A stretch of 64,000 nt of DNA, from positions 33 to 64,032 of the forward strand of contig JAZSET010000028.1 of assembly GCA_045531795.1 (NCBI GenBank). The letters run 5' to 3'. The notes beneath the pieces were generated by a model that searched no databases, was not told the origin of the DNA, and saw only the letters and a program-made list of their open reading frames with translations. The stretch is from Eubacteriales bacterium (lineage in GTDB: Bacteria; Bacillota; Clostridia; Oscillospirales; CAG-272). Position 1 is the first letter of the stretch. Every line of letters starts with the position of its first letter. Below, piece after piece: positions 1-64,000 of the stretch. The position numbers and the translations under genes are program-made.

Positions 1-118
1 AATATTATTACACTTTCAAACACTTACTCTGCTCCTCTTAATTGCACTACTTCAAATTTATTTTATATTAAAAGGAAATTATAATATATATAGAATATTT
101 TGATGAGGTTAGTTAGAT

Positions 119-361
119 ATGCTTAATGATAACGAGTACAAGGGTATTTTGCTTGAAATAGGTCTTAAAATCGGATATTACAGACGCAAAGCCGGAATGA
201 CGCAGGCGGAGCTTGCAGAATATGCCGGAATAACGCTCTCATATTTAAGCCAGCTCGAAAGCCCCAATTTGCCATACTGTCCGTCAGTAAGAGTTCTTTT
301 TACTCTTGCCAAGGTTCTTGGTATCAAGGCCTCAAAGCTGATAGATGTAGAGGAAGACTAA
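119..361 (+). CDS. XRE-family helix-turn-helix transcriptional regulator
   Basis: 80-aa ORF with an HTH_3-type core (MTQAELAEYAGITLSYLSQLE). It ends 5 nt before the next ORF, so it is probably co-transcribed. Confidence 0.8.
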   Translation: MLNDNEYKGILLEIGLKIGYYRRKAGMTQAELAEYAGITLSYLSQLESPNLPYCPSVRVLFTLAKVLGIKASKLIDVEED

Positions 362-366
362 AACAA

Positions 367-1173
367 ATGGATAAATTCAGAGTCCTTGTTGTAGACAAAG
401 ACATATCTGCCTGCAGAATGTTTTCGGGTATGTTTGGCCCATATGATGATATAAAGGTAGACATTATATATCACGAAGAAGAAATAGTAGACTGCTTAAG
501 CGAGATATATTATAATGTTATAATAATTGACCGCAGGGAAGTGTCTGACGAGGATATTTCTGCAATTATCAGAAACAAGCCAAATTCCCTGAGACATCCG
601 ATAGACAGTGAAATAATACTGACTTCAGAGACAATAGAAGCAGATACGGTTTTTAAAACCAAAGACCAAAAATCGTATTATTTACTGAAAAAGCCACTTG
701 ATTTCGCTTTTATAGAAAAGCTTCTTGATGACAAAAAAGAGTTTTATTATGCGCAAAGTAAACTCCGTAAACTTTCAAATTCTCAAAGAGATACAAAGGA
801 ACTTATATCCAAATTGTTAAGTGATATAGGCATTCCTCACAGTATAAACGGCTACGATTATCTTTATTTCGGAATCAATTCGGCAATAGAGAACCCCGGA
901 CTTGTCGAATATATCACAAAAGGACTGTATCCTCATATTGCAAAAAACTTTCATGTGTCAAGCGCAAAGGTTGAAAAATCAATAAGAGATGCTATAAATA
1001 TGGCGTGGGAGAGGGGAGACAGTGCACTGTTTAATGAATACTTCGGAAACACTGTAAGATCCCGGAGCGGGAAACCGTCTAACAGTCAATTTATCAAGTC
1101 TGTAATGCGCAAAATAGAATTAGAAATACCTGAAAACTATATAGATAATAAAGAACAGAACAAGGAAACTTAA
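367..1173 (+). CDS. Spo0A-family response regulator (Spo0A_C DNA-binding domain with an atypical receiver)
   Basis: The C-terminal half aligns by eye to the Spo0A C-terminal domain (GIPHSINGYDYL...ITKGLYPHIAKNF..SSAKVEKSIRDAINMAWERG...GKPSNSQFI). The N-terminus is receiver-like (VLVVDKD, IIIDRRE, ILTSE, LKKP) but lacks the canonical DD pair and the DxxMPxxDG context. Confidence 0.75.
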   Translation: MDKFRVLVVDKDISACRMFSGMFGPYDDIKVDIIYHEEEIVDCLSEIYYNVIIIDRREVSDEDISAIIRNKPNSLRHPIDSEIILTSETIEADTVFKTKDQKSYYLLKKPLDFAFIEKLLDDKKEFYYAQSKLRKLSNSQRDTKELISKLLSDIGIPHSINGYDYLYFGINSAIENPGLVEYITKGLYPHIAKNFHVSSAKVEKSIRDAINMAWERGDSALFNEYFGNTVRSRSGKPSNSQFIKSVMRKIELEIPENYIDNKEQNKET

Positions 1174-1210
1174 TCGTTTGAAGTTTTCTTGTTCTTTTTT
1201 AAAAAAACTA

Positions 1211-1238
1211 TTGATTTTATTTTTTATTGTGCTATAAT
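1211..1238 (+). promoter_or_regulatory. sigma-A-like promoter for the MATE gene
   Basis: TTGATT (1211-1216), 16-nt spacer, TATAAT (1233-1238), about 37 nt upstream of the ATG at 1275. Confidence 0.45.
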
Positions 1239-1274
1239 CTAAGTGGCAAAGCCCGGGAAGAGAGGAAAACTGCA

Positions 1275-2654
1275 ATGAGATTCAGTCACAATATGAATAT
1301 GTGCGAGGGCTCGATCCTTAAAAAGATGATCATTTTTGCACTGCCCCTGATGATTACCAATGTTCTTCAGATAATATTCAATGCAACAGACGTTGCAGTA
1401 CTCGGAATACTTGTAGGAGACGATGCAGTAGCAGCAGTGGGTGCTAACAATTCGCTGATAAATCTTATAACCTGTGTTTTTATTGGCCTTTCAATAGGTG
1501 CAAATGTGCTTGTTGCACGCCTTGCGGGCGAGCAGAACCGGGAGAGGGCAAAAAAGGCGGTCGGAACCTCTATGTGTATAGGTATTGCCGGTGGTCTTCT
1601 CATTGCAATAATCGGGGTTTTCTTTTCAAGAACTTTTCTTGAGTGGACTGCGTGCGATGCGGAAATAATTGATATGGCAGAGAAATATCTTGTCATATAT
1701 CTGCTCGGAGCACCGATAGTTCTTCTTTATAACTTTGCATCAGCCGTACTCAGAGCAGTCGGCGACACCACACGCCCGATGATATATCTCATTATCGGCG
1801 GCGTTTCTAATGTATTTTTGAATATTTTCTTTATAAAGGTTTTTGGAATGGACGTTGACGGTGTTGCGATAGCGACAGTTATGTCTGAGCTTATTGCTTC
1901 CGTGCTTGCTGTTATCGCTCTTATGAAAAGCGACGGCTACGGTAGACTTGAACTCAAATATATCCGTATATATAAGGAAGAGTTTGTTTACATACTTAAA
2001 GTCGGAATTCCTGCAGGAATCAAGAGCGGTATGTTCAGCTTTGCAAATGTGATAATACAGTCTTCAATAAACTCTTTGGGCAAGGCTGTTATGTCGGCAA
2101 ACACTATAGCCGTTCAGATTGAGGGTATTACATATCAGGCAATACACGCCGTATCGCTTGCTGCGACATCGTTTACAAGTCAGAACAACGGTGCAGGAAA
2201 TATGGCCCGTGTCAAAAAGGTCGCATGGCAGAGCCTGGGGCTTTCTATGCTGGTAGGGGTTGGTGTCGGAGCAATTGTTACCCTTATAAGATATCCGCTT
2301 TGTGATATTATGTCAAATGACGCGTATATAATTGATGTTGCTGCACAGAGAGTGCTTATTTGCGGTATAACATATTGTCTGTGCGGAACAATGGACGCAA
2401 TGAGCGGAGTGTTGGTAGGGCTTGGAAAATCAACCTCGGCAATGATAATATCTCTGCTTGGCAGCTGTGTTCTGCGACTCGTATGGGTATACACGGTATT
2501 TAAACTTTATCCGACATACGTAGTTCTCATAAGCACGTTCCCGATAAGCTGGGCGGTGACGACGGCTATATACTTCTGTGTTGTTTTCCCTCTTATGAAA
2601 AAGATGGAAAAGGAGTCAAAAAAAAGAGAGGCTGAGCCTGCGCTCAGCCGTTAA
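1275..2654 (+). CDS. MATE family multidrug/efflux transporter
   Basis: Polytopic membrane protein with a typical MATE N-terminus (ILKKMIIFALPLMITNVLQIIFNATDVAVLG). The start was moved to the ATG at 1275, which follows GAGAGGA. The track start at 1227 lies inside the promoter. Confidence 0.85.
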   Translation: MRFSHNMNMCEGSILKKMIIFALPLMITNVLQIIFNATDVAVLGILVGDDAVAAVGANNSLINLITCVFIGLSIGANVLVARLAGEQNRERAKKAVGTSMCIGIAGGLLIAIIGVFFSRTFLEWTACDAEIIDMAEKYLVIYLLGAPIVLLYNFASAVLRAVGDTTRPMIYLIIGGVSNVFLNIFFIKVFGMDVDGVAIATVMSELIASVLAVIALMKSDGYGRLELKYIRIYKEEFVYILKVGIPAGIKSGMFSFANVIIQSSINSLGKAVMSANTIAVQIEGITYQAIHAVSLAATSFTSQNNGAGNMARVKKVAWQSLGLSMLVGVGVGAIVTLIRYPLCDIMSNDAYIIDVAAQRVLICGITYCLCGTMDAMSGVLVGLGKSTSAMIISLLGSCVLRLVWVYTVFKLYPTYVVLISTFPISWAVTTAIYFCVVFPLMKKMEKESKKREAEPALSR

Positions 2655-3393
2655 AAGGCATTGTCCCGGAAATGCTTCGTCTGTAATCGGATGGTGTCAT
2701 ACCGGTATGATAGGTAAAAAATTTGGTAAAGAGATTGCTTTCCTCAAACTTTACGAGGGAAGCAATTTTATTTATATCAAATGAAGATTCTGCAAGCAGG
2801 CTTTTTGCATATTCTATTCTTTTTTTGTTAGCATATGCTTTGAGGGTTGTTCCTGTCGATTTTGAAAAAACTCTGCTTATATGGCTTTTGTCGAGTCCGA
2901 GCGTACGGGCGAGCGCATCTATATCAAGATCGCACTCTGCAGATTTGTTTATATAGTCTAAAACCTTTTGTACAATAATTGCATCCGTCTGAGATGTGAT
3001 GTTCTGACTTTGCCAAGTAACAGACAACAAAGCGCTTAAAAGTTCGTTTTGTACAGATGCTTCTTTTAACAAACACATCGTGGAAAAAAGATTTAAAACA
3101 GTGCTTTTTTCAATTATATAGTATGGGGAGTTGATGTTGAAATCACAAAAATCATCTTCAAAAACGAGCTCGAAAAAATCTATTCCCGACTCCCCGGAAT
3201 AACCTGAACGGATTCTTGTGCCTTTTTCAAAAACAACCAGAGAGCCCTCAACTATTTCGATGTGACCGAGGGAAGTCCATAAACGCAGTTTGCCTTTGTT
3301 TACAAAAAACAGAGTGTAGTTTTCGGTGTAACAGGCTCTGTGCAGCCACTTTTCTTCTATTGAAATACGGGTGATGCTGTTTAGTGTAGCCAT
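2644..3393 (-). CDS. AraC-family transcriptional regulator
   Basis: The C-terminal HTH_18 region reads LDIDALARTLGLDKSHISRVFSKSTGTTLKAYANKKRIEYAKSLL...FTYHTGMTPSDYRR, and the N-terminus is cupin-like. The start was trimmed to MATLNS. Confidence 0.8.
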   Translation of the reverse strand: MATLNSITRISIEEKWLHRACYTENYTLFFVNKGKLRLWTSLGHIEIVEGSLVVFEKGTRIRSGYSGESGIDFFELVFEDDFCDFNINSPYYIIEKSTVLNLFSTMCLLKEASVQNELLSALLSVTWQSQNITSQTDAIIVQKVLDYINKSAECDLDIDALARTLGLDKSHISRVFSKSTGTTLKAYANKKRIEYAKSLLAESSFDINKIASLVKFEESNLFTKFFTYHTGMTPSDYRRSISGTMPFNG

Positions 3394-3506
3394 ATCATTA
3401 AATCTCACTTTTACTATGATTTTCAAAAAGCAAATCAAGTGCTTTTTTCTTATTATAAAGCAAAACAGTGAAATATGCAATAGCTAATTGAAAAAATATT
3501 TTTCAC

Positions 3507-3530
3507 AAAAAAGCCCGCAAGGGCTTTTTT
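3507..3530 (-). terminator. Rho-independent terminator downstream of degV
   Basis: Hairpin AGCCC-GCAA-GGGCT flanked by an A-run and a T-run. Confidence 0.6.
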
Positions 3531-3537
3531 ATAAATG

Positions 3538-4374
3538 TTATGCTTTCTCAAAGCCTACGAGAACCCCGCCTTTTTCGGCGTAGAAGCTGCATAAGCCCCT
3601 GAATTTATGTATTTCAACCGAGGCATTTTTGAATTTTGCGCGAATCATTGCTTTGAGTGCCACGGCAGCCGATTCATTCTGACAATGACCTATACTGATT
3701 TTTCCTGATTTAAATCCCTCTGCTTCGAGAGCTTTTATCAGAGTTTTAAGTGCGCGCTTTTCACCCGGGCACTTATTTACAGGCTCAAGTGTACCCTTAT
3801 CACTTGCTTTGCCCACAATGCAAATGCCGGCAATTCCTACAAGTCTTGCTACGACAGGAGAAACCCTGCCGTTGTTTGCAAATGTCTTGAGTGATTTTAA
3901 CATAAAAACAAGGCCTGTTTTTTTGAGATAGGCTTTTATTATGTTGCAGATTTTTTCATAAGGAACATCGCCGTTGATGCATTCTTCGAGTTTTTCTATT
4001 ATCAAGGTCAACTCAGGACCTGCAGAAAGCGTATCTATTACAAAAACCCGCTTTCCCGGATTTTCCGACTCGTATATGTCTTTAGCCGCGCAAGCAGAAT
4101 TATAGCTTCCGGACAGACCGCTTGTAATTGTGACGCAGAATATATCGTCAGCATCGCCAAAAGCCTTGAGCCAGTCATTTATATTAGGGCAGGAAGATTT
4201 CGATTTTCCCTTATATTTATCCATAAAATCAACCATTTCATCTACATCAAGCCAGTCATCATCAACGAATTCTTTTTCGCTTGTAATTACCTTCATTGGT
4301 GCACACGAGAAATTAGTATGGTTCAATTCAAACAGGTCACATGATGTGTCTGCAACGATTTTAATCTTTCTCAA
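3538..4374 (-). CDS. DegV family fatty-acid-binding protein
   Basis: 278 aa with a typical DegV N-terminus (MRKIKIVADTSCDL) and TSGLSGSYNSA. Confidence 0.85.
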   Translation of the reverse strand: MRKIKIVADTSCDLFELNHTNFSCAPMKVITSEKEFVDDDWLDVDEMVDFMDKYKGKSKSSCPNINDWLKAFGDADDIFCVTITSGLSGSYNSACAAKDIYESENPGKRVFVIDTLSAGPELTLIIEKLEECINGDVPYEKICNIIKAYLKKTGLVFMLKSLKTFANNGRVSPVVARLVGIAGICIVGKASDKGTLEPVNKCPGEKRALKTLIKALEAEGFKSGKISIGHCQNESAAVALKAMIRAKFKNASVEIHKFRGLCSFYAEKGGVLVGFEKA

Positions 4375-4384
4375 AATATACCTC

Positions 4385-4819
4385 CTATTTGTTTGCTACA
4401 GTATCAAGACTGTCGCTTATAACAGAAAGACTGTGGTAAAATACAGTTCTTTCTTCGTCTGTTGTCCAGGGTATCTCTTCAAGAACCCGGCTGATTTTGT
4501 TTGCAATCCGTTTTGCTGCATCGTAACCCTTTTTGGTCAGCAGAAGCGGACTTCTGTATCGTTTTGCGTGTTTTGACTCGCAAGTCAGGTATCCGTTTGT
4601 CTCAAGAAAGTCGAGTGCACGGGAAATTGTAGCCTTATCCTCTTCACAGTGTTCGCACAGATCTGTGGCTGTAAGTCCCTGAGACAAATACAGATAATAA
4701 AGGCAGGAAATATGGGCGCTCTTTAAATTATATTCAGCCATTTCCTGATTTTTGATTTTACGGATGTTTCGACTTATTCTGTTGATAAGCACGGTAAAGG
4801 TTTCAAACCTTTCTTCCAT
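4385..4819 (-). CDS. MarR-family transcriptional regulator
   Basis: 144 aa with a winged-helix core (LTATDLCEHCEEDKATISRALDFLETNGYL). Confidence 0.85.
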   Translation of the reverse strand: MEERFETFTVLINRISRNIRKIKNQEMAEYNLKSAHISCLYYLYLSQGLTATDLCEHCEEDKATISRALDFLETNGYLTCESKHAKRYRSPLLLTKKGYDAAKRIANKISRVLEEIPWTTDEERTVFYHSLSVISDSLDTVANK

Positions 4820-4839
4820 AAAAGCACCTCCGTTTTACA

Positions 4840-4894
4840 CTTGTTGATATTTCAACAAGCATAGTATAGCACAGACTTGTTGAAATGTCAACAG
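4840..4894 (-). promoter_or_regulatory. marR promoter with two palindromic operator-like sites
   Basis: On the minus strand: TTGACA (4886-4891), 17-nt spacer, TATACT (4863-4868). The palindromes are CTTGTTGA-TATT-TCAACAAG (4840-4859) and CTTGTTGA-AATG-TCAACAG (4876-4894). One overlaps the -35 and the other lies just downstream of the -10. Confidence 0.5.
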
Positions 4895-4926
4895 ATATAT
4901 CAAAAGCAGGGCTTAACAGAGCCATT

Positions 4927-4973
4927 AAAACAAAATACAGCATAGTCATTTTGACTATGCTGTATTTTGTTTT
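4927..4973. terminator. Long perfect hairpin, bidirectional terminator after the KH-domain gene
   Basis: AAAACAAAATACAGCATAGTCA-TTTT-GACTATGCTGTATTTTGTTTT. Confidence 0.6.
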
Positions 4974-4998
4974 ATCCCACTCGCTTTTTTGGGGGTTA

Positions 4999-5238
4999 TT
5001 ACTTAATATCAACGGTTACTTTCTGACCGGCTGCATTTGCAGCGGCCTTGATAACTGTGCGTATCGCCTTTGCGATTCTGCCGTGCTTTCCTATAACTTT
5101 ACCCATATCATCGGGAGCAACCGAAAGCTCTAAAACGATATTGTCGTTTTCCGCTTCTTTTACGGTTATCCTGATGCTGTCGGGATCGTTTACAATAGGA
5201 GTCACGATATCGCAGAGCATTTTTTCATAATTAAGCAT
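4999..5238 (-). CDS. KH-domain RNA-binding protein (YlqC/UPF0109 family)
   Basis: 79 aa with the motif VIGKHGRIAKAIRTV. It occupies the conserved position after rpsP. Confidence 0.85.
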   Translation of the reverse strand: MLNYEKMLCDIVTPIVNDPDSIRITVKEAENDNIVLELSVAPDDMGKVIGKHGRIAKAIRTVIKAAANAAGQKVTVDIK

Positions 5239-5265
5239 TACCGTGCTTCTCCTTTTCAGAAACGA

Positions 5266-5511
5266 TTAGTCAATGATGCCGTTCTTCTTGAGAAGAACCT
5301 TAACTGTTTCTGTGGGCTGAGCACCGTTCTTTATCCAGGTCTTTGCTTTATCAGCGTCAACCTTGAATTCAGCGGGATCTGTAAGGGGATTGTAAGTTCC
5401 GATTTCTTCGATGAACTTACCGTCACGGGGACTTCTTGAATCTGCTACTATTACGCGGTAGAAAGGATTTTTCTTCATACCCATTCTTCTGAGTCTGATT
5501 TTTACTGCCAT
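5266..5511 (-). CDS. rpsP: 30S ribosomal protein S16
   Basis: [41 protein letters not shown]. Confidence 0.95.
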
Positions 5512-5573
5512 TTTAAATGACCTCCATAAATAAAATAATTTTTATATATTAATTTCCGCAAGCTTCTGTAAGC

Positions 5574-6923
5574 TTAAAACGGCATATTAAACATTCCTTT
5601 TTTGCCGAATTTGCGCATCATTTTGTTTGAAGCACCACCGGCAAGCTGTTTCATCATTTTGCACATCTGGTCATATTGCTTTAAGAGACGGTTGACATCT
5701 TCAACACGCATTCCCGAGCCCTGTGCAATTCTTTTTTTGCGCGAAGCATTGATAACAGAGGGGTTTTCTCTTTCATTTGGTGTCATAGAAAGGATAATCG
5801 CTTCAACTCTGTCAATCTGTTTTTCGTCAATTGTAGCACCCTTTAAATCAGACGCCTTTACTCCCGGCATCATACCGAGAAGCTGGTCTAAAGGTCCCAT
5901 TTGACGAACTTTTGAAAACTGATCGAGAAAATCGGTAAGAGTGAATTTCTGCTCCCGCATTTTTTTCTCTAATTCTTCGGCCTGTTTTTCATCAAAGCTT
6001 TGCTGAGCCTTTTCGATAAGAGAGAGGACATCTCCCATGCCCAGAATTCTTGATGCCATTCTGTCTGGATGGAAAGGCTCGATCATATCAAGCTTTTCTC
6101 CGACACCGATGAATTTGATAGGCTTTCCTGTGACATGCCTTACCGAAAGTGCGGCACCGCCACGAGTATCGCCGTCAAGCTTTGTGAGAATAACACCCGT
6201 TATATCAAGAAGCTCGTTAAAGCTCTCGGCAACATTAACCGCATCCTGACCTGTCATTGCGTCAACAACAAGCAGAATTTCGGTAGGCAATGTTGCTGAT
6301 TTGATATCAGAAAGTTCTTTCATAAGAACTTCGTCAACGTGAAGTCTGCCGGCGGTATCAATAAACACCATATCGTGACCGTGCTTGTGTGCGTGTTCAA
6401 TTCCGGCTTTGGCAATTTCTACGGGACTTACTTTGTCGCCCATTGTAAACACGGGAATTCCAAGCTTTTCACCAACAACCTCAAGCTGTTTTATAGCCGC
6501 AGGTCTGTATACGTCGCAGGCTACAAGCAATGGTCGTTTACCTTGCTTTTTGTACATTCCGGCAAGTTTTCCTGCGTGAGTTGTTTTACCCGCGCCCTGA
6601 AGGCCAACCATCATAACAACTGTCGGCGGGCGGGAGGATATTGTGAGTTTTGTGTTGGTAGAACCCATAAGAGTTGTGAGTTCTTCATTTACAATTTTTA
6701 TAATCTGCTGGGCGGGCATAAGGCTTTCAAGCACCTCTGCACCAATCGCTCTTTCGGTGACGGCATTTATAAAATCCTTGACAACTTTAAAGTTTACATC
6801 TGCTTCAAGTAGCGCGAGTTTTATTTCGCGCATACCCTCTTTTACATCTTTTTCAGTAAGCTTTCCCTTGCCTTTGAATTTTTTAAAGGCGTCAGATAAT
6901 TTGTCTGCAAGACTTTGAAACAT
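5574..6923 (-). CDS. ffh: Signal recognition particle protein Ffh
   Basis: GTPase motifs GLQGAGKTT, DTAGR and TKLDGD, plus a Met-rich C-terminal M domain. Confidence 0.97.
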   Translation of the reverse strand: MFQSLADKLSDAFKKFKGKGKLTEKDVKEGMREIKLALLEADVNFKVVKDFINAVTERAIGAEVLESLMPAQQIIKIVNEELTTLMGSTNTKLTISSRPPTVVMMVGLQGAGKTTHAGKLAGMYKKQGKRPLLVACDVYRPAAIKQLEVVGEKLGIPVFTMGDKVSPVEIAKAGIEHAHKHGHDMVFIDTAGRLHVDEVLMKELSDIKSATLPTEILLVVDAMTGQDAVNVAESFNELLDITGVILTKLDGDTRGGAALSVRHVTGKPIKFIGVGEKLDMIEPFHPDRMASRILGMGDVLSLIEKAQQSFDEKQAEELEKKMREQKFTLTDFLDQFSKVRQMGPLDQLLGMMPGVKASDLKGATIDEKQIDRVEAIILSMTPNERENPSVINASRKKRIAQGSGMRVEDVNRLLKQYDQMCKMMKQLAGGASNKMMRKFGKKGMFNMPF

Positions 6924-6941
6924 TTATGTTCCCCTTTTAAA

Positions 6942-7289
6942 TTATATCTGTGAGAGGCGTTTTACATCTTCTATGATCGTATCAATCTCGGCAGCTGTAT
7001 TGCCGTTTTGCTTTAATATCGAAAGCTGTTTGCTTATGTTCTCGCAGCTTTCGGATATTTCCAAAAATCTGTTTGCGAGTCCGAGCTTTTCTTCAAAATC
7101 GAGAAGCTGTTTTTCTGCTTTTTTTACTGTATCGCGGACACCCTGCCTTGTAATACCGACCTGTTCGGCAATTTCCGACAGCGATAAATCCTCGTTATAA
7201 TACAAGTCGAAAACATTTTTCCTTTGCTCGGAAAGCAGTTCTCCGTAAAAATCAAAAAGAAAACCGAGACTCAAATCCTTGCTTTTCAT
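6942..7289 (-). CDS. ylxM: YlxM/UPF0122 putative DNA-binding protein
   Basis: 115 aa immediately upstream of ffh, with the sigma-70 region-4-like motif LSLSEIAEQVGITRQGVRDTVKKAE. Confidence 0.85.
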   Translation of the reverse strand: MKSKDLSLGFLFDFYGELLSEQRKNVFDLYYNEDLSLSEIAEQVGITRQGVRDTVKKAEKQLLDFEEKLGLANRFLEISESCENISKQLSILKQNGNTAAEIDTIIEDVKRLSQI

Positions 7290-7400
7290 AACTGCTCCAA
7301 TGTGCGTGTAAAGTAAAACGCTTTACACATTATAGCACATACATTTTTGTTTGTCAACAGTAAATAAAGAATTTTTCAACATTTTTAAAACTGATATCTA

Positions 7401-7429
7401 TTGACAATAAAGGAAAATAAAGGTAAAAT
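7401..7429 (+). promoter_or_regulatory. sigma-A-like promoter for radC
   Basis: TTGACA (7401-7406), 17-nt spacer, TAAAAT (7424-7429). Confidence 0.5.
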
Positions 7430-7461
7430 ATAACTTGTATTAAGTATTAGGAGAAAGAACT

Positions 7462-8277
7462 ATGCCAAGAAAGAAAAGTGAAATGACAGACGAGGAACGG
7501 AAAAGGCTTAACGAGCACAGAATAAGACTTCGTAATCGTTTCCTGACGCAGGACAATGACTATATGAATGATGCCAGACTTCTGGAGCTTTTGCTTACAT
7601 TTGCAATTTCTGTAAAAGATGTATATCCAACAGCCGTTAAGCTTTTGGCAAAATTCGGAGATATTGAGGGTGTTCTTTCTGCAAGTCATGATGATTTGTG
7701 TTCTGTAGAGGGAGTTGGCGAGGTGTCGGCAATCCTGATAAAGACGGTACCTGCACTTGCAAGAAGATGTGTTGTTGCCAAAAACAACCGCAAAAGTTTT
7801 AAGAACCCTGACGATATTGGCAAAAAAATGTGCGAATTGTTCTATGGCGTAAAAGAAGAACGCTTTTTAGTGCTATCCTTTAATAGTTCAATGCAGCTTA
7901 TCGGACATGAGTGGCTGTCATCGGGTACAAGTGACGAATGTCAGATTGATGTTGAGGGAATGATGAGAGTATTACTCAGAGAAAATGTTGCTTTTGTTGC
8001 GTTTGCTCATAATCATCCCAACGGGAAACTGAACCCCTCTGCTCATGATATAAGAGCTTTGCTTGAGATTAACAGGTTGATGAGACCTCTGTCCCCGAAG
8101 CTTATTGATATGTATATTGTGTCAGAGGACAGATTCTATAAAATGAGCGAGGCAATGCATTATGTCGGAGAAGTAAAGCGCTTTAATGAAGACGAATACT
8201 CATACGCATTTGACGAGGGGTTTGATGCTCTTGATGCAACGGAAATTGCAGAAATACTACTTGATAAAGAAATATGA
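7462..8277 (+). CDS. radC: RadC-like JAB/MPN domain protein
   Basis: N-terminal HhH-like region and a C-terminal JAMM motif (FAHNHPNGKLNPSAHD). Confidence 0.85.
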   Translation: MPRKKSEMTDEERKRLNEHRIRLRNRFLTQDNDYMNDARLLELLLTFAISVKDVYPTAVKLLAKFGDIEGVLSASHDDLCSVEGVGEVSAILIKTVPALARRCVVAKNNRKSFKNPDDIGKKMCELFYGVKEERFLVLSFNSSMQLIGHEWLSSGTSDECQIDVEGMMRVLLRENVAFVAFAHNHPNGKLNPSAHDIRALLEINRLMRPLSPKLIDMYIVSEDRFYKMSEAMHYVGEVKRFNEDEYSYAFDEGFDALDATEIAEILLDKEI

Positions 8278-8316
8278 AAAAACGCTCTGCGCCTAATATC
8301 GCAGAGCGTTTTTTAT
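8276..8316. terminator. Bidirectional terminator between the convergent radC and helicase genes
   Basis: AACGCTCTGCG-CCTAATAT-CGCAGAGCGTT flanked by an A-run and a T-run. Confidence 0.65.
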
Positions 8317-10820
8317 TTGTCTTTCCAGAATCTTCGGAGAAGTTCTCCAAGAGCAGTTGTGTCGCCAACAAGCTTCATGTGCTTCCAGTGAGCGGGATAC
8401 ATTGATGCATATTCCCGGGTTGCGTATCTGTCATCTATAAGGAGGATAGCACCCCGATCGGTTTCACTTCGGATAACACGGCCTGCCGCCTGCAGAACCT
8501 TTGTCATTCCCGGTATCCGGTAAGCATAGTCGTATCCTCGCATATAGTCATCGTCACACAGGTTGTTGTAATACTCGCAAATAAGATTTGAGTCATCATT
8601 TATAGACGGAAGCCCAACGCCTATGATAGCACAGCCAATGAGCTTTTCACCGGCAAAGTCAACACCCTCTGCAAAAACTCCGCCAAGAACGCCAAAGGCA
8701 AGCAGAGAGCCGTTTTTGTCGGTTGCTTTGCCCCCTTGCTTTGGCGAGTTGCTTTCAGAGGGATTTTTATCTGTAAAAAACGAAGAACCCCGGGCAAGTC
8801 CCAGTTCGGCAAAAATGTCGTTTTCTGGCGGGGGGAAATCTTCTGCCGGAGTAATGGGCGCATCTTTTTCAAAACTTTTTATATAATCACTTCGCTCGTT
8901 TTCGCTCATTTCGCTTTTTTGCAGCAAAGTTTTAATCTGTGGATAGCTCTTTATAAAAGCGGAATATACCTCACTCATATATTTGTATGATGGGAAGAAC
9001 GCGATATAATTGCCCTCTTTTCCGCTTATAAAGGTATAAAGAACCTTTACAAGAGCATTTGTGGTGGCTTTTCTGTCATCGAGTCTTGTGCTGAATTTAT
9101 ATGTTGTGGCAAGGCAGAGATTTTCCTTTGGAAAAGGGGATTCAAGTGTCAGTGTCAGGTCATTGTCGTCTCCGCCAAGTAAATTTTTATAGTAGTCAAG
9201 AGGCGACAGTGTTGCTGAAAACAGTATGGCGGATCTTCCCATTTCAAAACGGTTTTTCAAAACTGTTGACGGGTCAAGGCAGGTCTGCTTAAAGGTATAA
9301 TTTTCGTTTCTGTATTCTATGAGACTGACATATTTTTCGTCATAATATTCTGAAATCTTAAGGTACTTCTTTATTTCAAAATAAAGATTTACCATTTGCT
9401 CGGGAAGATCGGTTTTGCTCCTGAAATATATGTCAAATGACTCAATCAGGTCTGCAAGTTTGCCGTTAAGCTTGCCAAAGGGTTTAATGCTTTTAAAAAC
9501 GCCAAAATTTCCCGAAGTACCCGGCTTTACATCAACTAACTTGTTTGCACTTTTCATGTATTCAAGAGTGTCAACAAGCTTTGGATACAGCACTTTTTCT
9601 GCAGGGCTGATATTTAATAAAAGCGCCTCAATATCCTGGCTTTTTATGTAGTGCGAATACATATCTCTTGCCCGGTCTCCGAGATTGTGGGCTTCGTCTA
9701 CAAGGAAAATGTAGTCTCCGCCGTTTGTAAAATATCGTTTCAAAAATACAACAGGATCAAAAAGATAGTTGTAGTCGCAAATTACGAGCTCACACCACTC
9801 TGACAAATCAAGCGACAGTTCATACGGACAAACACTGTGCTTTTTGGCATAATATTGTATTTTTTCAAAATCGAATATATTATCGTTGCCGATAGCATCA
9901 AGAACAGCCTCATTTATTCTGTCATAATGACCGCAGGCGTTTTCGCACAAAGTGGGATCACAGGTATCAATTCCGGTCTGGCAGGCTCTTTCTCTGGCGC
10001 TTATTACAATACAGGAAGCAACAAGCCCCTTTTCGCACAATAGAGCAAATGCGTCTCTGGCGGCGTTGGCTATGGTTGTTTTTGATGTAAAATAGAATAT
10101 CTTTTTGCCGTAAGCACCCGATGCTGCCTTGATGGCAGGGAAGAGGGCTGACATAGTTTTGCCGATACCTGTGGGAGCTTCGGCAAAAAGCTTCTTTTTC
10201 GTGCAGATTGCTTCAAGAGCATATTCTGCAAAGGTGCGTTGCCCGTCTCTGTACTCTCCATAGGGGAAAGCAAGTTTTTTTGCACTTCTTATAAAGAGTT
10301 TTCGCCTTTCGAGGTGCTCCTTTTCTGATTTCACATACTCTGAAACCAGGTTTTCAACAAACGAAGAAAGGTCACTTGTTGCAAAGTAGTAATCATAGTT
10401 TACCGTATCTTCATTCTGAATATAACAATATGTAAGTCTGACAGTAATACTGTCAAGATTCTTTTCTTCTGCGTACATATAAGCATAGCAGATTGCCTGT
10501 GCAAGGTGAGTGGGACAAAAATCACGCTCGATTTGGTTTAAGGGTACATTTATGCATTTTATTTCTTCGAGAATATATCCGTCATCAGTCTGAATAATTC
10601 CGTCGGCTCTGCCTATCAGAAATATGCTTGTGTCTTCAATTTCAAATAATTTTTTTAATGTAACCTCAGGCGCATAAACTGCACCGCCTTTTTTCTGGAG
10701 CATACTGTGAAGCCTGATGCTTTCCACAACACGGAAAGCTCCGTGACGCATATCAATATTACCGCTTGGCATCATTTTTTCGCAAAGCTCACGCACCGGC
10801 ACGGAAAGTATCTCGTTCAT
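8313..10820 (-). CDS. XPD/DinG-family Fe-S ATP-dependent DNA helicase with an N-terminal PD-(D/E)XK-like nuclease motif
   Basis: Walker A (EAPTGIGKT), DEAH box (LVDEAHNL), a four-Cys cluster (CQTGIDTCDPTLCENACGHY) and the C-terminal helicase motif QAAGRVIRS. The N-terminus has GRADGII...EEIKC. The start was set at MNEILS, preceded by AAAGGAGAA. Confidence 0.8.
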   Translation of the reverse strand: MNEILSVPVRELCEKMMPSGNIDMRHGAFRVVESIRLHSMLQKKGGAVYAPEVTLKKLFEIEDTSIFLIGRADGIIQTDDGYILEEIKCINVPLNQIERDFCPTHLAQAICYAYMYAEEKNLDSITVRLTYCYIQNEDTVNYDYYFATSDLSSFVENLVSEYVKSEKEHLERRKLFIRSAKKLAFPYGEYRDGQRTFAEYALEAICTKKKLFAEAPTGIGKTMSALFPAIKAASGAYGKKIFYFTSKTTIANAARDAFALLCEKGLVASCIVISARERACQTGIDTCDPTLCENACGHYDRINEAVLDAIGNDNIFDFEKIQYYAKKHSVCPYELSLDLSEWCELVICDYNYLFDPVVFLKRYFTNGGDYIFLVDEAHNLGDRARDMYSHYIKSQDIEALLLNISPAEKVLYPKLVDTLEYMKSANKLVDVKPGTSGNFGVFKSIKPFGKLNGKLADLIESFDIYFRSKTDLPEQMVNLYFEIKKYLKISEYYDEKYVSLIEYRNENYTFKQTCLDPSTVLKNRFEMGRSAILFSATLSPLDYYKNLLGGDDNDLTLTLESPFPKENLCLATTYKFSTRLDDRKATTNALVKVLYTFISGKEGNYIAFFPSYKYMSEVYSAFIKSYPQIKTLLQKSEMSENERSDYIKSFEKDAPITPAEDFPPPENDIFAELGLARGSSFFTDKNPSESNSPKQGGKATDKNGSLLAFGVLGGVFAEGVDFAGEKLIGCAIIGVGLPSINDDSNLICEYYNNLCDDDYMRGYDYAYRIPGMTKVLQAAGRVIRSETDRGAILLIDDRYATREYASMYPAHWKHMKLVGDTTALGELLRRFWKDK

Positions 10821-10985
10821 ACAGTTTCTCCTTTCGCATATTTTATAAATATATTTTATACCAAAAAGCAAAAATATGCAACACCTATTTCAGAGTTTTA
10901 TCAACGCCCTTGCATAGTTTATTAAACTATGATATAATATTATACAGCTTTAGTGCTAAAACTTATATAAGGAAGTCTCCTTTGT

Positions 10986-11801
10986 ATGGATTGTAAAATA
11001 CTTGCCTGTCCGAAATGCGGACAAGCATTAGACAGACAAAACAACTCTCTCATATGTGAAAACAGGCATACCTACGATTTTTCCGCAAGTGGGTATGTAA
11101 ACTTCAACCTGAAGCAAAATATATCGGGAGATTCTCCCGAAATGGTACACGCCCGTTCCCGGTTTTTAGACGCAGGCTACTATGAAGTTCTTGCAAACGA
11201 GGTAAACAGAATACTCTCTGATCTGTCTGCAAAGACCGTTGTTGACGCAGGGTGCGGAGAGGGATATTATTCGTCGGTATTTGCAAAAAAAGACGAAAAT
11301 CGGTTTGTTTATGGCTTTGATCTTTCAAAAACGGCTGTAAACAAGGCTGCAAAAAGAGTTTTAAACAAAACAGAAAACGCACTTTTTATGGTGTCTTCAA
11401 TATTTGAAATGCCCATAAGTGACAAAGCGGTGGACTCCGTAGTGAGCATATTTGCGCCCGTAGCGTGGGAGGAATTTGCGCGTATAATAAAGCCCGGCGG
11501 CCATCTTGTGATTTGTGCCGCAGGCAAGGACCATTTACTTGGGCTTAAAAAGGCAATATATGATGACGTATATCTTAACACTCCCGAAAAGCTTGTACCC
11601 GGCGAGGGCTTTGTTGAGATATCAAGGAAAAATCTCAATTATACGGTGGAAATCAGTGATAATCAGGGGATTTGCGATCTGTTTGCGATGACTCCTTATT
11701 ATTGGAAAACATCAAAAGATGATGCTGCAAAGCTTAAAGAACTGGATGTACTGGAAACGGTACTTGATTTTGATATATTTGTGTTTGAAAGGTCGAAATA
11801 A
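10986..11801 (+). CDS. RlmA-like 23S rRNA (guanine-N1)-methyltransferase
   Basis: N-terminal Zn-ribbon signature (LACPKCGQAL...LICENRHTYDFSASGYVNF) and a SAM-binding motif (VVDAGCGEGYY). Confidence 0.75.
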   Translation: MDCKILACPKCGQALDRQNNSLICENRHTYDFSASGYVNFNLKQNISGDSPEMVHARSRFLDAGYYEVLANEVNRILSDLSAKTVVDAGCGEGYYSSVFAKKDENRFVYGFDLSKTAVNKAAKRVLNKTENALFMVSSIFEMPISDKAVDSVVSIFAPVAWEEFARIIKPGGHLVICAAGKDHLLGLKKAIYDDVYLNTPEKLVPGEGFVEISRKNLNYTVEISDNQGICDLFAMTPYYWKTSKDDAAKLKELDVLETVLDFDIFVFERSK

Positions 11802-11803
11802 GA

Positions 11804-12511
11804 ATGAAGATATCCATTATTATACCTGCATATAACGAGAGTGCGGTAATAAAGGAAAAAATGACAACTCTTGACAGCTGGTGCCGGGATAATCTTGCGG
11901 ATTATGAAATTATAATAGTGAATGACGGAAGCCGGGATAATACCTGGGATATAGTTAAAAACGAGCTTGTCTGCGACCACATAATTGATGCGGGATATGA
12001 CGATAACCGCGGAAAGGGAGGGGCACTGAAAGCGGGCGTTGCTGCAAGCCGGGGAGACATCATTGTCACGACGGACTGCGACCTTGCTTACGGCTGTGAT
12101 GTTATTGGACAAGCGGTAAGGGTAATGGAAAATGATCCGCTTATAAAGGTGCTTATAGGCTCACGAAGCAAAGCGAAGAATGGTTTTGCGGGATATCCGC
12201 TTATAAGAAAGCTCGCGTCAAAGGTGTATTTTAAGGTTTTATCAACATATTCCGGACTGAAGGTGAGCGATTCTCAGTGCGGCTTTAAATGTTATGAAAG
12301 AGAAACGGCAAAAAAACTGTTTTCAGAGCTTGAATCGACAGGTTTTGCTTTTGACCTTGAAATATTACTCAGAGCAAAAAACAACAAGATTGATATACAC
12401 GAAATGCCTGTGAAAATCAAAAGTCACGGCAATTCAAAAATAAATGTTTTTAAAGAAACATTCAGAATGCTACGCGAAGCCTCTGAAATCAAGAAGCGTT
12501 TAGTAAAATAA
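11804..12511 (+). CDS. Family 2 glycosyltransferase (polyprenyl-phosphate glycosyltransferase-like)
   Basis: ISIIIPAYNE...IIIVNDGSRDNT...TDCDL, typical of GT2. Confidence 0.8.
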   Translation: MKISIIIPAYNESAVIKEKMTTLDSWCRDNLADYEIIIVNDGSRDNTWDIVKNELVCDHIIDAGYDDNRGKGGALKAGVAASRGDIIVTTDCDLAYGCDVIGQAVRVMENDPLIKVLIGSRSKAKNGFAGYPLIRKLASKVYFKVLSTYSGLKVSDSQCGFKCYERETAKKLFSELESTGFAFDLEILLRAKNNKIDIHEMPVKIKSHGNSKINVFKETFRMLREASEIKKRLVK

Positions 12512-12529
12512 GAATAGGAGAGGATTTAT

Positions 12530-13666
12530 ATGATAAGAATGATACACACGGCTGATTTGCATCTTGACAGCCCCTTTTCTATGCTTGATTTGCAGAAATC
12601 AGAGATGCGAAGACAGGAAATGAGAGAGTCATTTCAAGCTCTTATAAATCTTGCGCACTCAACAAACACAAATCTGATGATTATAGCAGGGGATCTGTTT
12701 GACGGAGCCTTTGTAACTCACGAAACTTTAAATATGCTTGTCCGTGGATTTGAGGCAATTCCCGAATGCAGGGTGGTGATTGCTCCCGGCAACCACGACT
12801 TTGCGGGAGAAAACGGAGTCTGGGGCAAAATAAAATTTTCAGATAATGTATATGTATTTAGTTCATCTGAAATTGAGTCTTTTGATTTCCCTGAAATAAA
12901 CTGTACGGTATACGGTTACGCATTTGTTTCAAACAAAATGGAAAGATGCCCGATAAATACGGCAGTGATCAGGGATAAAACAAGGGTTAATATACTTGCA
13001 GCCCATGCAGATATGTTGTCTCCTATATCAATGTATGCACCTCTTAACGAAAGAGATTTAGAGAGGGCGGGTTTTGATTATACGGCTCTTGGACATATAC
13101 ATAATACCGACCTTGTCAAAGAACTTGACTGCGGCGGATTTTACGCATACTCCGGATGCCTTGAGGGCAGAGGCTTTGATGAAACAGGAGAAAAGGGCGT
13201 CATAAGCGCAAGACTTGAAAAAAGCGACGGAAAGCTTGCCTTTGATTCAAAATTCATTCCGTTTTCGAAGAGAATATATGTAAAGCATACCCTTGATGTA
13301 ACGGGATGCGAAAACAACGCAGCAGTGCTTGCAAAGATAAATGAATGTATTAAGTCGGAGGGCTTTGGTGACAAGCACGCAGTGAGATTTATATTAACGG
13401 GACTTTTGGACCCGTCAACAAGAATATTTACTCATTATATTGAAGAACAGATAACTGCTCTGTTTTTGTGTAAAGTTTGTGACGAGACTATTCCTCTTTA
13501 TAAATGTGCATATCTTGAAAGTGACCCGTCAATAAAGGGCGCAGTATTCGACAAACTGAGACCTATGCTCGAGGGAGCAGATGATGAACAAAGAGAAATC
13601 GCCTCAATGGCATTAAGATATGCTCTTGTAGCTTTGTCGGGCGGCGAAACAACAGATTTCACTTAA
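12530..13666 (+). CDS. SbcD/YhaO-like metallophosphoesterase DNA-repair exonuclease
   Basis: IHTADLHLDSPF, AGDLFD, GNHD and GHIH calcineurin-like motifs. Confidence 0.8.
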   Translation: MIRMIHTADLHLDSPFSMLDLQKSEMRRQEMRESFQALINLAHSTNTNLMIIAGDLFDGAFVTHETLNMLVRGFEAIPECRVVIAPGNHDFAGENGVWGKIKFSDNVYVFSSSEIESFDFPEINCTVYGYAFVSNKMERCPINTAVIRDKTRVNILAAHADMLSPISMYAPLNERDLERAGFDYTALGHIHNTDLVKELDCGGFYAYSGCLEGRGFDETGEKGVISARLEKSDGKLAFDSKFIPFSKRIYVKHTLDVTGCENNAAVLAKINECIKSEGFGDKHAVRFILTGLLDPSTRIFTHYIEEQITALFLCKVCDETIPLYKCAYLESDPSIKGAVFDKLRPMLEGADDEQREIASMALRYALVALSGGETTDFT

Positions 13667-13683
13667 AAGAAAGCGGTGAAAAA

Positions 13684-15942
13684 ATGATTATAGAAAAAAT
13701 ACAGATTGACAGCTTTGGTAACCTGCAGGATAAGTGCATCGAGCTTTCAAACGGCGTAAATATAATCGAGGGAGCCAATGAGTCGGGCAAATCAACCATT
13801 GCAGCATTTATAAGATTTGTTTTTTACGGACTTTCAAACAAGAGCATTGATAAAGGTATAAGTGAAAGAGACAGATATATAAACTGGAACACAGGCTCTG
13901 CGGGAGGGTTTATTGAGCTTTCCGATGCCGGAGGCAGGTACCGTGTAGAGCGCACAATGATAGTTTCAAGTGCGGGAAGTGACGGCAAGAAGGCATATAG
14001 AGAGGGCGTACAGATTGTTGATTTGTCAAACAACTCTCCCGTCAAGGGAGAAACAAATCCCGGGGAATATTTTTTCGGTGTGGACAAGGAATTGTTTGAA
14101 AAGACGGCTTTTGTCAGTCAGCTTACTGGAACTAAAGTTGACGGAAGTAAACTTCTCGAAAATATTGAGAATATTTTGTTTTCCGCAAGTGAAAACATAA
14201 ATATTACAAAGGCGCTTAAAAAACTTGATGCTTCACGAGTGCTGCTTTTACATAAAAACGGTGGCGGCGGAAAGATTTTTGAGCTTGAAACAAAGGCGGC
14301 AGCATTTGAAGCAAAGCTTGAGGATGCAAAAAGAATAAGTGAGGAAATTTTAAATACAGAAAGCTCACTCAGAGAAGCGAAAAACGGCCTGGAATCGGCA
14401 CTGAAAAAGAGAGACAAGCTGAAGTGTGAAATAAAGGGATTTGAAAATTCCGCTGTACTTGCGCTGTTTGATAAGCTCCATTCATTTGAAAAAAGCATTG
14501 ATGGGTCAAAGGGGAAATTGGCACAAATTATTGAAAAATACACGGTTGATAACTTCTTCCCTGACGAATCTTATTTAAAGGAGCTTGAAAAAGCGATAGA
14601 TGAACTTGAAACTGCACGCAACGAGGGCGCTCTTATAGAAAAAGAACTTGAAGCGGCAAGGGCTCAGTCGGCACTTAACGAACAAAGCAACTCATCAGAG
14701 GAAGAACTTGAAAGAATAAAGGAAACATATCAAGGAATCCTTGCGGGAAAGCACACAAATACCGTTATGGCGACAGTATTTGCAATAATAGCTTTTGTTT
14801 TCGTTTCTGTTGCGTTTGCAGGCATATACTTTGATATTGCAGCAGATATCGGGAAAATACTTTTGTTTTCTGCGGCTCTGCCTCTTGTGCTATTTGTTGT
14901 TTTTCTTTCGCTTTCTTTATCAAAAGCCGGAAAGCTCAAAGTCTTTTTGAAAAGCTACGGTGTATCTGATAAAGCGCGCTTTGAGGAATTTCTGAAAGCA
15001 AAAGAAACAGAAAGCAGAAAAAGCGAAGATCTTGTTTGGGCAGTTGAAAACAAGCATAAAAACGCACTCGAAAGAACTGCTTCGGCAGAGAACAAGGTAA
15101 AAGAAGCAAACTGTTGGCGGTATGTCAGCGATCCGGAAGAAAATCTGAAAGCAGCTATTGTTGCAAATGCCGAGGCGACTGACGCAAAGGCTGAATATGA
15201 TAAGCTTTGTGAGATGAAGTCAATGCTTGAGAAACAGCTTGAGATGCATAATGAAGCAGAATTAAGAGAAAGTTTTGAAGGTATGATCTCCGTATCAGAT
15301 GTAAATGCCGCAAATGTCGGAGAGAAACGACGGGAGTATGAGTTCTACGACAAAGCGTCAGAAACGCTTGACAGTCGTATACATGAGCTTGAAAAAACTC
15401 TTGCGTCGCTGTATCCCCAGGCAGAAAACCCTGCACGGATTGCCGAAAAGATAGAGCTTGCAAAGAGTGTAGCAAAGGAATACAGAAAAAAGCACGCAGC
15501 ATACCTGCTTGCATACTCAAAAATCGAGGAAGCAGGGGACAGTATGCGTGACAGCATATCTCCAAAGCTTGCGGACTTTACAAGCAAGATAATGAGCGAG
15601 CTTACATGTGGCAAATATTCTGAAATCGGAATAAACTCAGACTTAAAGGTGACGGTGCGTACAGAGAGTGGTATGCGAGAGCTTGAATATTTAAGCGCAG
15701 GTACCCAGGATATAGTATATGTGAGCCTGAGACTTGCACTTATAAATACGCTTTTCAGGAAAAATTCACCGCCGGTTATCTTTGACGAAAGTTTTTCGAG
15801 ACTTGATGATACAAGACTCTGGGAAATGCTCAACCTATTGAATCTTACAAGCAAGAGCACGCAAAGCATACTTTTGACATCTAACTCGAGGGAAACTCAT
15901 CTTGCAAAGGAACTTTCAAGTATTTCTGACATTAAAATCTGA
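13684..15942 (+). CDS. SbcC/Rad50/YhaN-like AAA ATPase with a central transmembrane hairpin
   Basis: N-terminal Walker A (GANESGKST), long coiled-coil-like E/K-rich regions, a C-terminal signature (LSAGTQD) and Walker B (VIFDESF). Two hydrophobic helices lie at about aa 355-415. Confidence 0.75.
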   Translation: MIIEKIQIDSFGNLQDKCIELSNGVNIIEGANESGKSTIAAFIRFVFYGLSNKSIDKGISERDRYINWNTGSAGGFIELSDAGGRYRVERTMIVSSAGSDGKKAYREGVQIVDLSNNSPVKGETNPGEYFFGVDKELFEKTAFVSQLTGTKVDGSKLLENIENILFSASENINITKALKKLDASRVLLLHKNGGGGKIFELETKAAAFEAKLEDAKRISEEILNTESSLREAKNGLESALKKRDKLKCEIKGFENSAVLALFDKLHSFEKSIDGSKGKLAQIIEKYTVDNFFPDESYLKELEKAIDELETARNEGALIEKELEAARAQSALNEQSNSSEEELERIKETYQGILAGKHTNTVMATVFAIIAFVFVSVAFAGIYFDIAADIGKILLFSAALPLVLFVVFLSLSLSKAGKLKVFLKSYGVSDKARFEEFLKAKETESRKSEDLVWAVENKHKNALERTASAENKVKEANCWRYVSDPEENLKAAIVANAEATDAKAEYDKLCEMKSMLEKQLEMHNEAELRESFEGMISVSDVNAANVGEKRREYEFYDKASETLDSRIHELEKTLASLYPQAENPARIAEKIELAKSVAKEYRKKHAAYLLAYSKIEEAGDSMRDSISPKLADFTSKIMSELTCGKYSEIGINSDLKVTVRTESGMRELEYLSAGTQDIVYVSLRLALINTLFRKNSPPVIFDESFSRLDDTRLWEMLNLLNLTSKSTQSILLTSNSRETHLAKELSSISDIKI

Positions 15943-15980
15943 TAAAAAACACATATTGTGAAAAAATTAGCAAAAAACTA

Positions 15981-16009
15981 TTGACAAACTGAAAATAATT
16001 TGATATAAT
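15981..16009 (+). promoter_or_regulatory. sigma-A promoter driving the glycine riboswitch leader
   Basis: TTGACA (15981-15986), 17-nt spacer, extended -10 TGATATAAT (16001-16009). Confidence 0.6.
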
Positions 16010-16038
16010 TTCAGCCATAATAGAAAAGCTAAGTGATA

Positions 16039-16198
16039 AATGCAGAAAAAAGTCAAATGACTTACCGAAGAAGTAAAACTTTCAGGTGCCGTGAAACGGT
16101 AGAGACTGCATTTTGATAGCTCTCTGGAGAATCCCGCTTACGGGTGCCGAAGGTGCAAAGAAGCAATAGCTTCCAATCTCTCAGGCAAAAGGACAGAG
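16039..16198 (+). promoter_or_regulatory. Glycine riboswitch (canonical 3' aptamer plus a divergent 5' aptamer)
   Basis: 16122-16198 carries CTCTGGAGA...GCCGAAGGTGCAA...CTCTCAGGCAAAAGGACAGAG, matching the glycine aptamer core. 16039-16112 has a P1 stem (AATGCAG/CTGCATT) and ACCGAAGAAGTAA but a degenerate core. It lies upstream of an alanine/glycine symporter. Confidence 0.8.
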
Positions 16199-16246
16199 TG
16201 AAAATCAACCGTTACAGGTGTTTTTTGTGTTTTGTCTTAAAGTAAG

Positions 16247-16272
16247 CCGTTCTCTCGGGAGAACGGCTTTTA
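16247..16272 (+). terminator. Riboswitch expression-platform terminator
   Basis: GCCGTTCTC-TCGG-GAGAACGGC followed by TTTT, located between the aptamers and the RBS. Confidence 0.7.
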
Positions 16273-16305
16273 TATTTATATTTTTTGAAAGGATGGTTTA
16301 TAACC

Positions 16306-17841
16306 ATGACACAGTTTTTAGAAGCAGTCACCAAATATAACAACGAAGTAAATGCCGTTGTTTGGGGTGCACTCGGACTTGTGCTTCTTATTGGAACAGG
16401 TATTTTAACCACAGTGCTTACAAAGTTTTTCCAGGTGAGCCATATCGGTCTTTGGTGGAAGAATACGATAGGAAGTCTTTTTAAGAAGGATGTAATCGGA
16501 CATTCCAAGGACAAGAAATCAATTTCGCCTTTCCAGGCGCTCTGTACAGCGCTTGCCGCAACAATAGGTGTTGGTAACATTGCCGGCGTTGCAGCGGCTA
16601 TATGTGTTGGTGGCCCCGGAGCAGTATTCTGGATGTGGGTTGCCGCTTTCTTTGGTATGATGACAAACTATTCAGAAAATGTTCTTGGACTTTACTATCG
16701 TCGCAGAAATGCAAACGGCGAATGGTCGGGTGGAGCAATGTACTATTTAAGAGACGGCTTAGGCTCTTATAAGGGTTGCAAATGGATAGGAAAGATCCTC
16801 GCAGTTTTATTCTGTATTTTTACACTTCTTGCTTCATTTGGTATTGGAGCTATGGGACAGATTAACAAGATTGTTATCAATGTTACATCTGCGTTCAACA
16901 TCAATGCACTTTCATCGGTCGAGGTGTTTGACGGTGTTTCCCTTTATTCTGTAATACTCGGCGCAGTTCTTGTTATAATTGCAGCTCTTATCACACTCGG
17001 TGGACTTAAGAGAATCGCATCCTTTGCAGAAAAGGTAGTACCTTTTATGGTAGTACTTTTTGTTGCAGGAAGCCTTGTGCTTATCGGTGTAAATTACGCC
17101 GGAATCCTTCCTGCTTTCAAGGCGATCTTTACTTATGCGTTCAGCCTTGAGGCAGTAGCCGGAGGTACTCTCGGTGCATTCATTTCAACTGTAGTACAGC
17201 AGGGCTTCAAGAGAGGTGTATTTTCTAACGAGGCAGGTCTCGGCTCTTCGGTTATGGTTCACTCGAACTCTAACATCAAGGAGCCTGTAAAGCAGGGTAT
17301 GTGGGGTATCTTCGAGGTGTTTGCGGATACAATGATCGTTTGTACTATCACAGCACTTGTAGTTCTCACCTCCGGACTTTACGATCTCTCAAGCCTCTCA
17401 CTCGCAGAGGGTGTTACAGACGCAACTCTCGTAGCACAGGCATTTGACTCGGTATTTGGTTTTGGCATAGGTCTTGGAGCTAAGTTTGTTGCAATTGCAA
17501 TTGCACTCTTTGCTTTCACAACAGTTCTCGGCTGGGATCATTATGGTTCAAAGGCTTGGGAATATCTCTTTGGTGCAAAGACAACAAACATATACAAGGT
17601 AATTCACCTTGTTACTATATTTATGGGTGCAGTACTTACTTCCAGCCTTGCGTGGGATATCTCCGATACATTCAATGGACTTATGATGATACCTAACCTT
17701 ATTGGTGTTATTGCTCTTTCGGGACTTGTTATGAAGATAACCAAAAACTATATCGACAGAGAAGTTAAGAAAAAAGATGTAAAGCCTGTTCGCTCGGCGT
17801 TTGAGGACATTGAAAAGGAATACGACAAAAATAACGACTAA
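16306..17841 (+). CDS. Alanine/glycine:cation symporter (AGCS family)
   Basis: Signature SPFQALCTALAATIGVGNIAGVA in a polytopic protein. The start was set at MTQFLEAV after GAAAGGATGG. Confidence 0.9.
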   Translation: MTQFLEAVTKYNNEVNAVVWGALGLVLLIGTGILTTVLTKFFQVSHIGLWWKNTIGSLFKKDVIGHSKDKKSISPFQALCTALAATIGVGNIAGVAAAICVGGPGAVFWMWVAAFFGMMTNYSENVLGLYYRRRNANGEWSGGAMYYLRDGLGSYKGCKWIGKILAVLFCIFTLLASFGIGAMGQINKIVINVTSAFNINALSSVEVFDGVSLYSVILGAVLVIIAALITLGGLKRIASFAEKVVPFMVVLFVAGSLVLIGVNYAGILPAFKAIFTYAFSLEAVAGGTLGAFISTVVQQGFKRGVFSNEAGLGSSVMVHSNSNIKEPVKQGMWGIFEVFADTMIVCTITALVVLTSGLYDLSSLSLAEGVTDATLVAQAFDSVFGFGIGLGAKFVAIAIALFAFTTVLGWDHYGSKAWEYLFGAKTTNIYKVIHLVTIFMGAVLTSSLAWDISDTFNGLMMIPNLIGVIALSGLVMKITKNYIDREVKKKDVKPVRSAFEDIEKEYDKNND

Positions 17842-17860
17842 TATCCTATAATCGCTTTGT

Positions 17861-17903
17861 AAAAGCCACATGGCACACCTTTTGGTGTGCCATGTGGTAT
17901 TTT
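17861..17903 (+). terminator. Terminator after the symporter gene
   Basis: 14-bp stem CCACATGGCACACC-TTTT-GGTGTGCCATGTGG followed by a T-rich tail. Confidence 0.6.
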
Positions 17904-17996
17904 ATAGGGTTTTGCGAAATATGGTACAGCATAAGTTGTAAACACAATATGGGTGTAAAAAATGAACGGAGCACGGGTTAAGTGCTCCGTATATTT

Positions 17997-19244
17997 TTAT
18001 TTAACGTTAAGTACGCGCTCTGCTGCAGCTAAAATACCAAGCTTTCCTGCTTCAAATGTAAGTCCGCCCTGCATATATACAGGATAAGGAGCTTTTACAG
18101 GAGCATCAGCCGATAATTCAATGGAGGAGCCTGAGGTAAATGCGCCTGCCGCCATAATAACCTTATCGGCATATCCGGGCATATCCCAGGGCATCGGAGC
18201 AACGAAGGAGTCAACGGGAGACGCACTCTGTATGCCACCGCAGAAAGCAATAAGCTTTTCTTCGCTTCCGAGTCTTACAATTTGGATTATATCACTGCGC
18301 TTTTGTGTATACGAGGGTTCGCATTCATAACCGAGCGATTCGAATACATAAGCGGCATAATGTGCAGTTTTTATAGCCTGTGCAACAATGTGAGGAGCCA
18401 TAAAGAAGCCCTTGTACATATTCTTAGTGTTGCCAAGAGTAGCACCGCACTCAAGACCGATTCCGACGCAGGACCATCTGTATGCTGCAAGCTCAACGGC
18501 GCGTGCAGTACCTGCTATGTATCCTCCGCTTTCTGCCATTCCGCCTCCGGGATTTTTGATAAGTGAGCCGATTATCATATCTGCACCAACACTTGTAGGC
18601 TCTCTGTCTTCAACAAATTCACCGTAGCAGTTGTCAACAACAACATAAGCATCTGATAAAGACTTTGAAAGCTTAACAATTTCACCAATCTGTGAAACTG
18701 TAAGGGTAGGTCTTATCATATATCCTTTTGAGCGCTGAATAAATACAACCTTTACCTTTTTGCCGTATTTCTTTAATGCGTTTTCAATTCCCTCAAAGTC
18801 AATGTCGCCGTTCTCTTTAAGGGTTACTTCCTTGTATTCGATTCCGAAATCTGCAAGTGAGCCGTTACCAGATTCTCCTCTGAGACCGATTACCTCCTCA
18901 AGAGTATCGTAAGGTTTGCCTGTTACGGAAAGCATAATGTCGCCCGGTCTGAGAAGGGAAGTAAGACCGATAGAGAGCGCATGAGTGCCGTTTACGATGT
19001 TGTGGCGTACAAATGCTGCCTCTGCATCAAAAACTTTTGCATAAATCCTGTCAAGCGTATCTCTGCCCTTGTCATCGTAGCCGTAACCGCTTGTAGGCGC
19101 AAAATGCGATTCGCTTACTTTGAATTCCCTGAATGCATCCATTACTTTTACTGTGTTTTTGAAAGAAATGTTGTCTATTTCAGCAAAAATGTCCGCAAGT
19201 GCCACATTTGACTGCGCGTCAATTTTTTCAAGAATATTGTTCAT
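17997..19244 (-). CDS. YnbB/aluminium-resistance-family PLP-dependent enzyme (methionine gamma-lyase-like)
   Basis: 415 aa with family-typical segments (TSGYGYDDKGRDTLDRIYAKVF, LIKNPGGG). Confidence 0.8.
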   Translation of the reverse strand: MNNILEKIDAQSNVALADIFAEIDNISFKNTVKVMDAFREFKVSESHFAPTSGYGYDDKGRDTLDRIYAKVFDAEAAFVRHNIVNGTHALSIGLTSLLRPGDIMLSVTGKPYDTLEEVIGLRGESGNGSLADFGIEYKEVTLKENGDIDFEGIENALKKYGKKVKVVFIQRSKGYMIRPTLTVSQIGEIVKLSKSLSDAYVVVDNCYGEFVEDREPTSVGADMIIGSLIKNPGGGMAESGGYIAGTARAVELAAYRWSCVGIGLECGATLGNTKNMYKGFFMAPHIVAQAIKTAHYAAYVFESLGYECEPSYTQKRSDIIQIVRLGSEEKLIAFCGGIQSASPVDSFVAPMPWDMPGYADKVIMAAGAFTSGSSIELSADAPVKAPYPVYMQGGLTFEAGKLGILAAAERVLNVK

Positions 19245-19647
19245 TTTAATTCTCCTGTTTATTTCTCATTGCAATAAAACTATATAATAATTACTTTCTT
19301 TATAGTATATCATATTGAAATTGGTTTTGCAAGAATCAACAACAAAGATTGGCAAAAAAATAATGTAATAAAAACAAATATGCGAAACATAATAATACCA
19401 CGACGATAAAAGTTCACAAAAGATGCTTAAAAAGTTTTATTGTTTGGCACAAAAAGCAAAGAATCAATAAAAATTGGCAGTAATAAAAGGACAACTCCGG
19501 TTAACAATAATAGCAGAGTCAAAAAGGCTCTGATTTAGCAGGCCGGTGCGCAATGCGACCGATGAAAATTTGTCGGAGAGCTTGATGCAAGGGTCGATAA
19601 AATAGATAAAAATAATAAAAAGAAACTAATTATTAAGGAGAAAAACA

Positions 19648-19848
19648 ATGGCTACAAATAAGGCACTTGTTCCTGAAGCAAAGGAAGCACTTGAAAAGTT
19701 TAAGATGGAAGCAGCAGGTGAGGTTGGTGTAACACTCAAGCAGGGTTACAACGGTGACCTCACATCTCGTCAGGCCGGATCTATTGGCGGTCAGATGGTT
19801 AAGAAGATGATCGAAAAGTACGAAAACGATATTAAGAACAGCAAATAA
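19648..19848 (+). CDS. Alpha/beta-type small acid-soluble spore protein
   Basis: 66 aa with KFKMEAAGEVGV...LTSRQAGSIGGQMVKKMIE and a strong RBS (AAGGAGA). Confidence 0.9.
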   Translation: MATNKALVPEAKEALEKFKMEAAGEVGVTLKQGYNGDLTSRQAGSIGGQMVKKMIEKYENDIKNSK

Positions 19849-19960
19849 GTAAGCTTTCAGTGTTACCGCCGTAATAACGGCGGAAACTTTGTTTTTGAGA
19901 GTATAAATACCTTTTTGAAATCATATTGTTTATTGAATATTGATTTTCGAGGTGATTATA

Positions 19961-20230
19961 TTGAAGGATTACATAAACAAACGGGTAATTACTCTTGCTG
20001 AGTATATTCTGGAAAACAGAGCAACTGTGCGCAGTGCCGCCAAAAGTTTTGGGATATCAAAATCAACCGTACACAAGGATGTCAGCGAGCGGCTTAAAAG
20101 ATTAGACAGACCCTTGTATGAGGAGCTTAAAAAGCTTCTTGAGATTAACAAAGCGCAGAGACACATAAGAGGCGGAGAGGCGACAAGACAAAAATATGCC
20201 ACTATGAATTTGCATAAAATCAAGGGCTGA
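19961..20230 (+). CDS. spoIIID: Stage III sporulation transcriptional regulator SpoIIID
   Basis: ATVRSAAKSFGISKSTVHKDV...RHIRGGEATRQKY. A TTG start at 19961 follows GAGGTGA; the track start at 19940 is less likely. Confidence 0.9.
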   Translation: MKDYINKRVITLAEYILENRATVRSAAKSFGISKSTVHKDVSERLKRLDRPLYEELKKLLEINKAQRHIRGGEATRQKYATMNLHKIKG

Positions 20231-20499
20231 TATTTGTGCCAAATCAATAAAACGGCAAAGCCGGATTTTGAAAGAAAAGAGAGATTGGTTGTAACAATTA
20301 ACAGTATTGTAAAAGTCTGTTTAGCAAATATTACCAAAAAGTGTTATTAAATTCTGGTATTTTGAAAAAACCCTTTACTTTGTGGCTTAAATGTTATATA
20401 ATACTATTGAAACATAATGATAAATGGCTATCCCGGCATCGGTTTTTTGTACATAGTGCAAATACCTTTTGTTGAAAATGACTAAAGCGGAGTATTGAA

Positions 20500-22317
20500 A
20501 TGGTATCCCCTTATCTTGATTTAAGCACTCTTGATATAGAAAAAGAATTAAAAAGATACTTTGGTTACGACAGCTTCAGAGAGGGGCAGAAGGAAGTAAT
20601 AAGGTCGGTGCTTGCCGGAAACGATACTATGGCAGTAATGCCGACAGGTTCGGGCAAATCTATTTGTTATCAATTGCCGGCATTGATTTTTTCGGGGATA
20701 ACACTTGTTGTTTCGCCATTGATTTCTTTGATGAGAGACCAGGTTGCTGCTCTTGGGGCGGCGGGGATCAAGGCGGCTTACATAAACAGCACACTTAGTT
20801 CAAAGCAATGCTCTCAGGTGTTTTCCAATGCTTCACGCGGTATGTACAAAATCATTTATGTTGCTCCCGAAAGACTTAACACGATGTCTTTTCTGGGTTT
20901 TGCGCAAAAGGTGGACATTTCGTTTATAGCAATAGACGAGGCTCACTGTGTCTCACAGTGGGGACATGATTTCAGACAAAGTTATCTGCTGATCAAGGAT
21001 TTTGTAAAACAGTTGTCATCAAGGCCTGTTGTATGCGCATTAACGGCTACCGCGACCGTGCAGGTGAAAGAAGATATAAGCAAACTGCTTGAACTTCAGA
21101 ATCCTGCAGTGTTCACTACGGGCTACGACAGACCGGGGTTATATTTCGGTATAACTTCACCGGAGAACAAACTTTCCTATATACTTGATTTTATAAGACG
21201 CAGACCCGGCAAAGCCGGGATTATATATTGCGCCACAAGGAAAACCACGAATATTCTGTATACGGAGCTTGTGTCAAATGGAGTCAGTGCCGTTAAGTAC
21301 CATGCAGGACTTACAGAGGTTGAAAGAAGCAAGGCGCAGGATGATTTTATTTATGACCGGTGTCGTGTTATTGTTGCGACAAACGCATTCGGCATGGGAA
21401 TAGACAAGTCGAATGTTGCGTTTGTTATTCACTATAATATGCCTGCAAGTTTAGAGGCGTATTATCAGGAAGCAGGCAGGGCGGGCCGTGACGGCTCGGA
21501 TGCTGAATGTGTGCTTTTGTATTCATACGGTGATGTCAGACTAGCTCGTTATCTAATAGATATGCCGTCTCATTCAGACGGAGAAGAAACAAATCACGAG
21601 GAAGCGCTGAAAATTCGTGAAATTAACAGAAAAAAGCTTGACAGGATGGTTTCCTTTTGCAAGGCTTCAAGTTGCCTCAGGGCAAATATTTTGTCCTATT
21701 TCGGTGAAAACTACGGTAAGGATAACTGTGCCAAATGCTCATACTGCCTGAGGAAGAATACGGCCGTAACTATTGATTCAACCGAGCTGATAGTCGGCAA
21801 TCTCGTGTTAAAAACGGGCGGCAGATATGGGAAAAATGCAGTAATAGACCTGCTTGCGGGGCGGATGACCGAAAAACTTGCAGGGCGAGGGTATGACAGA
21901 CTTTTTGAATTCGGTGCATTAAGACTGAACGACAAAAAGTCGATAAGAAGAATAATTGATGATATGATAGAGCACGGACTTTTGTATACTACCGACGGCG
22001 ACTATCCGCTTTTAAAGGTAAGTGAAAAGTTTATTTGTGAAAGCGCAGACAAAAAGCCCGAAGTCGGTGTTCTGCACGTGCCAAAGACTGTAAAGGCGGA
22101 TATTATTCTCATAAACGAACTTAAAAAATGGAGAAAAGAGCTTGCACAAAAGCTCGGTGTTCCGCCATACGTTATTTTGACCGATATGACCCTTAACATC
22201 ATAGCCATAGAAAAGCCTGCCGACGACAGAGAGCTTCTGAGGATTAAGGGTATTTCTGAAAAGAAAGCAGAAAAATACGGAAGAAGTATTATTTCAATAG
22301 TGAAAAAGTATAAATAA
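20500..22317 (+). CDS. recQ: ATP-dependent DNA helicase RecQ
   Basis: MPTGSGKS, AIDEAHCVSQWGHDFR, a Zn-binding Cys cluster and a C-terminal HRDC-like region. Confidence 0.92.
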   Translation: MVSPYLDLSTLDIEKELKRYFGYDSFREGQKEVIRSVLAGNDTMAVMPTGSGKSICYQLPALIFSGITLVVSPLISLMRDQVAALGAAGIKAAYINSTLSSKQCSQVFSNASRGMYKIIYVAPERLNTMSFLGFAQKVDISFIAIDEAHCVSQWGHDFRQSYLLIKDFVKQLSSRPVVCALTATATVQVKEDISKLLELQNPAVFTTGYDRPGLYFGITSPENKLSYILDFIRRRPGKAGIIYCATRKTTNILYTELVSNGVSAVKYHAGLTEVERSKAQDDFIYDRCRVIVATNAFGMGIDKSNVAFVIHYNMPASLEAYYQEAGRAGRDGSDAECVLLYSYGDVRLARYLIDMPSHSDGEETNHEEALKIREINRKKLDRMVSFCKASSCLRANILSYFGENYGKDNCAKCSYCLRKNTAVTIDSTELIVGNLVLKTGGRYGKNAVIDLLAGRMTEKLAGRGYDRLFEFGALRLNDKKSIRRIIDDMIEHGLLYTTDGDYPLLKVSEKFICESADKKPEVGVLHVPKTVKADIILINELKKWRKELAQKLGVPPYVILTDMTLNIIAIEKPADDRELLRIKGISEKKAEKYGRSIISIVKKYK

Positions 22318-22357
22318 TAGCCATAGGCAAAAAATATAATGTTACGGAGGTGTAACT

Positions 22358-23563
22358 ATGTATAAGAAAAAAGAATGTATCGCCATGCTGCTTGCAGGCG
22401 GACAGGGAAGCAGACTTTATACGCTGACAGAGAAAACGGCAAAGCCTGCAATACCCTTTGGAGGTAAATATCGCATTATAGACTTTACCTTGTCAAACTG
22501 CGTGAATTCGGGTATTGATACAGTCGGTGTGCTTACACAGTACCAGCCGCTGGTACTTAATGAATACATAGGTAATGGTCAGCCATGGGACCTTGACCGT
22601 ACCTTTGGAGGGGTAATGGTGCTTCCGCCCTATCAGAAAAGCAAGTCCGCAGACTGGTATAAGGGTACTGCAAATGCAATATACCAGAATCTGAACTTTA
22701 TAAACAGATATGACCCTGATTATGTTGTGATTTTATCGGGCGACCATATCTACAAAATGGATTACAGTGCAATGCTTGATTATCACAAGCAAAAGAATGC
22801 AGACTGTACTATAGCCGTATTAAATGTGCCTCTTGAAGAAGCGAGCAGATTCGGAATAATGAACTGCAAAGAGGACGGCGAAATATTTGAATTTGAAGAA
22901 AAGCCTGCAAAGCCAAAAAGCACAAAGGCATCAATGGGCATATATATATTCAACCGTGATGTTCTTGAAAAGTATCTCATAGAAGATGAAGCAAATCCCG
23001 AGTCTTCAAACGATTTCGGAAAGAATATCATTCCTGCAATGCTTGACGGCGGAAAATCGCTCTATGCATATGATTTCTCGGGTTACTGGAAAGATGTAGG
23101 AACAATACCGAGTCTGTGGGAAGCACATATGGATCTGCTTGGAGAAGAGCCGATATTCAATATTCACGACAGGAACCGCAGAATCTTCTCAAGAAGCGAA
23201 TCGAGACCTCCGCATTATATCGGAGATGGAGCTGTCCTTACAAATTCTCTCATAAGCGAGGGCTGCGAGGTTTACGGCACGGTAGAAAATTCGGTATTGT
23301 TTGGCGGAGTATATGTAGCACCGGGAGCAGTTGTAAAGGATTCAGTAATAATGAATGATACGCAGGTGCTTGAAAATGCAGAGGTTTGTTACTGTATTGT
23401 TGACGGAGACACCGTAATCGGCAAAAATGTCAAGCTCGGACAGGGACAGACAAAGGACAACTTTGAGATAACCCTTATCGGCGGTGAGCTTAATATACAG
23501 GAAAAAGATAAAATACCCGCAGGTTCAATGGTAAATGAAGCCTTTCTGGCAAAAAATAAATAG
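22358..23563 (+). CDS. glgC: Glucose-1-phosphate adenylyltransferase catalytic subunit
   Basis: [42 protein letters not shown]. Confidence 0.95.
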
Positions 23564-23589
23564 AAAAAGGATAGAAAGGAGAAAAGGTA

Positions 23590-24729
23590 ATGGCAACGGT
23601 TAACGGTATAATTTTTTCAAATATTCACGATAAAACCATTCCCGAGCTTACACGTAAGCGCACAATGGCAAGTATACCATTTGGAGCAAAATACAGGCTT
23701 ATAGATTTTACTCTTTCCAATATGGTAAATTCGGGAATAACAAACGTGAGTGTTATAACTCACTATAACTACCAGTCGCTTATTGACCACATTGGTTCGG
23801 GTAAGGACTGGGATCTTGCACGTCGCAAAGGCGGTATTAAAATACTAACACCGTATATAACATCATTTGCGAATGCAACAAATACTCTATACAGCACGAG
23901 GCTGGAGGCACTTATGAGTATTAACTACTCACTGTCCCGTTTCGATTCGGACATAATAGTTTTCTCTGACTGTGATGTTATATGTAATATTGACCTTAAC
24001 GATATGATAAATGACCACATAAACAGTGGCGCAGATATAACTTTTGCCGTAAAAAAGGTTGAACTTGATGAAAAAGAAGCGGCAAAGAATATAATTATGT
24101 ATTCCGATGAAAGCGGAAAACTGGTAGAGACGGTAGCATATCCGCAGACAGGTGTGAGCGGAAGTCTTGATATGGATTTGAACATTTTTGTTGCTGACAG
24201 ACGCTATATACAGAATCTTGTAAACGATGCGATTGCTCACGGATACAAGAGTTTCAGCCGCGATATTCTCGGAATCGGAGTTGAGAAACGCAACTTCAGA
24301 ACATACAGCTACGACGGTTATTTTGCAAAAATAACCTCACTTGCATCTTTCTTCTCTCACAATATGAAATTGCTTGAAGCACCCGAAATACGCGATGAAC
24401 TTTTCGGTCAGAAAAAGAGACCTGTATATACAAAGGTCAGAAATTCGGCTCCTACAAAGTACGGAAGCAACTCTGTTGTTAAAAATTCGCTTATTGCTGA
24501 CGGTTGTGTAATAGAGGGAACTGTAGAAAACTCGATATTATTCAGAGATGTAAAGGTCGGAGCTAATACAACTATAAAAAACTCGATTCTTTTCCAGGAC
24601 ACAGTAACGGGTGAAAATGTATTTTTAAACTGCGTTATAGCGGACAAGAATGTTGTAATAAGAGATGACAGAATATTGTCGGGACACGAGTCACTTCCTT
24701 TCTTCATTGAAAAGGGAAAAATGATTTAA
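23590..24729 (+). CDS. glgD: Glucose-1-phosphate adenylyltransferase regulatory subunit GlgD
   Basis: A GlgC paralog (ASIPFGAKYRLIDFTLSNMVNSG) lacking the GGxGxRL motif, in the canonical position after glgC. Confidence 0.9.
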   Translation: MATVNGIIFSNIHDKTIPELTRKRTMASIPFGAKYRLIDFTLSNMVNSGITNVSVITHYNYQSLIDHIGSGKDWDLARRKGGIKILTPYITSFANATNTLYSTRLEALMSINYSLSRFDSDIIVFSDCDVICNIDLNDMINDHINSGADITFAVKKVELDEKEAAKNIIMYSDESGKLVETVAYPQTGVSGSLDMDLNIFVADRRYIQNLVNDAIAHGYKSFSRDILGIGVEKRNFRTYSYDGYFAKITSLASFFSHNMKLLEAPEIRDELFGQKKRPVYTKVRNSAPTKYGSNSVVKNSLIADGCVIEGTVENSILFRDVKVGANTTIKNSILFQDTVTGENVFLNCVIADKNVVIRDDRILSGHESLPFFIEKGKMI

Positions 24730-24757
24730 GCGCATAATTGTAAGAAAGGACTAAAAA

Positions 24758-26206
24758 ATGTCAGAAAACAAGGTTAATAAAATATTATTTGTAGGCAGTG
24801 AGGCAACTCCGTTTGCAGCCACAGGCGGACTTGGAGATGTTCTGGGCTCACTTCCCGCAGCCCTTAAAAAGGCAGGCGGAGAGGGTCTTGACATTCGTGT
24901 AGTCATACCGCTTTACACAAGTATTTCTGATGAAATACGCAAGGACTTTGAAAAGGTTTGCGAGTTTACAGTAAATCTTTCCTGGAGACAGCAGTACTGC
25001 GGAGTCTATAAATATGACAAAGACGGAGTGACTTACTACTTCATAGATAACGAATATTATTTCAAGCGTTCGCTTATGTACGGAAGCTTTGATGATGGCG
25101 AAAGATATGCGTATTTTTGCAAAGCCGTGCTTGAAATGATGCCGCATATCGGATATTTTCCGGATGTTCTTCACGCCCACGACTGGCAGTCCGCACTTTC
25201 GGTAATATATCTCAAACGCAAATACAGATATTTCAAGGAATATTCTGAAATAAAGACTGTTTACACTATTCACAATATCGAATACCAGGGTATTTACGGC
25301 TTTGAAATACTGTCTGATGTATTCTGCCTCGATTCCTGGGACAGATATATTGTGGAATACGACGGATGCATCAATTTAACAAAGGGTGCAATTGTTTGCT
25401 GCGATAAGCTTACAACAGTAAGCCCTAACTATGCAAACGAAATACAGACAGAGTATTATTCTCACGGACTTCATTATATTCTTGCAATGAACCGTGATAA
25501 GATTACGGGAATAGTTAACGGAATTGACTATGACTATTATAATCCCGAAACGGATCCTGAAATAAGACGGCATTTTTCTGCAGACAATCAGATTCAGAAA
25601 GCCGTTGACAAGACAGAGCTTCAGGGAATATTCGGTTTGCCAGAAAGAAAAGATGTCCCTTTAATTGCGATGATTTCAAGACTTGCATCCCACAAGGGCT
25701 TTGACCTTGTAAAGAGAATGCTTGAGGAGATTGTTACATATCTTGATGTGCAGTTTGTGCTTTTGGGCACGGGCGAAACCGAGCTTGAGGACTATTTCTC
25801 ATATATGGCGGCAAAATACCCCGACAGAATCGGAGTAAAGCTTGCATTTAACAAGAGCCTTGCAAAACAGATATATGCAGGAGCTGACATATTCCTTATG
25901 CCATCAAAGAGTGAGCCGTGCGGTCTTGCACAGATGATAGCTTCCCGTTACGGCACGGTTGCTGTTGTAAGGGAAACAGGCGGACTCTATGATACAATAA
26001 AGCCGTATAATCCCGAAGACAAAACGGGCAACGGAATAACATTCAACACATATAATGCTCACGATATGTACGACGCAGTAAAGCGTGCAACAGAGCTTTA
26101 TAAAAACAAGAGACAGTGGAAAGCACTTCGCACAAATGCCATGAATACAGATTTTTCGTGGAATTCTTCGGCAGAAAAATATTTGGAAATGTATAATAAT
26201 CTTTAA
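24758..26206 (+). CDS. glgA: Glycogen synthase (ADP-glucose type)
   Basis: ILFVGSEATPFAATGGLGDV...HAHDWQ...PSKSEPCGL. Confidence 0.95.
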   Translation: MSENKVNKILFVGSEATPFAATGGLGDVLGSLPAALKKAGGEGLDIRVVIPLYTSISDEIRKDFEKVCEFTVNLSWRQQYCGVYKYDKDGVTYYFIDNEYYFKRSLMYGSFDDGERYAYFCKAVLEMMPHIGYFPDVLHAHDWQSALSVIYLKRKYRYFKEYSEIKTVYTIHNIEYQGIYGFEILSDVFCLDSWDRYIVEYDGCINLTKGAIVCCDKLTTVSPNYANEIQTEYYSHGLHYILAMNRDKITGIVNGIDYDYYNPETDPEIRRHFSADNQIQKAVDKTELQGIFGLPERKDVPLIAMISRLASHKGFDLVKRMLEEIVTYLDVQFVLLGTGETELEDYFSYMAAKYPDRIGVKLAFNKSLAKQIYAGADIFLMPSKSEPCGLAQMIASRYGTVAVVRETGGLYDTIKPYNPEDKTGNGITFNTYNAHDMYDAVKRATELYKNKRQWKALRTNAMNTDFSWNSSAEKYLEMYNNL

Positions 26207-26230
26207 TCTCAGATAGTTACACAAGGAAAG

Positions 26231-28684
26231 TTGGAACAGAAAGTGAACAAAAAAACGGCAAAAAGCGAAATAAAAGAGGCAATAGAAAGTAAACTTGCAA
26301 GATACTATTCAACAACACCCGAGGAAGCAAGCGAACTTCAGATGTACAAAGCGGTATCCCTTTGCGTAAAGGATACGTTAACAAAAAAAGCAAGTGAATT
26401 CAAATCACAGTACAAAATGCTTCAACAGAAGAAGCTTTATTATCTGTGTATGGAATTTCTTGTAGGCAGACAGCTGCGTAATAATTTAAGAAACCTCGGA
26501 ATAGCGGAAATTTACGGAGAGGTGCTTTCGGAATTCGGTTTTGATATTGATAAAATCTATTCCTGCGAGCCAGATCCGGGACTTGGAAACGGAGGACTTG
26601 GCAGACTTGCGGCTTGTTTTATGGATTCGCTCACGACACTTGATTACCACGCAACAGGCTTTTCGCTTTGTTATGAATACGGTCTTTTCAAGCAGAGAAT
26701 AATTGACGGAGAGCAGATTGAATTGCCGGATGTCTGGATGCCCGACGGAGACGTCTGGCTTGTTCCGAGACAGGACAAAAAGTTTACTGTAAAATTTGGC
26801 GGACACGTAAGCGAAAGATGGGTTGACGGAAAACTTGAGCTTATTTATGAGGATCAGGAAGAGCTTCAGGCTGTACCTTACGATATGATGATATCGGGTG
26901 CGGACAGTAAAGCGGTAAACAAGTTAAGGCTTTTCAAGGCCCGCCCCGTACAGAACTTTGATATGGGACTCTTCTCCCAGGGACAGTACATAAAGGCGAT
27001 GGAGGACAGCAATAATGCGGATATTATATCCAAAGTGCTTTATCCGTCGGATAATCACGTTGAGGGAAAGTTCTTAAGACTCAGTCAGCAGTATTTCCTT
27101 GTGTCTGCATCCCTGCAGAGCATAATCAGTGACCACCTTGCCGCGTACGGCACACTTTCAAATCTTGCGGATAAGGTAGCAATTCACATAAACGATACAC
27201 ACCCGGCACTCGTAATACCCGAAATGATGAGAGTGCTTATAGATACTTATTCTTACAAGTGGGAGGATGCCTGGGAAACCGTCAGAAAGACCGTGACTTA
27301 TACCAATCATACGGTTATGCCCGAGGCGCTTGAAGTGTGGCCTGAGGACCTTCTTCGTGTCAAGCTTCCCAGAATTCACACGATTGTCTGCGAAATCAAC
27401 CGCAGATTCTGTGCAGACCTCTGGAACAAGTATACAGGTGACTGGGACAGAATATCAAGAATGTCTATAATGGCATCATCTCAGGTGAGAATGGCAAACC
27501 TCAGTATTGTAGGCTCAAATAAGGTAAACGGAGTTTCAAAACTTCACACCGAGATACTCAAGAGTACGGTTTTCCACGATTTTTACAAGCACGATCCCGA
27601 AATGTTTGTAAATGTTACAAACGGTATAGCACATCGCAGATGGCTTTGCTATGCAAACCCGAGACTTGCGTCTCTTCTTGATGAGTGCATCGGAGACTCA
27701 TACAGAAAGTCTCCCGAAAAGCTTGCTGATTTTTCAAAGTTTTACGGAGATAAGGCCGTTTATGAAAAGCTTGAAAAAATCAAGCGGGAAAACAAAGCGG
27801 CGTTCTCAATGTATCTGCAGAACAAAACAGGCATAAAGCTTAATCCCGATTCAGTCTTTGATGTTCAGGTTAAGCGTATGCATGAGTACAAGAGACAGCT
27901 TCTCAATGCAATTAAAATTATAAGCATTTATAATGAATTGCTTGAAAATCCCGACAAGGATATAAGACCTCAGACCTTTATTTTCGGCGCAAAGGCTGCT
28001 CCGGGGTATTATATGGCTAAAAATATAATCAAGCTTATATACAATATCGGTCAGGAGATAGAAAAGAATCCGAAAATAAGAGAAAAAATCAAGGTTGTAT
28101 TTTTAGAGGATTACAATGTTAGCCTTGCAGAAATACTTATTCCTTCTGCTGACATAAGCGAGCAGATTTCCCTTGCGGGCAAGGAAGCAAGCGGAACGGG
28201 AAATATGAAGCTTATGATAAACGGCGCAGTAACGCTCGGAACTCTTGACGGCGCGAATGTTGAAATAAGCGAGGCTGTTGGCAAGGACAATATTTATATA
28301 TTCGGCCTCACAACAGAAGAGGTTGAGGACCTATGGAAGAGGGGATACCGTTCTGTTGAATTCTATAACAACAGTTCTGCACTCCGTGCAGCTGTTGACA
28401 GAATGGGAGCAGGTTTTAACGGCGTAAGCTTTGATAATATGAAAAATTATCTTATATATGCACAGCCTGTTTCGGACCCATATATGTGTCTTGCTGATTT
28501 TGATTCCTACAAGAAGGCACACGACCGGCTTATAAGTGATTATGCTGACCGCGACAAGTGGCTTGGTATGTCGCTTACAAATATCGCTTCTGCGGGAGTA
28601 TTCTCATCTGACAGAAGCATTGGCGAATATGCACGCAACATATGGCATATAGAGCCTGCAAATTTCAAAAAGAACAAAAAGTAA
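26231..28684 (+). CDS. glgP: Glycogen/maltodextrin phosphorylase
   Basis: PLP site EASGTGNMKLMINGA and 817 aa. A TTG start follows AAGGAAAG. Confidence 0.95.
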   Translation: MEQKVNKKTAKSEIKEAIESKLARYYSTTPEEASELQMYKAVSLCVKDTLTKKASEFKSQYKMLQQKKLYYLCMEFLVGRQLRNNLRNLGIAEIYGEVLSEFGFDIDKIYSCEPDPGLGNGGLGRLAACFMDSLTTLDYHATGFSLCYEYGLFKQRIIDGEQIELPDVWMPDGDVWLVPRQDKKFTVKFGGHVSERWVDGKLELIYEDQEELQAVPYDMMISGADSKAVNKLRLFKARPVQNFDMGLFSQGQYIKAMEDSNNADIISKVLYPSDNHVEGKFLRLSQQYFLVSASLQSIISDHLAAYGTLSNLADKVAIHINDTHPALVIPEMMRVLIDTYSYKWEDAWETVRKTVTYTNHTVMPEALEVWPEDLLRVKLPRIHTIVCEINRRFCADLWNKYTGDWDRISRMSIMASSQVRMANLSIVGSNKVNGVSKLHTEILKSTVFHDFYKHDPEMFVNVTNGIAHRRWLCYANPRLASLLDECIGDSYRKSPEKLADFSKFYGDKAVYEKLEKIKRENKAAFSMYLQNKTGIKLNPDSVFDVQVKRMHEYKRQLLNAIKIISIYNELLENPDKDIRPQTFIFGAKAAPGYYMAKNIIKLIYNIGQEIEKNPKIREKIKVVFLEDYNVSLAEILIPSADISEQISLAGKEASGTGNMKLMINGAVTLGTLDGANVEISEAVGKDNIYIFGLTTEEVEDLWKRGYRSVEFYNNSSALRAAVDRMGAGFNGVSFDNMKNYLIYAQPVSDPYMCLADFDSYKKAHDRLISDYADRDKWLGMSLTNIASAGVFSSDRSIGEYARNIWHIEPANFKKNKK

Positions 28685-28741
28685 AACAGCACGGCGGCAG
28701 AGTTTATGTAACTCTGCCGTAAGCTTGATTATGGAGATATT

Positions 28742-30622
28742 ATGATAGCACGCCCCATACTGCGCAAATTTTGTAAAACTCAGCCCTGTGCAGATTTGTT
28801 TTCTGCGTTTGCCTACAGTGACCAACTGAAGATATGCGTTTTTATACCAAGAGAGTATGAAGCACAAAGCCTTAATATTGATTTGTATTACGATGATACA
28901 ATGACGCATACTGCAGAACCGGCAAAAAAGGTGTTGTCGGACGAAAAATTTGATATTTTTGAGTACAGTTTCGATTTTGGAAGAATGTGTCTGCCGTCAG
29001 ACGGAGGACTCTTTTATTATCATTTTTTCTTTGACAGTCACGGCAGAAAAATGTATGTCTCAAGAAACGGAGAGGATTTACTCCCGCAGGTAATAACAGA
29101 TGAAAGCGCAGTATCTTCGTATCAGCTGACGGTTTATTGTGATAACTTTAGGACTCCGGATGACTTTAAGGGCGGTATAATCTATCAGATATTTGTTGAC
29201 CGATTCTTTAAAGGAAAAAGGGAAGTGTCCGCACGAGAGGATGCAGTAATAAACGGTAACTGGTACTCGGATATTTCAGAATATCCCGAATATCCCGGGG
29301 CATTTGTTAAAAACAACACCTTTTACGGCGGAACACTGTGGGGAGTTGTTGAAAAGCTTCCGTATTTAAAGAGCCTCGGTGTTGATTTTATCTATCTGAA
29401 TCCGATTTTTGAAGCCTGTTCCAATCACAAGTACGATACGGGTGACTACAATAAGGTTGATGAGATGTTTGGCGGAGACGAGGCTCTTGACGAGCTTATC
29501 TCTGAAGCAAAAAAACAGGGAATAGGTATAATTCTTGACGGAGTTTTCAATCACACCGGTTCGGACAGCATTTACTTTAATAAAAACGGGCGTTATGATA
29601 CTGTCGGCGCATATAATTCTCCCGACAGTGAATATGCCGATTGGTATTTTTTTGAAAAATATCCCGACGAATACAAGTCCTGGTGGGGAATTGAAATTTT
29701 GCCGAAGCTCAACGGTAGAAATGAAAAACTGCGCGAATTTATTTGCTCGGAAAACGGCGTTATCCGCAAATATCTTAAAAAAGGTGTGTTCGGATGGAGA
29801 CTCGATGTTGCCGATGAGCTTGACGAGGATCTTTTGTGTGAAATCCGTAAAGCGGCAAAAAAAGAGGGAGACAGGATCGTAATCGGTGAAGTCTGGGAAG
29901 ACGCCTCAAACAAAGTGGCGTACGACAGACGCAGAAAATATTTTCGCGGAAACGAACTTGACTCGGTAATGAATTATCCCTTAAGGCAGGCCGTTATAGA
30001 TTATGTTATGAGTGGCGATGCTTTTGGTATTGCACGCACTGCAACTGAAATATATATGCATTATCCGAAGTGCGTAAGCGATACTCTGATGAACTTTCTC
30101 GGCACACACGACACACAGAGAATACTTTCCGTTCTAACAGGCGAGAACCTGAATGATAAGACAAATAAAGAACTTTCCACTTATAAAGCAGAGCATAAAA
30201 ACTATGCGGCGGCAGTACAAAGACTAAAGGTTGCATACCTCATAGTGGCAACAATGCCGGGTGTACCCTGTATCTATTACGGTGACGAGGCAGGTGTAGA
30301 TGGCGGCCGTGACCCATTTAACCGCAAGCCATATCCCTGGGGATTTGAAAATGATGAGCTTGTTGACTGGTATAAGAAACTCGGTAAAATCAGAAAAAGC
30401 GAAAACCTCTTTAAAGAGGGCTACTTCAGGGTAAAAGAGAGCAAAAACTCGGTTTTTGCCTACGAAAGATTTGATGAAAACGAAAAAATAATTGTAGTGG
30501 TGAACCTGGGTGACACGGATTATAAAACAGATATAGACAACGGAATATCTCTGCTTGATAAATGCGCAGAGATTCACACAGTGCCCCCAGACAGCGTACA
30601 AATAATAAAGGTGCAGTCTTAA
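28742..30622 (+). CDS. GH13 alpha-glucosidase-family enzyme (neopullulanase/cyclomaltodextrinase-like)
   Basis: The four GH13 conserved regions are DGVFNH, GWRLDVADE, GEVWE and FLGTHD, together with YQIFVDRF. Confidence 0.85.
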   Translation: MIARPILRKFCKTQPCADLFSAFAYSDQLKICVFIPREYEAQSLNIDLYYDDTMTHTAEPAKKVLSDEKFDIFEYSFDFGRMCLPSDGGLFYYHFFFDSHGRKMYVSRNGEDLLPQVITDESAVSSYQLTVYCDNFRTPDDFKGGIIYQIFVDRFFKGKREVSAREDAVINGNWYSDISEYPEYPGAFVKNNTFYGGTLWGVVEKLPYLKSLGVDFIYLNPIFEACSNHKYDTGDYNKVDEMFGGDEALDELISEAKKQGIGIILDGVFNHTGSDSIYFNKNGRYDTVGAYNSPDSEYADWYFFEKYPDEYKSWWGIEILPKLNGRNEKLREFICSENGVIRKYLKKGVFGWRLDVADELDEDLLCEIRKAAKKEGDRIVIGEVWEDASNKVAYDRRRKYFRGNELDSVMNYPLRQAVIDYVMSGDAFGIARTATEIYMHYPKCVSDTLMNFLGTHDTQRILSVLTGENLNDKTNKELSTYKAEHKNYAAAVQRLKVAYLIVATMPGVPCIYYGDEAGVDGGRDPFNRKPYPWGFENDELVDWYKKLGKIRKSENLFKEGYFRVKESKNSVFAYERFDENEKIIVVVNLGDTDYKTDIDNGISLLDKCAEIHTVPPDSVQIIKVQS

Positions 30623-30637
30623 AGGACTGCACCGCAG

Positions 30638-31480
30638 TTATATTTTGCTTTTGCGTATAGTTTCACTCGGAGAAAAACCAAGATATTTTTTGTAGACTGT
30701 ACTGAAGTAGTTCTGGTCGCAGAAATTAAGCTTTGCAGCACATTCTTTAACACTCATTCCCGATTTCAGAAATTCTTCTGCACGCCTTACTTTCATCATT
30801 GTAAAATAGTGCATAACTCCCATACCAAGGTATTTTGCAAACAATTTTTTCAGATTGCTGCGGCTTACATTACACTTTTCTGCTATTTCATCCATATTTA
30901 AGTCAAGATCAATATTGTTTGACAGGAAATATACCACATCTGCAAAAAGCAGGGCACCTTTTGAACGGTTTTCCTTTTTGACCGGTGCCGGCTTTTTATG
31001 GAAAGAAATCATTTTCAAAAAGAATGCTTCAAGCTCCTTGATGCAAATTTCGGCGTCCGGCATATGGTTTTCTTTTATTCCCCTGACAGCAATTGAGGGG
31101 TTGTCAAAACACTCTTTGATATTATTCTGGAGTCTGGTAATAGTGAAAAGTTCGCTTTCGGGCAGGAAAAAGATGTTTTGCTCTAAAGAAACAGGATTTT
31201 CTGTCTGGAATGATATGACTATTATGCCGGCTGTATCTTGTCCCTCTGTCCAGATAGAATGAAATTCCATAGGTGCGTGCAGTATGCAGTCGCCTTTTTC
31301 GAGGGAAATAATTTCAGTTTCCGAGCAGACTCCGATTTTTCCGCTTGTTACAAAAACGGCCTCCCAGAAATTGTGAATTTCTCCTCCGAAACGGTAGTTT
31401 GCTGCCCTCGTTGCAGCGAAAGAGGTGTACAGCGATTTTATCGACAGAGTATTTGGCACAATACATTCAGTAAAATTCAT
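30638..31480 (-). CDS. AraC-family transcriptional regulator
   Basis: N-terminal cupin-like region and a C-terminal HTH (MDEIAEKCNVSRSNLKKLFAKYLGMGVMHYF...YFSTVYKKYLGFSPSE). It is divergent from the oxidoreductase-nahK pair. Confidence 0.8.
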   Translation of the reverse strand: MNFTECIVPNTLSIKSLYTSFAATRAANYRFGGEIHNFWEAVFVTSGKIGVCSETEIISLEKGDCILHAPMEFHSIWTEGQDTAGIIVISFQTENPVSLEQNIFFLPESELFTITRLQNNIKECFDNPSIAVRGIKENHMPDAEICIKELEAFFLKMISFHKKPAPVKKENRSKGALLFADVVYFLSNNIDLDLNMDEIAEKCNVSRSNLKKLFAKYLGMGVMHYFTMMKVRRAEEFLKSGMSVKECAAKLNFCDQNYFSTVYKKYLGFSPSETIRKSKI

Positions 31481-31667
31481 AATTACCTCAATTTGTTGAT
31501 GAATTGTCAGAATTGCCTCAAAAAAGTGTCCAAACTCAAAGAAACGTGGCTGATTTTAAAGAAAAAGTAGCCGATTTTCTATTGATATTTGTGTTTGGAT
31601 ATGTTAATATGATAACATATGATGATAATTATGTCAATATGGTTCTACTAATCTCAGGAGGATTATT

Positions 31668-32888
31668 ATGAAAAAGAAGCTTAAAGTTGGAGTAATCGGA
31701 ATCGGACCACGTGGAATCGGTGTTGTATATGACTGTCTCTTGCCTCGTAAAGATGTTGAGCTTACCTGTATTTGCGATGTTTACGAAGACAAAATGCAGA
31801 AGCTTATTGATAAAATTAAAGAGAACGGCACTTACAAGATTCCTAAAACCTATACAGACTATCACGATGTTATTGCATCAAAGGATGTAGAGGCTGTAAT
31901 TATTATAACCTCATGGGAGCCGCATATAAAGATTGCCTGCGAATGTATGGAAGCAGGTAAGCCTGTCGGTGTTGAGGTTGGCGGAGCATACAGCATTGAC
32001 GATTGCTGGAAGCTTGTCCGCACACAGGAAAGAACAGGTGTTAAGTGTATGCTTCTTGAAAACTGCTGCTATGGCAGATATGAGCTTTTTGCACTTAATA
32101 TGGTTAAGCAGGGCTTGTTAGGTGAAATTGTTCACTGCTCGGGCGGTTACCACCACGATCTGCGTCCTGAGGTTGCTCACGGCCGTGAAAATCGTCACTA
32201 CAGACTCAGAAACTATCTTAACAGGAACTGTGAAAACTATCCTACCCATGAGCTTGGTCCTATAGCAAAGGTGCTTGGAATCAATCAGGGTAACAGAATG
32301 CTTACTCTGACATCTACAGCATCAAAGGCTGCAGGAATGCACGAATTTATCAAAAATGATGAAAAATCAGGCAAGGATCTTCTTGATATGGATTTCGCCC
32401 AGGGAGATATTGTAACAACAGTAATCAAATGTGCTCACGGCGAAACAATTGTTCTCACCCTTGACACCACACTTCCTCGTTATTATACTCGTGCTTTTAC
32501 TGTTCGAGGAACAAAGGGTATGTACGAAGGAGTAACAAACTCCGTTTTTATGGATGGAGACGAGCATTTTGGTTGGAGCAAAAACTGGAACAACGCAAAG
32601 GAATATGTTGAAAAGTACGAGCATCCAATCTGGAAAAAATACAATGAAGAAGGCATCACAGGTGCACATGACGGCATTGACTGGCTTGTTTACGGTGCGT
32701 TTGTAGACTGTATTCTTAATGACTATGATCCGCCAATCGACGTATATGATATGGCGGCATGGATGTCGATAACAGCACTTTCAGAAGAATCAATAGCAGG
32801 CGGAAGTAAGCCTGTGGCTATCCCCGATTTTACAAACGGACTCTGGCTTGAGAGAAAGACAAACATAAGCCCTGAGTACGCATTCTAA
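31668..32888 (+). CDS. Gfo/Idh/MocA-family NAD-binding oxidoreductase (possibly a GH109-like NAD-dependent glycosidase)
   Basis: N-terminal Rossmann motif (LKVGVIGIGPRG), 406 aa, no signal peptide. The family-level call is solid; the glycosidase suggestion is inference only. Confidence 0.7.
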   Translation: MKKKLKVGVIGIGPRGIGVVYDCLLPRKDVELTCICDVYEDKMQKLIDKIKENGTYKIPKTYTDYHDVIASKDVEAVIIITSWEPHIKIACECMEAGKPVGVEVGGAYSIDDCWKLVRTQERTGVKCMLLENCCYGRYELFALNMVKQGLLGEIVHCSGGYHHDLRPEVAHGRENRHYRLRNYLNRNCENYPTHELGPIAKVLGINQGNRMLTLTSTASKAAGMHEFIKNDEKSGKDLLDMDFAQGDIVTTVIKCAHGETIVLTLDTTLPRYYTRAFTVRGTKGMYEGVTNSVFMDGDEHFGWSKNWNNAKEYVEKYEHPIWKKYNEEGITGAHDGIDWLVYGAFVDCILNDYDPPIDVYDMAAWMSITALSEESIAGGSKPVAIPDFTNGLWLERKTNISPEYAF

Positions 32889-32929
32889 AAAAACAAGCCC
32901 GGTAGCGGCAGAAGAAAGGAAATGAAAAA

Positions 32930-34009
32930 ATGGCTTATCAGATTAAGGACATCATAAGACATTTTCGCGTAGAATTTGAAGCTGATCCCTATGGCAACGG
33001 ACACATTAACGATACATATATTGCAGGCTGTAACCCAAGATACATTCTTCAGCGTATCAATAGCAATGTGTTCAAAAATCCCCCCCAGGTAATGTCGAAT
33101 ATTGCAAAGGTTTGCGATTATCTGAGAGAAAAAATAATTGCAGACGGCGGAGATCCCGACCGTGAAACACTTACACTTATAAGAACAGAAGACGGCAAAG
33201 ATTATTACAAGGCAAGTGAAAATGATTATTTCAGAGTGTATAAGTTTATCGAGGATTCGATTTCACTTGATGCTCCGGAAAATCCTACACAGTTTTATAA
33301 TGCTGCAAGGGCTTTTGGTAAATTCCAGAGATATCTTTCTGATTTTCCTGCAGAAGAACTTTATGAAACTATAAAGGATTTCCATAATACACCCAAGCGC
33401 TTTGAAGCTCTTGAGGAGGCAATTGCAAAGGATAGTTGCGGCAGACTTAAGGAAGTAATGCCCGAGGTTGAATTTGCCCGTGCTCACAAAGACATTTGTT
33501 CGCTTATCGTTGACGGTATTGCAGATGGAAGTATTCCACTTCGCGTAACACACAATGATACAAAGCTTAACAATGTAATGCTTGATGCCACAACTCAGGA
33601 AGGTCTTTGTGTAATTGACCTTGATACAGTAATGCCCGGTTCACTCCTTTATGACTTCGGTGATGCACTCAGAGCAGGTACAAACACAGGGGCAGAGGAT
33701 GAGACAAATCTTGATCTTGTTACCTCTAGCCTTGAAATGTTTGAAGCATTTGCAAAGGGCTTCGGAGAAGAACTTGCAGATACCTTTACAGAGCGTGAAG
33801 TTGAGCTTCTTGCGATGTCGGGAATCATTCTTACCTTTGAATGTGGAATTCGATTCCTTGCCGACTATTTAAATGGAGACACATATTTTAAGATTCACCG
33901 TGAAAAGCACAATCTTGACAGAGCAAGAAATCAGTTCAAGCTCGTTTCTGATATGGAAAGCAAGCTTGATGAAATGAATGCAATTGTTAAGCGTGTACTT
34001 GGCAAGTAA
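32930..34009 (+). CDS. nahK: N-acetylhexosamine 1-kinase
   Basis: 359 aa. Long stretches match my recollection of Bifidobacterium NahK (GSIPLRVTHNDTKLNNVMLDATT, IDLDTVMPGSLLYDFGD, ECGIRFLADYLNGDTYF). Confidence 0.85.
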   Translation: MAYQIKDIIRHFRVEFEADPYGNGHINDTYIAGCNPRYILQRINSNVFKNPPQVMSNIAKVCDYLREKIIADGGDPDRETLTLIRTEDGKDYYKASENDYFRVYKFIEDSISLDAPENPTQFYNAARAFGKFQRYLSDFPAEELYETIKDFHNTPKRFEALEEAIAKDSCGRLKEVMPEVEFARAHKDICSLIVDGIADGSIPLRVTHNDTKLNNVMLDATTQEGLCVIDLDTVMPGSLLYDFGDALRAGTNTGAEDETNLDLVTSSLEMFEAFAKGFGEELADTFTEREVELLAMSGIILTFECGIRFLADYLNGDTYFKIHREKHNLDRARNQFKLVSDMESKLDEMNAIVKRVLGK

Positions 34010-34115
34010 TATCAGAATACCTGGAGAACCAAATAGTTCTCCGGGTATATTTTTGCATAAAAGCATTGACTTGATAGTAAAATGATGGTATAATATCGTT
34101 ATGTGAATTACATAT

Positions 34116-34190
34116 GCCCCCGTAGTAAAGTGGATATTACAAGTCCCTCCTAAGGATTAGTCGTGAGTTCGATTCTCGCCGGGGGTGCCA
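34116..34190 (+). tRNA. tRNA-Arg (anticodon CCU)
   Basis: The cloverleaf was folded by hand: acceptor GCCCCCG/CGGGGGT, anticodon stem AGTCC/GGATT, loop CTCCTAA, T-arm GTGAG-TTCGATT-CTCGC, with an encoded CCA. Confidence 0.9.
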
Positions 34191-34192
34191 AA

Positions 34193-34222
34193 AATGCCAA
34201 CATTTGTTGGCATTTTTGTTTT
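34193..34222 (+). terminator. Terminator after tRNA-Arg
   Basis: AATGCCAAC-ATTT-GTTGGCATT followed by a T-run. Confidence 0.65.
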
Positions 34223-34284
34223 CAGAGAAAGAATATAAGAAAAGGACCTGCCGTTCTGGCAGGCCCTTAATTAGTATATACTAA

Positions 34285-35559
34285 TTATTTCTTTTTCTTT
34301 GCAACAACTACAATTATAATTACTACAATTGCAGCTGCAACAATAGCCCAAACCCAAACAGGAATGCCTGCAGCGGGTTCTTCGTCAACAATAGGATCAA
34401 CAGCTTCTGTGTCTTCAACAGCTTCTGTGTCTTCAACAGCTTCTGTGTCTTCAGTAGCCTCTGTGTCTTCAGTAGCTTCAGTATCTTCAGTAGCTTCTAC
34501 ATCTTCAGCAGCTTCTGTGTCTTCAGTAGCTTCTACATCTTCAGCAGCTTCTGTGTCTTCAGTAGCCTCTGTGTCTTCAGTAGCTTCTGTATCTTCAACA
34601 GCTTCTGTGTCTTCAACAGCTTCTGTGTCTTCAACGGCTTCTGTAGCCTTTGCAGCTTCTTCAGCAGCCTTCTTTTCAGCCTCAGCCTTAGCAGCGGCTT
34701 CAGCAGCAGCCTTTTCAGCCTCAGCCTTAGCAGCGGCTTCAGCAGCAGCCTTTTCAGCTTCAGCCTTAGCGGCAGCTTCAGCGGCAGCCTTTTCAGCAGC
34801 TAACTTTGCAGCCTCGTCAGCGTTTGTAGCGTCTGCAGAGGGAGCTGTAGAAGAAGAGCAATCCCATGCCTTTGCAGCTTCTTCTGATTCAAAGAAACCA
34901 AAGCCTGCGATGTAGCATACTGCCTCGGGATCTTCGTTATCTTCAAACATCTGGAGTCTGAACTGACGGATTGTGTTTTCTCCCCACATTGTACCATCTT
35001 CAAAGATGATGTCGCTGAGGTCAACAACAACTTCCTGCCATGTTCCGTCACCATTTACAATGTCAAATGTTTTGATACCGCTCTTGAGGTTGGAAACGCC
35101 GAGAGGTTCAACGTCCTTGGAAGCCCAGAACTTAACATAGCTCATAATATAAGCTGCATCATTGTAAGCATACTTAATCTTGAGCCAGTTATACTTGGAG
35201 CCGTCAAGTGAAGGATTGTAGTATTCGCTGTCCCACTGATAGTAGTTATAGTCCATCATAGGAGCAAGAATCTGCTGTGTTTCTTCAATAGATACTGCAA
35301 CGCAGGGAACGCCTTCATATGTAGTTTCTGTGAAGTAAACACCGGTCCAGGTTTCATAAACACCGGAAGGTGTCTTTACTGTAGGCTGAACGAATGCGTT
35401 ATGGAACTTTGTTCCTGCATCGCCGGGATACATAATGTCCTTAGCTGTCCACTGTGTTCTACCGCCGGGAGCGGGAGCATCTAATGCGTTTGTAAGAACT
35501 GTTGCTGTTGAAATCATCATAATAACAGCAAGTACAATTGCTAAAATTCTGTTTTTCAT
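34285..35559 (-). CDS. Secreted, C-terminally membrane-anchored protein with Ala/Lys/Glu and acidic hexapeptide repeats
   Basis: Signal peptide MKNRILAIVLAVIMMISTATVLTNA after AAAGGAG, then a globular domain of about 230 aa, the repeat stalk, a TM helix and a KKKK tail. Function is unknown. Confidence 0.7.
   Translation of the reverse strand: MKNRILAIVLAVIMMISTATVLTNALDAPAPGGRTQWTAKDIMYPGDAGTKFHNAFVQPTVKTPSGVYETWTGVYFTETTYEGVPCVAVSIEETQQILAPMMDYNYYQWDSEYYNPSLDGSKYNWLKIKYAYNDAAYIMSYVKFWASKDVEPLGVSNLKSGIKTFDIVNGDGTWQEVVVDLSDIIFEDGTMWGENTIRQFRLQMFEDNEDPEAVCYIAGFGFFESEEAAKAWDCSSSTAPSADATNADEAAKLAAEKAAAEAAAKAEAEKAAAEAAAKAEAEKAAAEAAAKAEAEKKAAEEAAKATEAVEDTEAVEDTEAVEDTEATEDTEATEDTEAAEDVEATEDTEAAEDVEATEDTEATEDTEATEDTEAVEDTEAVEDTEAVDPIVDEEPAAGIPVWVWAIVAAAIVVIIIVVVAKKKK
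34396..34818. repeat. In-frame tandem repeats: about 14 x 18 bp (TEA[VTA]ED) and about 3-4 x 42 bp (AEAAAKAEAEKAAA)
   Basis: The periodicity is directly visible in both the DNA and the translated ORF. Confidence 0.9.
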
Positions 35560-35801
35560 TTTTGAAAAACTCCTTTCAAAATATTTGTTGCGGTACACGG
35601 TGTACCGACACACCTTATTATACCATATACCATATACCTATTGTCAATAGGTTTTCAAAATTTGAAATATTTTTTAGCTATATTTACAAAAAAGACAAGT
35701 ATTTATGTGCATATCGACGATTTTTCTTTTCTTTCCGGATTAGTACAGTATAAAAATAAAGAGAAGGGCTGTTTTCCCTCCTCTTTAAGTTTGAATTCTG
35801 A

Positions 35802-36017
35802 TCAGTTTTTTGATTCAATTTCGTCTTTTTCTCTGAAAAGGAGAGAAATGCACCAGATTCCGCAGAGTCCCACGAGGGTATAAATAATTCTGCTGATAGT
35901 AGATGCCTGTCCTCCGCAAAGCCAGGCGACAAGGTCAAATTTGAATATTCCGATGCTTCCCCAGTTGAGTGCACCGACAATGGTTAAAATCAGAGCAAGT
36001 CTGTCAAAAATAAGCAT
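35802..36017 (-). CDS. DUF378-family small membrane protein
   Basis: LILTIVGALNWGSIGIFKFDLVAWL matches the DUF378 signature. The start is at MLIFD, after AGGAAA. Confidence 0.8.
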   Translation of the reverse strand: MLIFDRLALILTIVGALNWGSIGIFKFDLVAWLCGGQASTISRIIYTLVGLCGIWCISLLFREKDEIESKN

Positions 36018-36179
36018 AGTGTTTCCTTTCATTGAGAGGATGCCTAAAGGCTCTCAAATTATTTGTTTTCCACGATAAGTCATGGGTTATTACTATTATC
36101 TCTTCATTTTTTAATTTTATTCATTTATAAAAAACATAGGACAGCCATTAAAGCTGTCCTATGTATATGGGTAACAAAA

Positions 36180-37712
36180 TTATTTTTTCTTTTCGGCTTG
36201 GAAATTCTTTTTAACTGTTTTCCATGCGTGCATAGCAAGTGCAGCGGCGATAACACCGTAAGAAATAAACATTCTTATATATTCGCTTATTGCCGAGTCA
36301 CCAACCAGCTTTGTTGCGGCAAGAGGAGCTACAACAAAGAGTGTATGGAAGAGTATAACACCTAAAATAGCGTGCTTGTTGCTTGATTTCTGAACGCTTG
36401 CGCCACCAACAAGCAGAGCAGCAACTGAGTAAAGACCAACGTTTGTCTGCTGCTGAATGGTATTGAATGTACCAAGGTTCTGGAGGAATATAAGCTGACC
36501 CCAGGCTGCAAGCACGGTTGAGATGCAGGTTGCAATTATTCTTGTGCGGTTTACATTTATTCCCGCAGAGGTTGCAACTGCTCGGTTCTGACCAACTGTT
36601 CTCATATCCTGACCAAGCTTTGTAGATAAGAGCCAGTTATTGATAGAGCAGAATACAAAGATTATTGCATAGGTACAAGCGGGAAGTCTTACGCTTGAGG
36701 CAATTTTTTCCACAGCGGGAATTTGCGCGAGACCTACAATAAGAGCTGTAGCAATTATTCCTGCAAGAGGGCGAACAAAGCTTTGCTTCTTAATAACAGC
36801 CAGAATGAGTTTTACGGCAAACACTATAATAGCAACAACACCAATGAGAACAATGGCATTTGAAAGAAGTACTCTTGTCTGACCGAACAGACTGTCAAGC
36901 TTATAAGCAACGGGAGCAAGTGCGTTCACAAATGCAGGTACGCCTGTGCCGTTTGCTATAGCAGTTTCAAGTGTTGTTACAACATACTGTACAAGGAATG
37001 ATACTGCAAAGAGAATTGCCGAGATTATCATTGTAACAATGCTCTTTGTCTTGTTCAAATCCTGCTTCTTTATAGTCTTGTATATCATAAGTGCAAGTTG
37101 CCATACAAAGAAGATTACAGCGGCAAACATCACCGTCTGAAGAAGACTTATGTCATCAAGTGAATACTTGAGTGAGTTTGAAAGGTCAAATGCGTTTCTC
37201 AGACCAAATCCGCGGGGGAGAAGATTGGGATCATCAAAGGGAATGAGCCCGCCGATGATATAAAGCACAAAAAGCTTGTAAAGACCGTCTGCAAAGTAAC
37301 CGATTACAAGACCGGTAATCATTTCGGAGCCCTTGGTTTTATTATATAAAAGACCGACGAGAATACCGAAGATAATTGCGAGAGGGGTTGCTATAAGTGC
37401 TGTTAAAAGGAGAGCTTCAATTCCGGTAAAGCCCCAGTGAACAACCCAGAATATTGCAATCTGGGATGCCATGGCACCAACAACGATACCGAAGTTAAGA
37501 CCGAGTCCTGCAAGAACAGGGATAATAAGAGAAAGAACGAGACAGGCGTTTCTGCCGAGTCTTGTAAACAGTTCGCCCGAAACATATGATACATCAACGC
37601 CCGAGTAACCGATACAGAAGATACACAGCACTGCAAAGAGAACAAGTACCTTGTTTTCAAAAAGCCAGCTGCCAAAGCTTGAAAGAAACTTCTTATTCTT
37701 CACTCGAAACAC
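36180..37712 (-). CDS. ABC transporter permease (CUT2/BPD_transp_2-type)
   Basis: 510-aa polytopic protein that overlaps the upstream permease gene by 20 nt. Confidence 0.85.
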   Translation of the reverse strand: MFRVKNKKFLSSFGSWLFENKVLVLFAVLCIFCIGYSGVDVSYVSGELFTRLGRNACLVLSLIIPVLAGLGLNFGIVVGAMASQIAIFWVVHWGFTGIEALLLTALIATPLAIIFGILVGLLYNKTKGSEMITGLVIGYFADGLYKLFVLYIIGGLIPFDDPNLLPRGFGLRNAFDLSNSLKYSLDDISLLQTVMFAAVIFFVWQLALMIYKTIKKQDLNKTKSIVTMIISAILFAVSFLVQYVVTTLETAIANGTGVPAFVNALAPVAYKLDSLFGQTRVLLSNAIVLIGVVAIIVFAVKLILAVIKKQSFVRPLAGIIATALIVGLAQIPAVEKIASSVRLPACTYAIIFVFCSINNWLLSTKLGQDMRTVGQNRAVATSAGINVNRTRIIATCISTVLAAWGQLIFLQNLGTFNTIQQQTNVGLYSVAALLVGGASVQKSSNKHAILGVILFHTLFVVAPLAATKLVGDSAISEYIRMFISYGVIAAALAMHAWKTVKKNFQAEKKK

Positions 37713-38790
37713 CTCCCTTTACCTTTGTGAGGGCATAAAGGATAACGCCGTTCTGAATTATCTGACGCATTGTGTCCGAAATGTCTGTGCCCTGAAGCAT
37801 AACATTGGAAAGAGGCGGCGTCAGAATTATAAGTCCTTGGAACAGGAAAGTACCTATAATTACGTGGCTGATTTTTGCTTTTCTTGTAGTTGCACCGCCG
37901 ATAAGTACTGCGGCAACACACTGGAATCCCATTGCAAGAGGTGCGGAATATGCCTGAATAAATCCATATCCCTGAGCATAAATGATAATGCCGATAGCAC
38001 CGAGTGCTGTTGAAATGGCAATACCGCGTATTCTCATTTTATCAACATTTATACCGCTTGCACGGGCAAACTGAGGATTGCTTCCTGCGGCTGTGATAGC
38101 CTTACCTGTTTTTGTTTTCATAAACATAAATACTAAGAAGCACATCAGAAGAACAACTATAATGAGTCCTGTGGGTATGTAAATACCTGCGGAAACACCC
38201 TCTTTTTCAAAAAGCGTAAAGCCGCCGGCTTTATAAAGAACTCCGCCAAAGGATGTATTAAGGTTGATCTGGTTACGAACGCCCTTACCGCCGATAGCCC
38301 AGGTGATGATACCGCTTGTAAAGGGAGCTGTAAACCATACTATACTCATAAGGTAGATTGCCGAATAACCGACATATGTTGTAACGGTCATTTCATCGCC
38401 CTTAACTCTGTTGAGGAGCATACCATAAGCAACACCTACAAACCAGGCAATTACAGCACCTACAACTATTGCGAAAAGGATCGCTGCCCAGGGGCCAAAG
38501 CCCGGGAGAACTGCGTCAACTTTTACTGCAATATCAAATTCAATTGAGAGAAGTCCGCTTAAGATACCGCAGACAATACCAAGGCTTACACCGAAGTTAG
38601 GACCGACACCGCACTGAATGGAGGGAACCATAGCAAGAGCGAGGATGCCCCACATTCCCCAATATTTGATAACACTTCCGAGGTATGAGAGTACATCAAG
38701 CTTGTACACTCCCATAAGCACAACAATCAGGAGGAAGAAAGCGAAGATTATAAGACGGGGGATGTTCATATTCTTAAGTTTTTTAAGCAT
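37693..38790 (-). CDS. ABC transporter permease (CUT2/BPD_transp_2-type)
   Basis: 365-aa polytopic protein with a TGATG stop/start overlap with the ATPase gene. Confidence 0.85.
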   Translation of the reverse strand: MLKKLKNMNIPRLIIFAFFLLIVVLMGVYKLDVLSYLGSVIKYWGMWGILALAMVPSIQCGVGPNFGVSLGIVCGILSGLLSIEFDIAVKVDAVLPGFGPWAAILFAIVVGAVIAWFVGVAYGMLLNRVKGDEMTVTTYVGYSAIYLMSIVWFTAPFTSGIITWAIGGKGVRNQINLNTSFGGVLYKAGGFTLFEKEGVSAGIYIPTGLIIVVLLMCFLVFMFMKTKTGKAITAAGSNPQFARASGINVDKMRIRGIAISTALGAIGIIIYAQGYGFIQAYSAPLAMGFQCVAAVLIGGATTRKAKISHVIIGTFLFQGLIILTPPLSNVMLQGTDISDTMRQIIQNGVILYALTKVKGGVSSEE

Positions 38791-40385
38791 CAGTCTTCAC
38801 TCCTTTCCTTACTTCCCGACATAGCAAGACCGTATTTTGCATCAGAGTCGTTTGGCGCAAGCATAGCGGTCAGTTTTCCGTCGGCAACAATGGCTATTCT
38901 GTCGCTTAAGCTGCGAAGCTCGTTAAGCTCTGAGCTTACAACAATGATTGTAAGTCCTGCTTCGCGGTTAAGTTTCACAAGTAATTCAAGCACAAGCTTC
39001 TTTGCACCGATATCTATTCCTCGTGTAGGCTCAGATACGATAAGAAGCTTGGGATTGAGCGCAAGAGCGCGGGCAAGACAAACTTTCTGCTGATTACCGC
39101 CCGAAAGACGGCCTACATACTGAGACGGACCTGTGCAACGGATATCAAGCTTCTGTATCATTTCATTTGCAAATGCTTCTGCTGCTTTTGCATCATAAAG
39201 CTTAACGGGACCAATTTTATTTAAGAAGTTTTCTTTAATCTGCATTGCAGTAAAGACAATATTCTGCTCAATGGTTTCTTCAAGCAGAAGACCAACTCCG
39301 CGTCTGTCTTCGGAAACAAATGCAATACCCTTGTTAAGCGCATCACCAAGAACGGTGGGATTTATCTTCTGACCGTCAAAGGTGATATCGCCGATAGATT
39401 CATAAAGGCCAAGGATACCGTTGGGAATACCGACCTTGCCCTGTCCGGCAAGACCGCCAATACCGAGGATTTCACCGCGTCTGACATCAAGGTCAATGCC
39501 GTTGACCTTTTCACCCGGCATTGCGACGTGATAGTTTTTAAGAGAGAGAATAATATCGTCATCGTTAAGTGTGCGGTTGTCAACACTGTCTTCAACAAGC
39601 TTTTCAACTGCACGGCCAATCATAAGCTCAGCCACACGCGTAGCTGTAGTTTCTTTTGTGATGAGTCTGTCAACGAGTGTACCGTCTCTTAAAATGGTCA
39701 TACTGTCTGTTACATTCATAACCTCGTCTATTCTGTGGGTGATGAATATAATGGCGATGCCCTTTTCTGCAATTGTGCGCATTGCTTCAAGGAGTCTTTC
39801 AGCTTCGCTTTCGGTAAGCACCGCTGTAGGCTCGTCAAATATAAGAATCTGCATACCCTCCTTGTCGATTTCTCGTGCAATTTCAATAAACTGCATATAA
39901 CCGACAGGCATACCTTTTACAATGGTATCTTCGGGAATATTAAGTCCGATTGTATCAAGCGCATTACGGGCATCTTTTGCCATAGCAACATTGTCAAGAG
40001 ATTCAAGCTTTTTGCCAAAAATGGCACTTGCTATGGTAGGTGTTGTAATTTCTCTTCCTACTTTGATATTTTCTGTTATGTTGAAGCCCGGAATCAGCAT
40101 AAATTCCTGATGAACCATACCAATACCGAGTTCCATTGCTTTTTGCGGAGAGTCTATGTTTACGGCCTGACCGTTTACTTCAATGACTCCCTTGAAGCCG
40201 CCGGTATTGTGTATAACCGGCATACCGAAAAGAATATTCATAAGAGTAGACTTTCCCGCACCGTTTTCGCCCATAAGAGCGTGAATTTCACCGGGAGCTA
40301 TGTGCAAATCAACGCCCTTTAGAACCTTGTTGCCATAGTACTCTTTTTCAATTCCCTTCATGCTTAACACATAAGGTGTACTCAT
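38790..40385 (-). CDS. ABC transporter ATP-binding protein (tandem ATPase domains)
   Basis: GENGAGKST, LSGGNQQK and two NBDs. The start was trimmed to MSTPYVLSMKGIEKEY, after AAAGGACAG. Confidence 0.9.
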   Translation of the reverse strand: MSTPYVLSMKGIEKEYYGNKVLKGVDLHIAPGEIHALMGENGAGKSTLMNILFGMPVIHNTGGFKGVIEVNGQAVNIDSPQKAMELGIGMVHQEFMLIPGFNITENIKVGREITTPTIASAIFGKKLESLDNVAMAKDARNALDTIGLNIPEDTIVKGMPVGYMQFIEIAREIDKEGMQILIFDEPTAVLTESEAERLLEAMRTIAEKGIAIIFITHRIDEVMNVTDSMTILRDGTLVDRLITKETTATRVAELMIGRAVEKLVEDSVDNRTLNDDDIILSLKNYHVAMPGEKVNGIDLDVRRGEILGIGGLAGQGKVGIPNGILGLYESIGDITFDGQKINPTVLGDALNKGIAFVSEDRRGVGLLLEETIEQNIVFTAMQIKENFLNKIGPVKLYDAKAAEAFANEMIQKLDIRCTGPSQYVGRLSGGNQQKVCLARALALNPKLLIVSEPTRGIDIGAKKLVLELLVKLNREAGLTIIVVSSELNELRSLSDRIAIVADGKLTAMLAPNDSDAKYGLAMSGSKERSED

Positions 40386-40584
40386 TTTGTTCTGTCCTTT
40401 CATTTTTGTTGAGGCTTTATTATTGCAGTTGTTTATTTGTTTTGCTACAATAATCTGTGCACATAAAGAATGTGCACACATTGACATAGCGAAACACTAT
40501 GCATTGGAAACGCCCACCGAGTGCACTGCAATCAGCGGGCATTTTCGACCTAACCGATATTTACCTAAATGTTATAGGGTTATA

Positions 40585-41748
40585 TTAGAAATCGTAGAAG
40601 GGGCAGAGAAGCATGTAGAAGTTTTCAATCGGCTTGTCGCCTTCAATGTAATTGGAAATTGCAACTTCTTCGCCGCCGAGCTTTCTGAGAGAAGCAAAGA
40701 ATTCTTCTTCGTCAAGTTTGCCGTCTGTCTTGCCTTCGCAGTACTTAACAGCATAATCATAGCCTGCTTCAATCATAAGCATATTAACAGGTGTGCCCCA
40801 TGTGGACATTCTGCCTTCGTTGCCGTATTCAGCAACCTTATCCTTGATAGCACCGAGGATGTATTCTACATCACCTTCGTGACCAGCTGTGGAAATTGCG
40901 AATGCAGAGGGATAGCCGTGGTAAGGGCTGGGGCAGCACTGCTGCGGGAATATAGCACCGAGTTCAGCACACTGAAGAATGAGGGGTTCCTGCATTGAGC
41001 AGTTTGTTGAGAAGAATGCTGTATCCTTGCCGTACTGGTCAACATAAACTTTGATGTTTTCTGTGATCCAAGCCTGTGCACCTGTTACACCAGCGTCGCC
41101 TGTCGGGTCGGGAGCAGTTGCTTCAACATACTGGATGCCGAGTTCTTCACATCTCTTTTCGAAGAGTTCCTTACGTGCGCTGATTGTAGCGTAGCCAAGG
41201 TGACGCTCGAATGATACGTGAACGAATGTCTTAGCGCCCATCTTGTGAGCCTGGTCGATAATTGTTGTACCCATAGCGATTTCGTCAACGAGCATACAGA
41301 TATCTGCTGCTGCTGCGATAACTGCAGGGTCTTCTGCACAAACACCTGTTACGAACAGGATGTCGTCACGGGTTTCCTTAACCTTGTTGATAGCTGCTGT
41401 TGCGCCGGGAACTGCCTGAACAAAGATAATAGCCTTTACTGCAGGGTCAGATGCCATATTTGTAACAGTAGCGATTGTCTGCTCTGTTTCAGAGGAGAAG
41501 TTATCGGGATATGTAGCTGTAACTACGATGTCGGGATAAGCTTCCTTGAGCTTCTGAGCAGCCTGATACTCTTCCTCGCCCTGAGAAACAGTACCTGTGA
41601 TGATACCGATCTTATATGCAGCGGTATCTTCATTTTCTACGGAGTCAGCAACTGAATCTTCATTGCTGACTACGGGTTCTACATTGCCGCAAGCTACTAC
41701 TGAGAGAAGCATAACGAGCGCAAGAAGAATCGCAAGAATCTTTTTCAT
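40585..41748 (-). CDS. ABC transporter substrate-binding lipoprotein (type I PBP fold, DUF3798-like)
   Basis: Lipobox LLSVVAC-G after MKKILAILLALVM. The motif KIGIITGTVSQGEEEY resembles DUF3798-family binding proteins from memory. The substrate is unknown. Confidence 0.7.
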   Translation of the reverse strand: MKKILAILLALVMLLSVVACGNVEPVVSNEDSVADSVENEDTAAYKIGIITGTVSQGEEEYQAAQKLKEAYPDIVVTATYPDNFSSETEQTIATVTNMASDPAVKAIIFVQAVPGATAAINKVKETRDDILFVTGVCAEDPAVIAAAADICMLVDEIAMGTTIIDQAHKMGAKTFVHVSFERHLGYATISARKELFEKRCEELGIQYVEATAPDPTGDAGVTGAQAWITENIKVYVDQYGKDTAFFSTNCSMQEPLILQCAELGAIFPQQCCPSPYHGYPSAFAISTAGHEGDVEYILGAIKDKVAEYGNEGRMSTWGTPVNMLMIEAGYDYAVKYCEGKTDGKLDEEEFFASLRKLGGEEVAISNYIEGDKPIENFYMLLCPFYDF

Positions 41749-42014
41749 GATTAAAATCTCCTTAAAATGTTTATTTGCCTGCAAAAAGCAGGCATATATC
41801 GGTTACTTGGTATAACTAATTTTATCAAAAATCCGTATGAAATGCAATAGTATTTAAAACTTTTTGACTATTTGCACAAATTGGCGGTGCTGTTTTGAAG
41901 CATTATTGCCAAAAAAATAACAATGTTTAAAAGTCGTTTTTACATAAATTTACTAAATTCCACAAATTGATTCGAATAATGAGAAAGAAAGGAGTCTGAA
42001 AAGACTCCCTTAAA

Positions 42015-43199
42015 TCAATATTTTCGCCATACCATTTTGTTTACGACGCCGGTGTAGCTCTGGATTATCTTTACCACCTTTGTTGATACATTTTCCTCAA
42101 CATATGTGGGAACGGGAATGCCGTAATCGCTGTTTTCATTCATCTGTACAGCCGTGTCAACTGCCTGAAGCAGACCGCTTTCATCAATTCCGGCAAGAAT
42201 GAAGCAAGCCTTATCAAGCGCCTCGGGGCGCTCGGTCGATGTGCGTATGCATACTGCGGGGAAAGGATGTCCGACAGAGGTGAAGAAGCTTGATTCTTCG
42301 GGGAGAGTTCCCGAATCGGATACAACCGCAAAGGCATTCATCTGAAGCTTGTTATAGTCGTGGAAGCCCAAAGGCTCGTGACGAATCACCCTGCTGTCAA
42401 GCTTAAAGCCTGATTCTTCAAGCCTTTTTTTACTTCTTGGGTGGCAGGAATACAGTATCGGCATATCGTATTTTTCAGCCATTTTGTTTATTGCATTAAA
42501 CAGTGAAGTAAAGTTCTTTTCCGTGTCGATATTTTCCTCTCTGTGTGCAGAAAGAAGAATGTATTTTTTTGCTTCGAGGCCAAGCTTTGTAAGAATATCG
42601 CTTTTTTCAATATCCGCCAGGTTTTCGTGAAGCACTTCTGCCATTGGCGAGCCTGTAACATATGTGCGTTCCTTGGGTAGTCCGCATTCGTGGAGATAAC
42701 GGCGGGCGTGCTCTGAGTACGCAAGGTTTACATCCGAAATAATGTCAACTATTCTGCGGTTTGTTTCCTCGGGCAAGCACTCATCCTTGCATCTGTTGCC
42801 TGCTTCCATATGGAAAATCGGAATATGGAGTCTCTTTGCGGCAATCGCAGATAAGCAGGAGTTTGTGTCTCCAAGTATAAGCAGGGCGTCTGGCTTTATC
42901 TGGCTCATAAGCTTATATGAACAGTTGATAATATTACCTACAGTTGCACCGAGGTCATCGCCTACGGCATCCATATATACTTCAGGATTTTCAAGCTTCA
43001 GGTCGTGGAAAAACACACCGTTTAAATTATAGTCATAGTTTTGCCCGGTATGAGCAAGCACACAGTCAAAGTATTTACGGCATTTGTTGATAACCGCCGC
43101 AAGCCGGATTATTTCGGGGCGGGTACCGACAATAATGAGAAGCTTTAATTTGCCGTTGTCCTTAAATTTTACATCGCTGTAATCAAGTTTGATTTCCAT
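42015..43199 (-). CDS. fnlC: UDP-N-acetyl-L-fucosamine-pathway 2-epimerase (CapG/FnlC-like)
   Basis: Epimerase_2 family (LLIIVGTRPEIIRL...) in the position after the capF-like gene. The start is at MEIKLDY, after GAGGTA. Confidence 0.85.
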   Translation of the reverse strand: MEIKLDYSDVKFKDNGKLKLLIIVGTRPEIIRLAAVINKCRKYFDCVLAHTGQNYDYNLNGVFFHDLKLENPEVYMDAVGDDLGATVGNIINCSYKLMSQIKPDALLILGDTNSCLSAIAAKRLHIPIFHMEAGNRCKDECLPEETNRRIVDIISDVNLAYSEHARRYLHECGLPKERTYVTGSPMAEVLHENLADIEKSDILTKLGLEAKKYILLSAHREENIDTEKNFTSLFNAINKMAEKYDMPILYSCHPRSKKRLEESGFKLDSRVIRHEPLGFHDYNKLQMNAFAVVSDSGTLPEESSFFTSVGHPFPAVCIRTSTERPEALDKACFILAGIDESGLLQAVDTAVQMNENSDYGIPVPTYVEENVSTKVVKIIQSYTGVVNKMVWRKY

Positions 43200-43218
43200 A
43201 GTTATATACCTCGTATAA

Positions 43219-44418
43219 TCAGTTGACCTTTTCGCCAAAGGTGTCGGGGTGATTTGGATCAAAGCATTCGTTAGCCCACATAAAGGTTATTAAATCTTCC
43301 GTTTCTGACAGGTTAATAATGTTGTGAGTATATCCGGGAAGCATATGTACAGCGGTGATGTTATCGCCGCTTACCTCAAAACGAAGCACTTCATCTGAGC
43401 CGATTTTCCGCTGCTCTATCAGGCCGTGACCGGAGACAACAACAAAAAATTCCCACTTGGTGTTATGCCAGTGTTCGCCCTTGGTTATCCCGGGCTTTGA
43501 AATGTTAACACTGAACTGACCGCATTTTTCGCTGCGTAAAATTTCTGTAAAACTGCCTCTCTGATCCACATTCATTTTTAAGGGGAACGCTATTTTTTCC
43601 TTTGGCAGATAGGACAGGTATGTAGAATATAACTTTTTTGCAAAAGAATTATTCGGAATTTCAGGGATAGTTAATGTTTCGGGCTGCTTTTTAAAGGTTT
43701 CAAGCAGGGAAACAATTTCCCCTAAGGTAATGTGGTGGGTTGTCGGGCAGGCACAAAATCTGCCGTTTTCACAAAGAACGGTTTCTATGCCGTCAAACTC
43801 GCATCTGTGTTCCTTTGAGTCCATTGCGTTAAGCATTTCATCAACTAAATCGTCAATGTACAAAAGTTCAAGCATTACACCCGGGTCGTTAACTGTGATC
43901 GGCAAATCATTTGCCATGTTGTTGCAAAAAGTTGCGACAGCCGAGTTGTAGTTGGGACGGCACCATTTGCCGAAAAGGTTCGGAAATCTGTAAACAAGCA
44001 CCTTTACATTGTTTTTTTCACCGTAATCGAAAAACAAATCTTCTCCGGCCTTCTTCGATTTCCCATATTCGCCGCCTGCATATCTGCCGACAAGAGTTGC
44101 CTGTATTGATGAAGCAAGCATAACGGGACATTTGTTATTGTGCTTTTTCAGAGTGTCTAAAAGAGTGGATGCAAAACCGAAATTGCCCCGCATAAAATCC
44201 TCGGGATTTTCAGGTCTGTTGACACCTGCAAGGTTAAAAACAAAATCTGCCTGTTTGCAGAAAGAGTCAAGATATTCAGCCGGGGTGTCTATGTCATATT
44301 CGAATATTTCCAGATCAAAAAGGGGCGTTGTTCTGTCCTTACCGTCTCTTATGCATTTAAGTCTTTCACATAAATTTTTGCCCACAAAGCCATGAGCTCC
44401 TGTAACGAGTATTTTCAT
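43219..44418 (-). CDS. fnlB: CapF/FnlB-like bifunctional reductase/epimerase (SDR + cupin)
   Basis: MKILVTGAHGFVGKNL, NLFGKWCRPNYNSAVATFC and a C-terminal cupin (QFSVNISKPGITKGEHWHNTK), closely matching S. aureus CapF as I recall it. Confidence 0.88.
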   Translation of the reverse strand: MKILVTGAHGFVGKNLCERLKCIRDGKDRTTPLFDLEIFEYDIDTPAEYLDSFCKQADFVFNLAGVNRPENPEDFMRGNFGFASTLLDTLKKHNNKCPVMLASSIQATLVGRYAGGEYGKSKKAGEDLFFDYGEKNNVKVLVYRFPNLFGKWCRPNYNSAVATFCNNMANDLPITVNDPGVMLELLYIDDLVDEMLNAMDSKEHRCEFDGIETVLCENGRFCACPTTHHITLGEIVSLLETFKKQPETLTIPEIPNNSFAKKLYSTYLSYLPKEKIAFPLKMNVDQRGSFTEILRSEKCGQFSVNISKPGITKGEHWHNTKWEFFVVVSGHGLIEQRKIGSDEVLRFEVSGDNITAVHMLPGYTHNIINLSETEDLITFMWANECFDPNHPDTFGEKVN

Positions 44419-44442
44419 AAAACCACCATTAAGCCTTTATAA

Positions 44443-45582
44443 TTACTTAATACCAACAAGCCTTAATTCTTCATTGTATTTGTTTATTCCTTGAGCACTT
44501 ACCATTTTCATTCTTCTTTTATACCATTTTACTTTACTTCGTTGCCATAACAGGATGTTTATAATGCGAATAATCCAGAATATTGGAAGAAGAAAAGGAT
44601 GTTTGTTTAAAAGAGGATATTTTTTTGCCATTTCTTTATAGGGCAAAAAAACATTTGACCAGAAAATAGCGTTTCTTGATTTTTTTGCGGTAGTTGCAAT
44701 AAAACGGCTGTCGCTGTTTCCAAAGGTCCCGCTGGTAATGATTTTTTTCGTCATCAGAATACTTATTTCATCATACTCTGCATTTTCAAACCAACAAGTC
44801 AGCATACGCTTGATGCTCCTGTAAAATTCATCAAGACCAAGTTTTGAAAGCTCTTCTGTAATAAGACTTTCTTTTTCATTCAGATTCAGAATGTCAAGTA
44901 CATACAGGTCTATAAAGTGGCGCAATCCGATTCCGCCGTTAATATAATGCTTGGCAATGTGTACTGTGAGAAAAACCATAAGGTCACAGAAACTCATTTC
45001 AAGTTTATGTGAGTCATCTCTTTTTGAAAGGAAAGTATCGACATTTTCATAATGCTGATAGAATTTTGGTATGCCGTTTCCGATAAACTTTTTATGAAGC
45101 TCAAGAATCAAAGTCTGACCTTTGCGCCATTTAAGCTCGTGAGAAGACTCCATATCGAATATAAAACCAAGTCCGGTTAAGATATCCGAGGCTTTTTCTA
45201 TATCGGATTCTCTTATTAAAATGTCCACATCTCCCAGTGTGCGCATTTCGGTAGACGGATAAAAATCGCGGACAACAAGCCCTTTCAGGGGAGCATAGTC
45301 GATTTCTGCTTCCTCAAAGGCTTTTAAAATCTGCTTGATTTCGTACTCTCTTTCGGTATCTAAGAGAGCATATTTGAAAATCGCTTCCTTGAACTTCTGA
45401 TTTACATCAGCTTCAAGCAAAATGCCAAGATTTTTAATTCCGTAATAAACAAGGGGAGTAACTTTGTGTGTTTGAGCAATGCGGTACAGGCCGAGCCAGT
45501 CAATGTCTGACGGCAGCGGTGTTTTGTCATTTGTCAGTGCACATTTGATGAGATGAAAAAGTGCGTTTATTGTCGGATTCAT
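44443..45582 (-). CDS. Uncharacterised Pol-beta-superfamily nucleotidyltransferase (NTP_transf_5-like)
   Basis: A GDVDILI motif in a 379-aa protein. It has an ATGA start/stop overlap with fnlA and looks strongly AT-rich relative to its neighbours. Confidence 0.65.
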   Translation of the reverse strand: MNPTINALFHLIKCALTNDKTPLPSDIDWLGLYRIAQTHKVTPLVYYGIKNLGILLEADVNQKFKEAIFKYALLDTEREYEIKQILKAFEEAEIDYAPLKGLVVRDFYPSTEMRTLGDVDILIRESDIEKASDILTGLGFIFDMESSHELKWRKGQTLILELHKKFIGNGIPKFYQHYENVDTFLSKRDDSHKLEMSFCDLMVFLTVHIAKHYINGGIGLRHFIDLYVLDILNLNEKESLITEELSKLGLDEFYRSIKRMLTCWFENAEYDEISILMTKKIITSGTFGNSDSRFIATTAKKSRNAIFWSNVFLPYKEMAKKYPLLNKHPFLLPIFWIIRIINILLWQRSKVKWYKRRMKMVSAQGINKYNEELRLVGIK

Positions 45583-46628
45583 GCTTTATTCCCAGTTTTA
45601 AGCTCGTTTTTAATGTAATCGAGTGCTAAAATCTTTTCTTTAACCTGTTCTACCGACAGAAGCTCGGTATTATGAGAGTTGAATTCTGTAAGGGTGTTGC
45701 GCTCAGTGTCGCCGTCTTTGAAATATTTATCGTAGTTAAGTCCGCGCTTGTCGGAGGGAACTCTGTAAAAATGTCCCAGATCAATGGCTGACGCACACTC
45801 TTCGTTGGTAAGGAGAGTTTCATACATCTTTTCGCCGTGGCGGATACCGATAACCTTTATTTTAGATTTATCGCCGTCGAAAATTTCGCAAACAGCTTCA
45901 GCCTGTGTTTTTATTGTACAAGCAGGAGCCTTCTGTACAAGAATATCTCCGCTTTCTCCATGCTCAAAAGCAAAGAGAACAAGGTCGACTGCTTCATCAA
46001 GAGACATGATAAAACGAGTCATTGTTGGATCTGTTACTGTAATTGGCTGACCATTTCTTATCTGGTCAATCCAAAGCGGAATAACAGATCCGCGTGAGCA
46101 CATAACATTACCGTATCTTGTACAGCAAATCTTTGTCTTTTCGGGGGAAACTGTACGGGATTTTGCTACAATTACTTTTTCCATCATAGCCTTTGATGTA
46201 CCCATTGCGTTTACAGGATAAGCCGCCTTGTCTGTGGACAGGCATATTACGGCTTTAACGCCTTCATCGATCGCTGCGGTAAGCAGATTTTCAGTACCGA
46301 TAACATTCGTTTTTACTGCTTCTATAGGGAAAAACTCGCAAGAGGGAACCTGCTTGAGTGCTGCTGCGTGGAAAATATAGTCAACGCCGTGAATAGCATT
46401 TTTTATCGACTGAATATCACGGACATCTCCAATGTAAAATTTGATTTTTTCAGCATGCTCGGGCATTTTTGACTGAAATTCGTGACGCATATCGTCCTGC
46501 TTCTTTTCATCTCTTGAAAAAATACGGATTTCCCCAATATCTGTTTTAAGAAAGCGGTTCAGAACTGCATTTCCAAAACTTCCCGTACCGCCGGTTATCA
46601 TGAGGGTTTTGTCTTTAAAAAGTGACAT
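45579..46628 (-). CDS. fnlA: UDP-N-acetylglucosamine 4,6-dehydratase/5-epimerase (CapE/FnlA)
   Basis: LMITGGTGSFGNAVLNRFL...IRIFSRDEKKQDDMR...HAAALKQVPSCEFFPIEAVKTNVIGTEN, near-colinear with S. aureus CapE as I recall it. Confidence 0.9.
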   Translation of the reverse strand: MSLFKDKTLMITGGTGSFGNAVLNRFLKTDIGEIRIFSRDEKKQDDMRHEFQSKMPEHAEKIKFYIGDVRDIQSIKNAIHGVDYIFHAAALKQVPSCEFFPIEAVKTNVIGTENLLTAAIDEGVKAVICLSTDKAAYPVNAMGTSKAMMEKVIVAKSRTVSPEKTKICCTRYGNVMCSRGSVIPLWIDQIRNGQPITVTDPTMTRFIMSLDEAVDLVLFAFEHGESGDILVQKAPACTIKTQAEAVCEIFDGDKSKIKVIGIRHGEKMYETLLTNEECASAIDLGHFYRVPSDKRGLNYDKYFKDGDTERNTLTEFNSHNTELLSVEQVKEKILALDYIKNELKTGNKA

Positions 46629-47721
46629 GTCCTACCTCCAAAATATCGGCAATTCTCTTGCAAGCAAAACCGTCACCGTAAGGATTACTTGCGTGAGCCA
46701 TTGCGTTATATGCATTTTCATCTTCAAGTAAAAGCTTGAAGTTTTCATAAATTACATTTTCGTCTGTTCCGACAAGTTTGAGAGTGCCGGCTTTTATTCC
46801 CTCAGGGCGTTCAGTTGTATCACGCATAACAAGAACAGGTTTTCCGAGAGAGGGAGCTTCTTCCTGAATTCCGCCGCTGTCTGTGAGTATCATATGGCTT
46901 CTTGCAAGGAAATTGTGGAAATCAAGCACTTCAAGAGGCTCTATTATACGAATGCGGTCGCAGCCGCCGAGTTCTTCTTCGGCAGCTTTTCTTACAACGG
47001 GATTCATATGTATAGGGTAGAGAGCCTTGATATCGGGATGTTCATCCATTACTCTGCGGATAGCCCTGAACATATTGTGCATAGGCTCTCCTAAATTTTC
47101 GCGTCTGTGAGCGGTAATCAGAATAAGACGGCTGTCCTTTGCCCATTCGATTTCAGGATGAGTATAATCGTTCCGAACTGTTGTTTTGAGAGCATCTATT
47201 GCGGTATTGCCTGTGATAAAAATTGACTTTTCATCTTTGCCTTCCTTTAAAAGGTTGTCCCTTGAAAGCTCGGTAGGTGCAAAATTATATGTAGAAATAA
47301 TAGACACAGCCTGGCGGTTGAATTCCTCGGGGTAAGGGCTATATATGTTGTATGTACGAAGTCCTGCCTCAACATGGCCGATAGGTATCTGGAGATAGAA
47401 GCAGGCAAGAGCTGTTACAAATGTTGTTGAGGTGTCTCCGTGTACAAGTACAACGTCGGGCTTTACTTTTTCAAGTACACCCTTGATATTTGTAAGAATA
47501 TTTGTTGTAATATCAAACAAGGTCTGACCCGATTTCATTATGGAAAGGTCATAGTCGGGCGTTACATTGAAAGCTTCAAGAACCTGATCAAGCATTTGTC
47601 GGTGCTGACCGGTAACGCAAACTACTGTTTTCAGCCCTGCCCTTGCTTTTAGCTCGTTTACAAGAGGGCACATCTTTATCGCTTCTGGGCGTGTTCCGAA
47701 GACAAGCATTACTGTTTTCAT
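46615..47721 (-). CDS. wecB: UDP-N-acetylglucosamine 2-epimerase (non-hydrolysing)
   Basis: MLVFGTRPEAIKMCPLV...VHGDTSTT...HVEAGLRT. Confidence 0.9.
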   Translation of the reverse strand: MKTVMLVFGTRPEAIKMCPLVNELKARAGLKTVVCVTGQHRQMLDQVLEAFNVTPDYDLSIMKSGQTLFDITTNILTNIKGVLEKVKPDVVLVHGDTSTTFVTALACFYLQIPIGHVEAGLRTYNIYSPYPEEFNRQAVSIISTYNFAPTELSRDNLLKEGKDEKSIFITGNTAIDALKTTVRNDYTHPEIEWAKDSRLILITAHRRENLGEPMHNMFRAIRRVMDEHPDIKALYPIHMNPVVRKAAEEELGGCDRIRIIEPLEVLDFHNFLARSHMILTDSGGIQEEAPSLGKPVLVMRDTTERPEGIKAGTLKLVGTDENVIYENFKLLLEDENAYNAMAHASNPYGDGFACKRIADILEVGHVTF

Positions 47722-47742
47722 AGTTTTGCTCCTGTTTTTATA

Positions 47743-48963
47743 TCATAGTCTGTATGTACCGGGCAAATCGCAGCACTTGCGGGTATCAAGAACAATTTTA
47801 CCCTTTAATTTGTCAAGATTATCTCTGATTTCGCTGTGACCAACCATAATTACAACAAGTTCAGTGTCCGCAAGGAACTTGTCAAAATCGTGATACTGAT
47901 TAGGAACAAGGTCGTTTGCAAAATAAGGGTCATAGCTCTTCAGAGGAGCGGCAAGATGCCTTTTCTGACTTTCGAGAAGCTGAAGTGTCGGAGATTCTCT
48001 GGGGTCGTCAACATTTTCTTTGTAGGAAAGTCCATAAAGACCGACTCTTGAAAAGTCTGTTATGTTGTTTTCTTCCATAATTTCGTGTATGCGCTCTAAA
48101 ACGAAGTCGGGCATACTGTCATTAACCTTCATAGACTCGTTTATAACCTTGGTAAGACTTGGATAGTCACCAACGAGGAACCAGGGGTCAACAGAAATGC
48201 AGTGACCGCCGACACCGGGGCCGGGCTGGAGAATATTTACACGGGGATGCATATTGCATATCTTGATAATTTCGTAAACATCCATATTGTCGTGGCGGCA
48301 GATTTTTGCAAGCTCGTTTGCAAAAGCGATGTTTACTGCGCGGAAAGTGTTTTCAACAACCTTTGTCATTTCTGCAGTACGGATATCTGTTACAATAATT
48401 TCGCCCTGACAGAATGATGCATAAACATTTTTGATTTTTTCGCCGATAGCTTTATCGTCAGCGCCGATGGTACGGTTGTTATGTAAAAGTTCATATACCA
48501 TATTACCGGGAATGATACGCTCGGGGGCGTGAACGAGATTTATGTCACGGCCGATTACAAAGCCGTTTTCTTCTATAACCGGACGAACATATTTGTCAAT
48601 TGTTCCGGGGGATACCGTTGACTCAATAACTACAGTTGCACCCTTGGGGCAAACATCCATTATTGTTTTAACTGCGCTTACTACATAGCAGGGGTCAACC
48701 TTTTTGCTGAAGTTGTCATAAGGAGTGGGTACAGAGACGACATATGTGTCTGTTACCTGATATTCGGTAGTAAACTTAATCCCTGCCTTAACGGCCTCGT
48801 TAAAGAGATCGTCAAGACCGTCTTCTTTAAAGGTAGTTTTGCCGGAATTAAGAGTGGCAACAAGCTCCTTGTTGTAGTCTGTGCCTACAACCTCCACATT
48901 GTGAGAGGCAAGCATCAGCGCTGTGGGAAGTCCAATGTAACCAAGTCCAATTACGTTAATCAT
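47743..48963 (-). CDS. wecC: UDP-N-acetyl-D-mannosamine dehydrogenase
   Basis: INVIGLGYIGLPTALMLA and a catalytic-Cys context (GPGVGGHCISVDPWF). Confidence 0.88.
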   Translation of the reverse strand: MINVIGLGYIGLPTALMLASHNVEVVGTDYNKELVATLNSGKTTFKEDGLDDLFNEAVKAGIKFTTEYQVTDTYVVSVPTPYDNFSKKVDPCYVVSAVKTIMDVCPKGATVVIESTVSPGTIDKYVRPVIEENGFVIGRDINLVHAPERIIPGNMVYELLHNNRTIGADDKAIGEKIKNVYASFCQGEIIVTDIRTAEMTKVVENTFRAVNIAFANELAKICRHDNMDVYEIIKICNMHPRVNILQPGPGVGGHCISVDPWFLVGDYPSLTKVINESMKVNDSMPDFVLERIHEIMEENNITDFSRVGLYGLSYKENVDDPRESPTLQLLESQKRHLAAPLKSYDPYFANDLVPNQYHDFDKFLADTELVVIMVGHSEIRDNLDKLKGKIVLDTRKCCDLPGTYRL

Positions 48964-49128
48964 TTTGATTCTCCTTGCAGTTTGTTTTATTTGCGATTGA
49001 GCCGGAGTTTATTTGCTTGACACTATAAGCCAACCTATATTATATCACAACAAAAAAGAGATGTCAAGAAAGAAAAGTTTTGTGTATATATCACATATTT
49101 ACACAAGTCGTGTATTTTCGACAAAAAA

Positions 49129-49152
49129 TCAGGCTGAGAAAACTCAGCCTGA
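49129..49152 (-). terminator. Terminator downstream of tyrS
   Basis: TCAGGCTGAG-AAAA-CTCAGCCTGA with a T-run on the minus strand. Confidence 0.6.
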
Positions 49153-49157
49153 CAGTT

Positions 49158-50381
49158 TTAGCCTAATAATACTTTATAGAAATTCTTTTTACCCTTGCGA
49201 ACCTTGATTCCGTCTGTGAGTTCGTCAAGTGAAATCATATGACCGATATTATCTATCTTGTTGTCGTTTATGAAAAGACCGCCCTGGGTTATAAGTCTGC
49301 GCGCTTCGCTCTTTGAGGGAGCAATTCCTGCAGCAACCATCATATCCATAACACCGATGGCATTATCTGTTAAGAGGGAAGCATCAATAGATACGGTAGG
49401 CATATTTGCATCATCGCCGCTGCCACCAAAAAGTGCTTTTGATGCAGTTCTTGCTGCTTCTGCTTCTTCTTTTCCGTGAACAAGTGCTGTAAGCTCGTAT
49501 GCAAGGATATCCTTAGCCTCATTAAGCTGTGCGCCCTCCCAGGAATCCATTTTGTCAATTTCTTCAAGAGGAATAAAGGTGAGCATACGGATACACTTAA
49601 GAACATCCGAGTCGCCGACATTTCTCCAATACTGATAGAACTCAAAAGGAGAGGTTTTATTCGGATCAAGCCAGACTGCACCGTTTGCGGTTTTACCCAT
49701 TTTCTTGCCCTCTGAATTGAGGAGAAGTGTAATTGTCATAGCATAGGCGTCTTTGCCGAGCTTTTTACGGATAAGCTCAGTGCCGCCAAGCATGTTCGAC
49801 CACTGGTCATCGCCACCAAACTGCATATTGCAGTCATATTCCTTGAAGAGATGATAGAAGTCGTATGACTGCATAATCATATAGTTGAATTCAAGGAACG
49901 AAAGTCCCTTTTCCATACGCTGCTTGTAGCATTCTGCCCTGAGCATATTGTTTACCGAGAAACAAGCACCGACTTCTCGTAACAGATCAACATAATTAAG
50001 CTTTAAAAGCCAGTCTGCATTATTTACGGCAATAGCACCGCCCTCACCGAAATCGATGAATTTTTCCATCTGCTTTTTGAAACATTCGCAGTTGTGCTCA
50101 ATTGTTTCGGGTGAAAGCATTGAACGCATATCACTGCGTCCCGATGGGTCTCCGATGTATCCTGTTCCACCGCCTAAAAGCACAACAGGCTTGTTACCTG
50201 CCATCTGCAAACGCTTCATAAGGCAAAGAGCCATAAAGTGACCTACATGAAGAGAGTCTGCTGTAGGGTCAAAACCGATATAAAATTTAGCCTTACCGGT
50301 ATTGATAAGCTCTCTGATTTCGCTTTCGTCTGTTACCTGGGCAATAAGACCTCTTGCCACAAGTTCTTCATATATCTGCAT
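49158..50381 (-). CDS. tyrS: Tyrosine--tRNA ligase
   Basis: The HIGH-type motif (SLHVGH), the KMSKS-type motif (KMGKT) and a C-terminal S4 domain. Confidence 0.95.
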   Translation of the reverse strand: MQIYEELVARGLIAQVTDESEIRELINTGKAKFYIGFDPTADSLHVGHFMALCLMKRLQMAGNKPVVLLGGGTGYIGDPSGRSDMRSMLSPETIEHNCECFKKQMEKFIDFGEGGAIAVNNADWLLKLNYVDLLREVGACFSVNNMLRAECYKQRMEKGLSFLEFNYMIMQSYDFYHLFKEYDCNMQFGGDDQWSNMLGGTELIRKKLGKDAYAMTITLLLNSEGKKMGKTANGAVWLDPNKTSPFEFYQYWRNVGDSDVLKCIRMLTFIPLEEIDKMDSWEGAQLNEAKDILAYELTALVHGKEEAEAARTASKALFGGSGDDANMPTVSIDASLLTDNAIGVMDMMVAAGIAPSKSEARRLITQGGLFINDNKIDNIGHMISLDELTDGIKVRKGKKNFYKVLLG

Positions 50382-50418
50382 AAAAACCTCCAGCGCCGCC
50401 GTGCGGCTTAATTACAAA

Positions 50419-50718
50419 TTAAAGTAAACCTGCCTTTTTGTCAAGACGGTAGTTTCGTATGTATACTACAAGATCTGCACCAACCATAATGAAGTTGAGA
50501 ACATAGAAGAAAAGCACATACCACTTAAAACTTGGTGAACTCAAGTTCACAAGCTTTGAGGAAATGCCTGCAATATAGCCAAAGAAGATAAGTAGTAGAA
50601 AGGCGAGACTCTTTCCTTTTGTTGTTCTTGCTTTGTAGGATTTAATTACATTTAACGGCCAGGAAAATCCGAAGCTTACTATCATTATAATTTCGAGAAT
50701 TTCTGCTAAGGTTGACAT
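50419..50718 (-). CDS. Small 3-TM membrane protein, PQ-loop/SemiSWEET-like
   Basis: 99 aa with three hydrophobic helices. The segment SWPLNVIKSYKARTTKGKS resembles the PQ-loop motif with PQ replaced by PL. Confidence 0.5.
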   Translation of the reverse strand: MSTLAEILEIIMIVSFGFSWPLNVIKSYKARTTKGKSLAFLLLIFFGYIAGISSKLVNLSSPSFKWYVLFFYVLNFIMVGADLVVYIRNYRLDKKAGLL

Positions 50719-50826
50719 TTTGATTTTTGTCCTTTCTATGTGACTTTACAAATTCTATAATATTATAGCACATTTTTTCTCAAATGCAAGAGAAATTGTA
50801 AAAAAAGCGGGATAATATGTGAAAAC

Positions 50827-51765
50827 TCATATTCCGTCCATTATATGATAATTCCTTAAATTTGTGTCTGTGATGCTGTTTTGCAGGGTAGCTGCAAGTT
50901 TTTCAAGGTCTGTTGCAGGCTTGTCTGAAAGCTTTTGACGGTTTATTTCTTCTGCAACAAGTGTGCATATTTCTTCAATGCTTTCAGCTTTTGCCTTTGC
51001 TTCGTCAGCAGAATTTCCAAGCTCAGTCAGGGCGACAAGCGAGTCTTCAAGACCTGACAGTACCGCAAGTTCACGCATACCGCGATATGCCCATTTATAA
51101 AATGGCTCGTATTTGTTATTAAGCAAATAAATTACCGATATCGTATGGCGTACAAATTCAAAAACTGATAGCTGAGCACTTCCGTTTTCTCCGCGTTTTA
51201 TGCAGCGAGTGTAATTGTATAACCCCGATTGTACCATCATAATTGTATGAGCGGCAAGTTTTTTCAACAAAATATCTTGTGGATAGCCGAGCAGAAGTTC
51301 ATTTCTGATCCTTGAAAACTCACCCGAAGCATCATAAAACACTTCACCGTTTGTTGCGCAGGCAAGGGAAGAAGGTGGAACATAAAGCCACTGATCGGTG
51401 GAAAGAGGAGTGCTTTGAGAGCCTGTAAATTTTTCGTAAAACCCGCCTGTGGTCATCACACCGTGACGATTACCGCCGACGGGCGACAAAAGTTGACGGC
51501 TGTAACCGCCATATTCTTTTGGAAGCTTAGAATAGAATCTTTCAAGCTCAAAGCCGTATTTTTCATAGTCCTCGTCTGAAAGCCACAAACAAAAACCCGG
51601 CTCAAAATCGTGGTCGCAGGAAATTTCGTCATCAAATCCGAAGCACTCCGATCCCTCTCCTGCAAGACCGACGGCTATTCTTTGTGAAAGCCCGGGGAAT
51701 TTCTTTTCAATTTCATCCTTGGCGCAGGCATCAAAAAAGCTCCTTGAAAGCTCAAGACCTTTCAT
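50827..51765 (-). CDS. DUF4037-like protein with an N-terminal nucleotidyltransferase-type motif
   Basis: IAVGLAGEGSECFGFDDEISCDHDFEPGFCLWL matches my recollection of DUF4037 proteins. It overlaps the upstream TPR gene by 14 nt. Confidence 0.65.
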   Translation of the reverse strand: MKGLELSRSFFDACAKDEIEKKFPGLSQRIAVGLAGEGSECFGFDDEISCDHDFEPGFCLWLSDEDYEKYGFELERFYSKLPKEYGGYSRQLLSPVGGNRHGVMTTGGFYEKFTGSQSTPLSTDQWLYVPPSSLACATNGEVFYDASGEFSRIRNELLLGYPQDILLKKLAAHTIMMVQSGLYNYTRCIKRGENGSAQLSVFEFVRHTISVIYLLNNKYEPFYKWAYRGMRELAVLSGLEDSLVALTELGNSADEAKAKAESIEEICTLVAEEINRQKLSDKPATDLEKLAATLQNSITDTNLRNYHIMDGI

Positions 51766-52573
51766 AGATTTCTCTCGATTTCTTATATAGATTTTGTGAA
51801 GTCAGGAAATATCCGAAATAATCAAATGAGGGAGCGCATTTTTCGGCAACAAAGGCATAATATGCGTTTCTTTCAATTCTTTTATCTTCAAGTATTTCTT
51901 CTGCCGCAAGTAAACATTCTTCAATTAACCTTGATTCGGGAGACTCTTTGGATTCATACAGATGAGCCATATTTACATATGTTACCGCAGCATCAAGTAA
52001 GGTATCGGTTTTGCCGAGGGTAATTGCAAGGGCCTTTTTGTATAAATCCTCGGCCTCATCAAAACGAGCGAGGTCTGCAAGTGTTGTGGCAAAATTGTTG
52101 TAAAGAGCCGCATTTCTCTCATCGTTTTCATCGAGTTCGGCCTTGTATATCTCTGTCGCTTTTTCATATAGAGCCACTGCCTTTTCGGGATAACCGAAAG
52201 CCTTGCTTGTCGTGGCGGCGTTTATCATAATGGTAGCACCCGACGGGGAATTCTCCATACCTGTAAAGGTTATAAGCTCCAGAGCCCGCTCTATTGCAGA
52301 AAGTCCGGATTCTTTATCTGACATACGCCTCGACAAGCCGAGAATTTCGTTTACAACAGTGAGCTCACCCGACAAATCTCCTGTAATAATCGCCTCTTTT
52401 TGCCAATAATCAAGCAGATTTTTTGCACCAATCAGATTATCTGTTTCAAAAAAACTGTCAAGCTTTTCAATTACTCTTGAAACGGGTATTCTTTTTGCGC
52501 TTTGCTCTGCCTTTTTGCATGCAGGACATTCAAAATCAATTTTTAATACTTCAAAATCTTTATTATCGTTCAT
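51752..52573 (-). CDS. TPR-repeat protein with an N-terminal CxxC element
   Basis: TPR-like helices (ALYNNFATTLADLARFDEAEDLYKKALAI, AAVTYVNMAHLY). The start is uncertain; MNDNK at 52573 was chosen because GAGAGAGAA precedes it. Confidence 0.6.
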   Translation of the reverse strand: MNDNKDFEVLKIDFECPACKKAEQSAKRIPVSRVIEKLDSFFETDNLIGAKNLLDYWQKEAIITGDLSGELTVVNEILGLSRRMSDKESGLSAIERALELITFTGMENSPSGATIMINAATTSKAFGYPEKAVALYEKATEIYKAELDENDERNAALYNNFATTLADLARFDEAEDLYKKALAITLGKTDTLLDAAVTYVNMAHLYESKESPESRLIEECLLAAEEILEDKRIERNAYYAFVAEKCAPSFDYFGYFLTSQNLYKKSREIYERS

Positions 52574-52671
52574 ATATTTCTCTCTCATAACTTTATTACT
52601 TTTATTATGCAATGAAAATGCAAATTTGTCAATATAAAAATACGAAGCACATCCATTTCAAATCCATAGCT

Positions 52672-52706
52672 ATAAGAAAAGAAGAGCATCAGCCGATGCT
52701 CTTCTT
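52672..52706 (-). terminator. Terminator of the TIR-STAND / membrane-protein operon
   Basis: 12-bp stem AAGAAGAGCATC-AGCC-GATGCTCTTCTT just after the stop at 52711, with a T-rich tail on the minus strand. Confidence 0.65.
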
Positions 52707-52710
52707 TCCT

Positions 52711-54717
52711 TTATTTTTTAACAACCGAATATTTGTTTTCCTTAAAAAAGTCTGCCATGGTGCGAAGCAGTAATTCGTCATACTTGTAATAATCAAAGTC
52801 CGCGGGAGTATAGGTGCTTTTTCCTGAAATTTCATTTGCTTTACCGGCAAGATATTTTGAAAGCTCATCAAGCCCTGCAAAGGTGGTAATGCACGAATGC
52901 TTTTTCTGCGCATTGTTTTTTATCACTTTTTTTATTTTGTCACCGTCTTCTTTGACGGTGATTCTCCTTTTCTTCATCGGAAGATATTCGCAGATCATAT
53001 GGTATGCATTCCATCTGAAATGTTCCTGGGCAAGCATGGCGTTTCTCTTGTTTCTAAGGAAATAATTGTTGTATGTATAATTCTTGTCCTCCAGACTTTC
53101 ACATGTGGCTTTTATGAGAGCTTCCCCGTCTCCTTTTCCGTCTTTCACATAATCAAGTCCAAGCAGGTTCAGTTTAAAACGAAGATTGCTTGCAAGTGAT
53201 ATATTGCTGTATATATCGAAATAGGAAAGCTTGCTCCAGTTGTCTTCACCTGAATAAAACTTATTGACACTCTTAGCCAGACCGCAAAGCGCCTCATTGA
53301 CGATGATGTCGTGAGTGAAAAATGATTCCGTATCACCGTAAAAAGTTATACCGTCGCACAGGGGCAGAGAAGAATCATTATATAAGAATATGCGGAAATT
53401 TTCACAATTATCGAGCAGAAGCTTAAATCTGTCAGCAATTTCAATGTTTTTGTAAATGTCTTTTGTGTCTATCAGAATGTAACTAAAGCTGTTTTCTTTT
53501 TTTATTTCTTTGACCATTTCCTTAAGACAGTCAAATTCATAACAGTTTTCATCTACGCACTTTGTGTTGTAGGGCATATCGGGGAGAGGGAAATATTCGT
53601 CTTTGTTTTTTGAAAGGGCATCCAGTGTGTCTACAAGACCGCCGATTTCCCAAATGTTCTCGTTTGCATTTTTGTCATAGATGAAATAGTTGACAGGAAA
53701 TGCCCGGTATTCTCCGTTGTCATACATTGAAAGCTGATTGTTAATTATAAATTTTCTGTAAATCTCACGGTTGAGACTGCTTAAGCCAAGCAGAAATACA
53801 TTCAGGGCAACTCCTTTTTTTACCGAGGTATCTTCCTCGAAAAAGCTTTCAGGCATATCTTTTGTTATGGGGTTTTCATCTACAAAGTTACGGGCAATAA
53901 GCTCGTCCTGACTAAAGAGAGTAATCCTTTCGCGCACGTTTTCTCCCAGAGAATCAATCTGTCTTTTTGCCGTAACAATTGCGTTTCCGTCTGACTCTAA
54001 ATAGAAACAGAAGTTCTTAAAATTCTTATATGTGTCAAAATAAGCTATTATGTCGCGTATTCTGTTGTAATGGTTACTCCCTTCATTTGGAAAAATGAAA
54101 TTATATCTTGTTTTTCTGTTAAAGAATTTGCTGTTCAGAAATTCTTTCGTGATTTTTTTGCGCATAACCAGAAAGCCATTGTTTACAAGCTCGTTTGCAT
54201 AATTTTTCTCTGCATTTTCGGGAAGAAGAATGATAGTGCTTTTATAATTTTTTGCATAACTCAGTGACGCGGCAGAAGAAGAGACCATAATATCACAACT
54301 TCCTTTAACAAGTAAGGAGGCTATTTTAAACACATTTAAAACCCGCCGACCGAAAGTGCTTATTGCCGCATATGAGGTTGAGACAACAGCGAGCGCAATT
54401 CCGAATCCGTATATATAAACATACTGAGGGAATAAAAGGGCATAGTTTTCCACAAGACCGGTGCTCGTATCTCCGACAAGAGATTTTAAGGCTGCAGGGA
54501 AGCTGTCCGAAAGGTAAAAGAAGAAACTTCTTTTCTCCATAAGTACAAGCTTTTCGTAAAATGCGGGAAGAGTATAAATTATAAAGTTAAGTACGAAAAT
54601 CAAGCTTATAAATATAAATGTTTTTAAGGCATTTTTCTTTCTGAAAACAAACAGTATGCCAACAATGGCAAGTATTATTTCTGCCAAAAGGATACTTTGG
54701 TTAATTGATTCCCACAT
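52711..54717 (-). CDS. Membrane protein: 3 N-terminal TM helices, degenerate Rossmann-like segments, RyR-like C-terminal motif (candidate effector/sensor)
   Basis: TM helices at aa ~8-26, 33-53 and 101-121. Segments CDIMVSSSAASL...STIILLPE and LNVFLLGLSSLNREIYRKFI are beta-alpha-like. The C-terminus (AQEHFRWNAY...KKHSCITTFAGLDEL) resembles the RyR-domain pattern (H.RWNA...KHPCLVP..eL). The ORF itself is solid; the domain assignments are by eye. Confidence 0.6.
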   Translation of the reverse strand: MWESINQSILLAEIILAIVGILFVFRKKNALKTFIFISLIFVLNFIIYTLPAFYEKLVLMEKRSFFFYLSDSFPAALKSLVGDTSTGLVENYALLFPQYVYIYGFGIALAVVSTSYAAISTFGRRVLNVFKIASLLVKGSCDIMVSSSAASLSYAKNYKSTIILLPENAEKNYANELVNNGFLVMRKKITKEFLNSKFFNRKTRYNFIFPNEGSNHYNRIRDIIAYFDTYKNFKNFCFYLESDGNAIVTAKRQIDSLGENVRERITLFSQDELIARNFVDENPITKDMPESFFEEDTSVKKGVALNVFLLGLSSLNREIYRKFIINNQLSMYDNGEYRAFPVNYFIYDKNANENIWEIGGLVDTLDALSKNKDEYFPLPDMPYNTKCVDENCYEFDCLKEMVKEIKKENSFSYILIDTKDIYKNIEIADRFKLLLDNCENFRIFLYNDSSLPLCDGITFYGDTESFFTHDIIVNEALCGLAKSVNKFYSGEDNWSKLSYFDIYSNISLASNLRFKLNLLGLDYVKDGKGDGEALIKATCESLEDKNYTYNNYFLRNKRNAMLAQEHFRWNAYHMICEYLPMKKRRITVKEDGDKIKKVIKNNAQKKHSCITTFAGLDELSKYLAGKANEISGKSTYTPADFDYYKYDELLLRTMADFFKENKYSVVKK

Positions 54718-54719
54718 TT

Positions 54720-57176
54720 TTATCTCTCCTGTACCAGATTCTCGGTATTTGTGATTTTTTCTTTTATTTCGGCAATTTGCTTTGCGTCGGGCGAGTAAAT
54801 GCTTTCTGCGGACTGTTTTGCCGTTTCGTAGGCATCAGCAGCCTCTCTGTATTCATCAAGCGCAAAACAGATATCACCCAAAAGCAAGTGGGCAAGATAT
54901 GTGGTCGGATGTCTCATTCCAACGCACTCGTTGTATCCGTCGGAACTTCTTTGCGCAAAGCTTTTTGCTTCCTCGTATCTGCCCAGCTTATAAAGCACGG
55001 TTGCCTTCAGGCGGTTTGAATAAACAATATCCACATGGCTTTCGTCAAATAAAGTCAAAAGAATCTGAATTGCTTTTTCTATGTATTCAAGGCACTCGTC
55101 ATTATACCTTTCGCCCGCTATGAGAAGTTCAACAAGCTGCAGATACCCGCCTGCAATTTTGCCATAGTGAAATTCCCCCGGCGAAAAAGATGCTATGGCG
55201 TGACTTATAGAGTCCTCAACATAGCTTTTTGCGATCTCAAAGTCTTTTTCTTCTTTCGTGCGGGAATACTTTACCATATACTGCTTTGAAAGATTGGTTT
55301 TGGTCATAGTATGGCGCGATTTTTCGTCTGACGTTGTAAGTGTAATCTGAGAAAATGCTTTGTCTGCAATACTCAGCCAGTGAAGCGACTTTTCGTGTGC
55401 ATTTTCAAAATGATTATCATAAGAATAAATCCAACCTATTTTGAAAGCGGAGCGCGCAGTCTCAAAACTGTTCTCACCCTTTGTTTCCAGGTGAAAATCA
55501 TAGATTTTTTTCGCCAGCATTTCGGCAAAATCAGCATCAACCGCGAAACTGAAAAGACTCTGGGCATGATAATAAAAATCAGCTGTTTTATTTGTAACGG
55601 TATCAAATCTTTCAAGGATAGCTCGTGTTATCACAGCGAGCTTGTCTTTTTCACTCTTTTTCATGCCCCAGGTCTTTTTGTCTTCAATCGTGTCGGTGAA
55701 GCGTGCGATAAATTCGCCGCAATTTTCCTCGGTGGCTTTGATTTCGTGCTTAACAACCTCCCTGATAATCGGGTGCAGAGCAATGCCTTCCGTGTTTTTG
55801 ATAATCCAGCTCTTTGTTTCCAGATCTTTGATCAGCTTTGTTGAGTCAAGGTCTGACCAGACTCTGAAACTTCTTACATTTACACCTTCAATCGGCATAA
55901 ACGAAAGATACATCAGGACATTTTTCTCTTCCTCGGAAAGAGAGAAAAGTTTGAACATTTTAAGCAGATTCTCATACGCCACCTGCTTTTTCATATTTTC
56001 GCCTGCAACTTCTTCGGAAAGAGAAAGTATACCTTCTTTTTTCAGGGACAAAAGCATCTCCTCGGGTGTCTGACCGCTGTTTTCCATATGCTGAGCCAGA
56101 AGTTCAACCGTGTATGTATGACGGTTTACAAGCTCAATAAGCTCTTCAAGATATGGGTCGTCATCTTCAACATCATATCCGCCATAGTTTTGCATAAAAA
56201 TCTCTTTTAACTCGGCCATAGACTCTATTGCGTCTATTTTTACTGTGGGGAAAAGGCGGGAGAAGTCGTTCCTAGTTGTGACGAGAACGTGATAATCTCC
56301 GGAAACAAACTCATGAAGATCTTCGTCGCTGATTGTGTCAAAGTTATCAATAACGATAAGAGTACTTCCGCCGGAAATTTTCTTGATTTTATCAAGCTTT
56401 CTTTTGAAAAAATCATCATCGCTCTCTTTAGAGCCGTCACTCATTGTAAAACGAGCCATCTCCGGCTCAAGAGTAAACGGACTTTCAGATATAATTGTGC
56501 TTTTTAAACTGCCGTTATATGTAGCATAGATGATAGTATCATAATCATTTTTATGTCTTTTTGCATACTGCTTCGCGATCTGTGTTTTGCCTATACCGCC
56601 AATACCGTGTAAAAATTGCACATTTTCGCCATTTTTAAAGTTGTTCTCAATTTCGGCCAAAACATTATCTCGTCCCAAAAAGATTTTTTTCGGTGTGATT
56701 GACGGGGTTGGTAAGAGTTTGAACTGTCTGAATTTTCCACTCCAGGCACTGTTTTTACCTGCCTTATCAAGCACTGCGTAAATTTGCCTTGAAAGGTCTT
56801 CGATACGATCATCGAGTGTCGGCTTTGTCGCATCTACGCGATGAACGGCCAGAAGGTCGTATTCAAGGTCGCCTACAAGCTCTGCTTCGTCAATAACAAA
56901 CGGTATTACGGGTTTGCTGTTATCAAGAGCTACAGCAATTTCCTTGGGAACTTCTCTTGACAAGATTGAACTTTCACTCTGAATAAAAAGAACAAGCTTT
57001 GATGCTTCGATGGCATCAACAATGACCGATTTGTAGTGTTCACTGGCCAAAATTTCACCTGTACATATCCAGCAGGGGATATTGTAGCAATTTGAAAGAC
57101 GATTTACGACATATTCTGCAATTTCCTGATCTTTGAAAGAAAAGCTTACAAAAATATCATGTTGACTTTGATTCAT
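54720..57176 (-). CDS. TIR domain / NB-ARC-type STAND NTPase / TPR protein
   Basis: TIR: DIFVSFSFKD and SxxVPKEI (candidate catalytic E79). NB-ARC: Walker A GIGGIGKT (aa 191-198), Walker B LIVIDNFD, VLVTTRN, and the MHD-like ALHPIIRE. The C-terminus has TPR-like repeats (LGRYEEAKSFAQRS, LDEYREAADAYETA). Confidence 0.85.
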   Translation of the reverse strand: MNQSQHDIFVSFSFKDQEIAEYVVNRLSNCYNIPCWICTGEILASEHYKSVIVDAIEASKLVLFIQSESSILSREVPKEIAVALDNSKPVIPFVIDEAELVGDLEYDLLAVHRVDATKPTLDDRIEDLSRQIYAVLDKAGKNSAWSGKFRQFKLLPTPSITPKKIFLGRDNVLAEIENNFKNGENVQFLHGIGGIGKTQIAKQYAKRHKNDYDTIIYATYNGSLKSTIISESPFTLEPEMARFTMSDGSKESDDDFFKRKLDKIKKISGGSTLIVIDNFDTISDEDLHEFVSGDYHVLVTTRNDFSRLFPTVKIDAIESMAELKEIFMQNYGGYDVEDDDPYLEELIELVNRHTYTVELLAQHMENSGQTPEEMLLSLKKEGILSLSEEVAGENMKKQVAYENLLKMFKLFSLSEEEKNVLMYLSFMPIEGVNVRSFRVWSDLDSTKLIKDLETKSWIIKNTEGIALHPIIREVVKHEIKATEENCGEFIARFTDTIEDKKTWGMKKSEKDKLAVITRAILERFDTVTNKTADFYYHAQSLFSFAVDADFAEMLAKKIYDFHLETKGENSFETARSAFKIGWIYSYDNHFENAHEKSLHWLSIADKAFSQITLTTSDEKSRHTMTKTNLSKQYMVKYSRTKEEKDFEIAKSYVEDSISHAIASFSPGEFHYGKIAGGYLQLVELLIAGERYNDECLEYIEKAIQILLTLFDESHVDIVYSNRLKATVLYKLGRYEEAKSFAQRSSDGYNECVGMRHPTTYLAHLLLGDICFALDEYREAADAYETAKQSAESIYSPDAKQIAEIKEKITNTENLVQER

Positions 57177-57218
57177 TGTCTCACCTCATTGGCAGGGTTA
57201 TAGTATTCGAACGCAGAT

Positions 57219-57227
57219 ATTATATCA
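57219..57227 (-). promoter_or_regulatory. Extended -10 element (TGATATAAT) upstream of the TIR-STAND gene
   Basis: On the minus strand this reads TGATATAAT, about 43 nt upstream of the ATG. There is a weak -35 (TTGCGC) 17 nt upstream and an RBS (GAGGTGA). Confidence 0.5.
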
Positions 57228-57271
57228 TATTTTTCCAAAAAGCGCAATAATATCTCAAAAATAGCACTTAT

Positions 57272-57333
57272 GAGGGGATTTGAAAGGTGCGGTCGCCGGT
57301 GTGTAATTTTATTTGGGTGCGGAGAGGGGATTT
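57272..57333. repeat. Scrambled duplicated fragments of the tRNA-fMet 3' end (att-like remnants)
   Basis: 57312-57333 (TTTGGGTGCGGAGAGGGGATTT) is a perfect 22-bp direct repeat of 57657-57678, which spans the tRNA 3' end. 57272-57284 (GAGGGGATTTGAA) repeats 57669-57681. GGTGCGG recurs at 57286-57292. Confidence 0.8.
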
Positions 57334-57416
57334 TTCATTGCCCGGTCGCCGTCGTGTGTCGTTTTGTGTGCCTCGCCGGCTCGGCTTCAAAACTCGCACT
57401 TTGGGCGACACCGTTA

Positions 57417-57447
57417 GAAAAAACAGTCCACCGGACTGTTTTTTTCT
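57417..57447. terminator. Bidirectional terminator-like hairpin 1
   Basis: A6-ACAGTCC-ACC-GGACTGT-T8. Confidence 0.5.
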
Positions 57448-57537
57448 GCACTAACCCTCCACCGTCGCATAGTCGTCTCGGTCACAAAGCATAGCTTTGC
57501 TTCCGATACTCATTGCTTTGGGCGGTTTCGGCTTCGC

Positions 57538-57564
57538 AAAAAAGACCCACCGGGTCTTTTTTTC
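57538..57564. terminator. Bidirectional terminator-like hairpin 2
   Basis: A6-GACCC-ACC-GGGTC-T7, the same architecture and loop as hairpin 1. Confidence 0.5.
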
Positions 57565-57621
57565 TTGCCTACCCCTGACCTTGGCCGGAGCTCACTCGGT
57601 TCAAATCCTTTTTAACATGCG

Positions 57622-57659
57622 AAAAAACAAAGGACACCTGTTGGTGTCCTTTGTTTTTT
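57622..57659 (-). terminator. Terminator of the tRNA-Leu/tRNA-fMet transcription unit
   Basis: 12-bp stem ACAAAGGACACC-TGTT-GGTGTCCTTTGT flanked by A and T runs, immediately 3' of the tRNA. Confidence 0.65.
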
Positions 57660-57737
57660 GGGTGCGGAGAGGGGATTTGAACCTCCTGACCTCCGGGTTA
57701 TGAGCCCGACGAGCTAACCAAGCTGCTCCACTCCGCG
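57659..57737 (-). tRNA. tRNA-Met (CAU), initiator-like
   Basis: The reverse complement reads CGCGGAGTGGAGCAGCTTGGTTAGCTCGTCGGGCTCATAACCCGGAGGTC.... It has a C1xA72 mismatch and three G:C pairs closing the anticodon stem, as in bacterial initiators. The hand fold shows one A-C mismatch in the T stem. Confidence 0.82.
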
Positions 57738-57742
57738 ATATA

Positions 57743-57831
57743 TGGTGCCGGAAACCGGGCTCGAACCGGTACGAGGGGTGAACCTCACGGGATTTTAAGT
57801 CCCGGGCGTCTGCCAGTTCCGCCACTCCGGC
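57743..57831 (-). tRNA. tRNA-Leu (UAA)
   Basis: The reverse complement reads GCCGGAGTGGCGGAACTGGCAGACGC...CTTAAAA loop..., with a long variable arm, T-arm ACCGG-TTCGAGC-CCGGT and an encoded CCA. Confidence 0.9.
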
Positions 57832-57993
57832 AGGTGCTCTTCTAAAGCGCTTACATATTATATCACATACTATTTCCTTTGTCAAGGTTTTTTCAAACTT
57901 TTTTATGCGCTCATACTATTATTATTCCGTTTTTACTCTTTTTATGCAAAGAAAAAGTCCGCTTTCGCGGACTTTTTTATTTTTGTCAGATTA

Positions 57994-60807
57994 TTAAGCA
58001 TCTGCTTCAACTGTAAACTCTACAGGAACTGACTTATCGTTAAGCTCAAGTGTGAGTTTATAGTCGCCTGCCTCAAGTGCAGTCTTGGGAGTTACGGTGA
58101 TTACATTATCAACACGGGCAATTTCATAGCCTGTGATATCTACATTCTCGCCGTCTTTCTTAAGGCTCTTTGCGCGGATAGCACCGATTCCGTCAAAGCT
58201 GAAGTCGCAAGTGATTACTATTGCACCTTCATTGTATTCTGCAGTCATGGGAGCGTCGCCGAGTACAATAACCGAGATTACCTTGCCGTCGTCAATGATT
58301 ACTTCAACATTTGACATATATGCTGTTGAGAGCTTAAGTTCTGTTACATTGAAGTTTTCGTCTATATCGAATATTGTTACATCTGTATCAAGTGAGTATG
58401 TTGTAGTGCCGAGTGTAATTGTAGCACTTGTGTAACCTGTCACGATACCTGATGTGATATCAGCAACTACAGATGAGATTGTTCCGTCGTTGTTGAGCTT
58501 ATAGTTTGTACCTGCTGTAAGTTCAGAGTTTGTTGAGTAGAACTGATCAACCTTACCTGTATCGAGAACGAGGGCGGTGTATATTCTGTATACCTTACCG
58601 TCAACATATTCGCTACCGATGTTTTCAAGCACCTTAACTGCGTTTACAGAGCTTGTGCTGCCGTCAAATGAACCGTTTGAGATGTAAAGGTAACGGAGTG
58701 TTTCAACACTACCTACCTCATTGTTGAAGACCGCTGCTACATATGCGTCGTCTGCAACAGTGATGTTTCCGTCAAATGAGCCGGTCTTCACATTGTAGTT
58801 ATAATCGCCCTTGCCGTCTGACTCACGAACTATGATTGTTGTATTCTTGTTAGTTACAAAGTCAATTTCGCCGTCAAAACCGCTGAGAGATGAAACGCTG
58901 CTTGCGTCTCCCGCTTCGAGAGTGAACATTGAGTCATTGTTTGTAATTGTTGTGTTATTTGCTTCGTCAATGATTACTGCGATTTCCTTATGTGTTGAAT
59001 CGTTCTGAACGAACTGGTCAGAGCCTGTTACGATTGCGCCGTCATCAATCACATAGGGGATAAGTGAGTAAACCTCGTCATCAGATACAGTGTATCTGTA
59101 TGCACGGCCTGCAACAACTTCGTCTGTATCAGAGAAGATAGAAACAGTGTCGCCGTCGATGTTTACCTTAACTGCGTAACCAAATCTGCCGTCTGTAAAT
59201 ACGGGTCTTGCGTCTGTAAGTGTGATAAGGTAATTTGATGCGTTACCCGATTCAACACTTGTATCAATTGCGAGGATCATACCGTTTACTGCAACGATTC
59301 TGACCTTGTCGCCGACTGCGAGCTGGTCCTTTATAGACTTTGCTGTGATGCCGAGTGCTTCGCAACCGAGAGTATATGTCTTATCGTTGATTCTTGCTGT
59401 GGTGTCTGTAAGCTTTGTTACAGTGTGTGATGATGAAACCTTAATTGTAGAAACGATGTCAAGGCTTTCGTTTGCCTTGTTGAAGTAGTAGAGAACATAG
59501 TCACCGTCTTCTGCCTTTGCAGAGTTGTTGAAACCGCCCTCAAGCTCTTCTTCGGTCATATCGTTTGCAATGTTGTATTCGCCACGGTCGCTGATTTCAA
59601 GCTTGTCAAAGCTGTAGGGCATAAGAATAATTCTGCTTGCTGTTTCATCATTTTTGCTGTCAAAGATTACTCTTGCTTCATAGATGCCGAGAGCATTGTG
59701 AAGAGCTTCGTTGTCCTTGAGCTGAACTAGCTTATTGCCGCTTGAGAATGAATATACGAGGATTTCGTTTGCATTTGTTGAAAGCTCATCTGAAAGCTCT
59801 TCTACAACCTGGTAGCGTGTGCCGTTAATTTCAACATAATCAAATATTCCGTCATCCTTGTTTTCGTGAACAACGATGCCGTCATTCATTATTTCTTCAC
59901 GGCTGATTTCTGTTGCGCCGAGAACCTTGATGTTCTTTGCTGAGTCGATGTTGTAAACAAGACGAACTCTCTTGCCGAGGTTTGCGTTAGCATCACCCTC
60001 AAGACCGAGGTCTGCATACTTTACTGTGATGATCTTTTCGCCGTTGTCCTCGTATGAAAGGCTGACGTAGTTATCCTTTACAACAACAGAAGCGTCGCCT
60101 GTTGAGAAGTCGTTAGTTGCCACGATTGTAGCTTCTGCAAGCTTGTAACCAAATATCTTTTCGATAATTGTTGTGCTTTCGTAAAGAGTTACTCCGTTAA
60201 CAACGGTTTTGGGAACAAGGTATTCTGCAGTAAGTGCATTATAAAGGATTGCTGCAGTTTCGCCACGGGTAAGTTTTTTCTCGTAGCTTAAATCTTCAAG
60301 TTCTGCATCAAGTGCAAGTTTTACTGCTGCATTGATGTATGTCCAGGGATAGCCCTTAACCATACCGTCTGTTTCGTGTCCGAGAATACGGACAAGCATA
60401 GTCATTGCATCACGAAGAGTGATGCCTGCCAGGGGTTCAAAGGTTGTGTCTGAAGTACCGATAATATATCCGTTTGAATATGCCCAGGAGATTGCACCCT
60501 TGTATGTATCATTTTTAAGGTCAGTAAAGGGGGTGGTGTTAACTGAGCCGGAATTGTCATTTCCAACCATAAGTCTGTAAAGTAAAAGCGCCATTTGCTC
60601 ACGTGTTACATTTTCTTCAGGTGAGTATTCGCTGTCGCTTGTACCTTTTGTTACTCCAATGTCAGAGATGATATTGATCTGTTCGGCAAACTTATGATCA
60701 GGCCCAACGTCTTCAAAGCTTTTTGCCGATGTGCTGAATGCAAAGGAACTTATTATTGTAATAACAGCAAGTCCCATTGCAACAATTTTTTTGAAGTTTT
60801 TCATCAA
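57994..60807 (-). CDS. Large secreted SLH-domain cell-surface protein
   Basis: Signal peptide (MMKNFKKIVAMGLAVITIISSFAFSTSA) and three SLH-like modules (FEDVGPDHKFAEQI..., FTDLKNDTYKGAISWAY...), followed by about 700 aa of beta-rich repeats. Confidence 0.85.
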   Translation of the reverse strand: MMKNFKKIVAMGLAVITIISSFAFSTSAKSFEDVGPDHKFAEQINIISDIGVTKGTSDSEYSPEENVTREQMALLLYRLMVGNDNSGSVNTTPFTDLKNDTYKGAISWAYSNGYIIGTSDTTFEPLAGITLRDAMTMLVRILGHETDGMVKGYPWTYINAAVKLALDAELEDLSYEKKLTRGETAAILYNALTAEYLVPKTVVNGVTLYESTTIIEKIFGYKLAEATIVATNDFSTGDASVVVKDNYVSLSYEDNGEKIITVKYADLGLEGDANANLGKRVRLVYNIDSAKNIKVLGATEISREEIMNDGIVVHENKDDGIFDYVEINGTRYQVVEELSDELSTNANEILVYSFSSGNKLVQLKDNEALHNALGIYEARVIFDSKNDETASRIILMPYSFDKLEISDRGEYNIANDMTEEELEGGFNNSAKAEDGDYVLYYFNKANESLDIVSTIKVSSSHTVTKLTDTTARINDKTYTLGCEALGITAKSIKDQLAVGDKVRIVAVNGMILAIDTSVESGNASNYLITLTDARPVFTDGRFGYAVKVNIDGDTVSIFSDTDEVVAGRAYRYTVSDDEVYSLIPYVIDDGAIVTGSDQFVQNDSTHKEIAVIIDEANNTTITNNDSMFTLEAGDASSVSSLSGFDGEIDFVTNKNTTIIVRESDGKGDYNYNVKTGSFDGNITVADDAYVAAVFNNEVGSVETLRYLYISNGSFDGSTSSVNAVKVLENIGSEYVDGKVYRIYTALVLDTGKVDQFYSTNSELTAGTNYKLNNDGTISSVVADITSGIVTGYTSATITLGTTTYSLDTDVTIFDIDENFNVTELKLSTAYMSNVEVIIDDGKVISVIVLGDAPMTAEYNEGAIVITCDFSFDGIGAIRAKSLKKDGENVDITGYEIARVDNVITVTPKTALEAGDYKLTLELNDKSVPVEFTVEADA

Positions 60808-61186
60808 AATCTTCCTCCGTTAATTGTATTTGAGAGGCTACGGTTTCAGGCCTTGCCTCTGCGTAAATATGATAGCACAGGTCGCTCGGGCTCTTCAACG
60901 AAAGGCAAATCATTGTTATCGCTTTGTAAAATTCGTTTATTTTTTTGTTATAATATTGTATAATTATGACTTTAAAAGCAGAGAAACGGCAAATAAAAAA
61001 CGCATAAATCATAGTTTGTGTATAGATTTTTAACAACAAATATCATTTAAATAATTACAGTTAAACTATCATTTATACTTTTGTGCAAACCCTGACATAT
61101 TTGCCACCTCACCGGTATTGTACCACCCCCACGCGCGTATATATTATAAGGATAACAAAAAATCTGAAAAAATTTTAAAAAAGTAC

Positions 61187-61215
61187 TTGACAAAACAAAA
61201 GGTTGTTGTTATAAT
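61187..61215 (+). promoter_or_regulatory. Consensus sigma-A promoter of the perR-like gene
   Basis: TTGACA (61187-61192), 17-nt spacer, TATAAT (61210-61215). Confidence 0.6.
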
Positions 61216-61223
61216 GTAAGTAT

Positions 61224-61248
61224 AATAACGATAATGATTATCGTTATT
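61224..61248. promoter_or_regulatory. Perfect 12-1-12 palindrome, Fur/PerR-box-like operator
   Basis: AATAACGATAAT-G-ATTATCGTTATT lies between the -10 and the RBS. Its core, ATAATgATTAT, resembles the 7-1-7 Fur-family box. Confidence 0.6.
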
Positions 61249-61264
61249 GATTTGAGGTGATGAT

Positions 61265-61648
61265 ATGGAGAGAGTAATAAAACATTCAAAGCAGAGAGAT
61301 GCAATACTGTCTTTGCTTAAGAGCACATACTCCCATCCAAGCGCTGAATGGCTGTACACGAGCCTGAAGGAAGAGTTTCCCGCTCTTAGTCTTGCAACAG
61401 TTTACAGAAATCTGAATTTACTCTGTGAAATGGGCCTTGCGAGAAAAATCGAGGTGGGCGACGGTACGGTACGATTCGACGGAAACATTGATAATCACTA
61501 TCATTTCTTGTGTTCGGGCTGTAGCAAAGTAATTGATGTAAGCGAAAACGAGTTCGGCGGAATTAACAAAGAGATTGAAAGCAAATATCAGGTCAGAGTC
61601 GATACTCATTCGGTAGTCTTTTACGGGAAATGCTCTGAATGCATTTAA
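61265..61648 (+). CDS. Fur-family regulator, PerR-like
   Basis: 127 aa with HPSAEWLY...[17 protein letters not shown] and a C-terminal CSEC. Confidence 0.85.
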
Positions 61649-61691
61649 AAAGTCAATAAAAAATTATTTTAAATATTTAAGGAGAAAAATT

Positions 61692-62279
61692 ATGAAAAAG
61701 TTTGTTTGCTCAGTTTGCGGTTATGTTCACGAGGGAGATTCTGCTCCCGAAAAGTGCCCCGTATGTAAGGTTCCTGCAGAAAAATTCAGAGAAATGGAAG
61801 AGGGCGCAGCGCTCGCGGCAGAACACGAATACGGCGTTTATGCTAAAACAGTAAAGAACAACCCCGATATCAGCGAAGAAGATAAGAAGTACATATTCGA
61901 GCAGCTTATGGCTAACTTCAACGGTGAATGCGCTGAGGTTGGTATGTATCTCTGTATGGCAAGAATTGCACACAGGGAAGGCTATCCTGAAGTAGGCGTT
62001 TACTGTGAAAAGGCAGCATATGAAGAAGCAGAGCATGCAGCAAAATTTGCAGAGCTCCTCGGCGAGGACCTTGAACCCAATATGAAAGCAACAACAAAGG
62101 ATAATCTCAAGTGGAGAGTTGATTGCGAATACGGCGCAACACAGGGTAAATTTGACCTTGCAGCATGTGCAAAGAAGAACGGCCTTGATGCAATCCACGA
62201 TACAGTACACGAAATGGCCCGCGACGAAGCTCGCCACGGCAGAGGCCTTGAGGGACTTCTTAAGAGATATTTTAAGTAA
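61692..62279 (+). CDS. Reverse rubrerythrin (N-terminal rubredoxin-like, C-terminal diiron four-helix bundle)
   Basis: CSVCGYV...CPVCKV at the N-terminus, and the diiron ligand motifs EEAEHAAKF and [10 protein letters not shown] at the C-terminus. Confidence 0.9.
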
Positions 62280-62483
62280 GAACAACACAAAAAAGCATAA
62301 TTTTGGGGTGTTCTGCATTTGTTGCAGAACACCCCTTTTTCTTTGGGAGACATATCGCTTAAAATGAGCCACGAGGTAATTGTAGAGAAAAATAACAGGA
62401 GCGGAGGGTAGCCCTCCGCTCCTTTACCGGTTATGCGGCAATCATATTGACCTTGTTAGTCTCAATGATGCGCTGTATGTAGA

Positions 62484-63185
62484 TTATTCTATGATTCTTC
62501 CGTCAGTTGAAATTGTGACAACTCTCCAGGGAATAAATTTTCCGCTTGCTTTGAGGGCATTTTTTGCAGCATTTTCGATGCCGCCGCAACAAGGAACTTC
62601 CATACGGACAATCGTCAGGCTCTTTATATTGTTGTTTGCAATAATAGCAGTAAGCTTTTCGGTGTAATCGCCCTCATCAAGCTTGGGACAACCGATGAGC
62701 GTAATATGATTACGGATGAATTCATTGTGGAAATTTCCGTAGGCATAAGCGCTGCAATCGGCGGCGATAAGCAGGTTCGCTTTGTCAAAATACGGGGCAT
62801 TTACAGGGACAAGCTTAATCTGAACAGGCCACTGACTGAGCTGGCTCACATTTTCTGTTTTTGTAGTTGTGCCGCAAGAACAATTATCTCTTTTAATTGC
62901 CTTTGAGTTGGTTCCGGGGCAACCGCAGGGAAGCGGTGTAGATGATTTTTGAGCTTTCGCCTTTTGCACGGCTTCTTCGTTATAAGCGGGAGCTTCTCTT
63001 TCTTCAAAAGTAATTGCGTTAACAGGGCAGGCAGGGAGACAATCTCCAAGACCGTCGCAGTAATCTTCGCGGATAAGCTTGGCCTTGCCGTTTATCAGTT
63101 CAATAGCTCCCTCGTGGCAAGCATTGACACAAAGTCCGCAGCCGTTGCATTTTTCTTCATCAATTCTAATTATTTTTCTTATCAT
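62484..63185 (-). CDS. 4Fe-4S dicluster ferredoxin-domain protein
   Basis: CNGCGLCVNACHEG and CDGLGDCLPACP at the N-terminus, with a Cys-containing C-terminal domain (EVPCCGG). Confidence 0.75.
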   Translation of the reverse strand: MIRKIIRIDEEKCNGCGLCVNACHEGAIELINGKAKLIREDYCDGLGDCLPACPVNAITFEEREAPAYNEEAVQKAKAQKSSTPLPCGCPGTNSKAIKRDNCSCGTTTKTENVSQLSQWPVQIKLVPVNAPYFDKANLLIAADCSAYAYGNFHNEFIRNHITLIGCPKLDEGDYTEKLTAIIANNNIKSLTIVRMEVPCCGGIENAAKNALKASGKFIPWRVVTISTDGRIIE

Positions 63186-63202
63186 ATCAATTCCTCCTGG
63201 TT

Positions 63203-63262
63203 TGTTGACTTTACAACTACATTATAGTATAATAATTATAACAAGTATGTTGTTTTTACAAC
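63203..63262. promoter_or_regulatory. Two copies of a 15-nt dyad motif in the divergent ferredoxin / crp-fnr intergenic region
   Basis: TGTTGACTTTACAAC (63203-63217) and TGTTGTTTTTACAAC (63248-63262). Both contain GTTG-N6-CAAC. Confidence 0.4.
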
Positions 63263-63276
63263 GAAAGGCGGAAAGA

Positions 63277-63936
63277 ATGAAAAAATTTATTCCTGTTTTA
63301 AAAAGAACGCAGATGTTTTCGGGTATTGGAGAGGATGAGATCGAGTCGATGCTTTCCTGCCTTGGCGCGAGGCTGTGTAATTATAAAAAAGGACAATATA
63401 TACTTCGTCAGGGCGAGCATTTGAGCGATGTTCTTGTCTTAGCCCAAGGAGTAGCACACATTCAAAGGGATGACTATTGGGGAAACCGCAGCATATTAAA
63501 TCAGATTTCGGCAGGCGAGATGTTTGGCGAGGCATATGTCGCGCCTGAAAGCGGAACACTTTTGAATGATGTTGTTGCTCTTTCTGAATGTACAGTTATT
63601 TTCTTTGATGTGAAACGAATGCTGACAACCTGTTCTTCTGCCTGCCGTTTTCATTCTATGGTAGTGCAGAATATGTTTTTTGCAATTTCAGAGAAAAACA
63701 AAAAACTCGTGCAAAAGCTGACTCATATGTCCAAGCGCTCTACACGGGAAAAACTTATATCTTATTTGTCTGAGGAAGCCAGAAAACAAGGTGCTTCAAA
63801 AATAACAATTCCTTTTAACCGTCAGCAACTTGCAGATTTTCTTTCTGTTGACCGCAGTGCAATGTCAAACGAGCTTTGCAAGATGCGAGATGAGGGTATG
63901 CTACGATTTGAAAAGAATAGTTTTGAATTATTGTGA
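63277..63936 (+). CDS. Crp/Fnr-family transcriptional regulator
   Basis: A cNMP-binding-like N-terminus (MFSGIGEDEIESM...GEMFGE) and a C-terminal HTH (NRQQLADFLSVDRSAMSNELCKMRDEG). The start is at the ATG at 63277, after AAAGGCGGAAAG. Confidence 0.85.
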   Translation: MKKFIPVLKRTQMFSGIGEDEIESMLSCLGARLCNYKKGQYILRQGEHLSDVLVLAQGVAHIQRDDYWGNRSILNQISAGEMFGEAYVAPESGTLLNDVVALSECTVIFFDVKRMLTTCSSACRFHSMVVQNMFFAISEKNKKLVQKLTHMSKRSTREKLISYLSEEARKQGASKITIPFNRQQLADFLSVDRSAMSNELCKMRDEGMLRFEKNSFELL

Positions 63937-63968
63937 AAAAAACAGGGTTATCTCCCATATCCACTACG

Positions 63969-63997
63969 AAAAAAGCACCCGAAATGGGTGCTTTTTT
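63969..63997 (+). terminator. Terminator after the crp/fnr-family gene
   Basis: AGCACCC-GAAAT-GGGTGCT followed by a T-run. Confidence 0.6.
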
Positions 63998-64000
63998 GGG

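Follow-up and report, generated by a model that had tools for sequence, protein, structure and literature searches.

Integrases that target the 3' ends of tRNA genes leave direct repeats of the tRNA end at the boundaries of the element. Downstream of the tRNA-like gene ssrA of Dehalococcoides, multiple short copies of the 3' end are reportedly found, marking successive strain-specific insertions. In Islander, the T-stem region is the att location in 1836 of 3919 islands (PMC4383910), and displaced 3' tDNA fragments (attR) of integrase-mediated islands and prophages have T-loop and anticodon-loop sublocations (Williams 2002, as cited in Islander, PMC4383910). CIMEs (cis-mobilizable elements) and tandem accretion have been described at the att sites of ICEs and IMEs (Pavlovic 2004, Bellanger 2011, reviewed in PMC5704250).

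Here we describe a new example of this known kind of feature, insertions at the 3' end of a tRNA gene, in a window of 64,000 nucleotides (the whole stretch of DNA that was analyzed, from contig JAZSET010000028.1 of a Eubacteriales bacterium). We consider it probable that the interval between the tRNA-fMet gene and a neighboring TIR operon is the 3' flank of tRNA-fMet acting as an attachment site, which holds an integration remnant that later underwent duplications, and that the TIR gene pair is a separate acquisition.

The tRNA-fMet gene and displaced copies of its 3' end

The tRNA operon comprises the following features:

57857..57885, minus strand: promoter of the tRNA-Leu/tRNA-fMet operon (TTGACA, 17-nt spacer, TATAAT, extended -10 TG; promoter scan, 12/12 consensus)
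57743..57831, minus strand: tRNA-Leu(TAA) (ARAGORN; Rfam tRNA model, 48.5 bits)
57659..57737, minus strand: tRNA-Met(CAT), initiator-type, intact, the proposed integration target (ARAGORN; Rfam tRNA model, 51.2 bits with a cutoff of 29)

ARAGORN and Rfam agree that the tRNA-Met(CAT) gene is intact, a point that the earlier note had proposed to check. Its C1xA72 mismatch, read from the sequence, is the initiator signature, and the gene is 99% identical to its counterpart in another species (L005), compared with 73% for the promoter region of the operon. A 22-bp repeat, TTTGGGTGCGGAGAGGGGATTT, has its proximal copy at the 3' end of this gene and was found at two sites, 57312-57333 and 57657-57678, with no further site in the whole window when up to 3 mismatches were tolerated and an expected count of 0 in 100 shuffles. 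The repeat consists of tRNA positions 60-79 (T-loop to CCA) and 2 flanking nucleotides, and the distal copy lies 345 bp downstream of the tRNA copy in direct orientation. The perfect direct repeat that had been claimed from inspection alone was thus recovered, as were two smaller ones: the 13-mer GAGGGGATTTGAA of the tRNA end (57272-57284 and 57669-57681; 0.07 expected by chance) and a recurrence ending in GTGTGT, in which CGGTCGCCGGTGTGT at 57290-57304 is repeated at 57343-57357 with 87% identity over 15 nt. A further claimed piece, GGTGCGG (57286-57292), does equal tRNA positions 71-77, but a lone 7-mer of this kind is not significant. Two pieces had been overlooked in the earlier note, a direct 8-mer, AGGTCAGG, at 57574-57581 and an inverted partial copy. 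The copies of tRNA sequence at the locus include:

57312..57333, minus strand: attR-a, distal copy, without mismatch, of the 3' end of the tRNA; a displaced tDNA fragment bounded in the T-loop (found twice in the window against an expectation of 0)
57272..57304, minus strand: attR-b, second copy, truncated and degenerate, of arm motif and T-loop/T-stem, reading ACACACCGGCGACCGCACCTTTCAAATCCCCTC (13-mer repeat; 15-nt repeat, 87%; local alignment of attR-a and attR-b)
57585..57608, plus strand: inverted partial copy of tRNA-fMet positions 42-65, from the 3' strand of the anticodon stem to the T-loop (20/24 identical; z = 6.8, 0/300 shuffles)

Within attR-a, 20 of 20 tRNA positions are identical, and upstream of it the identity falls to 10 of 59, which is below random; local alignment of this upstream region to the tRNA did not rise above shuffles. 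This step in the T-loop from 100% to background fits a displaced attR of site-specific integration and not a decayed tRNA gene. Consistent with descriptions of Islander-type islands, an intact tDNA and a fragment of the same tDNA lie in direct orientation on one replicon, and the fragment begins in the T-loop and reaches the 3' end. A tRNA pseudogene at attR-a was also considered and was rejected on the upstream identity (10/59) and the lack of any tRNA model match with E up to 10 other than the two tRNA genes. The second copy, attR-b, is spaced from attR-a by a 53-nt period, is missing from L005 and, as TTCAAATCCCCTC, lies directly upstream of the TIR promoter.

The inverted copy lies 51-74 nt past the tRNA end and is symmetric about the first of three hairpins (T1, below). 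A counterpart is present at this place in L005 and in L001, a strain of the window's own species; in L005, the best inverted match to the tRNA was not significant (z = 1.3). Partial copies of the neighboring tRNA in inverted orientation reached significance in the window, in L009 (tRNA-fMet) and in L021 (tRNA-Ser), and at none of 4 control tRNAs. An inverted tRNA fragment that is symmetric about a terminator is not explained by simple integration.

Hairpins and a tandem duplication in the spacer

The spacer between the 22-bp repeats is 323 bp long and contains only spurious ORFs of 68-74 aa. No integrase was found in this interval, and the neighboring genes (47743-57176 and 57994-63936) carry no Pfam integrase domains. 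The spacer is made up of these features:

57622..57659, minus strand: T1, a perfect 17-bp A-run/stem/T-run hairpin just past the CCA (arms 100% complementary; -24.2 kcal/mol, z = -7.6)
57538-57562, minus strand: T2 hairpin (-14.2 kcal/mol)
57418-57444, minus strand: T3 hairpin (-14.4 kcal/mol)
57455..57582, minus strand: unit 1, one copy in a diverged tandem duplication (61% identity with unit 2; the two align at a score of 42, and shuffles reached at most 15)
57334..57454, minus strand: unit 2, orthologue of the single L005 unit, containing T3 (alignment score to L005 198, compared with 80 for unit 1)

All three hairpins pointed out in the earlier note are real as judged by fold energy (z-scores of -3.4 to -7.6), and two of them, T2 and T3, share the loop ACC (plus strand). 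Each is a GC-containing hairpin with a U-run 3' of a transcription unit, as predicted for an intrinsic terminator; a simple terminator scan missed T1-T3 because the A-run pairs with the T-run. The T1 stem is kept in both L005 and L001, and T1, which is bidirectional in form, would serve as the terminator of the tRNA operon.

Unit 1 begins with the tRNA-like AGGTCAGGGGT (the exact 8-mer at 57574-57581), contains T2 and a second hairpin (57481-57506) and is kept in L001 at 93.6% identity, where unit 2 is missing. The tandem duplication of ∼120 bp made the extra similar hairpins, and it accounts for both the longer spacer of the window and the similarity of two of its terminators; the "scrambled" tRNA pieces would go back to a further duplication, of 53 bp and partial, at the attR end. 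Unit 2 terminates in a highly conserved arm-like segment of ∼33 nt (∼57334-57366), AAAACGACACACGACGGCGACCGGGCAATGAA. By a hand count from printed alignments, this segment and the adjoining tRNA copy are identical to L005 at ∼54 of 55 positions, compared with 73% for the body of unit 2 and 73-88% for the rest of the spacer. A host function, whether of an RNA or of a regulatory site, could instead lie behind the near-identity of distal arm and copy in the two species. Partial support was found for a nested model with an attR fragment of positions 44-79 that the unit body splits in the T-loop (z = 4.6 in L005, z = 2.9 in L001, not significant in the window); in a further relative, L004, the tRNA-fMet fragment is unsplit.

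The same tRNA in related strains, and the TIR operon

The locus was compared with four comparator genomes, including two of the same species, L001 (ena:ERZ28593640 scaffold_44) and L028 (ena:ERZ27317359 k141_25672, reached through a Fur protein look-up). In L005, tRNA-Leu and tRNA-fMet are followed by an orthologous spacer of 210 bp, which ends in a perfect copy of 25 nt, and a TIR operon is absent; the genes past the copy encode LysR, a PF03601-family (Cons_hypoth698) protein, a Na/Ca exchanger and ApbE. Homology between the window and L005 stops right at the copy, and the 47% identity beyond it is random. On the evidence of these alignments, the gene-less interval is conserved across species and probably old.

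Within the species, the contents downstream of tRNA-fMet differ in all three strains (window, L001 and L028). L001 carries a relaxase/resolvase element with an attR at its end that starts in the anticodon loop of tRNA-fMet, and in L028 an AbiE/DNA-methylase/serine-recombinase island starts exactly at the tRNA 3' end, so that its match to the window breaks off precisely at 57659 and the whole flank is replaced. L001, L004 and L028 have in common a 46-nt block, 100% identical, that equals tRNA positions 34-79, and several tandem tRNA-fMet fragments were found in MAG RGIG4639 (L004 and L009). The L001 attR, the L028 island and these tandem fragments bear out the integration hotspot suspected from the window alone, and repeated integration at tRNA-fMet is strongly supported by the sequences. 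In L004, an amidohydrolase cargo gene lies between a tRNA-fMet fragment and a module of terminator, inverted T-loop and distal fragment. Over their final 178 bp, the elements in L001 and L004 are 97.8% identical, compared with 74% for their relaxase genes, and this pattern of a conserved end is the same as that of the distal arm of the window and L005.

Alignment of L001 with the window by blastn paired L001 7462-7710 with 57704-57455 and L001 from 7742 onward with 52641 downward. The segment missing from L001 consists of unit 2, attR-a, attR-b, the TIR-STAND-TPR gene, its 668-aa partner and their terminator:

52642..57454, unstranded: segment missing from the conspecific L001 (blastn of L001 against the window)
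54720-57176: TIR-STAND-TPR gene (Pfam hits)
52711-54717: 668-aa partner of the TIR gene
52657..52665, minus strand: inverted T-loop-like 9-mer GGATTTGAA (best inverted tRNA match in 52600-52720; z = 3.4, 3/300 shuffles)

The 38-nt filler in L001 shares only chance 8-11-mers with the window. A deletion between paralogous CGACGG motifs that retained CCTTTCAAA of attR-b, a 9-nt match, is a speculative origin for L001. Toward the far ends of the L001 element, the SLH, TIR, rubrerythrin and Fer4 proteins were looked up exactly and gave no record, the PQ-loop protein led only to a 1-kb contig, and a homology search with the 98-aa C terminus of the L001 helicase gave no candidates.

The earlier note had read the repeats as att sites of an island that comprises the TIR pair and possibly the DUF4037/TPR pair, has lost its integrase and is bounded by the tRNA on one side. 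Several observations speak for this reading: the TIR pair is strain-variable, unit 2, the copy and the TIR pair are all absent from L001, the pair is somewhat AT-rich, the GC content at 52500-55000 is lower (0.34-0.39), attR-b immediately precedes the TIR promoter, and the L004 amidohydrolase arrangement suggests that cargo-bearing relatives exist. At the far side, the 9-mer GGATTTGAA lies 8 nt past the terminator of the 668-aa gene and adjoins the breakpoint between L001 and the window, and its remaining four copies outside the locus are all within long ORFs; it might conceivably be a vestige of an island end. However, the 9-mer is inverted, and no direct-orientation att copy was found at 52600-52720 or 50700-50840, the regions left of the TIR operon and of the DUF4037/TPR pair in which the earlier note had suggested searching. 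Moreover, the TIR pair is external to the repeat-bounded interval, lying distal to it, and L005 has both the spacer and the copy but no TIR operon, which argues against the repeat and spacer as marks of a TIR island and is the outcome that the earlier note had named as a refutation. Because L001 lacks the TIR pair but retains the DUF4037/TPR pair beside tyrS (∼98% identity), the latter does not belong to that island. Homologues of the TIR pair occur in different chromosomal settings that have neither tRNA-fMet nor an integrase; comparison of their flanks with the window gave only a weak match of ∼50 nt (76-78%) that overlaps the partner gene at its 3' end, and the flank on the tRNA side gave none. 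Overall, we regard it as unlikely that the repeats delimit a TIR island. That the TIR pair was acquired as a cassette is plausible but unproven.

Origin of the interval and its place among known systems

The sharp identity boundary in the T-loop and the conserved end suggest an integrase-mediated origin. An element whose attP held a copy of the tRNA 3' end would have recombined with the tRNA gene, rebuilding the tRNA and leaving the old 3' end behind as attR-a (57312-57333). The body of the element would then have shrunk to a gene-less remnant of what look like two att arms, of which the tRNA-proximal arm may have become the operon terminator T1 and the distal arm would be the ∼33-nt segment beside the copy. 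Either this remnant state would be older than the split from the L005 species, or the same element family would have entered both. Later, in the window lineage, the ∼120-bp tandem duplication, its units now 61% identical, probably produced the second and third similar terminators, and attR-b may derive from the 53-bp partial duplication or from a second scar; together with the inverted tRNA fragment, attR-b would give the locus its "scrambled" appearance. The hairpins most likely terminate transcription from the strong tRNA promoter and insulate the downstream TIR operon from it, and the TIR-STAND pair, just distal to the scars, would be a cassette that is specific to the strain and was acquired separately. 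The predicted junctions are tRNA...CTCCGCACCCAAATAAAATTACACACC for the empty site, with the tRNA joined to the flank distal to attR-a, and ...GGCGACCGGGCAATGAAAAATCCCCTCTCCGCACCCAAAAAACAAAGGACACC for the circle.

IMG/VR, GenBank phages, PLSDB plasmids, GTDB representative genomes and JGI metagenomes yielded no full-length element that has these arms and an integrase. In IMG/VR, neither the 19-mer of the tRNA end nor the arm motif ACGACACACGACGGCGAC had any match, and GGGCAATGAAAAATCCCC had 4, which were unrelated and terminator-like; a 421-bp spacer query gave no match in GenBank phages and PLSDB plasmids in distant mode, and the 6 matches of the 19-mer in JGI metagenomes were due to chance, with none near a tRNA.

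Alternatively, the spacer and distal copy could be a functional module selected by the host, either a non-coding RNA or leader with a 3' end that mimics the acceptor/T-arm of tRNA-fMet or an antisense element (57585-57608) that pairs with read-through tRNA transcripts into double-stranded RNA for RNase III and so insulates the toxic TIR operon downstream. The conservation of arm and copy far above that of the surrounding sequence would suit such a module, as would the folding of a 406-nt region (z = -6.6) and the recurrence of inverted tRNA copies symmetric about a terminator at three loci and two tRNAs. Yet the fold z-score is due to the three terminator-like hairpins, Rfam with E up to 10 returned only the two tRNAs, and a strong terminator separates the tRNA from the proposed module. 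There are no compensatory changes, the inverted arm of L005 being complementary to its tRNA at just 16 of 24 positions (hand count); unit 2 and the copy are lost in L001, where the tRNA is kept, and in L028 the entire flank has been exchanged. In addition, homology that ends exactly at the copy is what an element/chromosome junction would leave. We therefore hold a host-selected module to be improbable.

We give still less credence to the remnant being a live mini integrative element or "landing pad" that lacks an integrase, has a fixed architecture, is kept and moved in trans by integrases from other loci and recruits defense cargo (TIR-STAND; the amidohydrolase of L004), with the inverted tRNA fragment (of tRNA-fMet, or of tRNA-Ser in L021) as an accessory site of an undescribed recombinase family. 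The order of parts in such an element may be tRNA-end core, optional cargo, bidirectional terminator, inverted tRNA copy beside the crossover, hairpin module, conserved arm and core. A function for the conserved arm and for the inverted tRNA fragments that recur would point to trans-mobilized mini-elements in gut Clostridia; otherwise, the locus reflects ordinary tRNA-linked genome plasticity. Finally, that the fragments are decayed extra tRNA-fMet genes, from tandem or convergent duplication, is most improbable: fragments in both orientations do span different parts of the tRNA, and the inverted fragment of L009 with its weak surrounding similarity can be read as a decayed convergent copy, but identity drops abruptly to background in the T-loop, no tRNA-like match (E up to 10) exists beyond the two genes, and the copy carries 2-5 nt of the 3' flank.

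For annotation, the segment from tRNA-fMet to tyrS is a strain-variable hotspot; the TIR-STAND pair is an accessory defense cassette, and the DUF4037/TPR pair is core. As a probable tRNA att scar, the interval shows that such a scar can last in more than one species while holding no genes, at a length of 200-350 bp and with a distal arm that hardly varies, and automated island finders would drop it because the integrase is absent and the interval is too short.

Like Islander-type islands, the window has an intact tRNA and a direct copy of its 3' end that starts in the T-loop, runs through the CCA into the flank and has a sharp boundary, and neighboring strains hold real islands at tRNA-fMet, with the 46-nt identity block from the anticodon loop. 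Unlike them, its interval is 323 bp and gene-less, so that it would fail the integrase and length filters, and its remnant is conserved between species. The ssrA repeats of Dehalococcoides are said to bound kb-scale islands with recombinases, whereas the best-defined interval of the window has no genes. Described CIMEs are in the kb range; the window remnant is far smaller, a parental ICE or IME with matching arms is not known, and the elements at tRNA-fMet in L001, L004 and L028 use a different identity block (positions 34-79). Perfect 22-bp repeats enclose an interval without genes whose distal arm is nearly identical in L005 (∼54/55), and, as in a CIME, the remnant lies between attL- and attR-like repeats, lacks integration and transfer genes and, at the 3' end of a tRNA, forms a tandem array with further acquired DNA. 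In L001, as in tandem accretion, the incoming element integrated on the tRNA side and the remnant was pushed distally. In this sense, the window remnant resembles a CIME.

Tandem units and distal copies of the tRNA-fMet 3' end

The sequence features listed in the earlier note, which had suggested that the TIR operon may be left from an island integrated at tRNA-fMet, were all confirmed. The 22-bp repeat (TTTGGGTGCGGAGAGGGGATTT) occurs at 57312-57333 and 57657-57678 and nowhere else in the window at up to three mismatches (expected number, 0), and the 13-nt piece (GAGGGGATTTGAA) is present at 57272-57284 and 57669-57681. The relevant features are as follows.

57659-57737, minus strand: tRNA-Met(CAT), called intact by ARAGORN and Rfam alike
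5 nt upstream of tRNA-Met: tRNA-Leu(TAA) (ARAGORN, Rfam)
57857-57885: consensus promoter of the tRNA pair
54720-57176: TIR-STAND-TPR gene (Pfam)

The tRNA-Met is 79 nt long and has the C1xA72 mismatch that marks initiator tRNAs; the 22-mer comprises its positions 60-79 (T-loop to CCA) plus 2 nt of flank. The T-stem 5' strand carries an extra A (AGGAGG versus CCCCT, giving a bulge or A:C mismatch) and the discriminator position is C, not A. The gene is 98-99% identical in L005 (a Eubacteriales MAG of another species) and L009 (MAG RGIG4639), and its 3' part with both peculiarities recurs in L001 (a conspecific strain) and L004 (also RGIG4639); a tRNA-like fragment in the spacer (GGAGGTCAGGGGT) is without the extra A.

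The distal copy could in principle be a decayed tRNA gene. This was ruled out: the 59 nt upstream of it agree with the tRNA in 10/59 positions, their local alignment to the tRNA did not exceed shuffles, and Rfam gave no third tRNA-like match in the window even at E = 10. Therefore, tRNA identity drops inside the T-loop from 100% straight to background, which is the signature of a tDNA fragment displaced by site-specific recombination.

Read away from the tRNA on its sense strand, the interval consists of the hairpin T1, 13 nt, an inverted tRNA fragment, unit 1 (57455-57582; T2 and a second hairpin), unit 2 (57334-57454; T3 and a conserved arm of ~33 nt at its end), attR-a (the distal 22-mer), attR-b (57272-57304; a degenerate arm motif followed by TTCAAATCCCCTC), and the TIR promoter. 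The recurrence of GGTCGCCG..GTGTGT pointed out previously is this arm motif, duplicated at a 53-nt period as attR-a and attR-b. The three A-run/stem/T-run hairpins (T1-T3) are real and stable; a plausible role for them is to end transcription from the strong tRNA promoter before it reaches the TIR operon. Between units 1 and 2, identity is 61% (score 42; shuffle maximum 15), so the two ACC-loop terminators and their similar flanks go back to an old tandem duplication of ~120 bp. Unit 2 is the orthologue of the single L005 unit (alignment score 198, compared with 80 for unit 1).

The inverted fragment at 57585-57608 (z = 6.8), overlooked in the earlier note, copies tRNA positions 42-65. Similar inverted partial copies of the adjacent tRNA are found in L009 (1702-1724; z = 6.4) and beside tRNA-Ser in L021 (5740-5760; z = 6.0), and none was found at the four control tRNAs examined. 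They sit 51-93 nt past the tRNA end, symmetric about a terminator hairpin, and each ends at the anticodon loop or T-loop, the usual places of integrase crossover. They could be accessory recombinase sites, template-switching products at palindromes, or decayed convergent copies. In L021 (GCA_054292685.1, JAZPKU010000045, 5594-6100), moreover, a stretch of 83 nt downstream of tRNA-Ser(GCT) is repeated perfectly, in direct orientation and at a 236-nt period. It holds the last 4 nt of the tRNA, the terminator hairpin, and the inverted T-arm copy, and a TIR-STAND homologue (76% identity) lies directly downstream, a window-like layout at a different tRNA.

Contents of the tRNA-fMet site in related genomes

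A search with the tRNA 3'-end 19-mer returned only three relevant loci among 185,579 GTDB species representatives and nothing relevant in IMG/VR and JGI metagenomes; the organism is poorly sampled. In L005, tRNA-Arg, tRNA-Leu, and tRNA-fMet are followed by a 210-bp spacer, homologous to that of the window over its whole length, and then by 25 nt that repeat the tRNA end perfectly. The tRNAs are 98-99% identical to those of the window, the promoter 73%, the spacer 73-88%, and the arm-like stretch together with the copy ~54/55 (counted by hand from printed alignments); homology ends directly past the copy, where 47% identity is random. Beyond it are ordinary genes (LysR, a PF03601-family (Cons_hypoth698) protein, a Na/Ca exchanger, and ApbE), with neither TIR operon nor integrase at the locus. 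Spacer and tRNA-end copy thus exist in a genome without the TIR operon, an outcome that the earlier note had itself named as refuting its reading.

L001 belongs to the same species as the window (96-98% identity; TyrS identical). Its relaxase/resolvase/HTH_17 element terminates in ...TTTGACCCCT|CATAACCCGGAGG...CACCCA, an attR beginning in the anticodon loop of tRNA-fMet, past which lie T1, the inverted fragment, and unit 1 of the window, then 38 unrelated nt and the TPR/DUF4037/tyrS block. Therefore, window positions 52642-57454, comprising unit 2, the 22-mer copy, attR-b, and the TIR pair, are missing from L001. In L028, also conspecific (97.6% identity), homology to the window breaks off exactly at the tRNA 3' end, with the tRNAs themselves intact, and gives way to a different island (AbiEi/AbiEii, DUF5655, two DNA methyltransferases, and a large serine recombinase). 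As the earlier note had suggested, tRNA-fMet is an active integration hotspot: what lies downstream of it differs among all three conspecific strains (window, L001, and L028).

The L004 element end is that of L001 (97.8% over 178 bp; relaxase genes 74% identical) and is followed by an amidohydrolase gene and a module in which GGATTTGAACC is inverted and the ACAGTCCGG.GGACTGT hairpin recurs; a 30-45-nt tRNA-fMet fragment with one mismatch closes the array. L009 has a decayed fragment ~860 nt past its tRNA. Common to L001, L004, and L028 are exactly tRNA positions 34-79 (46 nt, 100%) and TGACCCC motifs in the element arms. These anticodon-loop att elements (L001 7338-7470, L004 2598-2730, and L028 6290-6320) bear repeated TTGACCCC(A/T) motifs in each of their arms: the relaxase-side end has three, one of which abuts the crossover, and the tRNA-proximal end has two. 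These motifs probably bind a recombinase or an RDF.

Elsewhere, the conspecific L029 (ENA ERZ28436056, 4124-10262) has a ~6.1-kb insertion that carries genes for a tyrosine integrase, a resolvase, and an HTH protein. The insertion lies between duplicate copies of the 63 bp at window 62211-62273 (the rubrerythrin gene 3' end) and marks an independent second site of integration in the window. A minus-strand ORF (34285-35613) just downstream of tRNA-Arg(CCT) contains a long run of near-identical short CTTCAGTAGCTTCTGTGTCTT-like units and probably encodes a low-complexity repeat protein.

The TIR pair

The TIR pair (52711-57176), slightly AT-rich and variable between strains (absent in L001), encodes the 818-aa TIR-STAND-TPR protein and a 668-aa partner without a Pfam match. 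The reading that the repeats delimit it does not hold: the pair lies outside the repeat-bounded interval, and a search of its far side found no direct att copy, the sole tRNA-like find there being an inverted T-loop-like 9-mer 8 nt past the TIR-pair terminator. The DUF4037/TPR pair, previously considered a possible island part, is kept in L001 and therefore does not belong to any TIR island. A partner of ~670 aa without a Pfam domain follows the TIR-STAND homologue in four of the five contexts examined and is missing in one, and the two-gene module occurs elsewhere between EamA and AraC, Barstar and AraC, and tRNA-Ser and AraC. The pair is a conserved module of two genes and a candidate defence system, with an uncharacterised partner. 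Homologues of the TIR-STAND-TPR protein number at least 386 at E < 1e-20 and come, where named, from Ruminococcaceae, Acutalibacteraceae, or Clostridia MAGs.

Probable origin of the interval and known systems

We consider it probable that the interval is a gene-less remnant resembling a CIME (cis-mobilizable element): an element would have integrated at the T-loop sublocation of tRNA-fMet and left this remnant behind, which local duplications would later have enlarged. That it is a trans-mobilised miniature element, or a landing pad, with a defined architecture appears quite improbable. The strongly conserved distal arm has a counterpart in the terminal 178 bp of the real L001/L004 element, which are conserved as well, and this likeness suggests that the arm was, or still is, a recombinase-binding arm. 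CIMEs and tandem accretion have been described for ICEs and IMEs at tRNA 3' ends (PMC5704250). Overall, the feature falls into a known class, that of att scars in tDNA where integration is frequent, and the conserved gene-less remnant is mildly unusual.
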